Source of the DNA: Clostridia bacterium
GTDB taxonomy: Bacteria > Bacillota > Clostridia > Oscillospirales > CAG-272
Assembly: GCA_017399105.1 (NCBI GenBank)
Contig: JAFQEJ010000003.1
Location: forward strand, 19,213 to 83,212
Length of the DNA stretch: 64,000 nucleotides
Reading direction: 5' to 3'
Below the pieces are notes generated by a model that worked only from the letters and a program-made list of their open reading frames with translations, was not told the DNA's origin and ran no database searches. This document shows positions 1 through 64,000 of this stretch, one piece after another; position 1 is the stretch's first letter; every line of letters starts with the position of its first letter. The translations under genes were made by a program, and so were the position numbers.

Positions 1-277
1 GCCCGCTCTCCTTCATGTATGCCATCCCCTCATCCGAGAGTGCCACATGAATGCGCGAGGAGAGCACCGTGCTGACCGCATGATCGATCACCCGCTTGAT
101 CACATTAAAGGTAGGAGTCGGCAGCCCCTTGGCATCCACTCCGTTCCACTGCTCTCCGCGGTAGAATCGCGCATTCTCACGGATCCTTCCGTACAGCCCG
201 ATGGCATGATTAAATGCCACTCCGCTCTCATACCCGCGCCATGCCTCGCAGGGAGAGCCGTTTGTTTTGTTTTTCAT
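1..277 (-). CDS. phage portal protein, N-terminal part (CDS runs off the left edge of the window)
   Basis: ATG (rc) at 275-277 preceded by the RBS caggaggaacagg. N-terminus is MKNKTNGSPCEAWRGYESGVAFNHAIGLYGRIRENARFYRGEQWNG..PTFNVIKRVIDH, which resembles portal N-termini (P22 gp1-like F..QW and F.V..PV motifs). It lies downstream of terS/terL. Confidence 0.5.
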   Translation of the reverse strand, partial: MKNKTNGSPCEAWRGYESGVAFNHAIGLYGRIRENARFYRGEQWNGVDAKGLPTPTFNVIKRVIDHAVSTVLSSRIHVALSDEGMAYMKESG

Positions 278-324
278 CCTGTTCCTCCTGAAAAATTGAA
301 TTTGATTGTTAAGGGAACCGCCGA

Positions 325-453
325 TTACGCCCGCATCATCGCCTCATATGCCCCGACAATGCCGCATCCCTTCTCACGCTTTCTCACCCGCGGCAGCATA
401 CAGATCACAGCCGCCGCAGCACCCACGACAATTCCCGCCAAAAACCACCACAT
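325..453 (-). CDS. 42-aa single-TM peptide, translationally coupled to the upstream 583-aa gene
   Basis: MWWFLAGIVVGAAAAVICMLPRVRKREKG.. has one hydrophobic helix followed by a basic tail. Its ATG (451-453) overlaps the TGA (453-455) of the upstream gene as TGATG. Confidence 0.35.
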   Translation of the reverse strand: MWWFLAGIVVGAAAAVICMLPRVRKREKGCGIVGAYEAMMRA

Positions 454-2204
454 CAGCGATCGCCTCCGATTCCGTACTGCAGCGCAAAGCCCGATACCGC
501 AGCTCCGCCTGTGCCTGCCGCACCGATGGTCACGCTGCATGATTTCACATGCTTCATCCTGCACCGGCATCTTGCCCAGGTAGGCTGCCCGCTGCTCTCC
601 AGCTTAAAATCCGCGCTTCTTCCGTCGTCGGTCAGAAGCGAAAAATCGATTACATCTCCCTCGGGCGGCAGCGTCGATACGATCACACGGTAAAGATTTT
701 TCACAGCCCCCACCGGCGTCAGCTCAAAGGGAAGCCCCTCAAATCTTGCCTCGATTGCCTCCCCCGCATCATCACCGCTTCCGTCAAGCAGACAGACCGC
801 ACCGCCCGAGAAAAATGCCGCCCTGCCGTAGCAGTCAAACATGCCCGCAGCTCCGAACCCCTCGTACCTGTACCAGGCATCGAGCAGATAGTTGTACACA
901 TAAATCGTATCTCCGAAGCTCACCAACAGCTCCCCGTCGGCGCGGCTCACATAGAGCATCGTGTCCTCTCCCGCAGCCGGCAGCACACCTACCCGCTCCG
1001 AAATCTTCTTCGCATTCTTCTCGCCGCTCACATAGGTGGAAACCCAGCGGTAAACACCGTCAGCTGTCAGCGAAATCGGCGCATTCTCCAGCTGTGCGGC
1101 ACATCCCGGCGCAATACAGCCCAGCTCATCGTTGACAATCGCCGGCGTAAATACCGTGTGCCTAAAGCCCTGCCCGTCATTCACATTTTCGGCGCGCAGA
1201 CTGTATACACATCTCTCGCAGAAGAGCATCACCGTTTCATACTGCTGAATCAGTGCCGTCACATTGCCCGCCCCCGCGATCATGGTAAACTTGTCCTCCT
1301 CGGTGAAGTAGTCGGGACGCGCATGTCCCAGCTCATCCGACTTGGATACATAAACCGAACGCCCGTCCTCGCCGTCGTAGAGCATCACCGCCGACAGCTC
1401 CGAGCCGTTCAGCAGCGCCGAGTGCCTGCATCTGCAAAGCTTCTTTCGCTCCCCGTTGTCGCGCAGCATGTAAACCATCTCACATCCGTTTGAGATGTTC
1501 TCGGTGGGAGCGGTCACCAGCTCCAAATAGACATAAATCACAAAGCTCGCATCAATGGTGTAATCGGTTCCCGGCGTCAGCTTCCGTCCGTTCAGTGTTA
1601 CCGACAGAATCTCGCCCACATATTCGTGCGGCAGTCTGTAAACGTTCACCCCGCTCTTGATGTCAAGCTGAACCCGCACCTTTCGGCTCAGCAGATTCTC
1701 GTTCTCATAGTCGCTGCTCACACCGTAGTTGCTGCAGTGAACCTTCACCAGCGGCGTGTAACCCTCCACCAGCGACAGCGTGCTGCCGTTGCAGATGTAG
1801 AAATCACTGCCGTCGTTCACGTACACATTTCCCTTGTAGGCGAAAAAGTCCACCTTTCCCGTGCCGCTTTCCTGCAGCGCACCGATCTTCTCAGCCGAAG
1901 CCGCACCGCGCTTCATCCTGTAAAAATCCTGCTCGGTGGCGAACAGCAGCAGCTCATTGCCGCCAACCATCCCCTGCCACGCCCCGCGGATGTTCCCCGA
2001 AACCTCGCAAAGCTTGCTGTACCCGCTCCGCTTCACCAGCGTTCCGCCCGCATCCACGCGAAAATTCACCATATCGGATGCCTCCAGCACCCTGCCGCTC
2101 TTCTCAGCCCTCTTGGTCCGATTGATCCCCCCGAATTCCGAAAAGCTCATGCTCTCTGGCAGCTTGCTCTTCCCCTGCCCGCTCTCCTTCATTACTGTCG
2201 CCAT
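453..2204 (-). CDS. 583-aa phage-associated protein of unknown function (beta-rich, possibly structural)
   Basis: Long ORF in the phage module between terL and the portal gene, with an RBS (aggaggtattATG). I recognise no motif. Confidence 0.6.
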   Translation of the reverse strand: MATVMKESGQGKSKLPESMSFSEFGGINRTKRAEKSGRVLEASDMVNFRVDAGGTLVKRSGYSKLCEVSGNIRGAWQGMVGGNELLLFATEQDFYRMKRGAASAEKIGALQESGTGKVDFFAYKGNVYVNDGSDFYICNGSTLSLVEGYTPLVKVHCSNYGVSSDYENENLLSRKVRVQLDIKSGVNVYRLPHEYVGEILSVTLNGRKLTPGTDYTIDASFVIYVYLELVTAPTENISNGCEMVYMLRDNGERKKLCRCRHSALLNGSELSAVMLYDGEDGRSVYVSKSDELGHARPDYFTEEDKFTMIAGAGNVTALIQQYETVMLFCERCVYSLRAENVNDGQGFRHTVFTPAIVNDELGCIAPGCAAQLENAPISLTADGVYRWVSTYVSGEKNAKKISERVGVLPAAGEDTMLYVSRADGELLVSFGDTIYVYNYLLDAWYRYEGFGAAGMFDCYGRAAFFSGGAVCLLDGSGDDAGEAIEARFEGLPFELTPVGAVKNLYRVIVSTLPPEGDVIDFSLLTDDGRSADFKLESSGQPTWARCRCRMKHVKSCSVTIGAAGTGGAAVSGFALQYGIGGDR

Positions 2205-2232
2205 AATACCTCCTGATTCATAAAATTTCCTC

Positions 2233-3555
2233 TCAATAATCCGCCAAACTCACACCGCCCCATGCCCCGGAATCCCATGTGTCATCTTCTTCAACTCCCG
2301 CATCTGTCCGCGACATCACCGCATATCTGAGTGCCTCTGGCATGTGCGTGATGCTGTGCGGTTCGCTCGCCGCATCCTCGCATCTCCTCTTGTCAAAGAG
2401 AAGCGCCCCCAGACAGCGAATCAGCTCTGTACAGCTCACATCAATGATCAGCTTTCTCTCCCCGCGCAAATACTCACGAAGACAGCGCCATCCGATCACC
2501 CTTCGGTCGTCTGCCCTTATCAGCGGCGGCAGTTCACGATTCCGACTCATAATTTCAAAGCCGCTGTACCCCGTGTCCTGCCGCCTGTTCCAAAGATCGG
2601 GACTGGCTGCAATGTACTCAATCTCCTCCCCTGCACAAAGAGAAGCCACCGTCTCCGCCGCCTCGGATATGGTCAGCCCCGACCGACAGAATTCCCTGTA
2701 AACGGTCAGCCTTCCCTCACCGTCCACCGCACAGAATACCACTGCCGTCATGTCAAAGCCGTAATCCATCGCACAGAATCGCCTTGCCCCCGCAGGAAGC
2801 ACAACCTCCTCCACATGCCGCTCGGCTGTAAATTCGGGAAAGAACTGCCCCTCGAATAAATCCCATCGTCCCTCAAGCCAGGCACTCCTCAGCTTCTCGG
2901 GCAGCGAATCAAGCTGAGATACATAGTCGGGATTCACCGCCATCAGCGCCTCGTTGTCGTAAACCAACGCCTGTACAAAGCAGTAATCCTCCTCCCGCTC
3001 CCCCGAATGGTAGATCCTGTCAACAAAAAGCCGCTTCACCCAGGCATGCCCCACACCGCCGGGATTGCAGGTCAGATACATCCGCTTGGGATATCCGCTC
3101 GTGCCGCGCAGACATGCTTTCAGCGTCATAAACTGATACTCGGTCAGCTGCGTCGCCTCGTCAATGGCAATCACGTCATATTCCTGCCCCTGATACCTCA
3201 GCACATCCCGCTCCGCCGCACAGAATCCCAGAAAAATCCGACTTCCGTTCGGGAAGGTAAAGCACTTTGCCGCATCGCTGTAATGTACCGCATCCCCCAG
3301 CTCGGCAAGCAGCGGAAGCATGTGATTGCAGCGCAGCTCCCCGTAGCTTCGTCTGATAATCAGCGCTGTAATGCCCGGATAGCGAAAAGCCATCAGAATC
3401 AGCTTTCGCCGCAGCGCCCAGGACTTGCCGCCCCCTCTCGCACCGCCGTAAGCGGTAAACTTGCAGCGTGAAGCAAAAAACGCCTGCTGCTTTTTGTTGG
3501 GCTTCCCCAGAAGATTCACCTTTTTACTCACCGTCAGCCTCCCCGTCATGATCAC
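2233..3555 (-). CDS. terL: phage terminase large subunit
   Basis: Walker A-like motif YGGARGGGKSWA, the segment DVIAIDEATQL, and a C-terminal nuclease-like region. Size and position after terS fit. Confidence 0.9.
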   Translation of the reverse strand: MIMTGRLTVSKKVNLLGKPNKKQQAFFASRCKFTAYGGARGGGKSWALRRKLILMAFRYPGITALIIRRSYGELRCNHMLPLLAELGDAVHYSDAAKCFTFPNGSRIFLGFCAAERDVLRYQGQEYDVIAIDEATQLTEYQFMTLKACLRGTSGYPKRMYLTCNPGGVGHAWVKRLFVDRIYHSGEREEDYCFVQALVYDNEALMAVNPDYVSQLDSLPEKLRSAWLEGRWDLFEGQFFPEFTAERHVEEVVLPAGARRFCAMDYGFDMTAVVFCAVDGEGRLTVYREFCRSGLTISEAAETVASLCAGEEIEYIAASPDLWNRRQDTGYSGFEIMSRNRELPPLIRADDRRVIGWRCLREYLRGERKLIIDVSCTELIRCLGALLFDKRRCEDAASEPHSITHMPEALRYAVMSRTDAGVEEDDTWDSGAWGGVSLADY

Positions 3556-3877
3556 AGAAAACAGTTACCGCACCGCCGTCCCGCTCCTCCTCGGGAGAGG
3601 TCAGCGATCTCAGATAGCTCATGGTTGTTCCCGAATTGGGAGCCTTCATGTTCAGCGCCTCGTCAATGAATGCAGACTCCAGCAGATCATACTCCAGCGG
3701 ATAACATTCGCGCAGCGCATATAACTCCTCCCGCTTGATTTTCGCAAACCTGCAGAAGCCCGCCGCATTGGGAAGCCGTCTCTTCTGCATGCACATGGCA
3801 AGATAAGCCTCAAAGCTCTCGTGAAATTTCGCCCGCGACCTCACCGCCTCCCTGCGTTTTGTCTTTCCCATTTTCAT
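3524..3877 (-). CDS. terS: phage terminase small subunit
   Basis: MKMGKTKRREAVRSRAKFHESFEAYLAMCMQKRRLPNAAGFCRFAKI.. is typical of a small terminase HTH N-terminus. RBS is ggaagggg. The gene overlaps the terL start. Confidence 0.65.
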   Translation of the reverse strand: MKMGKTKRREAVRSRAKFHESFEAYLAMCMQKRRLPNAAGFCRFAKIKREELYALRECYPLEYDLLESAFIDEALNMKAPNSGTTMSYLRSLTSPEEERDGGAVTVFCDHDGEADGE

Positions 3878-3927
3878 CACCCCTTCCGTTGTGCCTGTAT
3901 CATACACCAAAACAAATTCTTATACAA

Positions 3928-3965
3928 TCGCAAAGCGTCGCAAAGTGTCGCAAACCATCGCAGAA
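3928..3965. repeat. four direct TCGCA(A/G)A(G/C/A) repeats with exact 10-bp phasing
   Basis: tcgcaaag at 3928, tcgcaaag at 3938, tcgcaaac at 3948 and tcgcagaa at 3958. Further copies lie at 4126, 4230 and 4245. Confidence 0.8.
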
Positions 3966-3985
3966 ACTTTTAAAGCATGTTTTGG

Positions 3986-4014
3986 TTGACAGAAAATAAC
4001 AAAAGTAGTATAAT
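3986..4014 (+). promoter_or_regulatory. consensus sigma-A promoter (TTGACA, 17-bp spacer, TATAAT)
   Basis: TTGACA at 3986-3991 and TATAAT at 4009-4014 with a 17-bp spacer. It points rightward, away from the phage genes. Confidence 0.6.
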
Positions 4015-4139
4015 AAAAATATCTATGGAATGATGTACCATCTCCGATTTTTCGCTCCCCCACCCCCAAAACGGACGACCGATGGTCGCCCCTGCTGCAA
4101 TGTAACACAATATCTTGATCAATTATCGCAATCTCAACG

Positions 4140-4187
4140 CCTCGCCCTCCGGGAGAGGTAGCATGCCGTAAGGCATGACGGAGAGGG
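4140..4187 (+). repeat. 47-nt hairpin-containing intergenic repeat, copy 1 (copy 2 at 36905-36951)
   Basis: CCTCGCCCTCCGGGAGAGgTaGCATGCCGtAaggCATGaCGGAGAGGG. The central CATGCC-GTAA-GGCATG forms a hairpin. Confidence 0.75.
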
Positions 4188-4366
4188 CAACCACCGTCAT
4201 TTCATCGGTTACCCGCTCCATGCGAAAATTCGCAAAGCAAATTATCGCAGTTTAGGGTGAGCCTTGAGGTATGTGCTGTTTTAAAGTTTTAAGCGTTACA
4301 TTGTATTACAAATTTTTACAATCCCCTTATCCCCCACAAAAATCCCCTCCGAAAGGAGTCCCACCC

Positions 4367-5602
4367 ATGCACGATCGCCCCACCGCCGACGCCCTCCGTC
4401 CCACCACCCTCGACGATATCGTCGGCCAGCCCCATCTTTTCGGCAAAAACGGCTCCATCCGCCGTATGCTTGAGCGCGGCCATATTCCCAATATGATCTT
4501 CTTCGGCCCCCCCGGCACCGGCAAAACCACCGCCGCAGGCATCATCGCCGCAAGCTCGGGCATGACCCTCCACCGCCTCAATGCCACAACCGCCTCCATT
4601 GCCGATGTCCACGAAATCACCAAATCCACATCCTCCCTCTTCGGCTCGGGCGGTATCCTCCTCTATCTGGACGAAATCCAGTATTTCAACAAAAAACAAC
4701 AGCAGTCCCTGCTCGAATACATCGAGGACGGCAGAATCACCCTCATCGCCTCCACCACCGAAAATCCCTATATCTATGTCTATAACGCCATCGTCTCCCG
4801 CTCGGCAGTCTTTGAATTCAAGGCAGTCCCCCCCGAAGCCCTCCGTCCCGTCCTCCTGCGTGCGCTGGACAGGCTCAATGCAGATCAAGCCGAGCCGACC
4901 GCCTTCACCGATGACGCCCTCGATTACATCGCCGCAGCAGCTGCCGGAGATGTGAGACGCAGCATCAACCTCCTGGAATCCGCCTACTTCTGCGCCGCCG
5001 ATGCCACCGTCACCCTGGAGATCGCGAAGAATGCCTTTCCCTCCCCCCACGGGCACTATGACCGGGACGGAAGCGTCCATTTCGATATGCTCTCCGCCCT
5101 CCAGAAGTCGATCCGCGGCTCAGATCCCGATGCCGCCGTCTTCTACCTGGCACGCATCCTTGAGGGAGGCGATCTCATCGGAGCCTGCCGCCGCCTGCAG
5201 GTCATCGCCAGCGAGGATATCGGCCTTGCCTATCCCATGGCAGCCGCCGTCGTGCGCGCCTGTGTGGAGTCCGCCAAGGAGCTGGGCATGCCCGAAGCCC
5301 GTATTCCCCTCGCCCATGCGGCACTGCTGCTTGCCACCGCCCCCAAATCCAACTCTGCCGAAGCCGCCTACGATGCCGCCAAAGCCGCTGTTGAATCGGG
5401 CGCAGGCAGAACGGTCCCCCCCTACATGAGCCCCACCCATCAGTACCAGAATTACAAATACCCCCACGCCTTCCCTAACCATTGGGTCGACCAGCAATAC
5501 CTTCCAGACGAGCTGAAAAACGCCCGCTTCTACGAATACGGCGAGAACAAAACCGAACAGGCTGCGAAGGCATATTGGGACAAGATCAAGGGAAAAACCT
5601 GA
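4367..5602 (+). CDS. rarA: replication-associated recombination protein A (AAA+ ATPase, RarA/MgsA)
   Basis: LRPTTLDDIVGQPHL..FFGPPGTGKTT Walker A, LYLDEIQYFNK Walker B, and a MgsA C-terminal region (..SALQKSIRGSDPDAA.FYLAR). RBS is gaaaggag. The start was moved to M33 of the ORF. Confidence 0.9.
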   Translation: MHDRPTADALRPTTLDDIVGQPHLFGKNGSIRRMLERGHIPNMIFFGPPGTGKTTAAGIIAASSGMTLHRLNATTASIADVHEITKSTSSLFGSGGILLYLDEIQYFNKKQQQSLLEYIEDGRITLIASTTENPYIYVYNAIVSRSAVFEFKAVPPEALRPVLLRALDRLNADQAEPTAFTDDALDYIAAAAAGDVRRSINLLESAYFCAADATVTLEIAKNAFPSPHGHYDRDGSVHFDMLSALQKSIRGSDPDAAVFYLARILEGGDLIGACRRLQVIASEDIGLAYPMAAAVVRACVESAKELGMPEARIPLAHAALLLATAPKSNSAEAAYDAAKAAVESGAGRTVPPYMSPTHQYQNYKYPHAFPNHWVDQQYLPDELKNARFYEYGENKTEQAAKAYWDKIKGKT

Positions 5603-5669
5603 CAAAGTCCCCTCAACGAAAATGGTTCGCCCTTCCCAAAAAACAAATCCACTCCGAAAGGACACCGCC

Positions 5670-5981
5670 ATGAAAGATAAAAAATCCCCCGCTCAGTATA
5701 ACCTCTCCTCAGCCATCATCGCATGGCTCTGCGTCGCCGGAAGCATCGCTACCGCCATCATCATCTATTTCAACGAAGGCCGCCTTCCCACCTTCGCCTC
5801 AATTCTCGTCATCATCGCCCTGATCGTCCTCGCTGTCGCCGCCACAATTTCGGCATGGCGCACCCGTAACGACAAAACGCCCCGCGAATACGAGATCGAT
5901 CCCACCCATCCCGATGCCATTTTCGGCAAGGTCTATGTCACCCCCTCCGAGGATGACAAAGAAAACAGCGACAGCGAATAA
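5670..5981 (+). CDS. small membrane protein (2 predicted TM)
   Basis: Two hydrophobic stretches (AIIAWLCVAGSIATAIIIYF and FASILVIIALIVLAVAATISAW). RBS is gaaagga. Confidence 0.6.
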   Translation: MKDKKSPAQYNLSSAIIAWLCVAGSIATAIIIYFNEGRLPTFASILVIIALIVLAVAATISAWRTRNDKTPREYEIDPTHPDAIFGKVYVTPSEDDKENSDSE

Positions 5982-6016
5982 CCGCCGCCGCCAATATCAA
6001 TCAAGGAATCATCCAC

Positions 6017-7411
6017 ATGAACAAATACCAAAAGCTCATCTCCAATACCGCCATCCTCGCCATCGGTACCTTTGCCTCCAAGGTGCTGGTATTCCTGCTC
6101 ATGCCCCTCTATACCAGCTGCCTCTCCGCCGCCGAGTATGGCACCGCCGACCTGATCACCCAGACGGCAAATCTCATCATTCCTCTTCTCGCCTGCGGCA
6201 TTGTCGAAGCGGTCTTCCGCTTTGCACTGGATAAAAAGAGCAACCTCGCCCGCGTCTTTACTACAGGCTTTGTGGTCATCTGCGCCGGCGTCGCCCTCTT
6301 TGCCATTCTCTCGCCCCTCCTCTCAAAAATCAACTATTTCGGCGAGTACACCGCCCTCATCATCGCCTATGCCGCCGCATCCTGCTTCCATTCGCTCTGT
6401 GCCCAGTTCGTGCGCGCCACAGGCAAAACCTCGCTTTTTGCTTTTCAGGGAATTCTCAGCACGCTGATCACCATCATTCTCAACATCATCTTCCTCGTAG
6501 CCTGCGACATGGGCGTGGAGGGTTATGTACTCTCTGTAGTCTTCTCGGATATCGCCGCCACCATCTTCCTTGTGATCACCGCCCGTCTCTGGGGCGCACT
6601 CCGTTTTGACCGCTTCAAGCTCTCCTTCGCCTTCGAGATGCTGAAATTCAGCGTCCCCATGATCCCCACCACCATCTTCTGGTGGATCACCAATGTAGCC
6701 GACCGCTACATGGTACGCGATATCTGCGGCAAGGAAATCAACGGTCTCTATGCCGTTGCCTATAAAATCCCCACCCTGCTTATTTTAGCCTCGGGCGTTT
6801 TCATCGAGGCATGGCAGTTCTCCGCCGTCACCGAAAAGGGCAGCCGCGAGCACACCGCCTTCTTCGGCAAGGTTATGGGAAGCTTCCAGGCGATGATGTT
6901 CATGGTAGGCTCGGTGCTTGTGGCATTTTCCAAGATTTTCACCATGCTTCTGGTGGATCCCTCCTACTACACCTCTTGGCGCTACATTCCGATTCTCTCT
7001 GCCGCCACGGTATTTTCCAGTCTTGTGACCTTCATGGGCAGCGTTTATCTGGTGGAAAAGAAGAGTATTCTCTCCTTCGTCACCTCCTTCATCGGTGCAG
7101 GCGTGAACATTCTGCTCAATCTGCTGCTCATTCCGCACTTTGAAGCGATCGGAGCGGCGATTGCGACCTTCTTCAGCTATTTTGTTGTATACATCATTCG
7201 CGCCATCAACTCGCGCAGTTATATTCCCTTTGATTTGCACAACCGCAAGGTTGCATTCAACACAGCGGTGATTCTGCTGCAATCGACCGTGATGATTCTT
7301 GAGGTCCCCTTCTGGATTCCGATGCAGATTCTTTGCGTCGGATTGATTGTAGGGGTGAACATCAAGCCGATATTGGTGGGGATGATGAAGCTTATTCGGA
7401 GAGGGAGATAA
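6017..7411 (+). CDS. MOP-superfamily oligosaccharide/polysaccharide flippase (Wzx/SpoVB-like)
   Basis: 464 aa and multi-TM. The N-terminus ISNTAILAIGTFASKVLVFLLMPLYTSCLSAAEYG is typical of the polysaccharide biosynthesis protein family. Confidence 0.75.
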   Translation: MNKYQKLISNTAILAIGTFASKVLVFLLMPLYTSCLSAAEYGTADLITQTANLIIPLLACGIVEAVFRFALDKKSNLARVFTTGFVVICAGVALFAILSPLLSKINYFGEYTALIIAYAAASCFHSLCAQFVRATGKTSLFAFQGILSTLITIILNIIFLVACDMGVEGYVLSVVFSDIAATIFLVITARLWGALRFDRFKLSFAFEMLKFSVPMIPTTIFWWITNVADRYMVRDICGKEINGLYAVAYKIPTLLILASGVFIEAWQFSAVTEKGSREHTAFFGKVMGSFQAMMFMVGSVLVAFSKIFTMLLVDPSYYTSWRYIPILSAATVFSSLVTFMGSVYLVEKKSILSFVTSFIGAGVNILLNLLLIPHFEAIGAAIATFFSYFVVYIIRAINSRSYIPFDLHNRKVAFNTAVILLQSTVMILEVPFWIPMQILCVGLIVGVNIKPILVGMMKLIRRGR

Positions 7412-7902
7412 AAGCAGAGATTAAGGGTTCGAGCTTGGATGAAGATCGATCGTTCCGTTCGTGCGTTTTTTTGGGACGACAATATCGTGCATCCCACAAA
7501 ATAAACTCGCAGCAGTGCCCATCCCTTAGCGAAACCACGCAAGCTGAAATGCAAAAGCGTTTGCTGTAACTTCAACATCCGCTGAAGAAATCCTTTAAGT
7601 TAAATAACGCTTGGCTCCCCTAACGATTATTAAGCTGTTCACCGGCTGCACGATTGAATCAATTAGGTATACCTCAATATAGCGAACGGTAAACACTCAC
7701 CACAGAGGTAAGCCTAAAGCAACTCTTTTTCACCGTCCCACGATTGGGTCGTCAGTCAGGAGTCCATGGGAAACCCCTGGCGGCGCCTTTCTTTGCTTCG
7801 TTTCTTACTCGCTGTAGAGAAAGAAATGAAGAAACCGGTACAAACAAATTCAGCTAAACCTCATCCACCCAAACCAAACTAACCACAACCACAAAAACCA
7901 TC

Positions 7903-8799
7903 ATGAAAAAAGGTATTCTCCTCACCCTCATCGCCGGTACCCTCTGGGGTATCATGGGCCTCTTCGTCCGTACCCTCGGCAGCACCGGCCTCGACTCCAT
8001 GCAAATCGTCGCCATGCGCATCATCTTCACCGCCGTCATCCTCGCCGCAGGCGCCGCACTCTTTAAGCCCTCCCTCTTCAAAATCCGCCTCCGCGATCTC
8101 TGGTGCTTCCTCGGTACCGGCATCATCAGCATCGTCCTCTTCACCTATTGCTACTTCAGAACCATGACCCTCACCTCGCTTGCCACCGCCGCTGTCCTTC
8201 TCTATACCGCTCCCGTCATGGTCATGCTCATGTCAATCCTCTTCTTTCGTGAGAAAATCACCCTGCGGAAGCTCATCTCCTGCGCCCTCGCTCTTGTCGG
8301 ATGTGTCCTCGTCACAGGAGTCCTCGGTGAATCGGGAGCCATCTCCCCTGCAGGTCTTGCCCTCGGTCTCGTCTCCGCCTTTGGCTATGCCCTCTATTCC
8401 ATTTTCGGCAGAGTCGCCCTCAACCGCGGCTATCATCCCCTCACCCTCACCCTCTATACCTTCCTCTTCGCCACCCTCGGCGTCCTTCCCCTCACCAATC
8501 TCAGAGGCATCGCCGAAGTTGCCGCAGAGTCGCCCACCGTCATCCCCTTCGGAATCCTCATGGCAGTCATCTCCGCCGTCATCCCCTATACAACCTATAC
8601 CACCGCCCTCACCTATATCGAATCGAGCCGCGCATCCATCATCGCCTCGGTGGAGCCTGTTGTCGCCACCCTCACCGGCATTCTCATCTTCCATGAGCCC
8701 CTCACACTCGACAGCCTCGCGGGCATCATCCTCGTCCTCGCATCGCTTGTCCTGCTGAATCTGGAGCCGAAAAAATCCAAAAAGGAGAAGGAATCATGA
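7903..8799 (+). CDS. DMT-superfamily (EamA-like) transporter
   Basis: About 10 TM segments in a duplicated EamA-type architecture, with N-terminus LIAGTLWGIMGLFVR. Confidence 0.8.
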   Translation: MKKGILLTLIAGTLWGIMGLFVRTLGSTGLDSMQIVAMRIIFTAVILAAGAALFKPSLFKIRLRDLWCFLGTGIISIVLFTYCYFRTMTLTSLATAAVLLYTAPVMVMLMSILFFREKITLRKLISCALALVGCVLVTGVLGESGAISPAGLALGLVSAFGYALYSIFGRVALNRGYHPLTLTLYTFLFATLGVLPLTNLRGIAEVAAESPTVIPFGILMAVISAVIPYTTYTTALTYIESSRASIIASVEPVVATLTGILIFHEPLTLDSLAGIILVLASLVLLNLEPKKSKKEKES

Positions 8800-9731
8800 C
8801 AAATCCCTTCCCCTATTCCGACTCAAATAAACGTTACCATACCTACGATTACCACCTCCGCAGCCTCCACGGCACAAAGTGCTGTAAAATCCCCCTGGAC
8901 GGCGGCTTCACCTGCCCCAATATCGACGGCACCAAATCAAAGGGCGGCTGTGTCTACTGCTCAGCCAGAGGAAGCGGCGATTTCACCGCCGGACGGGATA
9001 AATCCATCCCCGAGCAGTTCGCTGTCATGCGCGAGATCATGCACCGCAAATGGCCGTCTGCCCGCTTTGTCGCCTATTTCCAGGCGTTCACCAATACCTA
9101 TGCCCCCGTCCATGTCCTCCGCACCAAATTCGAGGAAGCCATCGCCCAGCCCGACGTGGTCGCCCTCAATATCGCCACCCGCCCCGATGCCCTCCCCGAT
9201 GACGTGGTCGCCTACCTGCGCGAGCTGTCGGAGCGCATCGACCTGACGGTGGAGCTGGGACTTCAATCCTCCTCGGATGAAACCGCCGCCCTCATCAATC
9301 GCGGTCATACCTTCGCTGATTTTGTGGAAGGCTTCGAAAAGCTGCGAGGTATCAAAACCTGCGTCCATATCATAAACGGGCTCCCCGGCGAGGATAAAGC
9401 CGCCATGCTGAAAACCGCCCGCGACCTGGCATCCCTCCACCCCCACAGTGTCAAAATCCACCTGCTCCATGTCTTAAAAAATACCACCCTCGCCGACTGG
9501 TACCGGGAGCATCGCTTCGACTGCCTCACCCTCGAGGACTATGTGGATATCACAATCTCCCAGCTGGAGCTTCTCCCTGCCGATATCGTCATCGGCAGAC
9601 TCACCGGTGACGGAGCCGAAGCCGACCTCATCGCCCCCCTCTGGTCAAAGAAAAAAGTCATCGTCCTGAACGAAATCGATAAAGCCATGGCTGCCCGCAA
9701 TACCTGGCAGGGACGCCTTGCCGAGAATTAA
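8796..9731 (+). CDS. radical SAM protein, TIGR01212 family
   Basis: KIPLDGGFTCPNIDGTKSKGGCVYCS motif and family-typical length. The start overlaps the upstream stop (ATGA). Confidence 0.85.
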   Translation: MTNPFPYSDSNKRYHTYDYHLRSLHGTKCCKIPLDGGFTCPNIDGTKSKGGCVYCSARGSGDFTAGRDKSIPEQFAVMREIMHRKWPSARFVAYFQAFTNTYAPVHVLRTKFEEAIAQPDVVALNIATRPDALPDDVVAYLRELSERIDLTVELGLQSSSDETAALINRGHTFADFVEGFEKLRGIKTCVHIINGLPGEDKAAMLKTARDLASLHPHSVKIHLLHVLKNTTLADWYREHRFDCLTLEDYVDITISQLELLPADIVIGRLTGDGAEADLIAPLWSKKKVIVLNEIDKAMAARNTWQGRLAEN

Positions 9732-9884
9732 CGCCCGCCCCCGACAGCATTGACCGAAGCTAAGACGCTGCAGCCATTCTCACAGCGATACACCAAACCA
9801 TCAGAAAGGCTCATGACCGCCCCCATTGCCCATGTAACATTCATCATCATCTCGCTCCACCCCCGAACGAAAGGATCTTTCACC

Positions 9885-10355
9885 GTGCAAAAGAATCATC
9901 CTACACCAACCACCGATATTCACTATATGCGCCTCGCCCTCGAGCTTGCCCGCGAAGCTGCCGCCGACGGAGAAGTCCCCGTGGGTGCCCTCATCGTCCA
10001 AAAGGGTGAGATCATCGCCGCCGCCCGCAACCGCCGCGAAAAGGGGAAGAGTGCCCTCCTCCACGCCGAGCTCGAAGCCATCGGCATCGCCTGTGAGAAG
10101 CTGGGCGGCTGGCGTCTGCCCGACTGCACCCTCTATGTCACCCTCGAGCCCTGCCCCATGTGCGCCGGTGCCATTGTCAATTCCCGCATCCCCCGCATCG
10201 TCTTCGGTGCAGGCGATCCCCGTGCAGGTGCCTTCGGCTCAATGCTCGACCTGCGTAACTATCCCCTCGGTCATAAACCCGAGATCACCCGCGGCATCCT
10301 GCAGGAAGAATGCGCCGCCCTCCTCCGCGATTTCTTTAAATCCAGACGCAAATAA
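9885..10355 (+). CDS. tadA: tRNA adenosine(34) deaminase
   Basis: HAE..(CDA motif) and TLEPCPMCAGA zinc-binding motifs. The GTG start at 9885 was chosen after the RBS gaaagga, giving 156 aa. The longer ORF from 9750 is unlikely. Confidence 0.85.
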   Translation: MQKNHPTPTTDIHYMRLALELAREAAADGEVPVGALIVQKGEIIAAARNRREKGKSALLHAELEAIGIACEKLGGWRLPDCTLYVTLEPCPMCAGAIVNSRIPRIVFGAGDPRAGAFGSMLDLRNYPLGHKPEITRGILQEECAALLRDFFKSRRK

Positions 10356-10382
10356 CCCCGGAGAATCCTTCTGTGCCCCCAC

Positions 10383-10559
10383 TTATCCACAGAATTTCAG
10401 GTTCTCCACATTTTTCTGTGGAAAATAGAACTATTGTTCGCTTTTGTTTTCCACACTTTGAACATCTTTTCCACAACCTGCAACAAATCGCTCAAAGTTT
10501 TCCACAACGCATCCATTTGTTCGCCTTACTTTTTCCACATTACGAACATCTTTTCCACA
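10383..10559. promoter_or_regulatory. cluster of eight DnaA boxes
   Basis: TTATCCACA at 10383 (perfect match). One-mismatch boxes are TTCTCCACA at 10402, TTTTCCACA (rc) at 10417, and TTTTCCACA at 10447, 10467, 10498, 10531 and 10551. Confidence 0.8.
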
Positions 10560-10599
10560 GCTTGCGACAAAATCGCCCCTTTTTGCCCCCTTGCTAGCT

Positions 10600-10790
10600 G
10601 TACTATATTAGTGTAGCTGTATAACTAAATCCTTAGTACAGACTATAGATCTGTAGTTATATATAATTTATTATTTATTCTTTTTCTTTTTTAAATAAAA
10701 AATATAATTAAGCTAAACTTTATATACCACCAAATCAATTCTTATACAGTAGCAAAATGGATTTATTTACAAAAAAGATACAATAAAGAG
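10600..10790. other. strongly AT-rich tract adjacent to the DnaA-box cluster (candidate DNA-unwinding element)
   Basis: About 190 bp with very low GC in a GC-rich genome. It contains repeated CTGTA/TACAG words and A/T runs and has no ORF. Confidence 0.5.
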
Positions 10791-10839
10791 CCACGGACAT
10801 GCCGTGACCCTTAAAATTTCATTCGGTTCGGATGCGCTC

Positions 10840-12321
10840 TTATCTGGCAGCTGCATACTTCTCGTTGAATTTATCGAATGCCTTCTGATAAACCTTGGTC
10901 TGCTTCTCGATGAGAGAGGTGATATCCTCCCTGTCCTGGAAGATGTTGTACATCAGCAGTCCCGCATCGGCAAGGCTGTTGGAATAGATAAGCAGCGGCT
11001 CGAAAACGGTGCCCTCAATGAGCAGGTCGCACATCTTCTTGGAGCCCTCGTCGCGGCTGTACTTCTCCTTCAGCGCAATGTCAAGGTAGGCAGGCGTTAC
11101 TGTGCGGTAGCTCTCGGCAGCCATCGCCTCGGTCACAGCACCGACCATCTCCAGATCCTGGGTTGTAATCGGTACACAGAGCAGTGAATAGTTATCATGG
11201 GAAATGGTGTGATACTTCTCCTGTGTCTCATCATACTTGGGATAGGGCACAAAGCCGAAATCCGACTCCATATCGCGGAAAATCGAGGTGGAAAGGAAGC
11301 GCTCGGGATAGAAGAGACAACGGTCATTGACAAAAACCGTAACCTCCTGCTGACGGTCAGCAAGCAGCGTCTTCATGGAGAAGGCAGCCGGTGAATTGTG
11401 CATGAAATCGTAGACTCTCTTGTAAACATCCACAAACTTATCGTTGTAGATGGTGAGCACCAGATTGCCCTCATCGTCAAACTCGGTCAGATCAATTTCT
11501 GTGGAGGTGAGGAATGCGTTGAAGGAAAGCGTCGCAACGCCGTACATGTCGTTCACATCATAGGTGGAGTTGCCGTCCAGATCCTGAGTCACGCTCGATG
11601 CGATGTTGATGTAGTTCTCCAGCGTCCATGTGCCGTTGAAAACCATCTCATACAGATCGGGAATCTGATACTCCTCAGCCACCGACTTGTTGAAATAGAT
11701 GCAGAAAATCTCGGAAATCAGCGAGAGCGAATAGTCGCCGCTCATAAAGTAGAGCACATCGTTGATGACCAGCTTATCCATGATCGAATCGGGCCACCAG
11801 GGCATCTCAAAATCGATGTGGGGCAGATCCTGCAGGTCGATGAAGTAGCCCTCCAGCGCCAGAGGCGTGATGTAGTAGGCATAAGCCGCCGCAATATCGT
11901 AAACCGACAGATCAGCCTGAATGTTCTTCTTGACCGTGTTGTTGTAGTCAGCCTTCTCCACAAGAACAGACTCGATGGAGACGCCAAGACGCTCCGCCAC
12001 GCTCATATTCTTCTCATAAATGGCATCGTTAACCACGTCGCCGGTCTGCTTTTCCACCACAATCTCGCCGCCTTCAAAATAATCGTCGCTGCGGCAGAGC
12101 ACACGGTAGCTGTCACCGTCAAATTTGAGCGTGGGATCCAGCGTGTCGGGATAATTCGCGCGGGTGAGCTCGGTCTCGACAGCCTCAGATTCAGCAGCAG
12201 CCGCCGCCGTTGTCACAGCACTGCCCTCATCCTCGACAGGCTCCGAGCAGGATACCACCGTCATCAGTATCATCAAAACCGCCAGCATCAGCGCAGCAAT
12301 GCGATTGAATGAATTCTTCAT
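10840..12321 (-). CDS. ABC-transporter extracellular solute-binding lipoprotein (large ~495-aa sugar-binding type), orphan copy 1
   Basis: Lipobox in MKNSFNRIAALMLAVLMILMTVVSC. It is a paralogue of 22124-23608 and 52841-54328 (shared ..PYPKYDE.QE.YHT... block). RBS is aaaggag. Confidence 0.8.
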   Translation of the reverse strand: MKNSFNRIAALMLAVLMILMTVVSCSEPVEDEGSAVTTAAAAAESEAVETELTRANYPDTLDPTLKFDGDSYRVLCRSDDYFEGGEIVVEKQTGDVVNDAIYEKNMSVAERLGVSIESVLVEKADYNNTVKKNIQADLSVYDIAAAYAYYITPLALEGYFIDLQDLPHIDFEMPWWPDSIMDKLVINDVLYFMSGDYSLSLISEIFCIYFNKSVAEEYQIPDLYEMVFNGTWTLENYINIASSVTQDLDGNSTYDVNDMYGVATLSFNAFLTSTEIDLTEFDDEGNLVLTIYNDKFVDVYKRVYDFMHNSPAAFSMKTLLADRQQEVTVFVNDRCLFYPERFLSTSIFRDMESDFGFVPYPKYDETQEKYHTISHDNYSLLCVPITTQDLEMVGAVTEAMAAESYRTVTPAYLDIALKEKYSRDEGSKKMCDLLIEGTVFEPLLIYSNSLADAGLLMYNIFQDREDITSLIEKQTKVYQKAFDKFNEKYAAAR

Positions 12322-12436
12322 GATAATCTCCTTTGTAACTTTTTTGTGGCTATATTGTATCATATTTCCCCAATTTCGTAAATCATAAAAAGAAAAAATA
12401 TCAATTTTTATGACTTTTTCGTCAATAATTGCGAAT

Positions 12437-12468
12437 AAAAAAGTCACAGGTATATTTCAACCTGTGAC
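12437..12468 (-). terminator. rho-independent terminator after yoeB (copy 1 of a duplicated hairpin)
   Basis: Reverse complement reads GTCACAGGTTGAAATATACCTGTGAC followed by TTTTTT. Confidence 0.7.
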
Positions 12469-12484
12469 CAATAACATCAACCTG

Positions 12485-12754
12485 TTATTTATCTCTGTAA
12501 TGAGAGCCACACTGAATACTGAATAATATAAATACTGCCTCCTTGATTTTATACACAATTCGGTTGCAGTCATCAATCCGCCTGCTCCAATAACCGCCAA
12601 GATCGCCCACAAGCGGCTCCGGCTTGCCGATCCTCTCATACCCGCCGCGCTCAATGTCGCGAATTAGCTGGTTGATGCGTTTCAGCGTCTTTTTATCCTG
12701 CGCCTGCCAGTATAGGTAGTCATCCCATGCGTCATCATGCCAGATTTTAAGCAT
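12485..12754 (-). CDS. yoeB: type II toxin, YoeB/Txe family
   Basis: MLKIWHDDAWDDYLYWQAQDKKTLKRINQLIRDIERG..GKPEPL....GYWSRRID..NRIVY with a C-terminal ..HY. It overlaps the antitoxin stop by 8 nt. Confidence 0.9.
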   Translation of the reverse strand: MLKIWHDDAWDDYLYWQAQDKKTLKRINQLIRDIERGGYERIGKPEPLVGDLGGYWSRRIDDCNRIVYKIKEAVFILFSIQCGSHYRDK

Positions 12755-13019
12755 TTTCTCCGTCCTCGATCAACTCATGGACCGTGCCCTTCCCCACTTC
12801 GATTTCAGCCGCAGCCTTTTTCAACCGAGCAGTATTCTCAGCGCTGTAAAAGGGATCACTGTCCAGCGCAATCTCAAAGGGAATCCGACGCTCCCTGACC
12901 ACGGTTTTCGCAAAAATATTAATCGCCGTAGACATATTCATGCCAACCGCATTGCAGAAGCTGTCAAACTGCTTCTTTAATTCCTCATCCATACGAATGT
13001 TGATGTTCGTCTGTCCCAT
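12747..13019 (-). CDS. type II antitoxin, RelB/DinJ-type RHH N-terminus with a YoeB-neutralising C-terminus
   Basis: TNINIRMDEELKKQFDSFCNAVGMNMSTAINIFAK.. is a DinJ-like RHH. The C-terminal DPFYSAENTARLKKAAAEIEVGKGTVHELI follows. RBS gagagg lies 8 nt before the ATG at 13019. Confidence 0.85.
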   Translation of the reverse strand: MGQTNINIRMDEELKKQFDSFCNAVGMNMSTAINIFAKTVVRERRIPFEIALDSDPFYSAENTARLKKAAAEIEVGKGTVHELIEDGENA

Positions 13020-13091
13020 GATCATCACCTCTCTTATTATATATACATTGTATCACATTATATGCACAATGTCAATACTTATAACGCAAAC

Positions 13092-13121
13092 AAAAGTCAC
13101 AGGCATATCTCAACCTGTGAC
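13092..13121 (-). terminator. rho-independent terminator after the EF-G-like gene (copy 2 of the duplicated hairpin)
   Basis: Reverse complement reads GTCACAGGTTGAGATATGCCTGTGAC followed by TTTTGTTT. It is 28/30 identical to 12439-12468. Confidence 0.7.
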
Positions 13122-13226
13122 TTTGCATTTCCAATCAAATCAGGGCACGCTCATCCGCCACCCTCGTGGTACGCGGAATCAGCTTTGTATACCTAACGCC
13201 GATACAGGCCGTGCACCTGCAAGGTG

Positions 13227-15296
13227 CTAGTCCTCGTCCTTCTGTGCTTCAGCGATGATCTTCTGAGCAACGGGAGCGGGAGCTTCCTCGTAGCGTGTGA
13301 AGTAGAAGGTAAAGCTGCCTCTGCCCTGGGACATTGCGCGCAGAGAAATGGTGTAGTCGGTCATCTCGGAGATCGGAACCTCAGCCTCAACCATCTGATA
13401 ACCCTTCTTGTTCGGGATCGCGTTCATGCCGAGAACTCTGCCGCGGCGCTTGTTTACGTCACCGATAACATCACCAACGAGAGAATCCGGAACGACAGCC
13501 TTCAGCTCACCAATCGGCTCGAGGATAACGGGGTTCGCCTTGGCAAGACCGTCCTTGTATGCAAGCGATGCAGCCAGCTTGAACGCCATTTCCGAAGAGT
13601 CAACGTCGTGGTAGGAGCCGTCATAAAGATCAGCCGCCAGATTAACAACAGGGAATCCTGCGAGAACGCCCTTCTGCATTGCCTCGATCAGACCCTTTTC
13701 AACTGCGGGGAAGAAGCCCTTCGGAACGCTTCCGCCGACAACAGACTCGGTGAAGGTAAGTCCCTCAGCCTCGCCCGGCTTGAAGGTGATCTTGACATGA
13801 CCGTACTGACCGTGACCGCCCGACTGCTTTTTGTGCTTGCCTTCAGCCTGAACAGTCTTCTTGATGGTCTCACGGTATGCAATCTTCGGCTTAACGAGAT
13901 CAACGCTGGTGCCGTAGCGAGATTTCAGCTTGGAAACAACAACATCCAGATGAATGTCGCCAAGACCCGAGATGCAAAGCTGCTTGGTCTCTGCGTTGTT
14001 CTCGAAACGGAGTGTGCGGTCTTCCTCGAGAAGCTTGGTAATACCCGAGGAGATTTTATCTTCATCGCCCTTCGCCTTGGGCACAACAGCCATCTTCATG
14101 AAGGGTTCGGGATATGCTATGGGCGCATACTTGATGTCCTCAGCCGAGGTGGTGAGAGTATCGCAGGTGTTGGTAGCATTCAGCTTTGCAATGACACCGA
14201 TATCGCCGCAGCAGAGGGTATCAACCTCGGTCTGCTTCTTGCCGCGGATGGTGTAAATCTTCGCCATCTTCTCCTGCGCGCCGGTGGTGGTGTTGCGGAG
14301 CGTCATGGTGTTGTTCAGCTCACCGGTCATAACCTTGAAGTAGGACATCTTGCCTACGAAGGGGTCAGCAACCGTCTTGAATACAAAGAGCGAGGTGGTG
14401 GTATCGTCAGCAGCAATGGCGATCTCTTCGCCGTCAGCACTCATCTCCACCTTCTTTGCGGTGTGTCTGGGATAGGACTCGGCAATGACATCGAGCAGCG
14501 TCTCAACGCCCCACATCTTGAGTGCGGAGCCGCAGATAACAGGAGCGATGGTACCGTCAATAATACCCTGATGGATGGCTTCCATTGCTTCATCGCGGGT
14601 GATTTCCTCGCCGCCGAAGTATTTTTCCATCAGCTCGTCCGAGGTCTGAGCGATCGACTCATAGAGAATGTCGCGGTATTCGTTTGCAACCGGCATGAAT
14701 TCCTCGGGAATGGAGCCCTCGGAGTGAGCACCGGTCTTGTCGTAAACATACGCCTTCATGTCAACCAGGTTGAGGAAGCCGATAACAGCGTTGCCTTCGA
14801 TCATCGGGATGATGATGGGGCAGACAGAAACGCCGAAGGCATCCTTGAGCTGTCCGAACACTCTTGCAAAGCGAGCCTCGGGATCGTCAAACTTGTTGAT
14901 GAAGAAGGACTTGGGAATGCCGGCTTCGGTTGCATAGTCCCATGCCAGCTGAGCGCCGACCTCAACGCCCGACTTGCCGTCGATGCAGATGAGAGCGTTG
15001 TCGGCTACGCGGATGCCCTGCAGCTCTTCGCCCACGAAGTCGAGGTAACCGGGTGTATCTATAATATTGATCTTGATATCCTTCCACATGACCGGTGCGA
15101 GTGCGCCCTGAAGCGAGAAGCCGCGCTTGATTTCTTCGGGATCGTAGTCGCAAACAGTGTTGCCCTCGGAGGGTTTGCCGAGACGGTCGGACGCATGACT
15201 TAAATAGAGCATTGCTTCGGCAAGCGAAGTCTTTCCGCTGCCGCCGTGTCCGATCAGGCAGATATTTCTGATTTGCTTGGTAAGAATCTTGTCCAT
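13227..15296 (-). CDS. elongation factor G family GTPase (EF-G2-like paralogue)
   Basis: G1 motif GHGGSGKTS, DTPG, NKFD, and full five-domain length (689 aa). The P-loop style matches EF-G2-type rather than canonical AHIDAGKTT. Confidence 0.8.
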   Translation of the reverse strand: MDKILTKQIRNICLIGHGGSGKTSLAEAMLYLSHASDRLGKPSEGNTVCDYDPEEIKRGFSLQGALAPVMWKDIKINIIDTPGYLDFVGEELQGIRVADNALICIDGKSGVEVGAQLAWDYATEAGIPKSFFINKFDDPEARFARVFGQLKDAFGVSVCPIIIPMIEGNAVIGFLNLVDMKAYVYDKTGAHSEGSIPEEFMPVANEYRDILYESIAQTSDELMEKYFGGEEITRDEAMEAIHQGIIDGTIAPVICGSALKMWGVETLLDVIAESYPRHTAKKVEMSADGEEIAIAADDTTTSLFVFKTVADPFVGKMSYFKVMTGELNNTMTLRNTTTGAQEKMAKIYTIRGKKQTEVDTLCCGDIGVIAKLNATNTCDTLTTSAEDIKYAPIAYPEPFMKMAVVPKAKGDEDKISSGITKLLEEDRTLRFENNAETKQLCISGLGDIHLDVVVSKLKSRYGTSVDLVKPKIAYRETIKKTVQAEGKHKKQSGGHGQYGHVKITFKPGEAEGLTFTESVVGGSVPKGFFPAVEKGLIEAMQKGVLAGFPVVNLAADLYDGSYHDVDSSEMAFKLAASLAYKDGLAKANPVILEPIGELKAVVPDSLVGDVIGDVNKRRGRVLGMNAIPNKKGYQMVEAEVPISEMTDYTISLRAMSQGRGSFTFYFTRYEEAPAPVAQKIIAEAQKDED

Positions 15297-15731
15297 AGGT
15301 ATGAGTCCCCTTTACTGTAAAATGCACTGTGGGTTTTCCCACAAGATATGCGTCATCGTGGAAAAATATATTAGGTATTATCACAACAACTAAAGTTATT
15401 ATACTCCTTTTTTTTGTGATATGCAAGAGGTATTTTCAACTTTTCGTATGGTCAGCGTAAAAATATACGAAAGTTTTTTGTGCATTCTGCCCAACTTCGC
15501 CGACATTTGATCCGATTCGCCCTCCGACAGCCCGGCAAATCCAAAATGGAAATTCTTCACGCCGATAAGCCGCATCCGATTCATTTGCCCCTCCCACAGC
15601 CGCGTACCACAAAAAATTCCCAAATATCACATCGTTTTACCTTGATAATTTATGACAAATCCTTTACAATAATCATATAATTGTGCAGTTATACACATTC
15701 TCAATACACCCTTTCGAAAGGAGACGCAACC

Positions 15732-16859
15732 ATGACCAACCGTGAATTATTTAAAAATTATGTAAAAAACGGCGGCAAGGACTTTATCTGCTCACCTCAG
15801 ATCGGTGCCGGTGCCGGCTTTGATACCCGTCTTGCCGGCAAGACCTGGATGACCGCCACCACCATGGAGGACACAGTAAACGCCTGCCGTCAGTTCGATA
15901 TGATCCCCCTCTACAACCTGGGTCTGCCCGATGTTTCCCAGCTTGTTTCCTCGGTGCAGATAACCGGCGAGATGACCGAAAGCGAAGGCGGCAAGCGCAA
16001 AAACTACAACAACACCTTCAAGTGCCCCCTCGGCGAGCTTTACTCCCGCATGATCGACGAGGAGCTCAAGGGTGCCTGCCCGGTAGAATTTTATGTAAAG
16101 GAAGAAGAGGATCTTGATATCCTCGAATATTACCTCGATGCGCTGCTTGAGGTGAAGGATTTCTCTCTCATTGAAAACGGCGTGCGCGGCTGCCGCAATT
16201 TCATCGGTGAGGACGAGGCTATGGACATTCAGTGGGCAATGCAGCCCTATGAGCTGATGGGCTTTCCCTCCACCATGGATACTGCGATTCTTGCCTCTGT
16301 AGCCGAGGAACAGTGCCGTCGCCTGATGGACAAAATCCTGCAGCTGGACGAATATCTCATTGACGCGGCGGCAAAGGGCGGCACCGACTTTGTATTCCTT
16401 GGCGGTCCCGGCTCCGAGATGATCTCTCCCAATTATTACGAAAACTTCCTCGTGCCCTATTCCAAGCAGGTGACCGAGATGGTACATAAGGCAGGTCTGC
16501 TTGTCTACACCCACATCTGCTCGCCCATCGAGCCGATGCTGACCAATGGCTACTACAACCAGATGGGTATCGATCTCTTCGAGACTCTCTCCGAAGCGCC
16601 GGTGGGCAATGTCAAGAGCATCGAGGACGCCTTCACCAAGCTCTCCCCCGAGATCTGTACCAGAGGCAACATCGGCCTTGACGCTCTGCTCAACGAAACC
16701 CCCGAGCAGGTCTACGAGCGCGCATGGAAGATTCTCGATGCGGCGAAGAAGATGGGACGCAAGCATATTCTGGCAGCATCCGACTATATGTTCTACGATA
16801 CCAAGACCGAGAATGTTCACGCTATGTGCAAAGCGGTGAGGGAGTTTAACGCGCAGTAA
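15732..16859 (+). CDS. uroporphyrinogen decarboxylase (URO-D) family protein
   Basis: TIM-barrel URO-D/MtaA-like C-terminal half (..FVFLGGPGSEMISP..Y..F..PY...) at about 375 aa. RBS is gaaaggag. Confidence 0.6.
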   Translation: MTNRELFKNYVKNGGKDFICSPQIGAGAGFDTRLAGKTWMTATTMEDTVNACRQFDMIPLYNLGLPDVSQLVSSVQITGEMTESEGGKRKNYNNTFKCPLGELYSRMIDEELKGACPVEFYVKEEEDLDILEYYLDALLEVKDFSLIENGVRGCRNFIGEDEAMDIQWAMQPYELMGFPSTMDTAILASVAEEQCRRLMDKILQLDEYLIDAAAKGGTDFVFLGGPGSEMISPNYYENFLVPYSKQVTEMVHKAGLLVYTHICSPIEPMLTNGYYNQMGIDLFETLSEAPVGNVKSIEDAFTKLSPEICTRGNIGLDALLNETPEQVYERAWKILDAAKKMGRKHILAASDYMFYDTKTENVHAMCKAVREFNAQ

Positions 16860-16904
16860 ACCAGTATACATTGCAGCAAAAAGTAAGACAAGGAGAATAC
16901 AACT

Positions 16905-17933
16905 ATGGAAAACAAAATTAAAACCTCCCGCGAAAAGGTAATGGAGGTATTCGAGCACCGCAGCAACGGCGACGGTGTTATGTGGACCGGCAATCCCACA
17001 AACGAGGTGGTCGCCGAAGCTTCCAAGCTCTATGGCATCGAGAATAACGCAGAAGCGCTCTATCGCTTCCTTGACGATGACTGCCGCTGGATCCCCGCCG
17101 ATTCGGGTTATCGCCATCCCGAGGGACGCCCTGCCATCGATACTGCCTACAATACCAAACGCGATACCCTTTCTGCTGAGGGTTGCTTCGCCGACGCGAC
17201 GCTTGCCGATATTGAAGCCTATCCCTGGCCGGATGTGAAATACTGCGACTTCACCGACGTTTACAAGCAGATCGACCAGTTCCAGGATAAAGCGGTCTTC
17301 ACCGGTATGTGGGGATGCTTCTTCCATCTGGTCGCCGACTTCTTCGGCATGGAAAATTATTTTATCAAGATGTACGAGGAGCCCGAGCTTGTCGAAGCCG
17401 TCACTGAGCATGTGGTCGACTACTACGTGGAAGCAAACGATAAATTCCTCGCCGGCCTCGGAGACCGTGCCGATTATGTCTTCTTCGGCAACGACTTCGG
17501 TACTCAGCTCGATCTGATCATCTCACCCGAGCTCTTCCGCAAATTTGTGCTTCCCTCCTTCAAGCGCTTCATTGATGTGGGAAAAAAGTATAACAAGAAG
17601 ATCCTTCTCCACTCCTGCGGCTCGATCTGGCGCATCATCCCCGATCTCATCGATGCAGGCGTCGATGCCATCCATCCCATCCAGGCACAGGCAGTCGGCA
17701 TGAGCGCAGCCGAGCTGGCACAGTATAAAAACGATCTCGCCTTCGTCGGCGGTATCGATGCCCAGTCCTTCTTCGTCAACGCTACCCCCGAGGAGATGGA
17801 AGCCGAGGTCATGCGCGTAAGAGACATCCTCGCCCCCAGCATCGTCATCTCCCCCAGCCATGAGCGCATCCTCCCCAATGTACCCGCCGCCAATGTGGTC
17901 GCCATGGCGAGGGCTGCTAAAAAAGAGAGATAA
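16905..17933 (+). CDS. uroporphyrinogen decarboxylase (URO-D) family protein
   Basis: ..FFGNDFGTQ..L.ISPE.FR.F..P..KR.....K.....LHSCGSI..IIPDLID.GVD..HPIQ.. is typical of URO-D-like proteins in Clostridia. Confidence 0.7.
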   Translation: MENKIKTSREKVMEVFEHRSNGDGVMWTGNPTNEVVAEASKLYGIENNAEALYRFLDDDCRWIPADSGYRHPEGRPAIDTAYNTKRDTLSAEGCFADATLADIEAYPWPDVKYCDFTDVYKQIDQFQDKAVFTGMWGCFFHLVADFFGMENYFIKMYEEPELVEAVTEHVVDYYVEANDKFLAGLGDRADYVFFGNDFGTQLDLIISPELFRKFVLPSFKRFIDVGKKYNKKILLHSCGSIWRIIPDLIDAGVDAIHPIQAQAVGMSAAELAQYKNDLAFVGGIDAQSFFVNATPEEMEAEVMRVRDILAPSIVISPSHERILPNVPAANVVAMARAAKKER

Positions 17934-18039
17934 ACGAAAATCAGCACTTGTGAAAGGCGGGATGCTTCCTATCCCGCCTCTCATTTTTTCTATACAGATA
18001 ATAAAGAACAGATAATAAAGAAAATTTCGTCAATACCCC

Positions 18040-18068
18040 TTGACAAATGCGAAGGTTTGTGATATGAT
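18040..18068 (+). promoter_or_regulatory. sigma-A promoter of the tRNA operon
   Basis: TTGACA at 18040-18045, a 17-bp spacer, then TGaTATGAT (an extended -10) ending at 18068. Confidence 0.7.
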
Positions 18069-18094
18069 ATTAAAGCGATGTTTTGAGAGCATCT

Positions 18095-18168
<74 letters not shown>

Positions 18169-18208
18169 ACCTTTTTTAAGGCCCCCCCTCAAAGCATCAA
18201 AAAAGCCT

Positions 18209-18285
18209 GTACCCATAGCTCAGCCGGATAGAGCAACTGCCTTCTAAGCAGTAGGTCGGAGGTTCGAATCCCCCTGGGTACGCCA
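18209..18285 (+). tRNA. tRNA-Arg (anticodon TCT)
   Basis: Acceptor GTACCCA/TGGGTAC, anticodon stem ACTGC/GCAGT with loop CTTCTAA, T-loop TTCGAAT, CCA encoded. There is one A-C mismatch in the T stem. Confidence 0.85.
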
Positions 18286-18288
18286 TAT

Positions 18289-18366
18289 GGTGGTTGTAGC
18301 TCAGTTGGTTAGAGCGCCAGGTTGTGGCCCTGGAGGTCGAGGGTTCGACTCCCTTCAATCACCCCA
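18289..18366 (+). tRNA. tRNA-His (anticodon GTG) with encoded G-1
   Basis: Extra 5' G, acceptor GTGGTTG/CAATCAC, anticodon loop TTGTGGC, T-loop TTCGACT, CCA encoded. Confidence 0.9.
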
Positions 18367-18373
18367 TACGAAA

Positions 18374-18397
18374 AGCATCCTATGGGTGCTTTTTTTT
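18374..18397 (+). terminator. rho-independent terminator of the tRNA operon
   Basis: AGCATCC-TAT-GGGTGCT hairpin followed by TTTTTTT. Confidence 0.8.
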
Positions 18398-18580
18398 CGT
18401 AAATGAAGCGCACCTACGGAGGATATCATATAAGGAATGACAAGCTGTCAGTTCAATTCCTCGATTTCGCCGTTTCGATCATCAGCCTCGTTAAAACCGA
18501 AGCCGGATGCCGCCTGTACTCCTCTTCTGTGATGCCGATTTCCTCCTTTAACACCGCAAAAGCAAATGAACAGACACTTT

Positions 18581-18603
18581 GGAGCCCAATAGGCTCCTTT
18601 TTT
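18581..18603 (+). terminator. second rho-independent terminator with no annotated gene upstream
   Basis: GGAGCC-CAATA-GGCTCC hairpin followed by TTTTTT. Confidence 0.65.
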
Positions 18604-18679
18604 CGTCCACTGTCATTTCCCTATTGCACAACCGTAAAATTTATGATAAAATATCCATATAACCACGCAAACGGGAGGT

Positions 18680-19636
18680 ATGCATATGACCCATCACCTG
18701 CAGGCACCCTCGCCGCTGAAGAAGCGAGTAACAGCAGTGCTGGCGGCGATGCTGATCGAAGCGGCGCTCTTCTGGCTGTCTGCTCCGGCAGCCGATTTCG
18801 GTGCAGGAATGATCTGTATTCTCTTCGGTCTGCCCTTCGACGGGGAGGCCTATCGGCTGATCTTTGATCTGCTTTACATGCCCCTCTATGCCGTCACATT
18901 CCTGCTCCCCGCATCCTTTTTAATCATGCTCCTTCGCGGACGCTTCGGCGAATACCTGCGTTTCAAGCCCCGCTTCGAGGTCAATCCCGCCCTTGCCACT
19001 GCAGTGACGCTGGGCGTGGTGACGGCGGTGAGCTACCTTTCCAATCTCTATATTTCCCTGCTTGACGTCCTCGGCATCGGACTCTACTACAGCGAATCCC
19101 CCTTCCCCGAAAGCACTGCGGCAATTATCGTCTATTTTCTCTCCTCGGTGGTGGTCCCCGCCTTTGTGGAGGAGATCACCTATCGCGGCGCGGTGCTTCA
19201 TGCACTGCTGCCCTTCGGACGGTGGTTTGCCATCATTGCCTCGGGCATCCTCTTCGGCGTGATGCATTATAATCCCTCCCAGATTCTCTATGCCGCGGCG
19301 GCGGGAATGGCGCTTGCCTATTTCGTGCTGGAGGCGAAATCGCTCTGGATGGGAATTGCCATCCATGCGCTGAATAATGCCCTTTCCTTCTTCGGGCACT
19401 GGCTCTATGACTGCGTGTCGGAGGAAGCCTACTACCGTTTCTATTCGGTCTTTGACGCTGTGATCGTAACACTTGCACTGGCAGGCATCCTGATCATCCT
19501 GCACCGTCGGACGGTACTGCGCCGCTATGAGGAACGCCCCGCCGCATCCCTTCGCGAGATGGCAGGAGCCTTCATCTCCCCAGTCGGCGCGGCATATGCC
19601 ATGGCGGCTCTCCTGCTGACGGCACGGTGGTGCTAA
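18680..19636 (+). CDS. CPBP-family intramembrane glutamic endopeptidase (CAAX protease/Abi family)
   Basis: Motifs EEITYRG, FGVMH and HALNN in a multi-TM protein. The start is 18680 or 18686 (MHM..). Confidence 0.85.
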   Translation: MHMTHHLQAPSPLKKRVTAVLAAMLIEAALFWLSAPAADFGAGMICILFGLPFDGEAYRLIFDLLYMPLYAVTFLLPASFLIMLLRGRFGEYLRFKPRFEVNPALATAVTLGVVTAVSYLSNLYISLLDVLGIGLYYSESPFPESTAAIIVYFLSSVVVPAFVEEITYRGAVLHALLPFGRWFAIIASGILFGVMHYNPSQILYAAAAGMALAYFVLEAKSLWMGIAIHALNNALSFFGHWLYDCVSEEAYYRFYSVFDAVIVTLALAGILIILHRRTVLRRYEERPAASLREMAGAFISPVGAAYAMAALLLTARWC

Positions 19637-19742
19637 TTATATTGAAGAAAACAGCAGTTTGTGTTATTTTACTATTCGAATTTGTGTTCCCGATCAAAAA
19701 AGCATTTGACAAGCAAGAATTTGATGAAGGGTAGTATATTTC

Positions 19743-19919
19743 ATGAAAAAGATACTGTTTGGAATTGCATTAATTTTTATGAGTATGGCATTTGTTTTGG
19801 TGGGAGAATTTAAGAATTTCCTTATTATAAGTGAGACTTTTGATGCAGTGGTGTGTGCCATACTTCCTGTACTCGGATTTATAATGAGTGTTTGGGGACT
19901 TTTTGAAAAGGATAAATAA
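19743..19919 (+). CDS. 58-aa two-TM peptide in an AT-rich islet (below the ORF-track cut-off)
   Basis: MKKILFGIALIFMSMAFVLVGEFKNFLIISETFDAVVCAILPVLGFIMSVWGLFEKDK, translated by hand. Hydrophobic pattern only. Confidence 0.35.
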   Translation: MKKILFGIALIFMSMAFVLVGEFKNFLIISETFDAVVCAILPVLGFIMSVWGLFEKDK

Positions 19920-20074
19920 AATTAATTGAGCCTTCCGTTTTAATTGCAGCTTACAGAAACATAAAGATCATGGAAGATTCATTCTATGATAAAGGAATTT
20001 TCTCCAAATCAATGGAAATTTTCCGCATCCTGTGATACAATATACTAAAAACAACCCCGAAAGGAGCTATCACA

Positions 20075-21022
20075 ATGGAAAACAATTACAGCAAATATTA
20101 CGCATCCTATCCCACCCCCGCAGAGGTTGACGCATGGATTGAAGAAATTCACGCCGATGCCGAAAAGGCGGATTTCAAGGCAGAGCCCCAGGGCGCTTTC
20201 CTTCCCGCATCCTTCGGTCAGTTCCACAATCCCGGCTGCCTCATCAAATTTGAGCGCGACGGTCATGTCTACTACGGCGTATGGCAGGGCAAATATGCCA
20301 CCAACGGCGCACATCCCTCCTCCGCGCCCCTGCTGGTACAGCTCCCGGGCTACGGTGCAGAGCTTTCCTGCCACTATGATGTTGCTTCCCGCGGCTACAA
20401 CCTGCTCCAGCTCTCCCCCCTTGGCTACTGGACACCCGAAGGGTTCAACGAATCACTGAAGAAGGACGGCAACTGGCCTGTGTTTCCCGACACCATCCGC
20501 ACCGATGCAAAGGGCGGCTACCGCGAATGGCTGCTTGATGTGGTCTGCGCCGTCAAATGGGCATGGAAGCAGGCACTGGTCATCCCCGACAGAGTCAGCT
20601 TCTATGGCACCAGCCAGGGCGGCGGCACCTCGCTGCTCATGGGCTCGATTTTCGCCGGAAGAGGTACTGCCTGTGTCTGCGCCGATGAGCCCTTCCTCAC
20701 CGATTATCCCATGGCTGCCTTCCGCGGTGCCTACAGCGTGGCGCAATCGGGATATCTGGATGTGATCAATGCTTCGGGCGACGAGAATAAGGCATGGCAT
20801 GCGCTTGGATTTGCCGACTCCATCTGTCACGCACACCGTATGCAGTATCCGGTTCTCCTCACCGCCGGCGGCAAGGACGATATCTGCCCTCCCGAAACCG
20901 TCGAATCGCTCTACGAAAGACTGCCTCATACCAGATCGATCACCTATCTGCATCAGCATCCCCACGGCTACAACGTGGATTTCATCAAGCTTGCTTGTGC
21001 CTGGTTTGAGCTTTATGCCTGA
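20075..21022 (+). CDS. alpha/beta hydrolase, acetylxylan esterase (AXE1/CE7-like) family
   Basis: Nucleophile elbow YGTSQGGG, C-terminal ..GGKDDICPPETV.. and a His near the end. RBS is gaaaggag. Confidence 0.6.
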   Translation: MENNYSKYYASYPTPAEVDAWIEEIHADAEKADFKAEPQGAFLPASFGQFHNPGCLIKFERDGHVYYGVWQGKYATNGAHPSSAPLLVQLPGYGAELSCHYDVASRGYNLLQLSPLGYWTPEGFNESLKKDGNWPVFPDTIRTDAKGGYREWLLDVVCAVKWAWKQALVIPDRVSFYGTSQGGGTSLLMGSIFAGRGTACVCADEPFLTDYPMAAFRGAYSVAQSGYLDVINASGDENKAWHALGFADSICHAHRMQYPVLLTAGGKDDICPPETVESLYERLPHTRSITYLHQHPHGYNVDFIKLACAWFELYA

Positions 21023-21071
21023 CGCGGCGCGATAGAGGCTCCCTATCAAAGAAACATACAGGAGACACATC

Positions 21072-21986
21072 ATGTCTGCACTCTATGAAGATATCTTCCA
21101 TGAAGCCGGCGGCCGCTATGTTCCGGTGAGCTGTCACACGGCAAAATCGAGCATGGGAGAGCTTTACTACTATGTCGCCCACTGGCATGAGCATATCGAG
21201 ATTATGCTGATCACAAAGGGCAGCTTCATCCTCAATATTGACGGTCACGTCAGTCATGTTACCCCCGGCGATCTGGTGGTCATCAATTCCCGTGACGTCC
21301 ATTCCACCCATGCGGAGGAGATCGGCAGCGAGATGATTGTCCTCAAATTCGACCCCCGCATTCTCTGCCCCGCCGGCGACAATACGGTGGAGTATAAGTA
21401 TGTCTACCCCTTCCTCTTCTCGGATGCCAAGGTTAAAAAGATTTTCCGTGCAGGCACCTTTGACGACAGGGGCATTTCCGAGCGCATGGTCAGCATGGAG
21501 CGCGACTTCAAAGAGAAGCCCTATGCATACGAAATCACGCTGCATATGAACTCGCTCTGGGTCTTTCTCTGGCTGCTGGAGGAGTGGAAGCGCGAAGGCG
21601 GCTTTATCTTCGGCCTCGAGAAATTCGGCGCGGTCAGCCGTTTTACCGAGCTCTTCAACTATGTCACCCGCAACCCGGGCAGCGAGATTACCACCGAGGA
21701 TGCCGCAAAAATCTGCAGCATGAGCTACGGCTACTTCTGCCGCACCTTTAAGGAGGCGTCGGGTATGACCTTCAAGGAATATCTCAACTATACCCGTCTT
21801 ACCCGTGCCCAGCAGCTTCTGCTTACCACCGGCATGAATATCACCGAGTGTGCCCTTGCCGTGGGCTTTGCCGATGTCAACTACTTTATCCGCAAATTTC
21901 GCCAGCGCACCGGCACCTCCCCCAGCCGCTACCGCCGAAGCTTCAAAACCACCGCTCCCGACGAAGATAAGGGCGATGAGTCTTGA
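21072..21986 (+). CDS. AraC-family transcriptional regulator (cupin sensor plus HTH)
   Basis: C-terminal ..ITTEDAAKICSMSYGYFCRTFKEASGMTFKEYLNYTRLTRAQQLL..TECALAVGFADVNYFIRKFRQRTGTSPSRYRR. Confidence 0.9.
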   Translation: MSALYEDIFHEAGGRYVPVSCHTAKSSMGELYYYVAHWHEHIEIMLITKGSFILNIDGHVSHVTPGDLVVINSRDVHSTHAEEIGSEMIVLKFDPRILCPAGDNTVEYKYVYPFLFSDAKVKKIFRAGTFDDRGISERMVSMERDFKEKPYAYEITLHMNSLWVFLWLLEEWKREGGFIFGLEKFGAVSRFTELFNYVTRNPGSEITTEDAAKICSMSYGYFCRTFKEASGMTFKEYLNYTRLTRAQQLLLTTGMNITECALAVGFADVNYFIRKFRQRTGTSPSRYRRSFKTTAPDEDKGDES

Positions 21987-22123
21987 TGTAAGGTCATCCC
22001 GGTGCTACATTGTGTCATTTTTGTGCTGTTTTTTGCGTGGGATTTATGTTATCATGAAAGAGTAATTAAAGTAAACGGTGAGCTGTCTTCAATCCGCACT
22101 CACCGCAATATTAGGAGGAACAA

Positions 22124-23608
22124 ATGAAAAACCGCATCATCGCATCCCTTCTGGCGCTGCTTCTTGCGGCAGGAAGCTTGGTCTCCTGTGCATCCGAGTC
22201 TGCCGATGACGGCAGTGCAGTCACCACCGCAGGTGATACCGCAGCCGTTGAGACTACAGCGGCAGAAGAAACGCAGCTTCGGGATAAGGTGCCCGAGCTG
22301 AACTTTAACGGTGCCGATTTCTCGATTCTCATGCGTACCAACATGAACCACGAATTCAATGCCACAACCGAGAACGGTGAGCCTGTCAACGACGCTGTTT
22401 TCAGACGCAACAACAAGATCGCGCAGCGCTTCAACATCACCTTCAATATGATCGAAGAAGAGGGCACCTGGGCAACGCAGTCCAACTTCCTCGGCAAGAT
22501 CAAAAATAATGTATCGGCGGGAGACGCATCCTACGATCTGATCGCCGGCTACTGCGCTTACATCTCAACGCTTGCTTCCGACGGCTACTACTACAACTGG
22601 CGCGACATCAACTACATCGATTTCACCGCTCCCTGGTGGAATCAGGTTCTGATCAACGAAACCGAGATCAACGGTCAGCTCCACTTCATGAGCGGCGATC
22701 TGGCTATCTCGGGTATCCAGAACGCAATCTGTCTCTTCTATAACAAGAACCTCTGGACCAACTATCAGTTCGAGGATCCCTATGAGCTGGTTCGCAGCGG
22801 CAAGTGGACCATCGACAAAATGCAGTCCTTCACCACTCAGGCATATCAGGATCTGGACGGCGACGGTCAGTACTCCGACGGTGACCAGTACGGCTATGTA
22901 ACCGATACCCACAACCTGGTTGACGCTTATCAGGCAGCTCTCCAGGCTCCCGCTCTCGTCCGCGGTGATGACGGAGTCCCCACTCTTGTCATTCAGGAGG
23001 AAAAATTCCTCTCCGCATACGCAAAGATCTATGATCTGCTCCTCGGTCAGAAGTCCACCTATACCGGCTTTGATCAGGCAGATACCCCCGAGAATCTCTA
23101 CCGTCCTATCTTCGACCAGGGCCGCGCCCTCATCGTTCCCGAATGGCTGGGCAACGCAGAGATTCTCCGCAGCCTCGAGTTTGACTTCGGTATTCTCCCG
23201 CTTCCCAAGTATGACGAGGCACAGGATGGCTACCACACCATCTCTCAGGACAGCTTCTCGCTCTTCTGCGTTCCCTCTGTTGTCAAGGACATCGATATGA
23301 TCGGTGCTGTCACCGAGGCACTTGCCTGCGAGAGCAGAAACTCTGTTATCCCCGCATTTTATGAGGTTGCCCTCAAGAGCAAGTATGCCCGCGACGAAGG
23401 CTCGGAGGAGATGATCGACCTGATCAACAACTCGCTCTACTACGATTTCTCCACCGTTCATATTGTTGCACTCAACAAGCCCACTCACTCCTGGCGTCTC
23501 CAGCTCATCGCCAAGAGTGAAAACCTCGTCTCCTATATCGAGTCGCAGATGAAGCTCTACACCAAGAGCCTTGAAAAGCTCCTCGAATCCTACTCCGACG
23601 CTGAGTAA
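22124..23608 (+). CDS. ABC-transporter extracellular solute-binding lipoprotein, orphan copy 2
   Basis: Lipobox in MKNRIIASLLALLLAAGSLVSC. It is a paralogue of 10840-12321. RBS is aggagg. Confidence 0.8.
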   Translation: MKNRIIASLLALLLAAGSLVSCASESADDGSAVTTAGDTAAVETTAAEETQLRDKVPELNFNGADFSILMRTNMNHEFNATTENGEPVNDAVFRRNNKIAQRFNITFNMIEEEGTWATQSNFLGKIKNNVSAGDASYDLIAGYCAYISTLASDGYYYNWRDINYIDFTAPWWNQVLINETEINGQLHFMSGDLAISGIQNAICLFYNKNLWTNYQFEDPYELVRSGKWTIDKMQSFTTQAYQDLDGDGQYSDGDQYGYVTDTHNLVDAYQAALQAPALVRGDDGVPTLVIQEEKFLSAYAKIYDLLLGQKSTYTGFDQADTPENLYRPIFDQGRALIVPEWLGNAEILRSLEFDFGILPLPKYDEAQDGYHTISQDSFSLFCVPSVVKDIDMIGAVTEALACESRNSVIPAFYEVALKSKYARDEGSEEMIDLINNSLYYDFSTVHIVALNKPTHSWRLQLIAKSENLVSYIESQMKLYTKSLEKLLESYSDAE

Positions 23609-23625
23609 AAATTCAATACAAAAAA

Positions 23626-23652
23626 AGGAAGGTCTTGTGCCTTCCTTTTTTA
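23626..23652 (+). terminator. rho-independent terminator
   Basis: AAGGAAGG-TCTTGTG-CCTTCCTT hairpin followed by TTTT. Confidence 0.8.
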
Positions 23653-23982
23653 CATAAATACCCACCGCTGTCCCCAATAATCCGGTAGGAGATGCCGCCC
23701 TCGGCATCCCGCTCCCTTCAGCTCCGCTATCATAAAACCTCTATCGCCCGCCTCTCCCTTTCCCACCCGCAGAAAAGGTGAGACTGAACCTTTGGTTGAT
23801 TTATAAATGTAAATTTTCCCTGCCGCTTCAGCTCACCGTCATCTCCGCTTCCGCATATCCGATTTTCACAAAAGCGGCGTCCTATTCTGTCCATATTGCA
23901 CAATTTTTTTCATTTGCTATGGTAATCGATAGCAGTTTGTGATATAATAACACCATCAAACATCATAAGGGGGAACTATCCA

Positions 23983-24597
23983 ATGAAACAAAATCTCATC
24001 ATCACCATCGGCCGCGAATATGGCAGCGGCGGCAGAGAGATCGGCGAAAAGGTCGCCTCTGCTCTGAACATTCCCTACTATGACCGCAAGATCATCGACA
24101 TGGCGGCGCAGAAAACCGGATTTCATGCCGATTTTATCGCAAATGAGGAGCACCGCGTCACCGGCAGCTTCCTCTTCAATATCGCCACCGGCGGTTATCT
24201 GCTGGGCGGCATGAATCCTCAGATGGGTCTCTCGCTCACCGATCAGGTCTACCACGCCGAATGCGATGTGATCAAAAAGGTCGCCTCCGAGGGCTCCTGC
24301 GTCATCGTCGGACGCTGTGCAGATTATGTGCTCCGCGAGGATTTCACCTGCTTCAACATCTTCATCCATGCTGCCTTCGACCACCGCTGTGAGCGCATCA
24401 TGGCGGAATACAGCCTATCCCGCGACAAGGCTGCAGAAACTGTCCGCAAAACCGACAAGAACCGCACCCGCCATTATCAGTATTACACCAACCGCGGCTG
24501 GGGTGCGGCAGAGAACTACGACATGACCCTCGATTCGGGACGGCTTGGCATCGACAGCTGTGTACGCATCATCACCGACGCGGTGAATATGCTGTGA
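23983..24597 (+). CDS. cytidylate kinase-like family protein
   Basis: MKQNLIITIGREYGSGGREIGEKVASALNIPYYDRKII.. is the characteristic N-terminus of this family. Confidence 0.8.
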   Translation: MKQNLIITIGREYGSGGREIGEKVASALNIPYYDRKIIDMAAQKTGFHADFIANEEHRVTGSFLFNIATGGYLLGGMNPQMGLSLTDQVYHAECDVIKKVASEGSCVIVGRCADYVLREDFTCFNIFIHAAFDHRCERIMAEYSLSRDKAAETVRKTDKNRTRHYQYYTNRGWGAAENYDMTLDSGRLGIDSCVRIITDAVNML

Positions 24598-24622
24598 GAC
24601 ACGCGGAAAGGGAAAACTTGAA

Positions 24623-27600
24623 ATGAACTACAGACGATTTATAAAGATGATGAGCACCCTTGTGCTCGGCCTGCTCCTCTGCTGCGCCGGATGCAATTCC
24701 GCCGACAGCGGAAGCGAGGTCACCACCGCCGCTGACACCGCAGCAGACACCACCGCTCCCACAGCGGAAACCACCCCTGCCATCCCCGAAGAGCGCAAGC
24801 TCGGACGTATTCTCATTCTGCACGAGCCGGGCAAGCCTGCCTCCTATGAGGAAGCGCTCTCTTCCAACCTCAGCGCCATCACCGAGGTTGTCATCGCCGA
24901 CTGGGACAGCACCGAGGCAGCCTCCTTCACGGTTGAGGACACCGAGCTGGTCATCCTCACCGGTGCCGACCGCATCGACGGTGGTCTGCTCAACCGCGCC
25001 GCAGCCTACCGTAAGAAGGGCGGCAATGTGACCGTGCTCGGCGGGCCGCTCTGCGAAACCATCCCCTTCAAGCGGGAGGACGGCAGCTATGCGACACTGA
25101 ATGAATTCCTCTCCACATCCGACAGCGTCACCCTCCAGCTTGATCCCTCGGATAAAAAGCAGATTGCTAAAATCACCCGTACCGCCAGCAATCCGGCAGT
25201 CAAGCACAAGAAGACCGGCGGCGACTTCGGCATGGGTCATGCCTCGCTCAAGCTGGAGAACGGCTATTTCGACGGCTGGGATGTCATGATTATTCCCTAC
25301 ACCCCCAAGGCAAACGACAACGCGGTTTGCTTCTACGCCAAGGCTGAGGGAGCTGCCACCTACTATATGGAGCTTGTTCTCGATGACGGCACCCGTTATC
25401 TCGGCCCCGCCCCCGAAACAACCGCCGACTGGAGCTTCTACACCATCAGATATGACGAGTTCGGACTTTATCCCGGCTCGGGTACCACTCCCCTCTCCGC
25501 AGACCGCGTGAAAACCTTCATGATCGGCGGTACAGGTCTCACCGAGGGTCAGGGATACACCATGTACCTGGACACCCTCGCCTCGGCATCCTTCTCGGTT
25601 ACCGATGAGAGCGCAGAGTTTGAGCATCTCACCACCCCCACCGATTTCTATCAGATCACCAACGCAAAAGCTCTGACTGCCTACGCAGGTCAGGCTGTCA
25701 TCGCCGAGGCAGACTACATCATTCCGGAGGAGATTTATTCCACGCTCCGCGCCTCCGAGGGTACTGGCTACCTCAAGGAACGTGATTTCCGTCTGATTCC
25801 CCTGCTCGAAGCCTTCGACGAAAAGGGACTGCACAGCGGCTGGGCGGCATGGATCAACCTCTATGACAAAGGAAGTCTCACCGCCTTTCCTATGGGCGAC
25901 GCCTTCTTCGATGAAAACGGTATTGCGGCTGTTGCGGATGCCGCACGACTGCTGATTAACGGCAGTCACTTCACCGAAGCCGGCACACGCTCCTATGTTT
26001 ATGAGGAAAACACCGAAAAAATCGAAGCAAATGCCGCCTTCTATGCGCCCGAGGGTGCAGTGGTGCGCTACAGCTTCACCTCGGGTGACAAGCTTTTAAA
26101 AAGCGAAGAGATCACCGTCGCCCCCACCGGAAGCAAGGAACGGAACAGCATCTCGCTCAGTCTGGGTGAGGACGGCATTCCAGACCGAATTAAGGTCGAG
26201 CTGCTTGTGGGCGAACGCACAGTCGACGTCATCAGCCACCCTATCCTTGTTATGGGAGAGGATATCTCCTCCGCCGGATTTGTCACCATGGAAGACGGCG
26301 CCTTCCGCAGAAACGGTGAGGCAATCCACATGCACGGCGTCAACTATTTCGGAAGCTACGGCGCTTTCGGCACCCATTTCGCCTGCGATGCCCTCTATGA
26401 TCCTTATCTGGTTCGCTGTGACCTGGAGCGCATCAAAGAGATCGGCTTCAACGCGGTTTCTCTTCAGGTCGGCCCCTGGGATCTTGCCGGTGAGGTTGAG
26501 AGCGGCTATAACAAGAACATGACGCAGGTGGTTGCCATCGCCCGTGAGCTTGGTCTTTATGTGGATATGTATGTTCCCTTTTATGAGAACATCGAACGCT
26601 TCGGCGAGCTTGTCAAGCTGCACCGCTTTGATGAATTTGACAACATCACCGCCTACGATATCATCTGGGAAGGCTCGGTGGGCACCTATGCCTCGCTGGA
26701 TGACGCCGGAAAAGCTGCGCGCAGCAATGAGTGGGTGGACTGGATCAATCTGAACTACGGCAGCATCGGCGCCGCATCGGCAGCCTTCGGCATCACCTGC
26801 CCCGAAACTGCAGACTTTGATGCCCTCCTCTGCAAAGCAAATGCATCCCCCGCAGAAGCTGCCCTTGCCACAGCCTTCCGCCGCTTCATGGATGAAAAGA
26901 TCTCAACCCATCTCCTTGCCGCCACCGAGCGCATCAGAGGCTACGATCCCAATCATCTCATCAGCTTCCGCTGCTGTGACTCGGGTTATCCTTCGGCAGC
27001 ATCGGGCTCCTACAAATACAACGCCTATCTCTATGACTTCTCCTCCTTCTGCGGCGCACTCGATTTCGTCTCCCCCGAGGGCTACGGCTACACACGTTAT
27101 CAGTTCGACGCCACCGCCTATGAGGGTGCCTTCGCTGCCGATTACGCAGAGCTGGTCTGCGGCGACACCACCACCATCTGCAAGGAATTCGGCTGGTCTG
27201 CCTTCAGCGGCTCCAATTATGAACCGAACGAAGCAGGTCTCGCTTATGCAGCCGAAATCTACACCGAGGTCTACGATGCCCTTTACATGGGCGAGGGCGG
27301 AGGAAGCTATATCTGGTGGTACACCGGCGGCTACCGTCCCGGCGAAGGCTCTGACTACGGCGTTGTTAATCCCGACGGCTCGGATCGTCCCGGTACCAAG
27401 GTTGTACGCGAATATGCCGAGCGGATGCTCTCGATTGATCCCCTGACCGAAAAGGAAACCGTCACCTTCACGGTCGACCGCGATCTCTATGCCGACGGTC
27501 TTGCCGGCATCTGGGCTTCCATCAAGGATGAATACATCGCCGCCCTTGATTCAGGGAAGCGCGTCAAGCTTGTATCTGCAGGCAGCGGTATGACTGTCGC

Positions 27601-27949
27601 CGAAGCCGCTTCGATTGCTCTCACCGACGGCACCGACACCTCCCCCAGAAAGTATCTCAGCTGTGTCATCGCCTATGCCGAGGACAGCACAGGCAAGGAG
27701 ATTACAGCGGGCGGCAGCACCTCGGACAAGAGCGTCACCCTCACCCTCGCCAATACCGGCTATACCTCCTGGGGCGAAGGGGATGTGATCCTCTGCGGCG
27801 AGGACGGAAGTGTCCTCTGCACCCTCCCCGCTCTGGCACAGGGCGAGCGCGCCAATGTAACGATCACGCTGACCGAAGGCACCCACATCATCCGCGCATC
27901 GGCACAGGGAATCCCCTTCGGTACACCCTTCACAATCAATGTAAAATAA
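24623..27949 (+). CDS. 1108-aa secreted lipoprotein with a beta-sandwich (CBM-like) region and a TIM-barrel glycoside-hydrolase-like region
   Basis: Lipobox LLLCCAGC followed by a T/A/E/P-rich linker. The central segment HMHGVNYFG....DLERIKEIGFNAVSLQV...ARELGLYV resembles GH clan-A barrels. No family assignment is possible by eye. Confidence 0.5.
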   Translation: MNYRRFIKMMSTLVLGLLLCCAGCNSADSGSEVTTAADTAADTTAPTAETTPAIPEERKLGRILILHEPGKPASYEEALSSNLSAITEVVIADWDSTEAASFTVEDTELVILTGADRIDGGLLNRAAAYRKKGGNVTVLGGPLCETIPFKREDGSYATLNEFLSTSDSVTLQLDPSDKKQIAKITRTASNPAVKHKKTGGDFGMGHASLKLENGYFDGWDVMIIPYTPKANDNAVCFYAKAEGAATYYMELVLDDGTRYLGPAPETTADWSFYTIRYDEFGLYPGSGTTPLSADRVKTFMIGGTGLTEGQGYTMYLDTLASASFSVTDESAEFEHLTTPTDFYQITNAKALTAYAGQAVIAEADYIIPEEIYSTLRASEGTGYLKERDFRLIPLLEAFDEKGLHSGWAAWINLYDKGSLTAFPMGDAFFDENGIAAVADAARLLINGSHFTEAGTRSYVYEENTEKIEANAAFYAPEGAVVRYSFTSGDKLLKSEEITVAPTGSKERNSISLSLGEDGIPDRIKVELLVGERTVDVISHPILVMGEDISSAGFVTMEDGAFRRNGEAIHMHGVNYFGSYGAFGTHFACDALYDPYLVRCDLERIKEIGFNAVSLQVGPWDLAGEVESGYNKNMTQVVAIARELGLYVDMYVPFYENIERFGELVKLHRFDEFDNITAYDIIWEGSVGTYASLDDAGKAARSNEWVDWINLNYGSIGAASAAFGITCPETADFDALLCKANASPAEAALATAFRRFMDEKISTHLLAATERIRGYDPNHLISFRCCDSGYPSAASGSYKYNAYLYDFSSFCGALDFVSPEGYGYTRYQFDATAYEGAFAADYAELVCGDTTTICKEFGWSAFSGSNYEPNEAGLAYAAEIYTEVYDALYMGEGGGSYIWWYTGGYRPGEGSDYGVVNPDGSDRPGTKVVREYAERMLSIDPLTEKETVTFTVDRDLYADGLAGIWASIKDEYIAALDSGKRVKLVSAGSGMTVAEAASIALTDGTDTSPRKYLSCVIAYAEDSTGKEITAGGSTSDKSVTLTLANTGYTSWGEGDVILCGEDGSVLCTLPALAQGERANVTITLTEGTHIIRASAQGIPFGTPFTINVK

Positions 27950-28001
27950 AGCTTCATTCCATCGCAGCACAAAATATTTTTAATAAAGAAAGGCACAACT
28001 C

Positions 28002-28601
28002 ATGAAAAAGACAATCGCACTTCTCCTTATCGCAGCAGCCCTCCTTGTTTCCTGCAGCAATGCATCGGACGATGCACAGGAAACCACAGCCGACATGGTC
28101 GGCTTTGACACCACCACAGTCGAAGAAACCGAGCCCGAGACAGAACCCGAAACTGAGCCTGTCACCACCGAAGCTCCCGAGACAGAGCCTCCGGAACCCT
28201 TTGCTGTTGAGGCTAAGTTCACCGTTTTCACCGATGCAGAGGAAGAATACATCTGGGATGAATACGAGTCCTCCAAGGATCCCTCGGGCAACCGCTTCCA
28301 TGACATCGACCATTACATCATCTACCGTTTCCCCACCGGCTGGAATAAGAACGGTACCCTCAACATCCGTCTGAACAACCAGTTTGAGCTGTCCGTTTCT
28401 GCAGATGATGACGAATATGAGGTCATCGCCTCCTCTGATGCCATCAAGGCAAATAAGGCTGTCACTTATGATCTCTCCAAGTTCATGACAGGCGAATATG
28501 TCTATGTCCGCATCGGCGACTCCTCCACCGAGGACGGATACGGCGGACTGATCCCCGCAGGTGCAGCCGTTATCTTCACCGCTCCCGCCACCGTAGAATA
28601 A
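28002..28601 (+). CDS. secreted lipoprotein with a TEPE-repeat linker and a small beta-rich C-terminal domain
   Basis: Lipobox LLVSC, linker EETEPETEPETEPVTTEAPETEPPEP. The domain is unrecognised. Confidence 0.65.
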   Translation: MKKTIALLLIAAALLVSCSNASDDAQETTADMVGFDTTTVEETEPETEPETEPVTTEAPETEPPEPFAVEAKFTVFTDAEEEYIWDEYESSKDPSGNRFHDIDHYIIYRFPTGWNKNGTLNIRLNNQFELSVSADDDEYEVIASSDAIKANKAVTYDLSKFMTGEYVYVRIGDSSTEDGYGGLIPAGAAVIFTAPATVE

Positions 28602-28621
28602 GCATAATCAAATTAAATCAA

Positions 28622-28661
28622 GACTGCTGTGAATGTCACAATTCGCAGCAGTCCTTCTTTG
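28622..28661 (+). terminator. rho-independent terminator
   Basis: GACTGCTG..(loop)..CAGCAGTC followed by CTTCTTTG. Confidence 0.6.
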
Positions 28662-28839
28662 TCCCTTCTGCCAAGAGAATATCGCCCGCCGATTCTCTCT
28701 TTTCCTCTTTACGGCAGACTGTTCACCCCCCGGTGCTGCGAAACTTTTTCTATTTATCCGATTTTTCCCCCTCAACTATTGACACCATGCCGTCTTTTGT
28801 TGTAAAATGATGTAAATAATCCATAAAGGAGATTCTGTT

Positions 28840-29904
28840 ATGTCTGCTATCAAGGTTGCCGTTATCGGCTGCGGAACCATCGCCAATTCCGCTCATATTC
28901 CTTCCTATATGAACTGTCCCGATGCGGAGATCAAATATTTCTGCGACATCATCCCCGAGCGCGCCGAGGCTGCAGTCAAGCAATACGGCTGCGGCATCGC
29001 CGTCACCGATTACAAGGAGGTTCTCGCCGATCCAGAGGTAAGTGCCGTATCGGTCTGCACCCCCAATAATATGCATCCCATCATCTCCATCGATGCGCTG
29101 AAAGCCGGCAAGCATGTCCTCTGCGAGAAGCCTGCCGCACGAACCTGGGCTGAAGCCAAGACCATGCAGGATGTTCAGCACGAAACAGGACTCACCCTCA
29201 ATATCGGTGTGGTCAACCGCTTCAATCCCGCTGTCAACGAGATCAAAAAGCTGATCGACGCAGGTGAGCTGGGTGAGGTCTACCATGTTTATGTATCCTT
29301 CCGCGCACATCGCTCGATTCCCGGCCTCGGCGGAGCCTTCACCACCAAGGAAATCGCAGGCGGCGGCGCTCTCATCGACTGGGGCGTACACTATCTGGAT
29401 ATCGTCATGTACTGTATGGGCGATCCCAAGCCGCTCACAGCATCGGGCAAGGCCTTCAGCAAGCTGGGCGTAGATATGAAAAATTATGTTTACGAGAGCA
29501 TGTGGGCTGAGAACACCAAGAATCCGGAGGGCACCTATGATGTGGACGACAGTGTAACTGCCTTCATCCGCACCGATGGCCCCACCATCACCCTCAATGG
29601 CGCATGGGCACAGAATATTGGCGTGCCCGATCAGTACATCGATTTCCTCGGCACCAAGGGCGGCATCCGTCTCATCTACGGCGGCGACTTCACCGTCTAC
29701 ACCACCAAGGACGGCAAGCTCCATTCCTATAAGCCCGAGTATGAAAGCTCCCCCATGTTCCAGAACGAAATCAACGCCTTCGTCGCATGCGTCAAGTCGG
29801 GCGAAAAGCTCCCCTCTCATATCGACCGCAACATCCTCACCTCCAAGCTCATGCAGGGCATCTATGACTCCAGCGAGCTGGGTAAAGAGGTTACTCTTGA
29901 CTGA
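28840..29904 (+). CDS. Gfo/Idh/MocA-family NAD(P)-dependent oxidoreductase
   Basis: Rossmann N-terminus KVAVIGCGTIANSAHIPSY and the EKP motif (CEKPAA). Confidence 0.85.
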   Translation: MSAIKVAVIGCGTIANSAHIPSYMNCPDAEIKYFCDIIPERAEAAVKQYGCGIAVTDYKEVLADPEVSAVSVCTPNNMHPIISIDALKAGKHVLCEKPAARTWAEAKTMQDVQHETGLTLNIGVVNRFNPAVNEIKKLIDAGELGEVYHVYVSFRAHRSIPGLGGAFTTKEIAGGGALIDWGVHYLDIVMYCMGDPKPLTASGKAFSKLGVDMKNYVYESMWAENTKNPEGTYDVDDSVTAFIRTDGPTITLNGAWAQNIGVPDQYIDFLGTKGGIRLIYGGDFTVYTTKDGKLHSYKPEYESSPMFQNEINAFVACVKSGEKLPSHIDRNILTSKLMQGIYDSSELGKEVTLD

Positions 29905-29942
29905 TCTCCGGTCTGTCATTCACCAAGAAAGGAAGTATCTCT

Positions 29943-30695
29943 ATGAAAATGCTGATTATATCCGACATCCACGGAAACTGTACCGCCCTTGACGCCATCT
30001 GGGAAAAGGAAAAATATGCAGACCTCATCGTCTGCGCCGGTGACTGCGTGGAGTTCGGCTTCACCCCTCACGAAACGATTGCATGGCTCAAGGAGCATAA
30101 TGTCATCGCCGTGGCAGGCAACCATGACCGCGGCATTCTCAATATGTATGACCGCCGCGAGGAGCTGCGTGCTGCCCCCGACTCCGAGCTGAAAAGCCAT
30201 GCCGAATACACCGCCAAATACCTCACCGACGAGGACTTCGAGTATATCCGCAATCTCCCCGACTTCGCACGCTTCACCTTTGACGGCAAGGATTACCTCA
30301 TGACACACAGCTTCAACGAAGCGCAGATGCATCATGTTGCCGACAGTCTCAAATCCTTCACCGACCTCAACCACTTCTCCGAGCTGCGCGCCCAGCACAC
30401 CGATCTGGATAAGGACGCACCGCTGCGCATCATCGAGGGTCACACCCACTCTGCCATGGTCAATCACATCGCAGCAGGCAAGCTCTGGATCAACCCCGGC
30501 AGCGTCTCCTACCGCGTCGGTCCCGACCATCAGAGCAAGGGCAGCGACTACATTGTGCTTGAGAATGACGCCTTCCGCTTTGAGCATCTCTATTATGACA
30601 GCAAATCCATGCTGGAAAAGCTTGAGACACTCGGCTTTGAGGGCTGGCAAAAGGATGTCAGCCACTCCTTCTGGGACAAAGAAGTGCTGCCGTAA
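29943..30695 (+). CDS. metallophosphoesterase (calcineurin-like, YfcE-type), tandem copy 1
   Basis: ISDIHGN, GD(C).., GNHD and GHTH motifs. Confidence 0.8.
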   Translation: MKMLIISDIHGNCTALDAIWEKEKYADLIVCAGDCVEFGFTPHETIAWLKEHNVIAVAGNHDRGILNMYDRREELRAAPDSELKSHAEYTAKYLTDEDFEYIRNLPDFARFTFDGKDYLMTHSFNEAQMHHVADSLKSFTDLNHFSELRAQHTDLDKDAPLRIIEGHTHSAMVNHIAAGKLWINPGSVSYRVGPDHQSKGSDYIVLENDAFRFEHLYYDSKSMLEKLETLGFEGWQKDVSHSFWDKEVLP

Positions 30696-30737
30696 CAGAA
30701 AATCGCTGGTTTGTACCGGACAGGAGACTTTACTGAT

Positions 30738-31502
30738 ATGAAAATGCTATTAATTTCCGATCTTCACGCCAACATTGATGCGCTCAACGAGGTATGGAAG
30801 CGGGAAAAATATGCCGATCTTGTGGTTTGTGCGGGAGACTGCACCGATTTCGGCTTTAATCCCCACGAGGTCATCGCCTGGCTGAAGGAGCGGAATGCCA
30901 TCTGCGTCATCGGCAACCATGACAGGGCAATCCTCGATCGCTTTGATGAGCGTGAGGCGATCCGCGCCAAGGATGACAGCGAATTTAAAACCTTTGCCGA
31001 CTACAATATCAAGCACCTCACCGACGAGGATTTCGATTTTCTGCGGAAGCTTCCCGAGGTCACCTGCTTTGAGTGCGACGGCTATGCTTATCTCATCACC
31101 CATTCCTTCAATTTCGCCGACATGTTCCAGCTTGCCAAGTCGCTGACAACGCTCTCCGACTTCAATCTGCTTGCCGAAATTCACGAAAAGTATGCCCATC
31201 TGATCCCGAAGGATAAGCCCCTGCGCATCATCGACGGTCACACCCACACCGCCATGGTCAACCACATCGCCGGCGGCATCCTCTGGATCAATCCCGGCTC
31301 TACTGCCTACCGCAAAGGTCCAGACCATCAGAGCAAGGGCAGCGACTACATCGTCATCGAGGACGGCAATTTCCGCTTCGAGCATCTCTATTATGACAGC
31401 ACCCCTTTCACCGCCCTCCTCGATTCGCTGAACATGGAGGACTGGCATCACCGCGTGGGACACTCCTTCTGGGACCCCGAAGTGCTGCCCTGGGAGCAAT
31501 AA
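30738..31502 (+). CDS. metallophosphoesterase, tandem copy 2 (paralogue of 29943-30695)
   Basis: ISDLHAN, GNHD and GHTH motifs. It is collinear with copy 1 over its full length. The start was moved to M10 of the ORF. Confidence 0.8.
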   Translation: MKMLLISDLHANIDALNEVWKREKYADLVVCAGDCTDFGFNPHEVIAWLKERNAICVIGNHDRAILDRFDEREAIRAKDDSEFKTFADYNIKHLTDEDFDFLRKLPEVTCFECDGYAYLITHSFNFADMFQLAKSLTTLSDFNLLAEIHEKYAHLIPKDKPLRIIDGHTHTAMVNHIAGGILWINPGSTAYRKGPDHQSKGSDYIVIEDGNFRFEHLYYDSTPFTALLDSLNMEDWHHRVGHSFWDPEVLPWEQ

Positions 31503-31517
31503 CCGCATCAATATCAA

Positions 31518-31550
31518 AGGCTGACACCGGAATTCTCCACGTGTCAGCCT
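31518..31550. terminator. bidirectional hairpin terminator between convergent genes
   Basis: AGGCTGACAC..(13 nt)..GTGTCAGCCT, flanked by an A-run on the left and a T-run on the right. Confidence 0.7.
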
Positions 31551-31559
31551 CATTTTTAT

Positions 31560-32657
31560 TCATTCATTATTCGCCGCCTCTGTGCGGTCGCATCCCTTCG
31601 TCAGCATCACAGCGAGCACCAGCGCCAGAATTCCCCCCGCCAGCTTTCCGACAATCAGCGGCAGTACCGTCGAGGTATCCACCGCAGCCTGAAACGCCAG
31701 ATGATCACCGATCACAAAGGAAGCGGGAATCATATAAGCAAGATTGAGCACAATTCCCCGGTCATTCATCTCCCTTGTCATGGCGAACACGGGAATTCCG
31801 TTGACCGAAGAGGTCACAATGCCCATCACCGAAGCCTCGTTGATGCCCAGCTTTCCTCCCACGCGGGAAAATACCCGACGGCAAAGCTTCTCAAGAAAAA
31901 AGAGCAGGGTAAAGGCACCGCACAAAAAGATGGCGATTCCGCCGATAATCAGCATGCCCTCATCAAAGGAGCCCAAATCGGCAGCCTGTATGCCGGTAAC
32001 CTTGACCACCATCGCCACAGCCAGCGCCGCTGTCAGGATTCCGGTCAGAATATATCCGAAAACCGTCACGCATTTGACGGTAATGCGCTCAAAGAAGAGC
32101 AGTCCGACAATAAAAATCCCGGCAAAGAGGAAGAGCGGGAGCAGATTCCGCAGCAGAAGGAGAATCGGAATGCCAAACATCAGACCGCTCACCGCATAGG
32201 TAAGGGGGAGCGTAATGATACCGATGACAATGCCCTTGGCGGCAAGCGAATGCTTTTCTCTCGGGACAATGGCAAAGCAGAGGGGAAAGGTGGAGATGAG
32301 CGTGCATCCCATGGTGCTTCCGATGACAGAGCCTGCCAGCCTGCCTATCTGCTCATCCTGCGCCAGCGCCAAAGCAAGCTGCCATCCCCCCGCATCATTT
32401 GCGAGGAAGATTCCGGCGACGATCGAAGGATCGATGCCCAGCATCCCGAAAAAGGGCTCAAGGAGGGGCGCGAGGTATTTTGCAATCAGCGGAGCCAGGG
32501 TAATCGGCCCGATCATCGTGAGAATCAGCGCGCCTGTCGCCTCAAATCCACGCTCAAAGGCTTTGCCGGGACCGAACCTGCAGCCGATTGCCCGGTCTGC
32601 CGCCCCGATCAGCGCAAAGAAGAGCATGATGTATGTAATAATATCGCCTATGGTCAT
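31560..32657 (-). CDS. eutH: EutH-family (ethanolamine utilisation) membrane permease
   Basis: N-terminus ..ALIGAADRAIG.RFG.G..FERGF...G.L.L.M.G...LAP and LANDAGG.., at about 365 aa with multiple TM segments. Confidence 0.75.
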   Translation of the reverse strand: MTIGDIITYIMLFFALIGAADRAIGCRFGPGKAFERGFEATGALILTMIGPITLAPLIAKYLAPLLEPFFGMLGIDPSIVAGIFLANDAGGWQLALALAQDEQIGRLAGSVIGSTMGCTLISTFPLCFAIVPREKHSLAAKGIVIGIITLPLTYAVSGLMFGIPILLLLRNLLPLFLFAGIFIVGLLFFERITVKCVTVFGYILTGILTAALAVAMVVKVTGIQAADLGSFDEGMLIIGGIAIFLCGAFTLLFFLEKLCRRVFSRVGGKLGINEASVMGIVTSSVNGIPVFAMTREMNDRGIVLNLAYMIPASFVIGDHLAFQAAVDTSTVLPLIVGKLAGGILALVLAVMLTKGCDRTEAANNE

Positions 32658-32817
32658 GGTATTCTGTCCTCATCGTTTTTTCGGTACTTTTCATGATCCG
32701 AACAAGACAAGTATAACACAATCTGACCTGGAATGCAACACTAAACAACTAAAGAAAAAAAGACCCGCTGTAAACGGTGAATTTACAGCAGGTCTGCTTA
32801 TACAGTTTGTCCCAATT

Positions 32818-32954
32818 CGACAAAGTGTTCCCGTTGCCCATGCACATGCAATTTCGGCGTAGGGCGGGGGTTTACTCCCGCCGTTTCGTGCGATTTCGGT
32901 TGCTTCAGACGGCGTGATCAAGACCCCGCCCTACAAAACAATCCGCATATCTGC
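32818..32954 (+). repeat. ~137-nt structured intergenic repeat, copy A (copy B inverted at 57603-57740)
   Basis: Hand alignment to the reverse complement of 57603-57740 gives roughly 80% identity. It contains the long-range stem GTAGGGCGGGG...CCCCGCCCTAC. Confidence 0.8.
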
Positions 32955-32999
32955 ACAGGAATACAAAAGGTAATTGGGATACGGTTTTATGAAGAACGA

Positions 33000-33479
33000 T
33001 TATTCCTCGTCGCCGCAGCAGCAGCCGCAGTCGCAGTCATCATCGTCATCGCAGCTGCAAACGCAGGTGAAATGCTCGTGGCAGCTGGGGCAGATAACAT
33101 CCTCGGGATCGATGGTGTCATCAAAGTAGATCTTCTCGCCGCACTTGGGGCAGTCAGCCTCGAAGAAGCACTCGTCGTCGTCATCGTCGCAGCAGCAATC
33201 ACAGTCATCATCGTCATCGCAATCGCAGCAGTCGCAATCGTCGTCACAGTCATCCTCGTCGCTGTAGCAGTACTCCTCGAGCTCGCCCAGATCGTGATCC
33301 AGCTCGTCGATGTAGTCTGCCATGGTATCCTGAGCGTCGTTCAGGTCGGAAACTTCCTTTGCAATCGAATCAAGTACATCGATGATGGCATTGAGAACCT
33401 TGGTCTCGGGCTTTGCAGCGTCGAGGGAGAGGCCTTCCATCAGACCCTTGATGTATGCAGTCTTTTCGGTGAGATTCAT
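33000..33479 (-). CDS. CD1247-N-domain-type protein with a zinc ribbon and extreme Cys/Asp low-complexity tracts
   Basis: N-terminus MNLTEKTAYIKGLMEGLSLD..VLNAIIDVLDSIA, zinc ribbon CPKCG..(19)..CPSC, and conserved position next to efp. Confidence 0.75.
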   Translation of the reverse strand: MNLTEKTAYIKGLMEGLSLDAAKPETKVLNAIIDVLDSIAKEVSDLNDAQDTMADYIDELDHDLGELEEYCYSDEDDCDDDCDCCDCDDDDDCDCCCDDDDDECFFEADCPKCGEKIYFDDTIDPEDVICPSCHEHFTCVCSCDDDDDCDCGCCCGDEE

Positions 33480-33503
33480 GGGGTATACCTGCCTTTCGTT
33501 TCG

Positions 33504-34061
33504 TTATGCTCTTGCGAGGTATTCGCCTGTTCTGGTGTCGATCTTGAGTACGTCGCCGATATTGATAAAGAGCGGAACCTTAACGATGGCGCCTGTCTCG
33601 AGGGTAGCGGGCTTGGTTGTACCGGTAGCGGTATCACCCTTGAAGCCGGGCTCTGTATCGGTAACCTCAAGCTCAACAAATGTGGGGGGTTCAACTGCGA
33701 AGACGTTGCCCTTGTAGGAAACGATCTTGCACATCATGTTTTCCTTAACAAACTGGAAGTTGTCATCCAGCTTATCCTGTCCGATGGGGAGCTGCTCATA
33801 GGACTCCATGTCCATGAAGTAGTAAAGGTCGCCGTCGTTGTAGAGATACTGCATATCCTTTCTCTCAACGTAAGCATTCTCGTATTTATCGGTAGGGCTG
33901 AATGTACGCTCAACTACCGCGCCTGTGATAACATTTCTGAGCTTTGTACGAACAAAAGCCGCACCCTTACCGGGCTTAACATGCTGGAACTCGATAACCT
34001 GCATGACCTGTCCGTCCATCTCAAAGGTAACTCCGTTTTTAAAATCGCCGGCTACTACCAT
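33504..34061 (-). CDS. efp: elongation factor P
   Basis: ..[21 protein letters not shown] at 185 aa. RBS is ggagg. Confidence 0.95.
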
Positions 34062-34175
34062 TTTTAATAATCCTCCAAAGTTTCTAACTTAGTATATTAA
34101 CAGTTACTGATATTATACACCAAAACCGCCTGTTTTTCAATAGTTTCGGCGTATTCTTCACATTCTATTCACAGA

Positions 34176-35240
34176 TTATAATTCGATCAGTTCCTTCGGG
34201 CAGTCGGTGATGTCACGCACGCCGCCCTCATCGCAGATCAGCATATCCTCGATGCGCACACCGTACTTGCCAATCAGATAAATACCCGGTTCGCAGGTCA
34301 CCACATGACCGCGGGTAAAGCACGCCTCGCCCGCCCCCTGAGAGCATCTGGGCGCCTCATGAATCTCAAGACCCACGCCGTGACCGAGGCCGTGACCGAA
34401 GCATCCCTCATAGCCTGCCCCGTAAATGATATCGCGGGCGATGGTATCCAGCCCCTTCAGCGAGCAGCCCTCCTTTGCCGCATCGATGGCAGCAAGCTGA
34501 GCCTCGAGCACCGTGTTGTAGACATGCTTCATCTTCTCGTCCGCTTTGCCCAGCACTACCGTTCTTGTCATATCCGAGCAGTAGCCCTTCACCTTGCAGC
34601 CGTAGTCCATGGTAATAAAGCCGCGCTCCAGCCTGCAGTTTCTCGGCACGCCGTGAGGAACCGAGGAGGCCGAGCCCGAGATGGCAATCGTCTCGAAGGA
34701 AACGCACTCGGCACCGTGGGATCTCATGAAAAATTCCAGCTCGAGAGCCACATCAATCTCGGTGCGCTCGGGGGAAATGTAGCCTAAAATATGCTGAAAA
34801 GCCTGCTCTGCAATTCGCTGTGCTCTGATGATGTTCTCAATCTCGTCGGCATCCTTGTACTCGCGCAGTCCCTCAACCAGACCGCCGATGGGGGTCAGCT
34901 CATACGCCTCGAACCAGCCCGACACCATGCGGTACTCGGCACAGGTCAGATCTCTGTCCTCATAGGCAAGCACCTTTACATGATTCTCCTCCAGCAGACC
35001 GCAGAGGAACGCCTTGAAGCCGCCCTTCGACTCCACAACCTCAAAGCCGGGCGCACATTCCTTTTCTGCCGCTTCTGTATAGCGGAAGTCGGTCACAAGA
35101 TAGGATTTCTCTCTTGTAACCAGCACATAGCCGTCTGTATAGTTAAACTCGGTCAGCCAGCGCTGATTGATCTCGGAGCTCACCAGCAGTCCGTCCACAC
35201 CTGCGGGCAGCGCTGCCTTTAATTTTTCAAGTCTTGTCAT
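34176..35240 (-). CDS. pepP: Xaa-Pro aminopeptidase (M24B family)
   Basis: Creatinase-like N-domain plus the M24 pita-bread metal ligands (..DYG...GY.SD.TRT.., HG.GH..GLE.HE, ..EPG.Y). Confidence 0.85.
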   Translation of the reverse strand: MTRLEKLKAALPAGVDGLLVSSEINQRWLTEFNYTDGYVLVTREKSYLVTDFRYTEAAEKECAPGFEVVESKGGFKAFLCGLLEENHVKVLAYEDRDLTCAEYRMVSGWFEAYELTPIGGLVEGLREYKDADEIENIIRAQRIAEQAFQHILGYISPERTEIDVALELEFFMRSHGAECVSFETIAISGSASSVPHGVPRNCRLERGFITMDYGCKVKGYCSDMTRTVVLGKADEKMKHVYNTVLEAQLAAIDAAKEGCSLKGLDTIARDIIYGAGYEGCFGHGLGHGVGLEIHEAPRCSQGAGEACFTRGHVVTCEPGIYLIGKYGVRIEDMLICDEGGVRDITDCPKELIEL

Positions 35241-35255
35241 GGTTACCCCCAAAAA

Positions 35256-35855
35256 TTATTTGCTCTGCATATTCTTTCTGTTTTCGATATTGCTCATGGT
35301 ATAGCGGAAGTCCTCGCTCACCATGCTGTCTCCGAAAACCTCCTCATAGCGGTCGATTGCTTCCTGGGTAATCTTCAGCGCATCGGTATAATCACGCACC
35401 TCATCCACCGACATGTCGCGGTGCTCCAACGTCTTGTAAACCTGGAAGAAGTGCTTCATCTCATCATAAATATGCTTGGGCAGCGAGAAGATGCTTCTGT
35501 AGCCATTGTAGGTGGGATCGCTGAAGGGAATGGCGATGATCTTGTCGTCCGCCCTGCCGTTGTCAGCCATACTGATAACGCCGATGGGATAGCAGCGCAC
35601 CAGTGTCAGCGGATGAATCGGCTCGGAGCAGAGCACCAGCACATCCAGCGGGTCATCGTCATCGGCAAAGGTGCGCGGGATGAATCCGTAGTTGGCAGGA
35701 TAGTGCGTCGATGTGTAAAGCACGCGGTCGAGGCTCATAATACCCGTTTCCTTGTCCAGCTCATACTTATTCTTGCTTCCCTTGGGAATCTCAATGACAG
35801 CCACAAAATCGTCCTTTTTGATTCTCTCGGGTGAAATGTCATGCCAAATGTTCAT
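35256..35855 (-). CDS. ppa: inorganic pyrophosphatase, family I
   Basis: ..IEIPKGSKNKYELDKETG....DRVLY....YP.NYGFIP.T...DDDPLDVLVL. Confidence 0.9.
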   Translation of the reverse strand: MNIWHDISPERIKKDDFVAVIEIPKGSKNKYELDKETGIMSLDRVLYTSTHYPANYGFIPRTFADDDDPLDVLVLCSEPIHPLTLVRCYPIGVISMADNGRADDKIIAIPFSDPTYNGYRSIFSLPKHIYDEMKHFFQVYKTLEHRDMSVDEVRDYTDALKITQEAIDRYEEVFGDSMVSEDFRYTMSNIENRKNMQSK

Positions 35856-35867
35856 ATTCCGTCTCCT

Positions 35868-36719
35868 TTACCTTAAAGCTTCATAGTATTTCTTCATGGT
35901 CAGCGCGTCCTCAGCCATGGTGCCGTCCGACTCGCAAATAATTCTGGGATATACATGCTCGGCAATCATCGCCTCCATCAGCGGCTCAAAGTCGGGGCCG
36001 AATTCTCTGTCCTCGAAGGTGAGATGCTTTTTCTCGCCTGCCTTGGTGTATTCGATCTTGGAAAAATGGCAGTGGAGATACTTGGCATAGTCATCCCCAA
36101 GCGTCTCGCCGATCACATTGAAAATCCTTCTGTAATCGTCCGTGCAGGTGAAAAGTCCCCCCACATTGCGCGCATTCATATGCCCGAAATCCACCACCGG
36201 AACCAATCTGGGATCCATCCTGCAGATCTCCAGCACTTCCTCCAGCGTGCCAAGCTGATTGAGCTTTCCCATAGTCTCAAGTCCCAGTCTCACAGCTGTG
36301 TCGGGATTATCCTCCAGCGCCTTGTACATGGTGTCCTTCGCCAGCTCCACAGCCTCCTCGCGGGAGATCTTTGAAGCGCTGCCCGTGTGGATGACAATGG
36401 TGTCAGCTCCCATCGCTTCGGCAGCCTCCACACTGCGGCGAATATACTTCAGACTGCCCAGCCGCTTCTCGGGATCAACCCCCGACAGCGAAATAAAGTA
36501 GGGCGCGTGGAAGGAGAGTGCGATATTGTGCTTTCGCGCCTCCTCGCCGATGATACGGAAGGTCTCATCTGAGCCTGTGATTCCATTTCCCGCCGAATAT
36601 TCGTAGGCATCCAGTCCCATGGCTTCAAGCCATGCCGGTGCCTGTCTTGTATGCTTATACCCTGCCTCGGCAAAACTCCTCGAGTTTCCCGAAGGTCCAA
36701 ACTGTGCTCTATCTCTCAT
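35868..36719 (-). CDS. xylose-isomerase-like TIM-barrel protein (endonuclease IV-like fold)
   Basis: ..LSFHAPYFISL......IHTGS....HCHFSKIE.. pattern. The start is uncertain (ATG at 36719 or TTG at 36746) and the RBS is weak. Confidence 0.6.
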   Translation of the reverse strand: MRDRAQFGPSGNSRSFAEAGYKHTRQAPAWLEAMGLDAYEYSAGNGITGSDETFRIIGEEARKHNIALSFHAPYFISLSGVDPEKRLGSLKYIRRSVEAAEAMGADTIVIHTGSASKISREEAVELAKDTMYKALEDNPDTAVRLGLETMGKLNQLGTLEEVLEICRMDPRLVPVVDFGHMNARNVGGLFTCTDDYRRIFNVIGETLGDDYAKYLHCHFSKIEYTKAGEKKHLTFEDREFGPDFEPLMEAMIAEHVYPRIICESDGTMAEDALTMKKYYEALR

Positions 36720-36904
36720 AGTCGGGCTCGCAGCACGGGCTGGCAATATCGCGCATTTCGCTTTATTGAAAAGCTTCTATTGGTGCCCGCGTCCTTTCTT
36801 TAGGTAAAAATTTATGTTAGTTGAAGCTCAAATCAAGCCTGTTTTGCAGACGGCAGTATCCTCATAAAAAACCAACCGCATCACATTCCTATCAGCACGC
36901 CCAG

Positions 36905-36951
36905 CCTCGCCCTCCGGGAGAGATGGCATGCCGCAGACATGTCGGAGAGGG
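36905..36951 (+). repeat. 47-nt hairpin-containing intergenic repeat, copy 2
   Basis: CCTCGCCCTCCGGGAGAGaTgGCATGCCGcAgaCATGtCGGAGAGGG, compared with 4140-4187. Confidence 0.75.
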
Positions 36952-36971
36952 TCGCCCTCAGAGGCACTCTG

Positions 36972-37493
36972 TCACCGATCGCCTTTTTTCCTCGCCTCCA
37001 ACCTTCGATACCGCTTCAGAATCGGCACCTCCAGCGCGCGCTTGAATCGGAAGAGCAGCGTCTTTTTATCCTTGATCGGCGGCACCAGCAGACAGCGAAT
37101 CCCCGCCATCCGCCCCGCCAGCACGTCGGTGAAAACCTGATCGCCCAGCATGGCACATTCCGCCCTGTCAACGCCCATCCGCTCAATCGCAAGCTTGATC
37201 TTCTTCGGGTGAGGCTTTCCCGCATCGGCAAAGGCAACATATCCAAGCTGCCGGTTGAAGCCCTCCACCCGCGCCTCATCGTTGTTGGAAACGAAGGCAA
37301 TCTTCACCCCCGCCCGCGCCATCTCCGAGAACCATTCCATCAGAGGCTCGGTAGGCTGTGGATCGTCATAGGTGACCAGCGTATTATCAATATCGCAGAC
37401 AAGGGCACGAATCCCCATCTCACAAAGCAGCGCAGGGGTCACCTCAGCGAAGCCGCCAAGCATCAGGTCGGGGAGCAGAGAGCGGTTGTTCAT
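36972..37493 (-). CDS. yqeG: YqeG-family HAD-IIIA phosphatase
   Basis: DIDNTLV, ..SNN.., GKP and GDQ.FTD motifs. Confidence 0.85.
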   Translation of the reverse strand: MNNRSLLPDLMLGGFAEVTPALLCEMGIRALVCDIDNTLVTYDDPQPTEPLMEWFSEMARAGVKIAFVSNNDEARVEGFNRQLGYVAFADAGKPHPKKIKLAIERMGVDRAECAMLGDQVFTDVLAGRMAGIRCLLVPPIKDKKTLLFRFKRALEVPILKRYRRLEARKKGDR

Positions 37494-37605
37494 GGTCATC
37501 TCCAAACAGTTTACTTCTTTAATATGATTGTATCACAACCGCGGCATCATCGCAAGTGTTTTTTGTAAAAAAATCTGTTCATACGAACATTTTTGTTAAA
37601 TTGAA

Positions 37606-37641
37606 CAAAAAAAGAGATGCCACGGCAACCGCAGCATCTCT
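37606..37641 (-). terminator. rho-independent terminator
   Basis: Reverse complement reads AGAGATGC..(13 nt)..GCATCTCT followed by TTTTTT. Confidence 0.7.
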
Positions 37642-37654
37642 TTCGACATGTGAT

Positions 37655-38155
37655 TTAATCATATAAAAATTCATATTCGGGCAGTGCCTTCCATTCCTCA
37701 CTCTCGGTGAGAAGCTCTATAATCCCGCGGCAGCAGTCAAGGAAAGCCTGTCCCTGCCGATGATCGCTCTCAAAGCCCTGCGCGATATCCTCAGCGGCGA
37801 TGCGGTAGGTATTGCCCCCTGTTTGCACCGTCAGAATCAGCGACATGGATGGAGAGGAGGCGAGGGAGGCGTTGGGATTGTAAACCTCGGGATATTCGTC
37901 AAAATCAAGCTCAGCGAGGATGGCACCGATTTCGGATTTCTGCTCCTCGGTGAGGATCAGCGTCGTGATATAGTCCTCCGGATTTGTAGCATCGGTGGTT
38001 TTCACCAGCCTGCCGGTCCTGCTGTCATAGGAGCTGATTCCGTAGGTGCCCCAGGTGAGCGAAAAGCTGTAGTCGGTGAGCGGCTCGGGGCTGTCGGAGA
38101 AGCAGCCGGCGATAAAGATGAGAATAAGCAGCAGGACTGCGAAGATGCGTTTCAT
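37655..38155 (-). CDS. lipoprotein of unknown function
   Basis: Lipobox in MKRIFAVLLLILIFIAGC. RBS is gaaaggag. Confidence 0.65.
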   Translation of the reverse strand: MKRIFAVLLLILIFIAGCFSDSPEPLTDYSFSLTWGTYGISSYDSRTGRLVKTTDATNPEDYITTLILTEEQKSEIGAILAELDFDEYPEVYNPNASLASSPSMSLILTVQTGGNTYRIAAEDIAQGFESDHRQGQAFLDCCRGIIELLTESEEWKALPEYEFLYD

Positions 38156-38260
38156 TGGGTCAGACTCCTTTCGTGCATAGTCAATCTGCTTTGATGAAAA
38201 TTTTTCCTTTACAGATATGACGCTGCCCATCTGAATTTTGTTCCGTATATCACCAAACTA

Positions 38261-38289
38261 TTGCAATTAACTAAAATTTATTGTATAAT
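38261..38289 (+). promoter_or_regulatory. sigma-A promoter upstream of the PPK2 gene
   Basis: TTGCAA, 17-bp spacer, TATAAT. Confidence 0.55.
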
Positions 38290-38337
38290 AGAGACAACAT
38301 AAGCAAAGATTCTACTCATGAAAGGAAGTATATACCA

Positions 38338-39840
38338 ATGGAAACCGAACGCGACATCATTGAGGCGGAAGCTGAAAAATTTGATTTTGACGCAGCCGAG
38401 AAGAGAATCGCTGTGCTGCAGCAGGCGATCAAGGAAGCCAAAATTCCGGTCATCGTCCTCTTTGAAGGCTGGGGTGCCTCGGGCAAGGGCTACATCATCG
38501 GCCATCTGATCCAGAACTTCGACCCCCGCTCCTTCAAGGTCTACACCATCGGAGAGCGCACCGCCGATGAGCGCCGCTTCCCCGCCATGCACCGTTATTT
38601 CGAGAAGATCCCCCAGTACGGCAGAATCTCGGTTTTTGACCGCAGCTGGTACCGTGATGTCTCCATCGAGCGTGTCGAGGAGAAAATGTCCAAGGCAGAG
38701 CTTGACCGCCGTTTCAAGGAGATCCTCGACTTCGAGGGTCAGCTCAGCGATGATGGTTATGTCATCCTCAAATTCTTCCTGCGCATCTCCAAGGAGGAGC
38801 AAAAGAAGCGTTTCCGCAAGCTGGAGTCGGACAAGGCGACCAAGTGGCGTGTCAGCGAAGAGGACTGGAAGCATCACCGCGACTACGAAAAGTATCTCCA
38901 CGCCTTCACCGAGATGATCGACCGCACCGACCGCCCCTATGCGCCCTGGCTGCAGCTTGACGCCGAGGATAAGAAGCATGCTCTGGCACTGGTCTATGAG
39001 CGTGTCATCGAAGCCATGGAGGTTGCGCTGGAGAACAAGAAGCTGAAGCAGGCTCCCTCCCCCGCTGCCCTTCGCATCCGCACCGACGACCGCATCATCC
39101 CCCAGCCGATTCCAAAGCTTTCCGAGATCGATCTTGACAAAAAATACGATCCCGCCCTCTACAAAGCCGATCTGAAGAAGGCGCAGAAGCGTCTTTTCGA
39201 GCTCCACAACCAGCTATACCGCACCCGCCGTCCCCTCATCATCGTCTACGAGGGCTGGGACGCGGCAGGCAAGGGCGGCAACATCAAGCGTCTCACCCAG
39301 GGTCTTGATCCCCGCGGCTATGAGGTTATCCCCGTTGCGGCTCCCACCACCGAGGAGATCCAGCATCAGTACCTCTGGCGCTTCTGGAAATCGCTGCCCA
39401 AGGACGGACACATCGCCATCTATGACCGCTCCTGGTACGGCAGAGTCATGGTAGAGCGCATCGAAGGCTTCTGCACCGAGGCTGAGTGGAAGCGTGCCTT
39501 TGCCGAGATGAACTGCTTCGAGGAAAGCCTCCACCGCTGGGGCGCCATCATCATCAAGTTCTGGCTGCATATCGACCGTGATGAACAGCTCCGCCGCTTT
39601 GAGGAAAGACAGAATACCCCCGAAAAACGCTGGAAGATCACCGACGAGGACTGGCGCAACCGCGACAAGTGGGATGCCTACGAAACCTCAGTGGATGAAA
39701 TGCTCCACTACACCAACACCGAATACGCTCCCTGGGTCATCATCGAGTCCAATGACAAGAAATTCGCCCGCATCCGCGCCATCAACGCCGTCATCGACCG
39801 CATCGAAGCAGAGCTGGAGAAGGACGGGGACAAGGATTAA
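38338..39840 (+). CDS. ppk2: two-domain polyphosphate kinase 2 (polyphosphate:AMP/nucleotide phosphotransferase type)
   Basis: Two PPK2 P-loops (VLFEGWGASGKG and IVYEGWDAAGKG), each followed by DRSWY. Confidence 0.85.
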   Translation: METERDIIEAEAEKFDFDAAEKRIAVLQQAIKEAKIPVIVLFEGWGASGKGYIIGHLIQNFDPRSFKVYTIGERTADERRFPAMHRYFEKIPQYGRISVFDRSWYRDVSIERVEEKMSKAELDRRFKEILDFEGQLSDDGYVILKFFLRISKEEQKKRFRKLESDKATKWRVSEEDWKHHRDYEKYLHAFTEMIDRTDRPYAPWLQLDAEDKKHALALVYERVIEAMEVALENKKLKQAPSPAALRIRTDDRIIPQPIPKLSEIDLDKKYDPALYKADLKKAQKRLFELHNQLYRTRRPLIIVYEGWDAAGKGGNIKRLTQGLDPRGYEVIPVAAPTTEEIQHQYLWRFWKSLPKDGHIAIYDRSWYGRVMVERIEGFCTEAEWKRAFAEMNCFEESLHRWGAIIIKFWLHIDRDEQLRRFEERQNTPEKRWKITDEDWRNRDKWDAYETSVDEMLHYTNTEYAPWVIIESNDKKFARIRAINAVIDRIEAELEKDGDKD

Positions 39841-39922
39841 ACCGAATCATTTGCAAGAGGCTGCTGCATAACAATAATGCAACAGCCTCTCTCGTTTTTC
39901 TTGACAGATAATAAGGCGAAAA

Positions 39923-40327
39923 TTACAGTTCAATCTTTACAGCATACTCTTTCAGAATGCGCCCGATTTCTTCTTCGTTTTCATAGAACACATCGTCACA
40001 CTGTTCTATAATCTCTTCCGCCTTTTCATCATCCTCATTTTCTTCCAACACCAAATATGCCTTATATGCCTTTTGCAGATTATTTTTCAGTTTTGCGGGT
40101 AAAATCGTTTTCAAAACAGACAGCTCTTTTTGCAAATCGCCCGTGTTTTCAACATTGGTAAAATACTGATCATGTCCGCCGTTGTTGATTTCGCCTTCAT
40201 AGGTCATCAATTCTGCATATGGTGATTCCGCCTGTCCGGCTGCCCAAAGCTCCCACATTTTATTCCATTTACTTTGCTCTTCGTTCAAATCTGTTTTCTT
40301 TGCTTTGAAAAAATCAAACAACCCCAT
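39923..40327 (-). CDS. DUF4375 / DMP19-like protein
   Basis: ..EINNGGHDQYF.N.. motif. The gene sits in an AT-richer patch. RBS is aaaggagg. Confidence 0.55.
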   Translation of the reverse strand: MGLFDFFKAKKTDLNEEQSKWNKMWELWAAGQAESPYAELMTYEGEINNGGHDQYFTNVENTGDLQKELSVLKTILPAKLKNNLQKAYKAYLVLEENEDDEKAEEIIEQCDDVFYENEEEIGRILKEYAVKIEL

Positions 40328-40385
40328 TACATAACCTCCTTTGAAAAATCCAAGTATATCAATCCCTATATACGCAAGTTCAGCC

Positions 40386-41177
40386 TTACGGTTCCACCCG
40401 CTGTGCAAATGCCATATGCACGCTCGGCGCCGCATGAAGATTGCCGTCAAGATCGTTTACCGTGATGCTCTTCGCCCCCTCGCCGTAAAGGGTGATCACA
40501 TCCCCCGCGATGAAGTTGACCGCACCCTCACGCAGACAGTCGCGGATAATAATCTCAAAATCACCGCCCTCGGGATCGCGGCAGATATAATAGGTCGCAT
40601 ATCCTCCGGCGTAATCATGATAGGCATAATCTGAGAGCATCTTTTCCACCGTCAGCGTCATACTGACAAATTTGCCCTCATATTCAGCCGCCGCGCGGTA
40701 GTATGCCTCGGGATCAATCGTCTCGCAGGCTGCCACATATTCCTCATGCGTCAGCTCTGTATTCACCGGTCCCGGCGCATTTCTCAATGAAAGCATGGTG
40801 TAAAGGGGAATTCCCACATAGGCAACCAGCATGAGCGCGATGATAATGCCGATGACAGTCAGCTTCACCGACCGCTTGTGAGGGCTTCCCGCCAGCAGAA
40901 TGATGCCGATAAACCGCGAGATGAAGAGCATGACGATGATAAACCACCATTCGTAATACCAGGGAATGAAGGTCACCCGATCGGAGCCGCCGCTCTTCTT
41001 CCGCTTAGGGCGGGGAGTCGGCTTGCGGTTGCCGGCACGCATCTCCTCTGGGCATTCCTTCCCGCAGAGAGGGCAGTTGTCGCCGCCGAAATAACAGCCG
41101 CAGTCGGGGCATTTGTTCAGATCGGCGCGTTCGTTGTCTTCGGTCGTATCGAATTTTCCGGATATTCGTCCCATCAT
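40386..41177 (-). CDS. membrane protein with an N-terminal zinc ribbon, two TM segments and an extracytoplasmic domain
   Basis: CPDCG..(9)..CPLCG, then a K/R/P-rich linker and two hydrophobic helices. Confidence 0.6.
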   Translation of the reverse strand: MMGRISGKFDTTEDNERADLNKCPDCGCYFGGDNCPLCGKECPEEMRAGNRKPTPRPKRKKSGGSDRVTFIPWYYEWWFIIVMLFISRFIGIILLAGSPHKRSVKLTVIGIIIALMLVAYVGIPLYTMLSLRNAPGPVNTELTHEEYVAACETIDPEAYYRAAAEYEGKFVSMTLTVEKMLSDYAYHDYAGGYATYYICRDPEGGDFEIIIRDCLREGAVNFIAGDVITLYGEGAKSITVNDLDGNLHAAPSVHMAFAQRVEP

Positions 41178-41471
41178 TGTGTCCTTTCCGCATGCGCAGG
41201 ATAATTTATTGTGTTAACCAATTATACCATATAACCGCTCTCCTGTAAAGGAAAAATTACACAGTGCTTATACACGCCGCCTCGGTGAGCTTCGCGGTGA
41301 TATTGTTCATCACCGAAATCACATCGCAGGGAGAATTTTCTTCAGAACAAAGGTGAGAAAGACGGACGACATAGGACATGCCGCAGTCGACCGAAAATAT
41401 GGGAGCTTTACCTGGATAATATGAGTAGAAAGCTATGAAAAGCCGTCCTTTCTGTGACAGAATGAATGAAT

Positions 41472-43628
41472 TTATTGTATGGAGAAGCATTCGCCTGCCT
41501 TCAGGGTGACAGCTTCTTCCTTTTCACCATAGACGAGGTTGAAGGAGACATCGCGGGAGGCGGTAAGGGTGAATTTTGTAATGCTGCTCTCCTTCCATGC
41601 CGCCGAAACCACAACACCGCCGCGAGCCATAAGCCCCTCAAAGCATCCCTCACCCAGCGCCTTCGGGAGAGCGGGAAGCAGGCGGATCACGCCGGCATGA
41701 CTCTGCAGCAGCATCTCGATGATACCTGCCGCCGCACCGAAGTTGCCGTCGATCTGGAAGGGCGGATGGGTGTCGAGCAGATTGTCCTTGGTGGAAGCTG
41801 CAAAGAGCTTGCGGATGATGGCATAAGCATCCTCCCCCAGTCCCAGTCTGGCAAAGAGATTGATCAGCCAGGCACAGCTCCATCCCGTGTGTCCGCCGCC
41901 CGACGCCAGTCTGCGCCGCAGAGTCACCTCACAGGCCTTCATCAGCTCGGGCGTGGTGGAATTGATGGCGCAGTCGGGATAGAGCGCATAGAGATGCGAC
42001 ACATGGCGGTGTCCCGGCTCGGGCTCGTCATAATCATGGAGCCACTCCATCAGCTGTCCGTGCTTTCCCACCTTCAGCTTGGGAAGCTTGGCACGGGCAT
42101 CCTTTGCGCGACAGGCAAGGGCAGGGTCCCGTCCCAGCACAGCTTCGGCTTCCACATAGAAATCAAGCAGCTCGCCGATGATCTCCACATCCATGGAAGG
42201 CGACAGGCAGAACTGGGCAGTAACCGATCCCACACCGTCGGTGAAGTAGCTGTTCTCGGGGGACACTGAGGAACCGGTCAGCATCACACCCTCATGCTCG
42301 AACATCAGCCCCAGCATAAAGCGCACATTGTCGGCAAGAAAGTCATACTGCTCCGCAAGAAAGTCTTTGTCTCCCGTATAGAGCCAATGCTCCTTGATAT
42401 GGCGGCAGAGCCACGCACCACCGTACTGCCACATGCCCCAGAGTCCGTCTGCAATCTGTGTGTAGCCATAGATATCACTGAGATGATGCACCACCATGCC
42501 CTCAAGACCGTAGAAATCACGGGCTGTGCGCTTCCCCGATTCATGGAGATTCTCTCTCATATAAGCAAAGAGGGGCAGCGTGCAGTCGGAGAGATTCGCC
42601 GCCTCAGCATGCCAGTAGTTCATCTGCAGATTGACATTGGTGTGATAATCGCTGCTCCAGGGCGCATTTATATAGCCGTTCCAGACTCCCTGCAGATTTG
42701 CAGGCAGAGAATCGCCGCGGGAGGAGGAGATGAGCAGATACTTACCGAAGGCAAAATAGGTGGATACAAGACCGGGATCATCCCCGCCGTCACGGATTCT
42801 CGCAATGCGCTCATCGGTGGGAAGTGCATCAAGTGCGGGATCCCCTGCAAATTCCAGCGAGCTCCTCCCCATCATGGCATTCATATCGGCGATGTGCTCC
42901 GCCTTCAGTTCCTCGTAATCGGTGCGGGAGATGACCGGATTCCCCCCGGTTTTAATGGCTATAAGCAGGGTAACCGACCTCGCCCCCTTCACCGAGATGC
43001 CCTCCGAAAGCGAAATTTCGCCGTCTGTGATCAGCTTCACATCCGCGCGGAAGTAATGATTTCCCTTCGCCGTAACCCCCTCCAGCGCGATTCCGTCGCG
43101 TGAAAAGAGAAGCGCGGTGAGATTTTGCCGCTCATAGCCGATCAGAGCGTCAAATTTCCCATCGGCAGAGATACGAAGTGCCACGGTCTGCGCGGGATAG
43201 GAGGCAAAACTCTCATGGAGATAGTGCACTCCCTGCTTCTCATAGCGCACCGATGCGATCCCGTCCTCGAGACTGAGCCTGCGCTCATAGCCCGTGATCT
43301 CCCCCTCGGGCAGGGTCACCGTCAGCTCTCCCGCCGTTTCATAGGAAGAAACCCGCGTGAAAACATCGTTCATATGCTCCTTTGCCCAGACTTCGGCTTC
43401 GACAGGCTTCCCCTCCAGCAAAAGCCGGCGCACATACAAAAATCGCTCCATGAAGCCTTCGGGCACAAAGCTTGTCTCACTCCCCGCCCAAATGCGCTCC
43501 TCGTTGAGCTGAAGCCGCTCGCAAGATGTATCTCCGTACAGCATGCCGCCCAGCTTTCCACAGCCTGTGGGAAATGCCAGCTCCCACTCGGAAGCAGGCG
43601 ATCTCAGAAAAATATCATGCTTCTTCAT
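41472..43628 (-). CDS. glycoside hydrolase family 95 (alpha-L-fucosidase type)
   Basis: N-terminus ..PASEWELAFPTGCGKLGGMLYG......LQLNEERIWAG is typical of GH95, with an (alpha/alpha)6 region carrying ..WHG.YH.N.N.QMNYW. Confidence 0.8.
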   Translation of the reverse strand: MKKHDIFLRSPASEWELAFPTGCGKLGGMLYGDTSCERLQLNEERIWAGSETSFVPEGFMERFLYVRRLLLEGKPVEAEVWAKEHMNDVFTRVSSYETAGELTVTLPEGEITGYERRLSLEDGIASVRYEKQGVHYLHESFASYPAQTVALRISADGKFDALIGYERQNLTALLFSRDGIALEGVTAKGNHYFRADVKLITDGEISLSEGISVKGARSVTLLIAIKTGGNPVISRTDYEELKAEHIADMNAMMGRSSLEFAGDPALDALPTDERIARIRDGGDDPGLVSTYFAFGKYLLISSSRGDSLPANLQGVWNGYINAPWSSDYHTNVNLQMNYWHAEAANLSDCTLPLFAYMRENLHESGKRTARDFYGLEGMVVHHLSDIYGYTQIADGLWGMWQYGGAWLCRHIKEHWLYTGDKDFLAEQYDFLADNVRFMLGLMFEHEGVMLTGSSVSPENSYFTDGVGSVTAQFCLSPSMDVEIIGELLDFYVEAEAVLGRDPALACRAKDARAKLPKLKVGKHGQLMEWLHDYDEPEPGHRHVSHLYALYPDCAINSTTPELMKACEVTLRRRLASGGGHTGWSCAWLINLFARLGLGEDAYAIIRKLFAASTKDNLLDTHPPFQIDGNFGAAAGIIEMLLQSHAGVIRLLPALPKALGEGCFEGLMARGGVVVSAAWKESSITKFTLTASRDVSFNLVYGEKEEAVTLKAGECFSIQ

Positions 43629-43736
43629 TGCGTAACCCCCGTGAAAATCTCATTGTATTCCCTCTCATTGTAGCGTGAAAAGCAGGCTTTGTCAAGAATG
43701 AATCTGTCAACAGAAGTGTATATGACCGGGAGGTCA

Positions 43737-43772
43737 AAAAGAACTGCCGCATTTGCACACAGCAGTTCTTAT
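43737..43772 (-). terminator. rho-independent terminator after the 1269-aa gene
   Basis: Reverse complement reads AAGAACTGC..(14 nt)..GCAGTTCTT followed by TTTG. Confidence 0.65.
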
Positions 43773-43783
43773 CTTCACAATAT

Positions 43784-46700
43784 TCAGTTCAGTCCGACCA
43801 TCTTGGAAGCATCAACGCCGTCCACTCTGTACTTGCCGCCGCTTTCGAGCACGCAGCCGATCAGCGTAACCGACTTGATGTCATTGGTCGCCGTCACGTC
43901 AGATCTCAGCGCGCCGGTAGCATTCTGTACTGCCGCCAGCACCGCTTCGCCCGCGTTCATCTCAAGCATAACCGCACCTGCATTCTGGATTCTGCCACCG
44001 ATCATGGTCAGCTTGCCGGGACCGTTCATGACAATCGCCCCCTTGGAGGTTCCCCAGAGGTTGGTGTTGATCATCACGACCTCGCCGGTGAAGGATTCGT
44101 CGGTGACGATGTAGTTCATCTCCTTACCGTTCAGGTTGACAAGCTGCGTATCCACATAATGAGCGGTGGCATTGCCCTCGATGTAGGTGGAGAAGTTACC
44201 GCTGTCAATGCCGTTTGCAATGAGGTAAGCATCCTTGGCACCATCCATGACGTGAATGCCCTTCCAGCCGCCGTAGGAGAAGTTGTGGTAGAAGACCTGA
44301 TTCTTGGTCTCGCCGATGACAAAGGGTCTGCCCTGGGTCATAATCGACTTATAGGTCGCATCCCAGTTGCCCGGGTTGCAGTTGGGGGTATACTGGATAT
44401 CGCGTACAATACCGTTCTCCGAGCCGCCGCCGGTGATGATACCGATGTTCATGGGAGTACCCCAGAGATATTCCACATAATGCTCGTCACAGCGGTAGGT
44501 GGCAAGATCCACGCCGTTGTAGGAAGAATTGAGCAGCAGATTGCAGAGATAAACGCCCTTTCCGTTGCCGCGGATGGTGAAGGAATAGGGCACCACGCCG
44601 TCATTGTACTGGTTATAGTAGTAGAAGTTGATTCCGCGCATGCCCGCACCCTCCATGAGCGTGAATAGCGCTTCGCCGTCGGGATCCTCTCTGCCGAAGT
44701 CAGAGTATATATTCGCCGTTGCGGGAATGCCGTTGTGAGGCATATCCATGGTGCCGCGCAGCTCGATGCCGGCATGAACCGTGATGGCATCCTCTACATA
44801 ATAGGTGCCGCTCGGAAGGTAGATCAAACCGCCCTTGCCCTTCAGCGAATCGATGGCAGCCTGAAGCTTTTCGGTGATATCATCGCCGTCCTTGATTCTG
44901 TAAGGCTCAGCCCCCATGTCAATGAAGGCATCCGACGCAGGCTTGGTATAAACATAGCGGTTGTAATCCACGTCGGTAATCAGCCCCGGCAGATCGGCTG
45001 TGATAACCTCCTCGCCGGCAATCTCGGTGTTGATGAAGGAAACCTTGCCGTAGTTGGTAGCATGAGCCTTATCGCCCGCCTTTACGGCGGAGTCAACAGC
45101 TGTCACAAGACCGGTACCGTTGTTGACAATGGCATATTTTCCCTCACTCTCGATGGTGCAGTTCACAAAGGACATATCCGAGGTGTAGGTTTCCGAGAGC
45201 AGAATCGCCACCGCATCTTCACCGCCCGCCGCACGGAAGATGGAGTTGGAGATGATATTGCCGTAGATAGCCATATCTTCAATGACCAGCGGATTGTAGC
45301 AGTCGACAATCTCAAAGTTGTAGAGATGTCCGTGAGACATGCCCTCAGCCGAAGCACGGGCGAGGAAGCCAATGTTGTAGCCCTCAATCTTCACGTCGGC
45401 AAAGTAGGTCCAGTCGATGCGCTCGACGATCATACCGATCGAATTGGTGAGCATGTAGTTTTCAAGCTGCTCTTTGATGGGTTTGTTCGGAACGTCGCAC
45501 TCCAGCCAGTACTTGGGCGAGAAGCAGACATTCTCAAAGCGTCCGATGTCGTAGCATGCATTCATATGGTAGGCAACATTCAGCACCGTGCCGTAGAGAT
45601 TGCGTACCGTCTGAAGCGAGTCGCTTCCCGTGCTGAAATCAATGCCGTTGTAGGAGTTGACCAGAGTGACATTCTCGATATCAAGGCCCTCGGTTGCCAC
45701 CTGCTCGAAGGTATAGGGGAAGGGGATGGGCTCGCCCTTCACGAAACGCTGCTCGGGATAGTAGAAGGCAATATTGCGAACCGCAGAACCGTGGGGCATC
45801 TTGATGAAGGCGGGATCCTCGGGTTTGCCCTTGCCGCAGTAGACATAGAGCACCGTGCCGTTTGCCGTACCCGTCTCCAGCTCACCGATCAGCATAACGC
45901 CGGTGGGGAGCTCAATCGGCTCGGTCATGCAGTATCTGCCCTCTGGGATGAAGACAGTGCCGCCCCCCGCAGCCTGAGCTGCCGCAATGGCATCCTTGAT
46001 GGCGGCAGTATCATCTGCTCTGCCGTCACCCTTCGCACCGAAGTTGAGCACGTTGTAGTTTGCCACCACATATTCGCCGCACTCATACTTGGGGACCACC
46101 AGATAATTGCCCTCTGGCGCTGTGATTTCGGGGGCATGGTCGAGATAAACCGCAGCCATGCGGAAGAATTCGGCGCCCTTCGAGGAGAGCTTGATATCGT
46201 GACCGTCCACACCGCCTGAAAGCTTGGCATCGGGCAGCGTGACCGACAGCTTGTTCCAGCTGTTGCCCAGCTTGGTCACCGTATATTCCACCGATGCGGC
46301 GCTTCCGTCGGTCTTGGTGTAATCAAGTGTCAGCGCAGCCCTTTCGGAACAGTAGTATTCGATTATAAGAGAAAGATTGCCGCTGTAGGCAGCCTTGGTC
46401 TTCTCATCGGCATCAAAATAGATATAGGCACGCGAGGCATCCTTGCGGTTGTACTCAAGGAAGGTGCAGTCACGCTCCGAGATCACCATGGTCTTGAGCG
46501 GCTCGGCACCGTCATAGAACGCCGAAAGTCCGGCGCTCACGGGAGAAGCTCCCAGCGTCACGCGGGGAAGGGTCAGATCGACCGTTTCCTTATAATAAAT
46601 GGTTGTGATATCGTCATCATCCGAGGGAATCACCGGCGCCTCGGTCACGGGAGCCGCTGCAGTATCCGACTCCACCACCTCGGTTTCGGTTACATGCGCT

Positions 46701-47593
46701 CCGCCCACCGACAGAAGGCTGACCAGCAGCAGAACCGCACCGATCACTGCCACAAGAACGCCGATCACGGTAAAGAGAAGCTTCTTCTTTGCAAGTCCCA
46801 TCACCAGCAAAACCGCACCGAAGGCAATCAGAGCCCCCCCTGCCACAACAAGTCCCATGCCGCCCGAAGGGGTCTCGGGAGTCTCTGCTGCAGGTACATC
46901 GCTCTCGGCAGGAGCCGAAGTCCCGGGTTCTGTGACAACAGGCCGTTCGGTCTCGGGAACAGCCGCCGTTTCGGGTGCAGAGGTCTCGGCAAGATTGATC
47001 ACCATTTTTTCGGAAGGATCTACCGCCTCGGGGAAGAGGGCCGCCAGATCGTCACGGTATGTAAAGCGGATATTATCCACACGCAGGGTGATATCCTCTT
47101 CAATAGAAATTCCCAGCATAAAAAGTCTGGTAAAGTTGACTCTGGAGAGGTCAATATCGCTCTCCTTCAGCGGCAGGATGAGATGTGTCCACTCACCGGT
47201 TGCATAGGCCTGATCCATGATCGACCATTCGATCTCTTCCTTGTCCCAGGTACCCGAGCTTGTAATCTCGAGATTAAACTGAGAGCAGGAGACCGCCAGA
47301 TCGGCATTGCTCATCCAGATATCCAGCTCCAGACAGTTGGCACCGGCAGCATCCTTCTTGCCGTGCTGTTTGGGAATGACAAAGGCATCGGTGCCAGCCT
47401 TGACCACAAACTCAATGCAGCCCTTACCCTCGATCATATCATTCTTGTTCGCCTTGAAGCCGCTCCAGCCGGATGCGCTGTCACAGGAGTCGAGCATCAC
47501 ATCGTCAAAAGCCAGCGAAGGCATTGCCGTTATGATGACAAGCAGCAGGCAGAGAATCAGTCCCGCAATCGGGCGATTTTTGCGTTGTTTCAT
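43784..47593 (-). CDS. 1269-aa surface protein: signal peptide, novel repeat-family domain, P/T/E linker, TM hairpin, then two tandem right-handed beta-helix (Pectate_lyase_3 / GH55- or GH28-like) modules
   Basis: Signal peptide MKQRKNRPIAGLILCLLLVIITAMPSLA. Family motif FNLEITSSGTWDKEEIEW..GEW..L.LP....VNFTRLF. Two N.L.FGAKGDG..DDT.AI..AI-type beta-helix starts (..NVLNFGAKGDGRADDTAAIKDAI.. and ..ITEKLQAAIDSLKGKGGLIYLPSGTYYV..). Confidence 0.75.
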   Translation of the reverse strand: MKQRKNRPIAGLILCLLLVIITAMPSLAFDDVMLDSCDSASGWSGFKANKNDMIEGKGCIEFVVKAGTDAFVIPKQHGKKDAAGANCLELDIWMSNADLAVSCSQFNLEITSSGTWDKEEIEWSIMDQAYATGEWTHLILPLKESDIDLSRVNFTRLFMLGISIEEDITLRVDNIRFTYRDDLAALFPEAVDPSEKMVINLAETSAPETAAVPETERPVVTEPGTSAPAESDVPAAETPETPSGGMGLVVAGGALIAFGAVLLVMGLAKKKLLFTVIGVLVAVIGAVLLLVSLLSVGGAHVTETEVVESDTAAAPVTEAPVIPSDDDDITTIYYKETVDLTLPRVTLGASPVSAGLSAFYDGAEPLKTMVISERDCTFLEYNRKDASRAYIYFDADEKTKAAYSGNLSLIIEYYCSERAALTLDYTKTDGSAASVEYTVTKLGNSWNKLSVTLPDAKLSGGVDGHDIKLSSKGAEFFRMAAVYLDHAPEITAPEGNYLVVPKYECGEYVVANYNVLNFGAKGDGRADDTAAIKDAIAAAQAAGGGTVFIPEGRYCMTEPIELPTGVMLIGELETGTANGTVLYVYCGKGKPEDPAFIKMPHGSAVRNIAFYYPEQRFVKGEPIPFPYTFEQVATEGLDIENVTLVNSYNGIDFSTGSDSLQTVRNLYGTVLNVAYHMNACYDIGRFENVCFSPKYWLECDVPNKPIKEQLENYMLTNSIGMIVERIDWTYFADVKIEGYNIGFLARASAEGMSHGHLYNFEIVDCYNPLVIEDMAIYGNIISNSIFRAAGGEDAVAILLSETYTSDMSFVNCTIESEGKYAIVNNGTGLVTAVDSAVKAGDKAHATNYGKVSFINTEIAGEEVITADLPGLITDVDYNRYVYTKPASDAFIDMGAEPYRIKDGDDITEKLQAAIDSLKGKGGLIYLPSGTYYVEDAITVHAGIELRGTMDMPHNGIPATANIYSDFGREDPDGEALFTLMEGAGMRGINFYYYNQYNDGVVPYSFTIRGNGKGVYLCNLLLNSSYNGVDLATYRCDEHYVEYLWGTPMNIGIITGGGSENGIVRDIQYTPNCNPGNWDATYKSIMTQGRPFVIGETKNQVFYHNFSYGGWKGIHVMDGAKDAYLIANGIDSGNFSTYIEGNATAHYVDTQLVNLNGKEMNYIVTDESFTGEVVMINTNLWGTSKGAIVMNGPGKLTMIGGRIQNAGAVMLEMNAGEAVLAAVQNATGALRSDVTATNDIKSVTLIGCVLESGGKYRVDGVDASKMVGLN

Positions 47594-47690
47594 AATTAAT
47601 ACCGCCTTTACACAAAATTGGTTGCATTTACTATTATAACAGGTGACAGGCAAATAATCAATGGAATTTTTTCAGATAAATCAGTCTTAT

Positions 47691-47747
47691 TCTAAGAATT
47701 ATACCTATTTCTAAGAAATATCCCTATTTCTATGAAATATACCTTTT
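47691..47747. repeat. three tandem 19-bp direct repeats in the divergent promoter region
   Basis: tctaagaattatacctatt / tctaagaaatatccctatt / tctatgaaatatacctttt, ending 24 bp before the -35 of the downstream gene. Confidence 0.8.
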
Positions 47748-47771
47748 CGGCAGAGATCATTTGAATACCCC

Positions 47772-47800
47772 TTGACAAAATTATATAATTGTTATATGAT
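47772..47800 (+). promoter_or_regulatory. sigma-A promoter of family member 1
   Basis: cTTGACAaaa, 17-bp spacer, TATGAT. Confidence 0.65.
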
Positions 47801-47859
47801 AGTTACAGTAACACTCAAATTTTATCGGCAGATTGCCGAAATATAACCGGAGGTATCTT

Positions 47860-49125
47860 ATGAAAAAGCTTACCAAGCTCCTGCTTATCATCACGCTGAT
47901 TGCCGCAATTCTCGCCATGAATGTATCGGCATACACCGAGATTGTAAGCACCAACAACAAGAAAACCGACAATGGAACCTGGTCTGCCAAGACCATGGAT
48001 GACGAAAACGGTCAGACATACGCGATCAAGTCCCCGTCGGGCAACAATCCCTCAAATGCGCTGATCGTTTCCATCACCCTGAAAACACCTCTCGACATCT
48101 CCAAGTATGAGGATGACGGCTATCTCAGCTTCTTACTCTATGTCAACAACCCCGATGCCTTCAGCGCTAACGGTTCGATCGAGCTGACCAGTGCAGGCAG
48201 ATGCGACGCCGAAGAGCTCAGCTGGGCTGCTCCCGCAGGCGATGTTGTTCAGGGCTGGAACGAAATCATCCTTCCCTTCGCTGATGGCAACGACGGCGGT
48301 CTGAATTTCGAGGCACTCAACTTCTTCCGTTTCTTCTGGTTCCCCGCTGATGGCGCAGATCTGGAAGAGTACGGTGATCCTTACTTTGCCATCGCCGATC
48401 TCCGCATCGGTCACTACGGCGATGACATTGCTTATCCCAACAACAAAATTCAGTGGGATAACCTCACCTACTTCGATATGACCAACTTCAACGGTGCAGC
48501 CACCAATCTGGCAGGCCAGACCTCTGTCTCCATGAACAGCGACAGCCTCGTTATCAGCCAGACCAACGCACTTGCCACCCCCATCGATCTCTCCAAGTAT
48601 GAGGACGGCGGCTATATGCACATGTGGATGTATATCGACGGCGTTGAAAACTTCACCGAGACCGAGGGTCAGTTTGAGCTGACCAGCGGCGGCGCATGTG
48701 ATGTTGACGAGCTCACCTTCTCTGTACAGGCTGCCGATCTCCACGACGGCTGGAACGAGATCATCTGGTGCTTCGACGATGCAGCTCAGGCAAATGCAGA
48801 CATGAGCGCCATCAACTTCGTCCGCTTCTATAAGCATGTCAGCGCTCCCACCACAGTCATCATCCGTGATCTCTCCTTCGGTACCGAGGAAGAGATGGAT
48901 ATGGTTCCCGAGACCGAGCCTCCGGCAACCGAGCCCCCCGCAACAGAAGCTCCCGCTACCGATGCTCCTGCAGCTGAGGCTGAGACCACAGGCGAAGCTC
49001 CCGCAGAGACTCCCACCGATGCAGGCTCCTCCAACACCACCGTCATCATCATTGCAGTTGTGGCTGTTGTTGTGATCGCAGTTGCAGTTGTTGCAGTGAT
49101 CGCTTCCAAGAAAAAGAAGAAATAA
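47860..49125 (+). CDS. 421-aa surface protein: signal peptide, two copies of the novel domain, P/T/E/A linker, C-terminal TM anchor and KKKKK tail
   Basis: Signal peptide ..AILAMNVSA/YT. Motifs SIELTSAGRCDAEELSW..GWNEIILPF..LNFFRFFW and QFELTSGGACDVDELTF..GWNEIIWCF..INFVRFY. C-terminus IIIAVVAVVVIAVAVVAVIASKKKKK. Confidence 0.85.
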   Translation: MKKLTKLLLIITLIAAILAMNVSAYTEIVSTNNKKTDNGTWSAKTMDDENGQTYAIKSPSGNNPSNALIVSITLKTPLDISKYEDDGYLSFLLYVNNPDAFSANGSIELTSAGRCDAEELSWAAPAGDVVQGWNEIILPFADGNDGGLNFEALNFFRFFWFPADGADLEEYGDPYFAIADLRIGHYGDDIAYPNNKIQWDNLTYFDMTNFNGAATNLAGQTSVSMNSDSLVISQTNALATPIDLSKYEDGGYMHMWMYIDGVENFTETEGQFELTSGGACDVDELTFSVQAADLHDGWNEIIWCFDDAAQANADMSAINFVRFYKHVSAPTTVIIRDLSFGTEEEMDMVPETEPPATEPPATEAPATDAPAAEAETTGEAPAETPTDAGSSNTTVIIIAVVAVVVIAVAVVAVIASKKKKK

Positions 49126-49163
49126 GCAAAGCACACCTCGCTGAAACTTAAACAGAGCAGTCG

Positions 49164-49203
49164 GCTGCCGCAGATTTGATATTTGCGGCAGCTGTTATTT
49201 TCT
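49164..49203 (+). terminator. rho-independent terminator
   Basis: GCTGCCGCA..(11 nt)..TGCGGCAGC followed by TGTTATTTT. Confidence 0.7.
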
Positions 49204-49235
49204 CCTTCGGGAAGCAATGTATTTATGAATTTCTC

Positions 49236-49264
49236 TTGACAAAACTGTAAAATTGTTATATGAT
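49236..49264 (+). promoter_or_regulatory. sigma-A promoter of family member 2
   Basis: cTTGACAaaa, 17-bp spacer, TATGAT. The geometry is the same as 47772-47800. Confidence 0.65.
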
Positions 49265-49325
49265 TGATATAGTATCATACTACATTCCATCGGCAGACTG
49301 CCGAAATAATTCTGGAGGTTTGGTT

Positions 49326-50585
49326 ATGAAACAGTTCGCAAAAATCCTTCTCGTGATCACGCTGATTGCAGCCATGCTCGCTGTGAGCGTTTCTGCCGTC
49401 ACACCCATCGCAAACTCCGCCGACAAGAAGGGCTGGAGTGCAGGTAAGCTTCTGGCTGACGAAAACGAAGTCATGTACGCTTATCAGTCAAACGCCGGAC
49501 ACGATCCGAACGGTGTTCTCACCATCATCTACAAGCCCACAGAGCCTGTTGACATCTCCAAATATGTGGATGACGGCTATTTCCACCTGATGGTTTATGT
49601 CAACAACCCCGATGCCCTCAGCACCAACGGTCAGATCGAGCTCACCAGCTCGGGTCAGAGCGACGTGGAAGAGATCCACTGGATGGCGCCCGCAGGCGAG
49701 GTTGTACAGGGCTGGAACGAGCTCTTCCTCGCATTTGACGAAGCCGAGGACGGCGGCGTCGATTTCACCAAGATCAACTTCTTCCGTTTCTACTGGTTCC
49801 CCGCTGACGGCGCAGACCTGGAAGAATACGGCGATCCCTACTTCGCAGTTGCCGATCTCCATGCAGCGTTCTACGGTGATGACATCGCTTATCCCAATGA
49901 TAATATTCAGTGGGATAACCTCACCTACTTCGATATGAGCACATTCAACGGTGCCACAACCGACCTGGCAGGCAAGTCCTCTGTTACCATGACAAGCGAC
50001 AGCCTGGTGATCAGCCAGACCGGCGCACTTGCCACCCCCATTGACCTCTCCAAGTATGAGAGCGGCGGATATCTGCACATGTGGATGTACATTGAAGGTG
50101 TTGAAAACTTCACCGAGACCGAGGGCCAGTTCGAGCTGACCAGCGGCGGCGCATGTGATGTTGACGAGCTCACCTTCTCTGTACAGGCTGCCGATCTCCA
50201 CGACGGCTGGAACGAGATCATCTGGTGCTTCGATGATGCGGCTCAGTTCAACGCCGACATGAGCGCCATCAACTATGTCCGCTTCTACAAGCACGTAACC
50301 GCTCCCACAACCGTGATCATCCGTGACCTCTCCTTCGGTACCGAGGAAGAGATGGATATGGTTCCCGAGACCGAGCCTCCGGCAACCGAGCCCCCCGCAA
50401 CAGAAGCTCCCGCTACCGATGCTCCTGCAGCTGAGGCTGAGACCACAGGCGAAGCTCCCGCAGATGACACTGCTGATACAAGCTCCTCCAACAACACCAC
50501 CTACATCATCATCGCAGTTGTTGCGGTTGTTGTAATCGCAGTTGCAGTTGTTGCAGTGATCGCTTCCAAGAAAAAGAAGAAATAA
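49326..50585 (+). CDS. 419-aa surface protein, tandem paralogue of 47860-49125
   Basis: Same architecture. The C-terminal half is nearly identical to the upstream paralogue and the N-terminal domain is diverged. Confidence 0.85.
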   Translation: MKQFAKILLVITLIAAMLAVSVSAVTPIANSADKKGWSAGKLLADENEVMYAYQSNAGHDPNGVLTIIYKPTEPVDISKYVDDGYFHLMVYVNNPDALSTNGQIELTSSGQSDVEEIHWMAPAGEVVQGWNELFLAFDEAEDGGVDFTKINFFRFYWFPADGADLEEYGDPYFAVADLHAAFYGDDIAYPNDNIQWDNLTYFDMSTFNGATTDLAGKSSVTMTSDSLVISQTGALATPIDLSKYESGGYLHMWMYIEGVENFTETEGQFELTSGGACDVDELTFSVQAADLHDGWNEIIWCFDDAAQFNADMSAINYVRFYKHVTAPTTVIIRDLSFGTEEEMDMVPETEPPATEPPATEAPATDAPAAEAETTGEAPADDTADTSSSNNTTYIIIAVVAVVVIAVAVVAVIASKKKKK

Positions 50586-50674
50586 GCTGATCTAACCAAA
50601 ACAGGGGTTGTCGCAATGCGGCAGCCCCTGTTGTCATACAGCCGCCCGTATGAGCAGGATTTACAGAACATTTG

Positions 50675-50703
50675 TTGACAATATCTGTCATTTGTGCTAT
50701 CAT
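50675..50703 (+). promoter_or_regulatory. sigma-A promoter upstream of DUF3842-cls
   Basis: TTGACA, 17-bp spacer, TATCAT. Confidence 0.55.
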
Positions 50704-50755
50704 AATAAACAAATTATTTAATACTCAAATCATTTCGGAAAGTGAGGGAAACAGG

Positions 50756-51178
50756 ATGACACTGGTTGTAATCGACGGTATGGGAGGCGGCATGGGCGCA
50801 CAGCTCATTGAAGCGGTCAGAGGGAGCGCACCGAAGCTGAAAATCATCGCTGTGGGTACCAACACGCAGGCAACGGCAGCTATGCTGAGAGCGGGAGCCG
50901 ACGCGGGGGCTACGGGAGAGAATCCTGTTACCGTAAACTGTCGGCGCGCCGACATTATTGCAGGCCCCATCGGTATTCTCGCCGCCGATTCGCTGCTTGG
51001 CGAGATAACACCGAAGATGGCGGCTGCTGTCGGCTCCTCCGAGGCGAAAAAAGTGCTCGTCCCCATGTCGGGCTGCGGCATCCGCGTTGCCGGTCTTGAC
51101 AAGCTTTCCACAAGCGAATATATTACAGCAGCAGCCGCTGAGATTCTCGCCCTTCTGAGAGAAGGTGAGACCTCGTGA
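50756..51178 (+). CDS. DUF3842-family protein
   Basis: MTLVVIDGMGGGMGAQLIE... is the family-typical N-terminus. The stop overlaps the GTG start of cls (GTGA). Confidence 0.7.
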   Translation: MTLVVIDGMGGGMGAQLIEAVRGSAPKLKIIAVGTNTQATAAMLRAGADAGATGENPVTVNCRRADIIAGPIGILAADSLLGEITPKMAAAVGSSEAKKVLVPMSGCGIRVAGLDKLSTSEYITAAAAEILALLREGETS

Positions 51179-52722
51179 TCAAGCGAATTCTCAAGGCGGT
51201 ATTCTCCCGCTTTGCCTTCGACTGCTTTGCTCTGCTTCTGCAGATCGTCTTTCTGGTGGCGATGGTGCTCCGCATCGGCGATTACCGTATCTTTGCCGCC
51301 ATCACCATACTTTCGCAGGTCATCGGCATCATCGCGGTGGTCTATATCATCAACGGAAGGAGTAATCCCGGCTACAAAATCGCATGGATTACTCTGGTGC
51401 TTGCGGTGCCCGTCTTCGGACTGCTGGTTTATTTCGGCTTTGCCCGAAGCAAATTCAGCTTTTTCGAGCGCCGCCGCATGCAGGTGCTCAATCAGCATCT
51501 CAAGCCGCCCATGAAGAAGCTGCCCGACCTCACCGGCCGCATAACCGAAACCTCGGGGGAGGGAGCTGCGCGTCAGTCTGCATATATTCGGAATTCCACC
51601 TACTGCCCGCCCTATGAGAACACCGAAACCGAATATTTTCCCATCGGCGAGGAGATGTTTTCCGCCATGCTTGCCGACCTTGAGGCAGCCGAACACTTTA
51701 TCTTTCTGGAATATTTCATCATCGACCGCGGCATCATGTGGGATTCTATCCTCGATGTGCTGAAGCGCAAGGCGGCAGCAGGCGTCGATGTGCGCGTCAT
51801 CTACGACGATGTGGGCACCATCAAGCTGCTCCCCTACGGCTACGACAAAACCCTGCGCGAGATGGGCATCAAATGCCGCATCTTCAATCCCGCCATCCCC
51901 ATCCTTTCGGCGGCACTGAACAACCGCAACCACCGCAAGATCACTGTCATCGACGGTCACACAGCCTATACCGGCGGCATCAATCTTGCCGACGAATACA
52001 TCAACGAAAAGGAGCGCTTCGGTCACTGGAAGGACAGCGCCATCCGTCTCTACGGCGAGGGCGTCTGGAGTTTCACCCTCATGTTCCTCACCATGTGGGA
52101 ATACTGGGACAATAGCCGCGAGCAGTATTCCGCCTACAAGCCCGCCAAATACATGCGCAGAATCCCGCGTGCCGGCGGCTATGTACAGCCCTACACCGAC
52201 AATCCCCTTGACAATGAAGCGGTAGGCGAGACGGTCTATCTCAATATGATTAACCGCGCCGAGCGCTATGTCTATATCACAACTCCCTACCTCGTGGTGG
52301 ATAATGAGATGATCACCGCCCTCACCACCGCCGCAAAATCGGGTGTCGATGTGCGCATTGTCACTCCCGGCATCCCCGATAAATGGTATGTCCATACCAC
52401 CTCCCGTGCCTATTACGAGGTGCTCCTCGAGGCAGGTGTTCGCATCTATGAGTACACCCCCGGCTTCATCCATGCCAAAAACTTTGTCTGCGATGATAAA
52501 TACGGCACGGTGGGCAGCATCAACCTCGATTACCGCAGCCTCTACCTCCACTTCGAGTGCGGCGTCTGGCTCTGCGAAACCTCCAGCATCGCCCAGATCA
52601 AGGAGGATTTCCTGCAGATTCTCCGTGTCTCCCGTGAATGCACCCTGGAAGAAACACAGAATGTCAAGCTCCCCACAAGGCTTCTTCGCAGCATCATGCG
52701 AACCTTCTCCCCACTGCTGTAA
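51175..52722 (+). CDS. cls: cardiolipin synthase
   Basis: Two N-terminal TM segments and two PLD HKD motifs (NHRKITVIDGHTAYTGGINLADEY and HAKNFVCDDKYGTVGSINLDYRS). Confidence 0.9.
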   Translation: MIKRILKAVFSRFAFDCFALLLQIVFLVAMVLRIGDYRIFAAITILSQVIGIIAVVYIINGRSNPGYKIAWITLVLAVPVFGLLVYFGFARSKFSFFERRRMQVLNQHLKPPMKKLPDLTGRITETSGEGAARQSAYIRNSTYCPPYENTETEYFPIGEEMFSAMLADLEAAEHFIFLEYFIIDRGIMWDSILDVLKRKAAAGVDVRVIYDDVGTIKLLPYGYDKTLREMGIKCRIFNPAIPILSAALNNRNHRKITVIDGHTAYTGGINLADEYINEKERFGHWKDSAIRLYGEGVWSFTLMFLTMWEYWDNSREQYSAYKPAKYMRRIPRAGGYVQPYTDNPLDNEAVGETVYLNMINRAERYVYITTPYLVVDNEMITALTTAAKSGVDVRIVTPGIPDKWYVHTTSRAYYEVLLEAGVRIYEYTPGFIHAKNFVCDDKYGTVGSINLDYRSLYLHFECGVWLCETSSIAQIKEDFLQILRVSRECTLEETQNVKLPTRLLRSIMRTFSPLL

Positions 52723-52840
52723 TAAATCCCGGCCTTCTCCGGCAGAGATGGCTGAATTGATGCGATTCTTTTGCTTGAAATATGAAATGGGACTGTCGCA
52801 TTGACATGCAACAGCCCCATCATTTATATCCTGTAAGCTG

Positions 52841-54328
52841 TTATTCCAGCTCCTCATACTTCTCCATGATCTTTTCAAAGCCCTTCGTGAAGGCTTTCAC
52901 CTTCTTGGCATAAGCAGAAGCCAGCGACTCTGTCTCGTTCCAGAGCGAATCGCCGAAGAACTGGAAGATCGAATCCATGTACTGGGAGTGAATATAACCA
53001 AAATCGAAGAATACATTGCCTGCGATCATCTCGAGCATCCGCGCCGAATTTTCATCGCGCACAAACTTGGTCTGAAGCACATTGTCATAAAACGCGGGAA
53101 TGGTGGTCGCGCCGCTCTCGGCAGCCATCGCCTCGAGAATCATCGCCGACATAACCTCATCCTTCACCACAGCAGGCACCGAAATGACCGATGTGCCGCC
53201 GTAAGCGTGGGTGATGTAGTCCTCCTGCGCCTCGTCATACTTGGGGAAGGGGATGATGCCGAACTCCATGTCCATGACGCGCATCTGAGAGGTGTACTCA
53301 AAGGTGCCGGTGTAGAAGAGTGCGCGGTTGTCGCCGAACATTGCCAGCATCTCGGTGTAGTCGGTATCCTCGGCAGGCTTGCTCAAAAAGACCGAATCGC
53401 CGCTGTTGTAAAGCAGATTGTAAACCGTCTCATAGGCATTGAAGGTGCGGTCGGTTTCAAAGACGAAATCATAGGTACCCTCATCGTTGCGCGCCATGAT
53501 GGGCAGATCGAGCGTGGTCAGGAAGACGCGGGCACAGTGATGGTTTGTGATCAGTCCGTAGCTGTCGGCATTGTCGAACCTGCTGTCGCCGTTCACATCG
53601 CGGGAGACCAGCTTGCTGAATTCGCTAAGCTTCTCCATGGTCCAGCCGCCCTCATCCACCAGCGCATAAAGATCGGGCAGACTGTGATCCTCGGCAAGCT
53701 GCTTGGAGAAGAAGACCGCATAGAGTGACTCGTACATGGAGAACGCCAGATCGCCGGTGGTCAGATAGAGCTTTCCGTTGACCGTGTTGCTGTCCACAAA
53801 GCCGGATGCCCACCAGGGATTCTCCAAATCCATGCCGTCCAGATTATACAGATTCATCAGATGTCCCTCCATCGCCGCAGTGGCAAAGAAGGTCAGATGC
53901 GCCGCGATAGCGTCATAAGCCATATCAGCCCCCAGCACACTGTTTCGCACATGGGTCAGAAAGGACTCCCTGTGCTTGCTGACGCCGGGAATGGCATAGG
54001 TGCTGAAGTTGATGTTGTAGTATTCGGAAACCCGCTGATTGCGCTTGTAAACCGCGTCGTTGACAGGCTCACCGATCTCAGACTCGGCGAACATCTCGTA
54101 TTCCTTCTCCTCGCGGCAGAGAAGGGTGTAATCAGCTCCGCCAAAGTCCACCCGCTCAAGCGAAGCAAGATAGTCGGGCTTTGTCTCGGCAGCCTCGGGT
54201 GCAGCGGTGGTAACAGCCGCATTGGCAGTCTCCATGCCGCCGGCAGCTGTATCCTCGGTTGATGCGCAGGATGCAAACAGGGAAAGGAGCATGGAGGATA
54301 GCAAAAGTGCTGTGATGATTCTCTTCAT
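52841..54328 (-). CDS. ABC-transporter extracellular solute-binding lipoprotein, orphan copy 3
   Basis: Lipobox in MKRIITALLLSSMLLSLFASC. It is a paralogue of the other two (..FGIIPFPKYDEAQEDY..). Confidence 0.8.
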   Translation of the reverse strand: MKRIITALLLSSMLLSLFASCASTEDTAAGGMETANAAVTTAAPEAAETKPDYLASLERVDFGGADYTLLCREEKEYEMFAESEIGEPVNDAVYKRNQRVSEYYNINFSTYAIPGVSKHRESFLTHVRNSVLGADMAYDAIAAHLTFFATAAMEGHLMNLYNLDGMDLENPWWASGFVDSNTVNGKLYLTTGDLAFSMYESLYAVFFSKQLAEDHSLPDLYALVDEGGWTMEKLSEFSKLVSRDVNGDSRFDNADSYGLITNHHCARVFLTTLDLPIMARNDEGTYDFVFETDRTFNAYETVYNLLYNSGDSVFLSKPAEDTDYTEMLAMFGDNRALFYTGTFEYTSQMRVMDMEFGIIPFPKYDEAQEDYITHAYGGTSVISVPAVVKDEVMSAMILEAMAAESGATTIPAFYDNVLQTKFVRDENSARMLEMIAGNVFFDFGYIHSQYMDSIFQFFGDSLWNETESLASAYAKKVKAFTKGFEKIMEKYEELE

Positions 54329-54411
54329 GATGATAATTCCTTTCTTGGCTTGTTGATTCATTTCATTATAGCCCGATTTTTTCCGAAAGTCAAGCATTCC
54401 CCATTCGTTTT

Positions 54412-54786
54412 TCAGGCATTCGATGCTTCTCCTGCAGGGTATGTGATGCAGATTTTCTCTCTGATCACCTCACTCCAGCGATCGTATTCGCCGTCACAGT
54501 TCGGGTAATGGTCGATCAGCTCGATAATGGGAAAGCTCACGCTGACAGCGCCCGCTCTGACGCTGCAATAAATTTCTCCGAAATATTGTCTTTTTCGGTC
54601 AGCCTTGCCCCTGTAAAGCGCATTGCCCCCGGTATCGCAGAACAGAGCATTCTCCTCCCGATCCGCCCGAAGAACGATATTCTCCTTCACAAAAAAGACG
54701 GTCACCGGAAGATTTTTTTCATAATCAATTGCAAATTTTTTCTCGCAGCGGGTATCACTGCTGTCAAAAATGTAATCGTATTCCAT
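54412..54786 (-). CDS. hypothetical protein (124 aa)
   Basis: ORF with a moderate RBS (ggaagtg). No motif recognised. Confidence 0.45.
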   Translation of the reverse strand: MEYDYIFDSSDTRCEKKFAIDYEKNLPVTVFFVKENIVLRADREENALFCDTGGNALYRGKADRKRQYFGEIYCSVRAGAVSVSFPIIELIDHYPNCDGEYDRWSEVIREKICITYPAGEASNA

Positions 54787-55055
54787 GCTGCTTCACACTT
54801 CCGTATATATTTTGATCTGACTTCATTGTATAATATATTTGCGAATATGTCAAGGTACAGAGGCAAGCTGTCCTCTCGGATGCAAAAAGGATGCACAGGT
54901 GAATGCTCCGGAAGCAATTTAAGGTAAATATCTCCAGCAATACTGCCGAATTGCTTAAAATGAGCCACCGGGCGAATATAAACAAAGACATGACAAAAGC
55001 GGAAGCATAAACCTCCGCTTTTTCAGTTCGGCATACCTAAATTTATTGAAGCATT

Positions 55056-55361
55056 TCAGTAAATTTTTCTTACGTAAATACTTGCAGAATGCGCAATGGC
55101 TTCAGAAACATCCATTTCTGCGAATTTCTCCGCCTCAAACCCGGCATCCTTCAATTCATCCGTGTATCCCTTCATATCCTTTGCGCGAGCAGGAAGCAGC
55201 GGAATAAATACCTCTGCGTTTTTACCGTCTGCAGCATTTCTCACTTGACGTAATTCCGGTGTCTTATAGTCTTCGCCTGTTATTTGTGCCCATTCTTCAA
55301 TCGAATTTACCGCACCGCGATATACTCCGTCTTTACGATACGATTCTCGAAACAACAACAT
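55056..55361 (-). CDS. hypothetical protein or gene fragment (101 aa)
   Basis: ORF followed by a terminator hairpin (about 54993-55023). No RBS is visible upstream of the first Met, so it may be truncated. Confidence 0.35.
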   Translation of the reverse strand: MLLFRESYRKDGVYRGAVNSIEEWAQITGEDYKTPELRQVRNAADGKNAEVFIPLLPARAKDMKGYTDELKDAGFEAEKFAEMDVSEAIAHSASIYVRKIY

Positions 55362-55489
55362 CGGCGCTGCGGGATTCAGGCTTTATAAATTCGTTTCACG
55401 GTATTATATCACAGGTATATCTGTTTGTCCGGTGAAATCTTCGAAGTTCGAGTCATCTGCACTTTGCGTTAAAAGGGATGAAAAAATGC

Positions 55490-55518
55490 TTGACTTCACA
55501 GATCGGATATTGTATAAT
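55490..55518 (+). promoter_or_regulatory. sigma-A promoter of the M23 peptidase gene
   Basis: TTGACT, 17-bp spacer, TATAAT. Confidence 0.65.
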
Positions 55519-55558
55519 AAAATAGAATATATGTACATATCAGAAAGGATGTCGTCAT

Positions 55559-57184
55559 ATGACTGCTTCTGTGAGAAATAAACTGATCGCTGCCCTCTGC
55601 GTCATCGCACTCTTTATCCCTACATATGTTGCCATCGGCAGCTATGTCTCGGCTCAGAATGCTCCCGTGGAGGAAAAAACGGTATCGGCTATGCAGATTG
55701 TCGATATCAGAGGCAACAGCTTCTCGCTTGATAAGGAGAATGCCGCCGAAGCCGATCTGATCACCACCTTCATCGGACTTGCCGACGGTGCCAAGAATGT
55801 AGGCAGCCTTCCCGAGGAAATCGCCGATGATCCTTATTATCAGGTCACCTACTCCAGCTATGGCATTGAGAGCAAATACAGCTATTATCTCTCCGCCGTC
55901 CCCACCGATAACTACTTCGTCGACAACAAGGGCGGTGTCTTCCGCATCGATTCTCAGAAGGCGGCAGACCTCATCTCCTCCGCATCTGCAGAGCCGATCA
56001 CCCGCGCCCTCTATTCCGGCTCCGAATTCCCCACCCTGCAGATCGGGTCGGCAACGCTGCTCCCCGGCAGTGCCAGCTGGAGCTATACAAACTACGCCGA
56101 AACCTCGGTTGTGCTCAAGGATATCGCCACCGATTCTGCCAAGGCAAGCTGCAACGTGGCTTCGAGCATTCCGCTGAATTTCTCGGTTCAGCCCGATTCC
56201 CTGATGATCACCGTCTCGGATGCGGGACAGGTCATCTATGCCGGTCCTTATGATCAGTTGGGCTCCCTCGATGTCAGCGCCGATGCCTCCTATGATGTCC
56301 TTCTCGAAGCAAAATGGGCAGAAACAGCAGCAAGACGCGGCGGCGGCGAAGCACAGTATTCCTTCGTTGCCAATGTCAACGCGCCCGCAGTCTTCTATCT
56401 TGGTGAAACCTCGGTTCAGCCCGGCGAATTTGTTGTGATCACCGGCAAGAATGTGGACAATGTGACCGCAGTCAAGTTCTCCTCTGAGCCTGCCATCAAC
56501 TTTACCCCCACCTTCTTCATGGACGGTGAGCTGGCGGTAGCACTTGTGCCCATCTCCATCGAGCTTCCCGAGGCTGACAGCTATGTATTCACCCTCACAT
56601 CCGGCGAGGTTACACAGCAGATGACCCTCACCATCGAGGATAAAACCTTCAAGAGCCAGGAGATTGAAATCACCTCCTCGGACATTCTCTCAAGACGTAC
56701 CGCCTCCACCCTCTCCGAGTTCGAGAACAATCTCTCCACCGTCATTTCAAACGCAGAGACCACCCGCTACTTTGACGGCAAATTCATCGAAGCGCACAAC
56801 GGCTCCATCCGTACCGGCTTCGGCATCCACCGTACCGTCTCGGGCAACAAGATGAAATACCGCCACGAGGGCGTTGACTATATCGTTGCCAAGGGCGACG
56901 CTGCACTCTCTGCCAACGCCGGCAAGGTCATCTATGTGGGCGAGCAGACGGTCTCCGGTCTCACGGTTGTGGTCGATCACGGCTTCGGTCTCAAGAGCTG
57001 GTACATGCATCTCTCCTCTGCCTCGGTTAAGGCAGGCGACATCGTCAAAACCGGCGACACCATCGGTATTGTAGGCTCCTCCGGCTTCACAAACGGTCTC
57101 GGTCTGCACTATTCGCTCTCTGTCTTCGGCGTGCCTGTCTGCCCCTACGATCTGTGGGAGAACGGTGTCGTAATGACAAAATAA
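55559..57184 (+). CDS. membrane-anchored M23 (LytM-domain) peptidase-family protein
   Basis: N-terminal TM segment. The C-terminal LytM domain has HEGVD (HxxxD) and VVVDHG....WYMHL. The final HxH motif reads GLHY. Confidence 0.8.
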   Translation: MTASVRNKLIAALCVIALFIPTYVAIGSYVSAQNAPVEEKTVSAMQIVDIRGNSFSLDKENAAEADLITTFIGLADGAKNVGSLPEEIADDPYYQVTYSSYGIESKYSYYLSAVPTDNYFVDNKGGVFRIDSQKAADLISSASAEPITRALYSGSEFPTLQIGSATLLPGSASWSYTNYAETSVVLKDIATDSAKASCNVASSIPLNFSVQPDSLMITVSDAGQVIYAGPYDQLGSLDVSADASYDVLLEAKWAETAARRGGGEAQYSFVANVNAPAVFYLGETSVQPGEFVVITGKNVDNVTAVKFSSEPAINFTPTFFMDGELAVALVPISIELPEADSYVFTLTSGEVTQQMTLTIEDKTFKSQEIEITSSDILSRRTASTLSEFENNLSTVISNAETTRYFDGKFIEAHNGSIRTGFGIHRTVSGNKMKYRHEGVDYIVAKGDAALSANAGKVIYVGEQTVSGLTVVVDHGFGLKSWYMHLSSASVKAGDIVKTGDTIGIVGSSGFTNGLGLHYSLSVFGVPVCPYDLWENGVVMTK

Positions 57185-57220
57185 ATTTGACATCACATAG
57201 TAAACTGAATAGGAAATCGA

Positions 57221-57254
57221 AGAGCATGCCTTCCTCGGAGGGGATGCTCTTTTC
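57221..57254 (+). terminator. rho-independent terminator
   Basis: AGAGCAT..(loop)..ATGCTCT followed by TTTC. Confidence 0.6.
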
Positions 57255-57376
57255 ATGTTTTTAACTGAGCATGATAACCTAAAATTTGTCTACTTATTAT
57301 GAGTATACTTTATACATTATACCACAAAATAATCTTAAAATATACTTATAAAAAGATTATTTTCAGAGGTCATTCC

Positions 57377-57571
57377 ATGCGCAATAAGAGCAACAAGCAT
57401 CTGGGCATCGAAATTGATCCCGAGCTGCACTATAAGCTGCACTACATTTCCAAATACGAGGGCAGATCGGCAAACGGCGAAATTCTCTATCTTATCCGCC
57501 AGGCAATCCGCGACTTTGAGCGGCGTGAGGGGGAGATTGTTTATCCGCCGACCGATGAAGAAAAGCTATAA
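57377..57571 (+). CDS. small ribbon-helix-helix (Arc/CopG-like) DNA-binding protein
   Basis: 64 aa. ..KHLGIEIDPELHYKLHYISKYEGRSANGEILYLIRQAIRDFE has a beta-strand plus two-helix pattern. A 10-bp inverted repeat lies in its promoter. Confidence 0.5.
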   Translation: MRNKSNKHLGIEIDPELHYKLHYISKYEGRSANGEILYLIRQAIRDFERREGEIVYPPTDEEKL

Positions 57572-57602
57572 ATTTTGTCCTAATTACCTTATATGTTCCC
57601 GG

Positions 57603-57740
57603 GCAGATATTCAGCCCGTTTTGTAGGGCGGGTTCTTGTGTCACGCTGCCCGAAACAACCGAAATCCCGCGAAACAGCGGGAGTACCCCCCTGCCCTACG
57701 GTGAAATTGCATATTCCCGGACAGTGGGAACACTTTGTCG
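57603..57740 (-). repeat. ~138-nt structured intergenic repeat, copy B (inverted relative to 32818-32954)
   Basis: See copy A. It contains the CCCGC-TGTTTC-GCGGG hairpin and outer GTAGGGC..GCCCTAC arms. Confidence 0.8.
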
Positions 57741-57798
57741 GGTGGGGAGAAAATTTTTCAAAGGATATCCGATTCAGGTTATCCTTTTTTGTTTTTCC

Positions 57799-57827
57799 TT
57801 GACAAAATCCTCACATTATAGTATCAT
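57799..57827 (+). promoter_or_regulatory. sigma-A promoter of family member 3
   Basis: cTTGACAaaa, 17-bp spacer, TATCAT. Confidence 0.6.
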
Positions 57828-57867
57828 TAATATAAGAATATTTTTAGGTTCGGAGGCAAACCGTATC

Positions 57868-58743
57868 ATGACCCGATATATTAAATTGATTGCATGCATC
57901 CTCACCCTTGCCGTCATTCTCACACTCACCGCTTCTGCGAAGGTTCAGCTTCATGACATGGACCAAATCACCGAACATGTGGGCGGTGTTGCTGTTGAAC
58001 TTGTCACATCTGCAAAAGAGCACGTCGAAGGTGACGGCGCAATATGCTCCTACTCCAATGAGCTGATAATCGTCCAGGTGCAGTTTATGCCCACCAACAT
58101 TGAAGCCTACGCACTGGACGGCGGTCTGCATTTCTGGCTCTATCTGGAGGATGCCGATGCCCTCAACGGAAACGGTCAGATCGAGCTGACAAGCTCGGGC
58201 ACCTGCGACGTGGAGGAAACCACCTGGCATATCTATGACGTCTCCTACGAGGACGGCTGGAACGAAATCTGGCTCCCCTTCTACAACTGCGGGCAGGATG
58301 AGCTGAATTACGCCGCCTGCAACTTCTTCCGCATCTATAACTTTCTCGACTACGACACCTATATGATTGTCGACGATATTTCGGTGGGTCTGCGCGAGGA
58401 TTTTCCCACCCTTGATTCGGATGAAAAGCCCTACGACAATGTTGACGAAACCGAGCCCGAAACCAAGGCTCCTCTGCTTGGCAACATCGACGACCACGAG
58501 GATACCGCCTCTGAGGAGGATGTCTCCGAGGAGGATGAATATGTGGACGAAGGCTATGCGGGCATGGACGGCGCAGGTGCCATCGAGGACAGAGCCGAGG
58601 AAGAAAGCACCACAGGCAACAATCCCCTGCTCTATGTGGGCGTTGTCGTTTTCGCCGCCCTTGCCATTATAGCAACCGTTTTTGTCGTCTTTGTACGCAA
58701 TTACAAGGAGGAAGAACCCGAGGAGCCGAAGCAGGATGAATAA
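57868..58743 (+). CDS. 291-aa surface protein: signal peptide, one copy of the novel domain, acidic linker, C-terminal TM anchor
   Basis: Signal peptide ..LTLTASA/KV. Motif QIELTSSGTCDVEETTW..DGWNEIWLPF..CNFFRIYNF. TM segment LLYVGVVVFAALAIIATVFVVFV. Confidence 0.8.
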   Translation: MTRYIKLIACILTLAVILTLTASAKVQLHDMDQITEHVGGVAVELVTSAKEHVEGDGAICSYSNELIIVQVQFMPTNIEAYALDGGLHFWLYLEDADALNGNGQIELTSSGTCDVEETTWHIYDVSYEDGWNEIWLPFYNCGQDELNYAACNFFRIYNFLDYDTYMIVDDISVGLREDFPTLDSDEKPYDNVDETEPETKAPLLGNIDDHEDTASEEDVSEEDEYVDEGYAGMDGAGAIEDRAEEESTTGNNPLLYVGVVVFAALAIIATVFVVFVRNYKEEEPEEPKQDE

Positions 58744-59209
58744 AACCAACGCCATGCGTATGCTCGATGCGGCGAAGATTCCCTACTCCATCTTTGAATA
58801 CGAGGTGGACGAATCGGATCTCTCGGGTACACATATCGCATCTCAGATCGGACTGCCCGAGGAGCAGGTCTTCAAAACCATCGTCCTGCGGGGCGATAAG
58901 CGGGGACTGTCGGTCTTCTGTGTGCCGGTTGCCTGCGAGATCGATCTGAAAAAAGCCGCAAAAATCACCGGCGACAAGAAGATTGAGCCGGTTCATGTGA
59001 AGGAGCTGCTCTCGCTTACCGGATATATCCGCGGCGGCTGTTCTCCCATCGGAATGAAGAAAAAATTCCCCACATACATCGACGAAACCGCCATCCTTTT
59101 TGAGGAAATCACGGTCAGCGCCGGTGTTCGCGGCTGTCAGCTTCTTCTGAAGGTGGACGATCTTGTTGCCTTCACCGAGGCAGAGCTGGCAGACTTCTCT
59201 GTGAATTAA
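58736..59209 (+). CDS. ybaK: Cys-tRNA(Pro)/Cys-tRNA(Cys) deacylase
   Basis: MNKTNAMRMLDAAKIPY....Y.......G.......G.....VFKT.V..GDK.....C.VP......DLKK.A ... with GGCSPIG. The ATG overlaps the upstream stop (ATGAATAA). Confidence 0.85.
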   Translation: MNKTNAMRMLDAAKIPYSIFEYEVDESDLSGTHIASQIGLPEEQVFKTIVLRGDKRGLSVFCVPVACEIDLKKAAKITGDKKIEPVHVKELLSLTGYIRGGCSPIGMKKKFPTYIDETAILFEEITVSAGVRGCQLLLKVDDLVAFTEAELADFSVN

Positions 59210-59290
59210 AACAAGTGCATATACAACATCGGGCTGTCGCATTTGCAGTGTGTCAGCCCTTTTCACTGAAACAGAAAGGGGTTTACAATC

Positions 59291-60211
59291 ATGAAAAGCA
59301 TCAACATCGGAAAAACAGGCATGATGGTCTCGGAGATCGCCCTCGGCTGTATGAGAATGGCGGGCATCCCGCTTGAGCGCGCCGAGCGTGTCATCAAAAC
59401 TGCGCTGGAGTGCGGCATCAATTTCTTTGATCACGCCGATATCTACGGCGGAAACGGACGCTCTGAGGAGGTCTTTGCCGCGGCGGCAAACTTCAGCGAG
59501 GATGAGCGCGAGAAGATTTTCCTCCAGACCAAGTGCGCCATCAAGCCGAACATGTACGATTTCTCAAAGGAGCACATCATCTCCTCGGTGGAAGACAGTC
59601 TCAGACGGCTGAAGACCGACTATATTGACCTGCTCCTTCTCCACCGCCCCGATGCCCTTGCCGAGCCGGATGAGGTCAACGAAGCCTTCTGCAAGCTTGC
59701 AAACGAGGGCAAGGTGCGCCATTTCGGCGTCAGCAATCACAAGCCCATGCAGATTGAACTGCTCGACCGCTCGCTTGCTCACCACATCGTGGTTAACCAG
59801 CTTCAGTTCGGCATCGCCCACAGCGGCATGATCGACAACGGCATCAATGTGAACATGAAAAACGATCCTTCCATCGACCGCGACGGAAGTGTGCTCGATT
59901 ACTGCCGCCTCAAGGACATTACCATCCAGGCATGGTCGCCCTTCATGCACGGCTTCTTCGAGGGAGTTTTCTTCGATTCGGATAAATATGCAGAGCTGAG
60001 TGCCAAACTTGCTGACATGGCAGAGGCGAAGGGAGTTGGCGACAACGCTCTCGCCATTGCATGGATTCTCCGCCATCCCGCGAAGATTCAGCCGATTGTG
60101 GGAAGCATGACGCCCGAGCGCATCAAGACCATCGCTGCCGCATCCGAGGTTGAGCTGACCCGCGAGGAATGGTACGATCTCTACCGCGCCGCCGGCAACC
60201 GCCTGCCCTGA
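59291..60211 (+). CDS. aldo/keto reductase
   Basis: ..LGCMRM.......I..A.E.GINFFDHADIYG.G.SE and ..YIDLLLLHRPD.. motifs. Confidence 0.85.
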   Translation: MKSINIGKTGMMVSEIALGCMRMAGIPLERAERVIKTALECGINFFDHADIYGGNGRSEEVFAAAANFSEDEREKIFLQTKCAIKPNMYDFSKEHIISSVEDSLRRLKTDYIDLLLLHRPDALAEPDEVNEAFCKLANEGKVRHFGVSNHKPMQIELLDRSLAHHIVVNQLQFGIAHSGMIDNGINVNMKNDPSIDRDGSVLDYCRLKDITIQAWSPFMHGFFEGVFFDSDKYAELSAKLADMAEAKGVGDNALAIAWILRHPAKIQPIVGSMTPERIKTIAAASEVELTREEWYDLYRAAGNRLP

Positions 60212-60213
60212 GC

Positions 60214-60717
60214 ATGGAGAAAATCGAAGTCATCCGGGCAACGCCCGAGCTGCTTGCCGTACGCTGGGAGCGCAACATTGCCGACAATCCCGACGATCCC
60301 CGCTGGCTCTGCTGGCGCGATCAGTATATTGGCTATAACGAAAGCGGCATGGCGCACAGCTATCTGATTCTCGCCCAAGGGATTCCGGTAGGGGAGGGAA
60401 CGCTGCTCTTCTCACCCGCGTGCTCGGCGGTGCGCGGCAGGCTCAAGCTTGCCGACCGAAATGCAGAGGGCATCACCTGTGCCAATATCAATGCGCTCCG
60501 CATCGAAAAGCTATGGGAGGGCATCGGCGCCGTATCGCGCATGGTCAGGCTGATGGAATCGGACGCCCGAGAGATGGGAATCACCACCCTCACCATCGGC
60601 GTGGAGGCGGCTGAGACCCGCAATCTGGCCATTTATCTGCACTGGGGCTACACGCGCTTCCTCTTCTCGGAGGTGGAAGATGGGGAGCTTGTGCTCTATT
60701 ATGCGAAGGATCTTTGA
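60214..60717 (+). CDS. GNAT-family N-acetyltransferase
   Basis: About 167 aa with a C-terminal ..R..G.G....L....A.E.G...L.IGVE..N..A...Y...GY pattern. Confidence 0.6.
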   Translation: MEKIEVIRATPELLAVRWERNIADNPDDPRWLCWRDQYIGYNESGMAHSYLILAQGIPVGEGTLLFSPACSAVRGRLKLADRNAEGITCANINALRIEKLWEGIGAVSRMVRLMESDAREMGITTLTIGVEAAETRNLAIYLHWGYTRFLFSEVEDGELVLYYAKDL

Positions 60718-60748
60718 GATAAAAATGTATTATGGAGGAAGATAAACG

Positions 60749-60955
60749 ATGTATCGATATGAATATGAGACGGTGAGCTGTGATTTTGACGGCTGGGGTC
60801 TGGTCTCCGGCAATGTTTACAGCATTGAGGATTACCGATCGGTTATCAACAGGAGAGCCGAGGAGGGATGGAGATATGTGGGATGTATTCCCACCACACA
60901 GCGGGGAACGGGACACACCGAAAAGATCGATTTGATCTTCGAGAAAGAAGTGTAA
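60749..60955 (+). CDS. DUF4177-domain protein
   Basis: MYRYEYETV........IN..AEEGWRYV......IFEKE pattern at 68 aa. Confidence 0.6.
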   Translation: MYRYEYETVSCDFDGWGLVSGNVYSIEDYRSVINRRAEEGWRYVGCIPTTQRGTGHTEKIDLIFEKEV

Positions 60956-61015
60956 AACGGTAACAATCCCTATATACGCGGCAGACTTGCAGGATATTGG
61001 GGTAGGGAGTTTGCA

Positions 61016-61377
61016 GTGGAAATGGAATTGCCGAAAAGAAAACCGCTGCGGTTAAAAACGTATGATTACAGCACTATGGGAGCATATTCTATTACGATAT
61101 ATACCAAAGATCGAAAAATGTTATTCGCGCCCGTAGGGTATCGGAGATTGTTCAATCGTTCAAGAGATATTCAACCGTTGAACATATTAAAATGCTCAAG
61201 GATGGGATATTGCCGCCATTCGATAAACAGGTACGGCAACGTTCTTTCTATGATCACGTCATACGCAATCGTGACGATTATAACGAGATATACAAATACA
61301 TCTGCGAAAACCCAATCCGCTGGTATGATGACGAATTGTATACCGGAGAATTGAGCGATGGGACTTCCGCCCAATGA
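61016..61377 (+). pseudogene. IS200/IS605-like Y1 (REP-associated, RayT-type) transposase remnant, frameshifted and internally deleted
   Basis: Frame 1 reads MELPKRKPLRLKTYDYSTMGAYSITIYTKDRKMLFAPVG. It then shifts frame to ..SEIVQSFKRYSTVEHIKMLKDGILPPFDKQVRQRSFYDHVIRNRDDYNEIYKYICENPIRW. The HUH-containing middle is missing. Confidence 0.6.
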
Positions 61378-61470
61378 TAAAAATCCTTTCCCAAAAACAG
61401 AACATCCCCGACAGACCAAAAATCTGTCGGGGATATTCTATCCTTATGAAGCCGCTCTCCGCTTCTTATC

Positions 61471-61929
61471 CTATTCCTTCCGTGTCAGCACCCATATCAA
61501 TGCCGCCGCAGCAGCACCGAGTGCCGCGCCGGTCGAGTCGAGCAGCACATCGATCACCGCAGGACCGCGTCCCGGCACGAACATCTGGTGGATTTCGTCG
61601 CTGATCGCGTAGAGCACCGCGCACCCCCATCCAGGCAGGACGGCGAACAGGCAGCCATCTGCAATCGTCGACCGAAAGCTCAGCGTAAAGCCAGCCGCAA
61701 AGCCGCCCAGCAGCGCATAAACAAAAGCATGCGCACACTTGCGGATCACATGATTGACCTCGCCCACAACCTCGGGGTCAGTCTCAGCCAGTTGAGGAAA
61801 GAGCAGAAGGGCAATTCCCTCGCTGGTCTCCCCCGACAAATCGGCAGGCTGTGACGAAAAGGCGAAGATGATGACCATCACCGCCAGCGTCAGCGCACCA
61901 AACACCGCGCTCCATGCTTTGATTTTCAT
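61471..61929 (-). CDS. VanZ-family membrane protein
   Basis: ..IRKCAHAFVYALLG.. and ..ISDEIHQMFVPGR......DVLLDS.GA motifs. Confidence 0.85.
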   Translation of the reverse strand: MKIKAWSAVFGALTLAVMVIIFAFSSQPADLSGETSEGIALLLFPQLAETDPEVVGEVNHVIRKCAHAFVYALLGGFAAGFTLSFRSTIADGCLFAVLPGWGCAVLYAISDEIHQMFVPGRGPAVIDVLLDSTGAALGAAAAALIWVLTRKE

Positions 61930-61957
61930 ATCTTCGCCTCTTTGATCGAATTTTTTG

Positions 61958-63490
61958 TCAGCCTTTAATCAGCTCACCCAGCGCCGCATAGCTCTCCTTG
62001 AGTGCGGGATAGAGTTTGCGGAAGAGAGCGTAGCATTCCTCGTAGCGTGCCGCCTTCACGGGATCGGGCGACTGAGGCTTGTTGTAGGTAATCACCGCAT
62101 CGCATGCCTGCTCAACGCTTGAATAGATGCCTGCACCAACGCCTGCCAGAAGGGCAACACCCAGCGCGGGGCCTTCCTTCGACCTTGCAGTATTGACGTC
62201 GCAGTTATAGAGATCGGCAAGCATGCTTCTCCAGAGGGGACTGGAGCCGCCGCCGCCGCAGGCTGTCATGACCGATACATCCAGACCCATCTCGCGCAGA
62301 ACCTCCAGGCAGTCGCGCAGCGAGTAGGAGACGCCCTCCATGACGGCGCGAAGCATATCGCTTCTGGTGTGGATTGCAGAAAGACCGAAGAAGACACCGC
62401 GGGCATTGGGATCAAGATGGGGGGTACGCTCGCCCATGAGGTAGGGCAGATAGAAGAGACCGTTTGCGCCTACGGGGATGCGCTCTGCTTCCTTATCCAT
62501 GAGGTAGTAGGGATCGACGCCCATTCTCAGCGCCGTTTCAATCTCGGACATGCAGAAGTTATCGCGGAACCACTTCAGAGAGAGACCCGCGCCCTGGGTA
62601 ACGCCCATCACATGCCACTTGCCGGGAACCGCACAGCAGAAGGTATGAACTCTGCCCGCAAGGTCAATGACAGGCTGATCCATGTGCGCGAAAACCACGC
62701 CACTGGTACCGATAGTAGTAAAGGCGCTGCCCTCACGCACGATGCCGCAGCCGATGGCAGCCGCCGCATTGTCACCTGCACCGCCGACAACAGGAGTTCC
62801 CTCTGCAAGACCGGTCAGTGCTGCGGCTTCAGCGGTGATCTCACCTGTAATCTCGGGGGATTCGTAGACCTTGCCCAGCATATCCTCGTCAATATCCAGC
62901 GCCGCCAGCACTTCCTTCGACCAGCAGCGGCCGGGAACATCAAGAAGCTGCATGCCTGAGGCATCCGAAACCTCGGTGGCGAACTCGCCGGTCAGCTTAT
63001 AGCGGATATAGTCCTTGGGAAGCAGAATTTTCGCGCACTTTGCGTAAATCTCCGGCTCATGATTGCGCACCCAAAGAATCTTCGATGCAGTAAAGCCGGT
63101 CAGCGCAGGATTTGCGGTGATTTCAATCAGACGCTTTGCACCGACGCGCTCGGTAATCTCGGCACATTCTGCAGCCGTTCTCTGGTCGCACCAGATGATT
63201 GAGCGGCGAAGCACTTCGCCATTTTTATCGAGCATCACAAGTCCGTGCATCTGTCCCGAAATACCGATACCCTTGATATCATGCTTGTCGACCCCCGAAT
63301 CGAACAAAACAGCCGATACGCTGTCCACAACCGCACGCCACCAGTCGGCAGGCTCCTGCTCTGCGTAACCGTTCTGCGGCTGATACAGCGGATATTCCAC
63401 AGAAGAGGATGCAACAACGCTGCCGTCCTCTGTAAAAAGCACCGTCTTGGTCGCCGATGTACCAAGATCAATTCCAATTAAGTAAGCCAT
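61958..63490 (-). CDS. xylB: xylulokinase (FGGY carbohydrate kinase)
   Basis: MAYLIGIDLGTSATKTVLF, ..GISGQMHG.V.LD.. and ..GGGA.S..W.Q..AD.. motifs at 510 aa. Confidence 0.85.
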   Translation of the reverse strand: MAYLIGIDLGTSATKTVLFTEDGSVVASSSVEYPLYQPQNGYAEQEPADWWRAVVDSVSAVLFDSGVDKHDIKGIGISGQMHGLVMLDKNGEVLRRSIIWCDQRTAAECAEITERVGAKRLIEITANPALTGFTASKILWVRNHEPEIYAKCAKILLPKDYIRYKLTGEFATEVSDASGMQLLDVPGRCWSKEVLAALDIDEDMLGKVYESPEITGEITAEAAALTGLAEGTPVVGGAGDNAAAAIGCGIVREGSAFTTIGTSGVVFAHMDQPVIDLAGRVHTFCCAVPGKWHVMGVTQGAGLSLKWFRDNFCMSEIETALRMGVDPYYLMDKEAERIPVGANGLFYLPYLMGERTPHLDPNARGVFFGLSAIHTRSDMLRAVMEGVSYSLRDCLEVLREMGLDVSVMTACGGGGSSPLWRSMLADLYNCDVNTARSKEGPALGVALLAGVGAGIYSSVEQACDAVITYNKPQSPDPVKAARYEECYALFRKLYPALKESYAALGELIKG

Positions 63491-63551
63491 AACCCAAATT
63501 CTCCTTTAAATATTATAGTATATAGTGTGTAATTTTATGCCAAAAGCCCCA

Positions 63552-64000
63552 TCACTTCAGCTCTGCAACCGATTCACGCTCAATCAGTCTGACCGGTGAA
63601 TAGATCTTTCTGTAGTGATATATACTTCCCCTGATCTGCTCATCCAGCAAATCGACGGCGCAAATACCGAGGTCGGTGAAATTCTGCTTCACCGTCGTCA
63701 GCGGCACCGGCGAGAACTGCACCACATCGTGATCGTCAAAGCCCACAACCGAGCACTGACCGGGCACCGAAATGCCGTGGGAGATCAGATTGCGGATCAG
63801 TGTAATCGAAAGCTGGTCGTTGATGGCGCAGATGGCAGTGATCTTACCGGCGCGCACATCCTCCACAATCTCGGGAATATCGGTAGTTCCGATGTAAAGT
63901 CGGGTATAATCGCCAAGTCCTGCCGCCTTCATCGCCGCACGGTAGCCTGCATAACGCTCACGCTCGGTGCTTCTCTCAAGGACAGCCCCCACAAAGCCGA
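63552..64000 (-). CDS. LacI-family transcriptional regulator, C-terminal sugar-binding domain (5' end lies beyond the window)
   Basis: ..R..GY..A...AG.......I........AI.A.ND..........L...G..VP...SVVGFDD...... pattern. The ORF is open to the window edge. Confidence 0.75.
   Translation of the reverse strand, partial: GFVGAVLERSTERERYAGYRAAMKAAGLGDYTRLYIGTTDIPEIVEDVRAGKITAICAINDQLSITLIRNLISHGISVPGQCSVVGFDDHDVVQFSPVPLTTVKQNFTDLGICAVDLLDEQIRGSIYHYRKIYSPVRLIERESVAELK

Follow-up and report, generated by a model that had tools for sequence, protein, structure and literature searches.

Does an origin-like array of DnaA boxes that lies far from dnaA, between two convergent genes, mark a displaced replication origin, or is it a chromosomal site that sequesters or regulates the initiator? 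Clusters of DnaA boxes outside oriC were reportedly described in B. subtilis by Ishikawa in 2007. In this species six such clusters (DBCs) jointly restrain initiation, no structural feature told active from inactive ones, and non-origin clusters are predicted to be common in Firmicutes (Okumura 2012, PMC3245932). We analysed a 64,000-nucleotide stretch of the chromosome of an uncultured gut member of the Clostridia with relatives in the Oscillospirales (the window), in which a box array is followed by a G+C-rich spacer and an AT-rich element. Array, spacer and element are referred to as the module, and their coordinates and those of the neighbouring genes are collected in Table 1.

The original prediction had described eight DnaA boxes, seven of them in one orientation, within 177 bp, and all eight were recovered between 10383 and 10559 (seven direct, one inverted). 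One is a perfect TTATCCACA, one is TTCTCCACA and six are TTTTCCACA; seven of the eight match TTWTNCACA exactly, and these seven are found among only 11 exact matches in the entire 64 kb. Allowing up to one mismatch, the window contains 23 boxes versus 10.3 ± 3.3 in shuffled sequences, and no shuffle reached 23. With the box density outside the array as background, the Poisson chance of at least eight boxes in some 177-bp stretch of 64 kb is about 1e-11. The cluster is far above chance expectation, and the possibility raised in advance, that box density might simply equal background, did not hold. Across loci from related Oscillospirales (about 2.0 Mb in all), three or more boxes per 200 bp occurred nowhere. 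The internal duplication proved real and larger than the ~33 nt first noted, comprising a 41-nt segment (10447-10487 versus 10531-10571, 85% identical) and a second segment of 17 nt (10434-10450 versus 10517-10533), which together make up a unit of about 54 nt. The AT-rich tract was likewise confirmed: positions 10598-10787 have 20.5% GC, the lowest value of any 190 bp of the window (runner-up 26.8%).

Table 1. Coordinates of the module and of the features next to it (positions in the window).
Feature	Position	Strand	Evidence and remarks
tadA (tRNA adenosine-34 deaminase), 180 aa, left anchor	9813..10355	+	Pfam and NCBIfam matches
DnaA box 1, TTATCCACA (perfect)	10383..10391	+	Aligned box in L164 and L163
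DnaA box 2, TTCTCCACA	10402..10410	+	Box scan and three-species box positions
DnaA box 3, TTTTCCACA	10417..10425	-	Sole inverted box of the window array; inverted in 3/3 species
Internal duplication, two ~54-nt units	10434..10571	+	Period 83-84 bp; each unit has 2 boxes 20 bp apart
DnaA box 4, TTTTCCACA	10447..10455	+	
DnaA box 5, TTTTCCACA	10467..10475	+	Start 20 bp past box 4; -84 from last box in 3/3 species
DnaA box 6, TTTTCCACA	10498..10506	+	-53, -51, -53 from last box (window, L164, L163)
DnaA box 7, TTTTCCACA	10531..10539	+	
DnaA box 8, TTTTCCACA, last box	10551..10559	+	Start 19-20 bp past box 7 in 3/3 species
G+C-rich spacer, last box to AT element	10560..10594	+	35 bp in window and L164, 46 bp in L163; 60-66% conserved
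Conserved AT-rich element, ~20% GC	10595..10787		L164 82% over 193 nt, 3 gap columns; L163 80% over 103 nt (contig stops inside the element)
Intrinsic terminator of the 493-aa gene	10786..10812	-	Hairpin; right border of the conserved element, outside the module
493-aa lipoprotein gene	10840..12321	-	Convergent with tadA
Species-specific insertion, module to EF-G (lipoprotein gene, yoeB, relB)	10840..13019	-	Missing from L164
yoeB	12485..12754	-	Within species-specific insertion
relB	12747..13019	-	Within species-specific insertion
EF-G gene, conserved right neighbour	13227..15296	-	Converges on tadA in window, L164 and the more distant L008

Protein searches recovered two further lineages with the module. 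In L164-L166 (Logan contigs) the tadA protein is 82% identical to that of the window over the whole gene, and in L163 (NCBI MAG GCA_053312775.1) it is 80% identical. Both L164 and L163 have a box array straight after tadA and then a similar AT-rich element, and in all three cases the module begins 28 bp past the tadA stop codon (10353-10355 in the window). The three represent different species: at 4-fold degenerate sites, tadA shares only 52% (L164) and 33% (L163) identity with the window. Against L164 and L163, identity is 85-88% in the eight boxes, 43-53% in the inter-box spacers, 60-66% in the G+C-rich spacer and 80-82% in the AT element; past position 10788 it falls to 38%, a value from L164 alone as the L163 contig stops earlier. 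Similarity to L164 ends at 10793. The inter-box spacers are thus on par with the neutral 4-fold sites (33-52%), while the boxes and the AT element exceed this yardstick and are therefore under purifying selection, with the remainder drifting. A relic of an origin, one of the readings first offered, was dropped for this reason. The box pairs of the duplicated units are also present in L164 and L163, and the duplication of the array is old.

The distribution of the module is narrow. None of 160 tadA loci (at most 68% identity among the matches listed) has a box cluster, and the module is absent from the EF-G relatives L174 and L175 (75-76% identity) and from the tadA relative L168 (69%). In the more distant L008, the gap between tadA and EF-G holds only a 90-bp bidirectional terminator, which argues that the module is an innovation of a narrow clade. 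In all, we find the module in three species.

Geometry is conserved together with the boxes. Counted from the start of the last box, the boxes start at 0, -20, -53, -84, -104, -134(-), -149 and -168 in the window, at 0, -19, -51, -84, -104, -133(-), -148 and -167 in L164, and at 0, -20, -53, -84, -101 (inverted), -136(-), -151 and -171 in L163, where (-) marks the inverted box. Over three species, positions are kept to 1-3 bp. At 10.5 bp per helical turn, most direct boxes lie within about 1.5 bp of a common phase, so the direct boxes would lie on the same face of the helix. From the last box to the AT element there are 35, 35 and 46 bp (window, L164 and L163), a difference of roughly one helical turn. 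Because spacing, phase and box-to-element distance are all conserved, the comparison of three species suggests that array and AT element form one working unit; selection may have acted on a defined nucleoprotein structure, beyond the mere number of boxes.

What the AT element does was approached by exclusion. It has no conserved open reading frame of at least 20 aa; a 9-aa frame in the window and a 65-aa frame in L164 share a start, were considered as a small gene and were rejected, as both lack a ribosome-binding site and their tails are unrelated. A structured RNA gene was ruled out as well, since the RNA fold of the element has a z of about -1 versus shuffles on both strands and Rfam gave no match even at E<5. 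Searches for dif, B. subtilis Ter, parS and the Spo0A box yielded no match above window background. With an nhmmer profile, no second copy was detected in 3.5 Mb of loci including canonical origins, and the canonical oriC regions of the order had no detectable likeness to the element. By eye we found a single WATCAA-like word, in which the TTR of the IHF consensus is missing, and we identified no site for a nucleoid-associated cofactor at the module. The AT element most likely acts at the DNA level.

One alternative is that the boxes are DnaA operators for a promoter in the AT element, which would drive a short unannotated transcript, for example leftward and antisense to tadA, or rightward. 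DnaA does act as a transcription factor at the B. subtilis DBCs sda, ywlC and yydA (PMC3245932), and the alignment shows a TATAAT word kept in 3/3 species as well as a minus-strand TGnTATATA word kept in the window and L164. However, a consensus promoter scan of 9700-11200 returned nothing promoter-like, and the missing reading frame, the fold values and the blank Rfam search described above also speak against such a transcript. Right of the element, window and L164 are unrelated (38% identity). The module is where the two flanking genes end, and therefore no known gene could be regulated from it. We consider the operator explanation improbable.

The surroundings of the module bear on a further alternative. 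Leftward on the plus strand lie genes for MgsA/RarA, a flippase, an EamA transporter and a radical-SAM protein, followed by tadA; farther left, on the minus strand, are a cluster of phage-like packaging and head genes and then ilvBNCD. To the right, the 493-aa lipoprotein has no Pfam or NCBIfam match and shares 35% identity with a paralogue, the product of the gene at 22124-23608, beside AraC and esterase genes. In L164 the module adjoins EF-G without the lipoprotein gene, relB and yoeB, so the window species gained these three by insertion at a later time. Farther right the plus strand encodes two URO-D family proteins, tRNA-Gly, tRNA-Arg and tRNA-His, a CPBP (Rce1-like) protease and sugar-utilisation genes.

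The phage-like head and packaging cluster is 6.5 kb left of the module and the RelB/YoeB pair 1.7 kb right of it, and an unrelated viral contig (L218) has an array of six DnaA boxes. One could hence suppose that the module is a remnant or the origin of a mobile element (plasmid, phage or island), or that some other protein, and not DnaA, recognises the repeated TTTTCCACA words. This is highly unlikely. The variants TTATCCACA, TTTTCCACA, TTATGCACA, TAATCCACA and TTCTCCACA are expected forms of the DnaA box, with 7/8 array boxes exact TTWTNCACA. Neither a rep gene nor a set of iterons adjoins the module, and no likeness to it was found among 72,556 plasmids and 50,697 phage records. Exact 15-16-mer matches between viral contigs and the module were judged to be chance. 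The module occupies the same chromosomal site after tadA in 3/3 species, while the toxin-antitoxin pair and the lipoprotein gene are missing in L164, and decay of a mobile remnant is contradicted by the purifying selection.

Is the module then a working origin? It might be the sole, displaced oriC, half of an origin that is split, or a second origin, conditional or dormant and comparable to Pseudomonas oriCII, with the AT element as unwinding element. Its layout invites this idea: boxes in one orientation, a G+C-rich spacer and the most AT-rich tract of the window follow each other as in canonical Firmicutes origins (PMC8287927; L312, L044 and L103), and the dnaA-dnaN spacers of relatives likewise combine a box, a GC stretch and an AT-rich stretch. 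As an anatomical description, the comparison with a Firmicutes oriC half made by the original prediction is fair. Spacing and helical phase are kept, the distance from boxes to AT element varies by about one helical turn, and the element is selected as DNA. There is also precedent for regions that replicate on a plasmid yet are dispensable in the chromosome (PMC13438810).

However, compositional skew argues against a working origin. We followed GC skew in 3-kb bins along the window, extended by contigs from its own species that overlap it. Top-strand skew was negative in 27 of 27 bins, from -9.5 to +71.5 kb, so that the skew check proposed earlier, run over 83 kb, detected no change of sign at the module. 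Mean values were -0.06 far left, -0.24 in a block that borders the module on the left, and -0.07 to the right. The strongly negative block (-0.25) stops sharply at the module. In the control origin L312, from the same order, skew changes at dnaA from about -0.12 to +0.12 (individual values -0.10/-0.17 and +0.10/+0.17), and therefore the normal skew rules apply in this order. The gene order of L312 is parB, mnmG, mnmE, jag, yidC, rnpA, rpmH, origin, dnaA, dnaN, recF, gyrB, gyrA, CPBP and tadA, and every gene diverges from the origin.

The orthologous loci point in the same direction. To the left of the module, L163 has a G-rich top strand (+0.18 at tadA), the reverse of what an origin shows on its left flank. 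For tadA, GC3 skew comes to -0.60 (window), -0.34 (L164) and +0.25 (L163). These opposite values indicate that the orientation of the tadA-module unit to the replication fork is reversed between species, and hence the module cannot be the origin in all three.

Gene content and orientation agree with the skew data. As the original prediction had stated, tadA on the plus strand and the lipoprotein gene on the minus strand both point at the site; tadA thus converges with the lipoprotein and EF-G genes in the window and with EF-G in L164, where genes diverging from the site would be expected of an origin. Its statement that dnaA, dnaN and rpmH are missing also stood, and over a longer distance: tblastn with DnaA, DnaN, RecF, GyrA, GyrB, ParA, ParB, MnmE, MnmG, YidC, Jag, RsmG and RpmH gave no match across about 83 kb (-9547 to +73490), which leaves no origin gene within 63 kb right or 20 kb left of the module. 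DnaA had no match on the 198,455-bp and 188,863-bp contigs of this organism either, and none of its matches bore an accession from the range of the MAG.

The fine structure differs from that of an origin, too. According to the basal unwinding rule of Pelliciari et al., a box is followed, after a spacer of at most 16 bp, by at least three NAN DnaA-trios (PMC8287927). The spacers between dnaA and dnaN in L044, L103 and L312 show such an arrangement. From box 8 into the AT tract it is absent, as the spacer there measures 35-46 bp and TAG CTG TAC interrupts the trios. Matches to the trio pattern near the array lie only inside it or point away from the AT tract. Moreover, the boxes in canonical origins of this order are degenerate (TTTTNNACA), those of the module near-consensus, and its AT element has no detectable likeness to their oriC regions.

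The module has a box cluster, as canonical origins do, and next to it a conserved AT-rich tract of 20.5% GC that would be a candidate unwinding element, but it has no skew switch, no divergent genes, no run of trios and no linkage to dnaA, dnaN or other origin genes. Judged from sequence and gene context, it is not the chromosomal replication origin, and a canonical oriC presumably lies elsewhere in this genome, as it does in the relatives. A working origin of any of the kinds named above is unlikely. Pseudomonas oriCII is similar as a conserved, origin-like DnaA-box region that is not the working origin of the chromosome; whereas oriCII overlaps a promoter as well as the 5' end of gidA and has a regulatory effect on that operon (PMC13438810), the module has no downstream gene.

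Of the three readings that the original prediction had offered, a DnaA-titrating cluster like the DBCs or datA is the one that stands, and the displaced or secondary origin and the relic are not supported. The module is most likely a site that sequesters or regulates DnaA. It is rather probable that it belongs, as a chromosomal DnaA assembly site outside the origin, to the class of the B. subtilis DBCs and E. coli datA. The sequence comparison shows the anatomy of the module, its conservation, its constrained geometry and the lack of origin signatures; that DnaA binds, that initiation is affected and what the AT element does are what we infer from them. Eight high-quality boxes with fixed spacing on one face of the helix would load a cooperative DnaA oligomer. 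The oligomer could take the initiator away from the true origin, or alter its activity state, and would in this way help to time initiation. The AT element, 35 or 35+11 bp from the last box, would be part of the same unit. It may be a docking or bending site for a nucleoid-associated cofactor, comparable to IHF at datA and DARS2, or easily melted DNA onto which the DnaA filament extends.

In several respects a DnaA-regulating site of this kind would resemble the B. subtilis DBCs: it has many near-consensus boxes and is intergenic, on a Firmicute chromosome and away from dnaA. In other Oscillospirales (L044, L103 and L312) tadA is 9-10 kb from dnaA, and therefore the module adjoins a gene that was, at least ancestrally, near the origin, as the genes next to DBCs usually are. 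B. subtilis DBCs are most effective near the origin. In B. subtilis, the strongest DnaA sites outside the origin share the high box quality of the module, and one DBC (gcp-ydiF), with a pronounced preference for ATP-DnaA, likewise sits between the 3' ends of two genes (Smith & Grossman 2015, PMC4447404). On the other hand, DBCs have no described conserved AT-rich partner and no reported fixed helical phasing, and the module has both. With its set spacing and its phased, conserved AT element, the module exceeds DBCs as described. Two points speak against the assignment: a simple titration site would need neither fixed spacing nor a phased AT element, and in this genome any origin gene is over 63 kb away in one direction and over 20 kb in the other.

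The E. coli sites datA and DARS (DARS1 and DARS2) control the nucleotide state of DnaA. At datA and DARS2 the mechanism includes an IHF site in fixed register, and Fis is involved at DARS2. The module is like them in having non-origin boxes, a geometry that appears to count and a second, AT-rich element within the unit, in the place of their IHF site (and Fis site at DARS2); such a parallel would account for an AT element that is phased and conserved. There is no sequence relationship, and the AT element, at 193 bp, is much larger than an IHF site, so we regard the resemblance to datA and DARS2 as one of logic only. In Firmicutes no cis-acting DNA element or regulator that alters the nucleotide state of DnaA is known (PMC4447404).

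As a worked example, this locus illustrates how an origin-like array can be told from an origin by local skew, gene orientation, a control from the same order and the reversal of skew between orthologues. To our knowledge, control of initiation is poorly known beyond a few model species, and we know of nothing on it for uncultured gut Oscillospirales. The evolutionary footprint of the module (kept boxes, neutral spacers, fixed distances and an AT element whose position varies by one turn) leads to a testable proposal, namely that geometry and a partner element matter, as they do at E. coli datA. Going further, the module may, more tentatively, be a two-part machine in which a phased DnaA oligomer acts on the AT element, either by melting it or together with a bound cofactor; we see this as possible though doubtful. 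If the melting version were true, the module would be a conditional or dormant second origin. If the cofactor version were true, it would switch the activity state of DnaA and be a Firmicute counterpart of datA and DARS.

The origin spacers of three Oscillospirales relatives with canonical dnaA-linked origins (L312, L044 and L103) each contained no more than a single box with one mismatch or fewer to TTATCCACA: the spacers of L312 and L044 had no such box, and the one in L103 was TTATTCACA. The spacers of these relatives shared a layout in which TTTTNNACA-type boxes are followed by a short G+C stretch and then by TAA/TAC trios and a T-rich tract. At the end of L218 (IMG/VR UViG_3300023311_000940) lies an array of six TTATCCACA-type boxes, all direct and spaced at about 21 bp. 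This viral contig is unrelated to the window and surfaced through a chance 15-mer match; no dnaA was found near its box array.

Within the DnaA-box module of the window, a GAAC(A) word follows boxes 3 and 4 at a distance of 3-5 nt, an arrangement that is invariant in all three species compared (the window species and the relatives represented by L164 and L163). In two of the three, the word is also found past box 7. It could reflect a flanking preference of DnaA or constitute a half-site for a different protein.

Coordinates of the features described (window positions unless a contig is named; negative values extend leftward on the overlapping contig L171)
Feature	Location	Strand	Content
Canonical origin spacers, L312	9075-10001 and 11320-11528
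Canonical origin spacer, L044	1203-1408
Canonical origin spacer, L103	855-1040
Box array, L218	9888-9982
GAAC(A) words	10426-10431, 10459-10463, 10544-10548
Insertion	10840-13019		lipoprotein gene, yoeB, relB
Lipoprotein paralogue	22124-23608
Segments compared for gene order	15608-23641; L163 327-9343
tRNA cluster	18095-18366	plus	tRNA-Gly(TCC), tRNA-Arg(TCT), tRNA-His(GTG)
GC-skew block	~1-10400, reaching ~-1500
Phage-like cluster	453-3910, onward to ~-3757	minus	small and large terminase, 583-aa protein, P22-type portal, capsid protein, few small genes

To the right of the module, the lipoprotein gene, yoeB and relB form an insertion that is specific to the window species; L164 lacks all three genes. 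The lipoprotein gene is broken into ORFs of 274 and 206 aa in one strain (L001/L172). Its paralogue (35% identical) adjoins genes for an AraC regulator and an acetyl-xylan esterase. Gene order further right differs from that of L163, the 80% relative: the two carry the esterase-AraC-lipoprotein block in opposite orientations, the URO-D/tRNA/CPBP block lies on opposite sides of tadA and the module, and a GGDEF gene occurs in the L163 segment only. The adjacency of CPBP and tadA is widespread (at least 28 loci, in addition to L312 and L044), but is broken in the window. According to the GC skew, the tRNA cluster is encoded on the lagging strand (here the plus strand), an unusual orientation for tRNA genes.

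To the left of the module, top-strand GC skew is about -0.25 over a 12-kb block, with values of about -0.07 in the flanking DNA on either side. This block fades gradually at its left border, ends sharply at the module and spans both the phage-like genes on the minus strand and host genes on the plus strand. The phage-like cluster is compact, with ilvBNCD on one side and mgsA on the other; genes for tail, lysis, integrase and replication functions were not found within reach, in the window and L171. The cluster may represent a remnant, an island that forms capsids or a set of genes resembling a gene-transfer agent.
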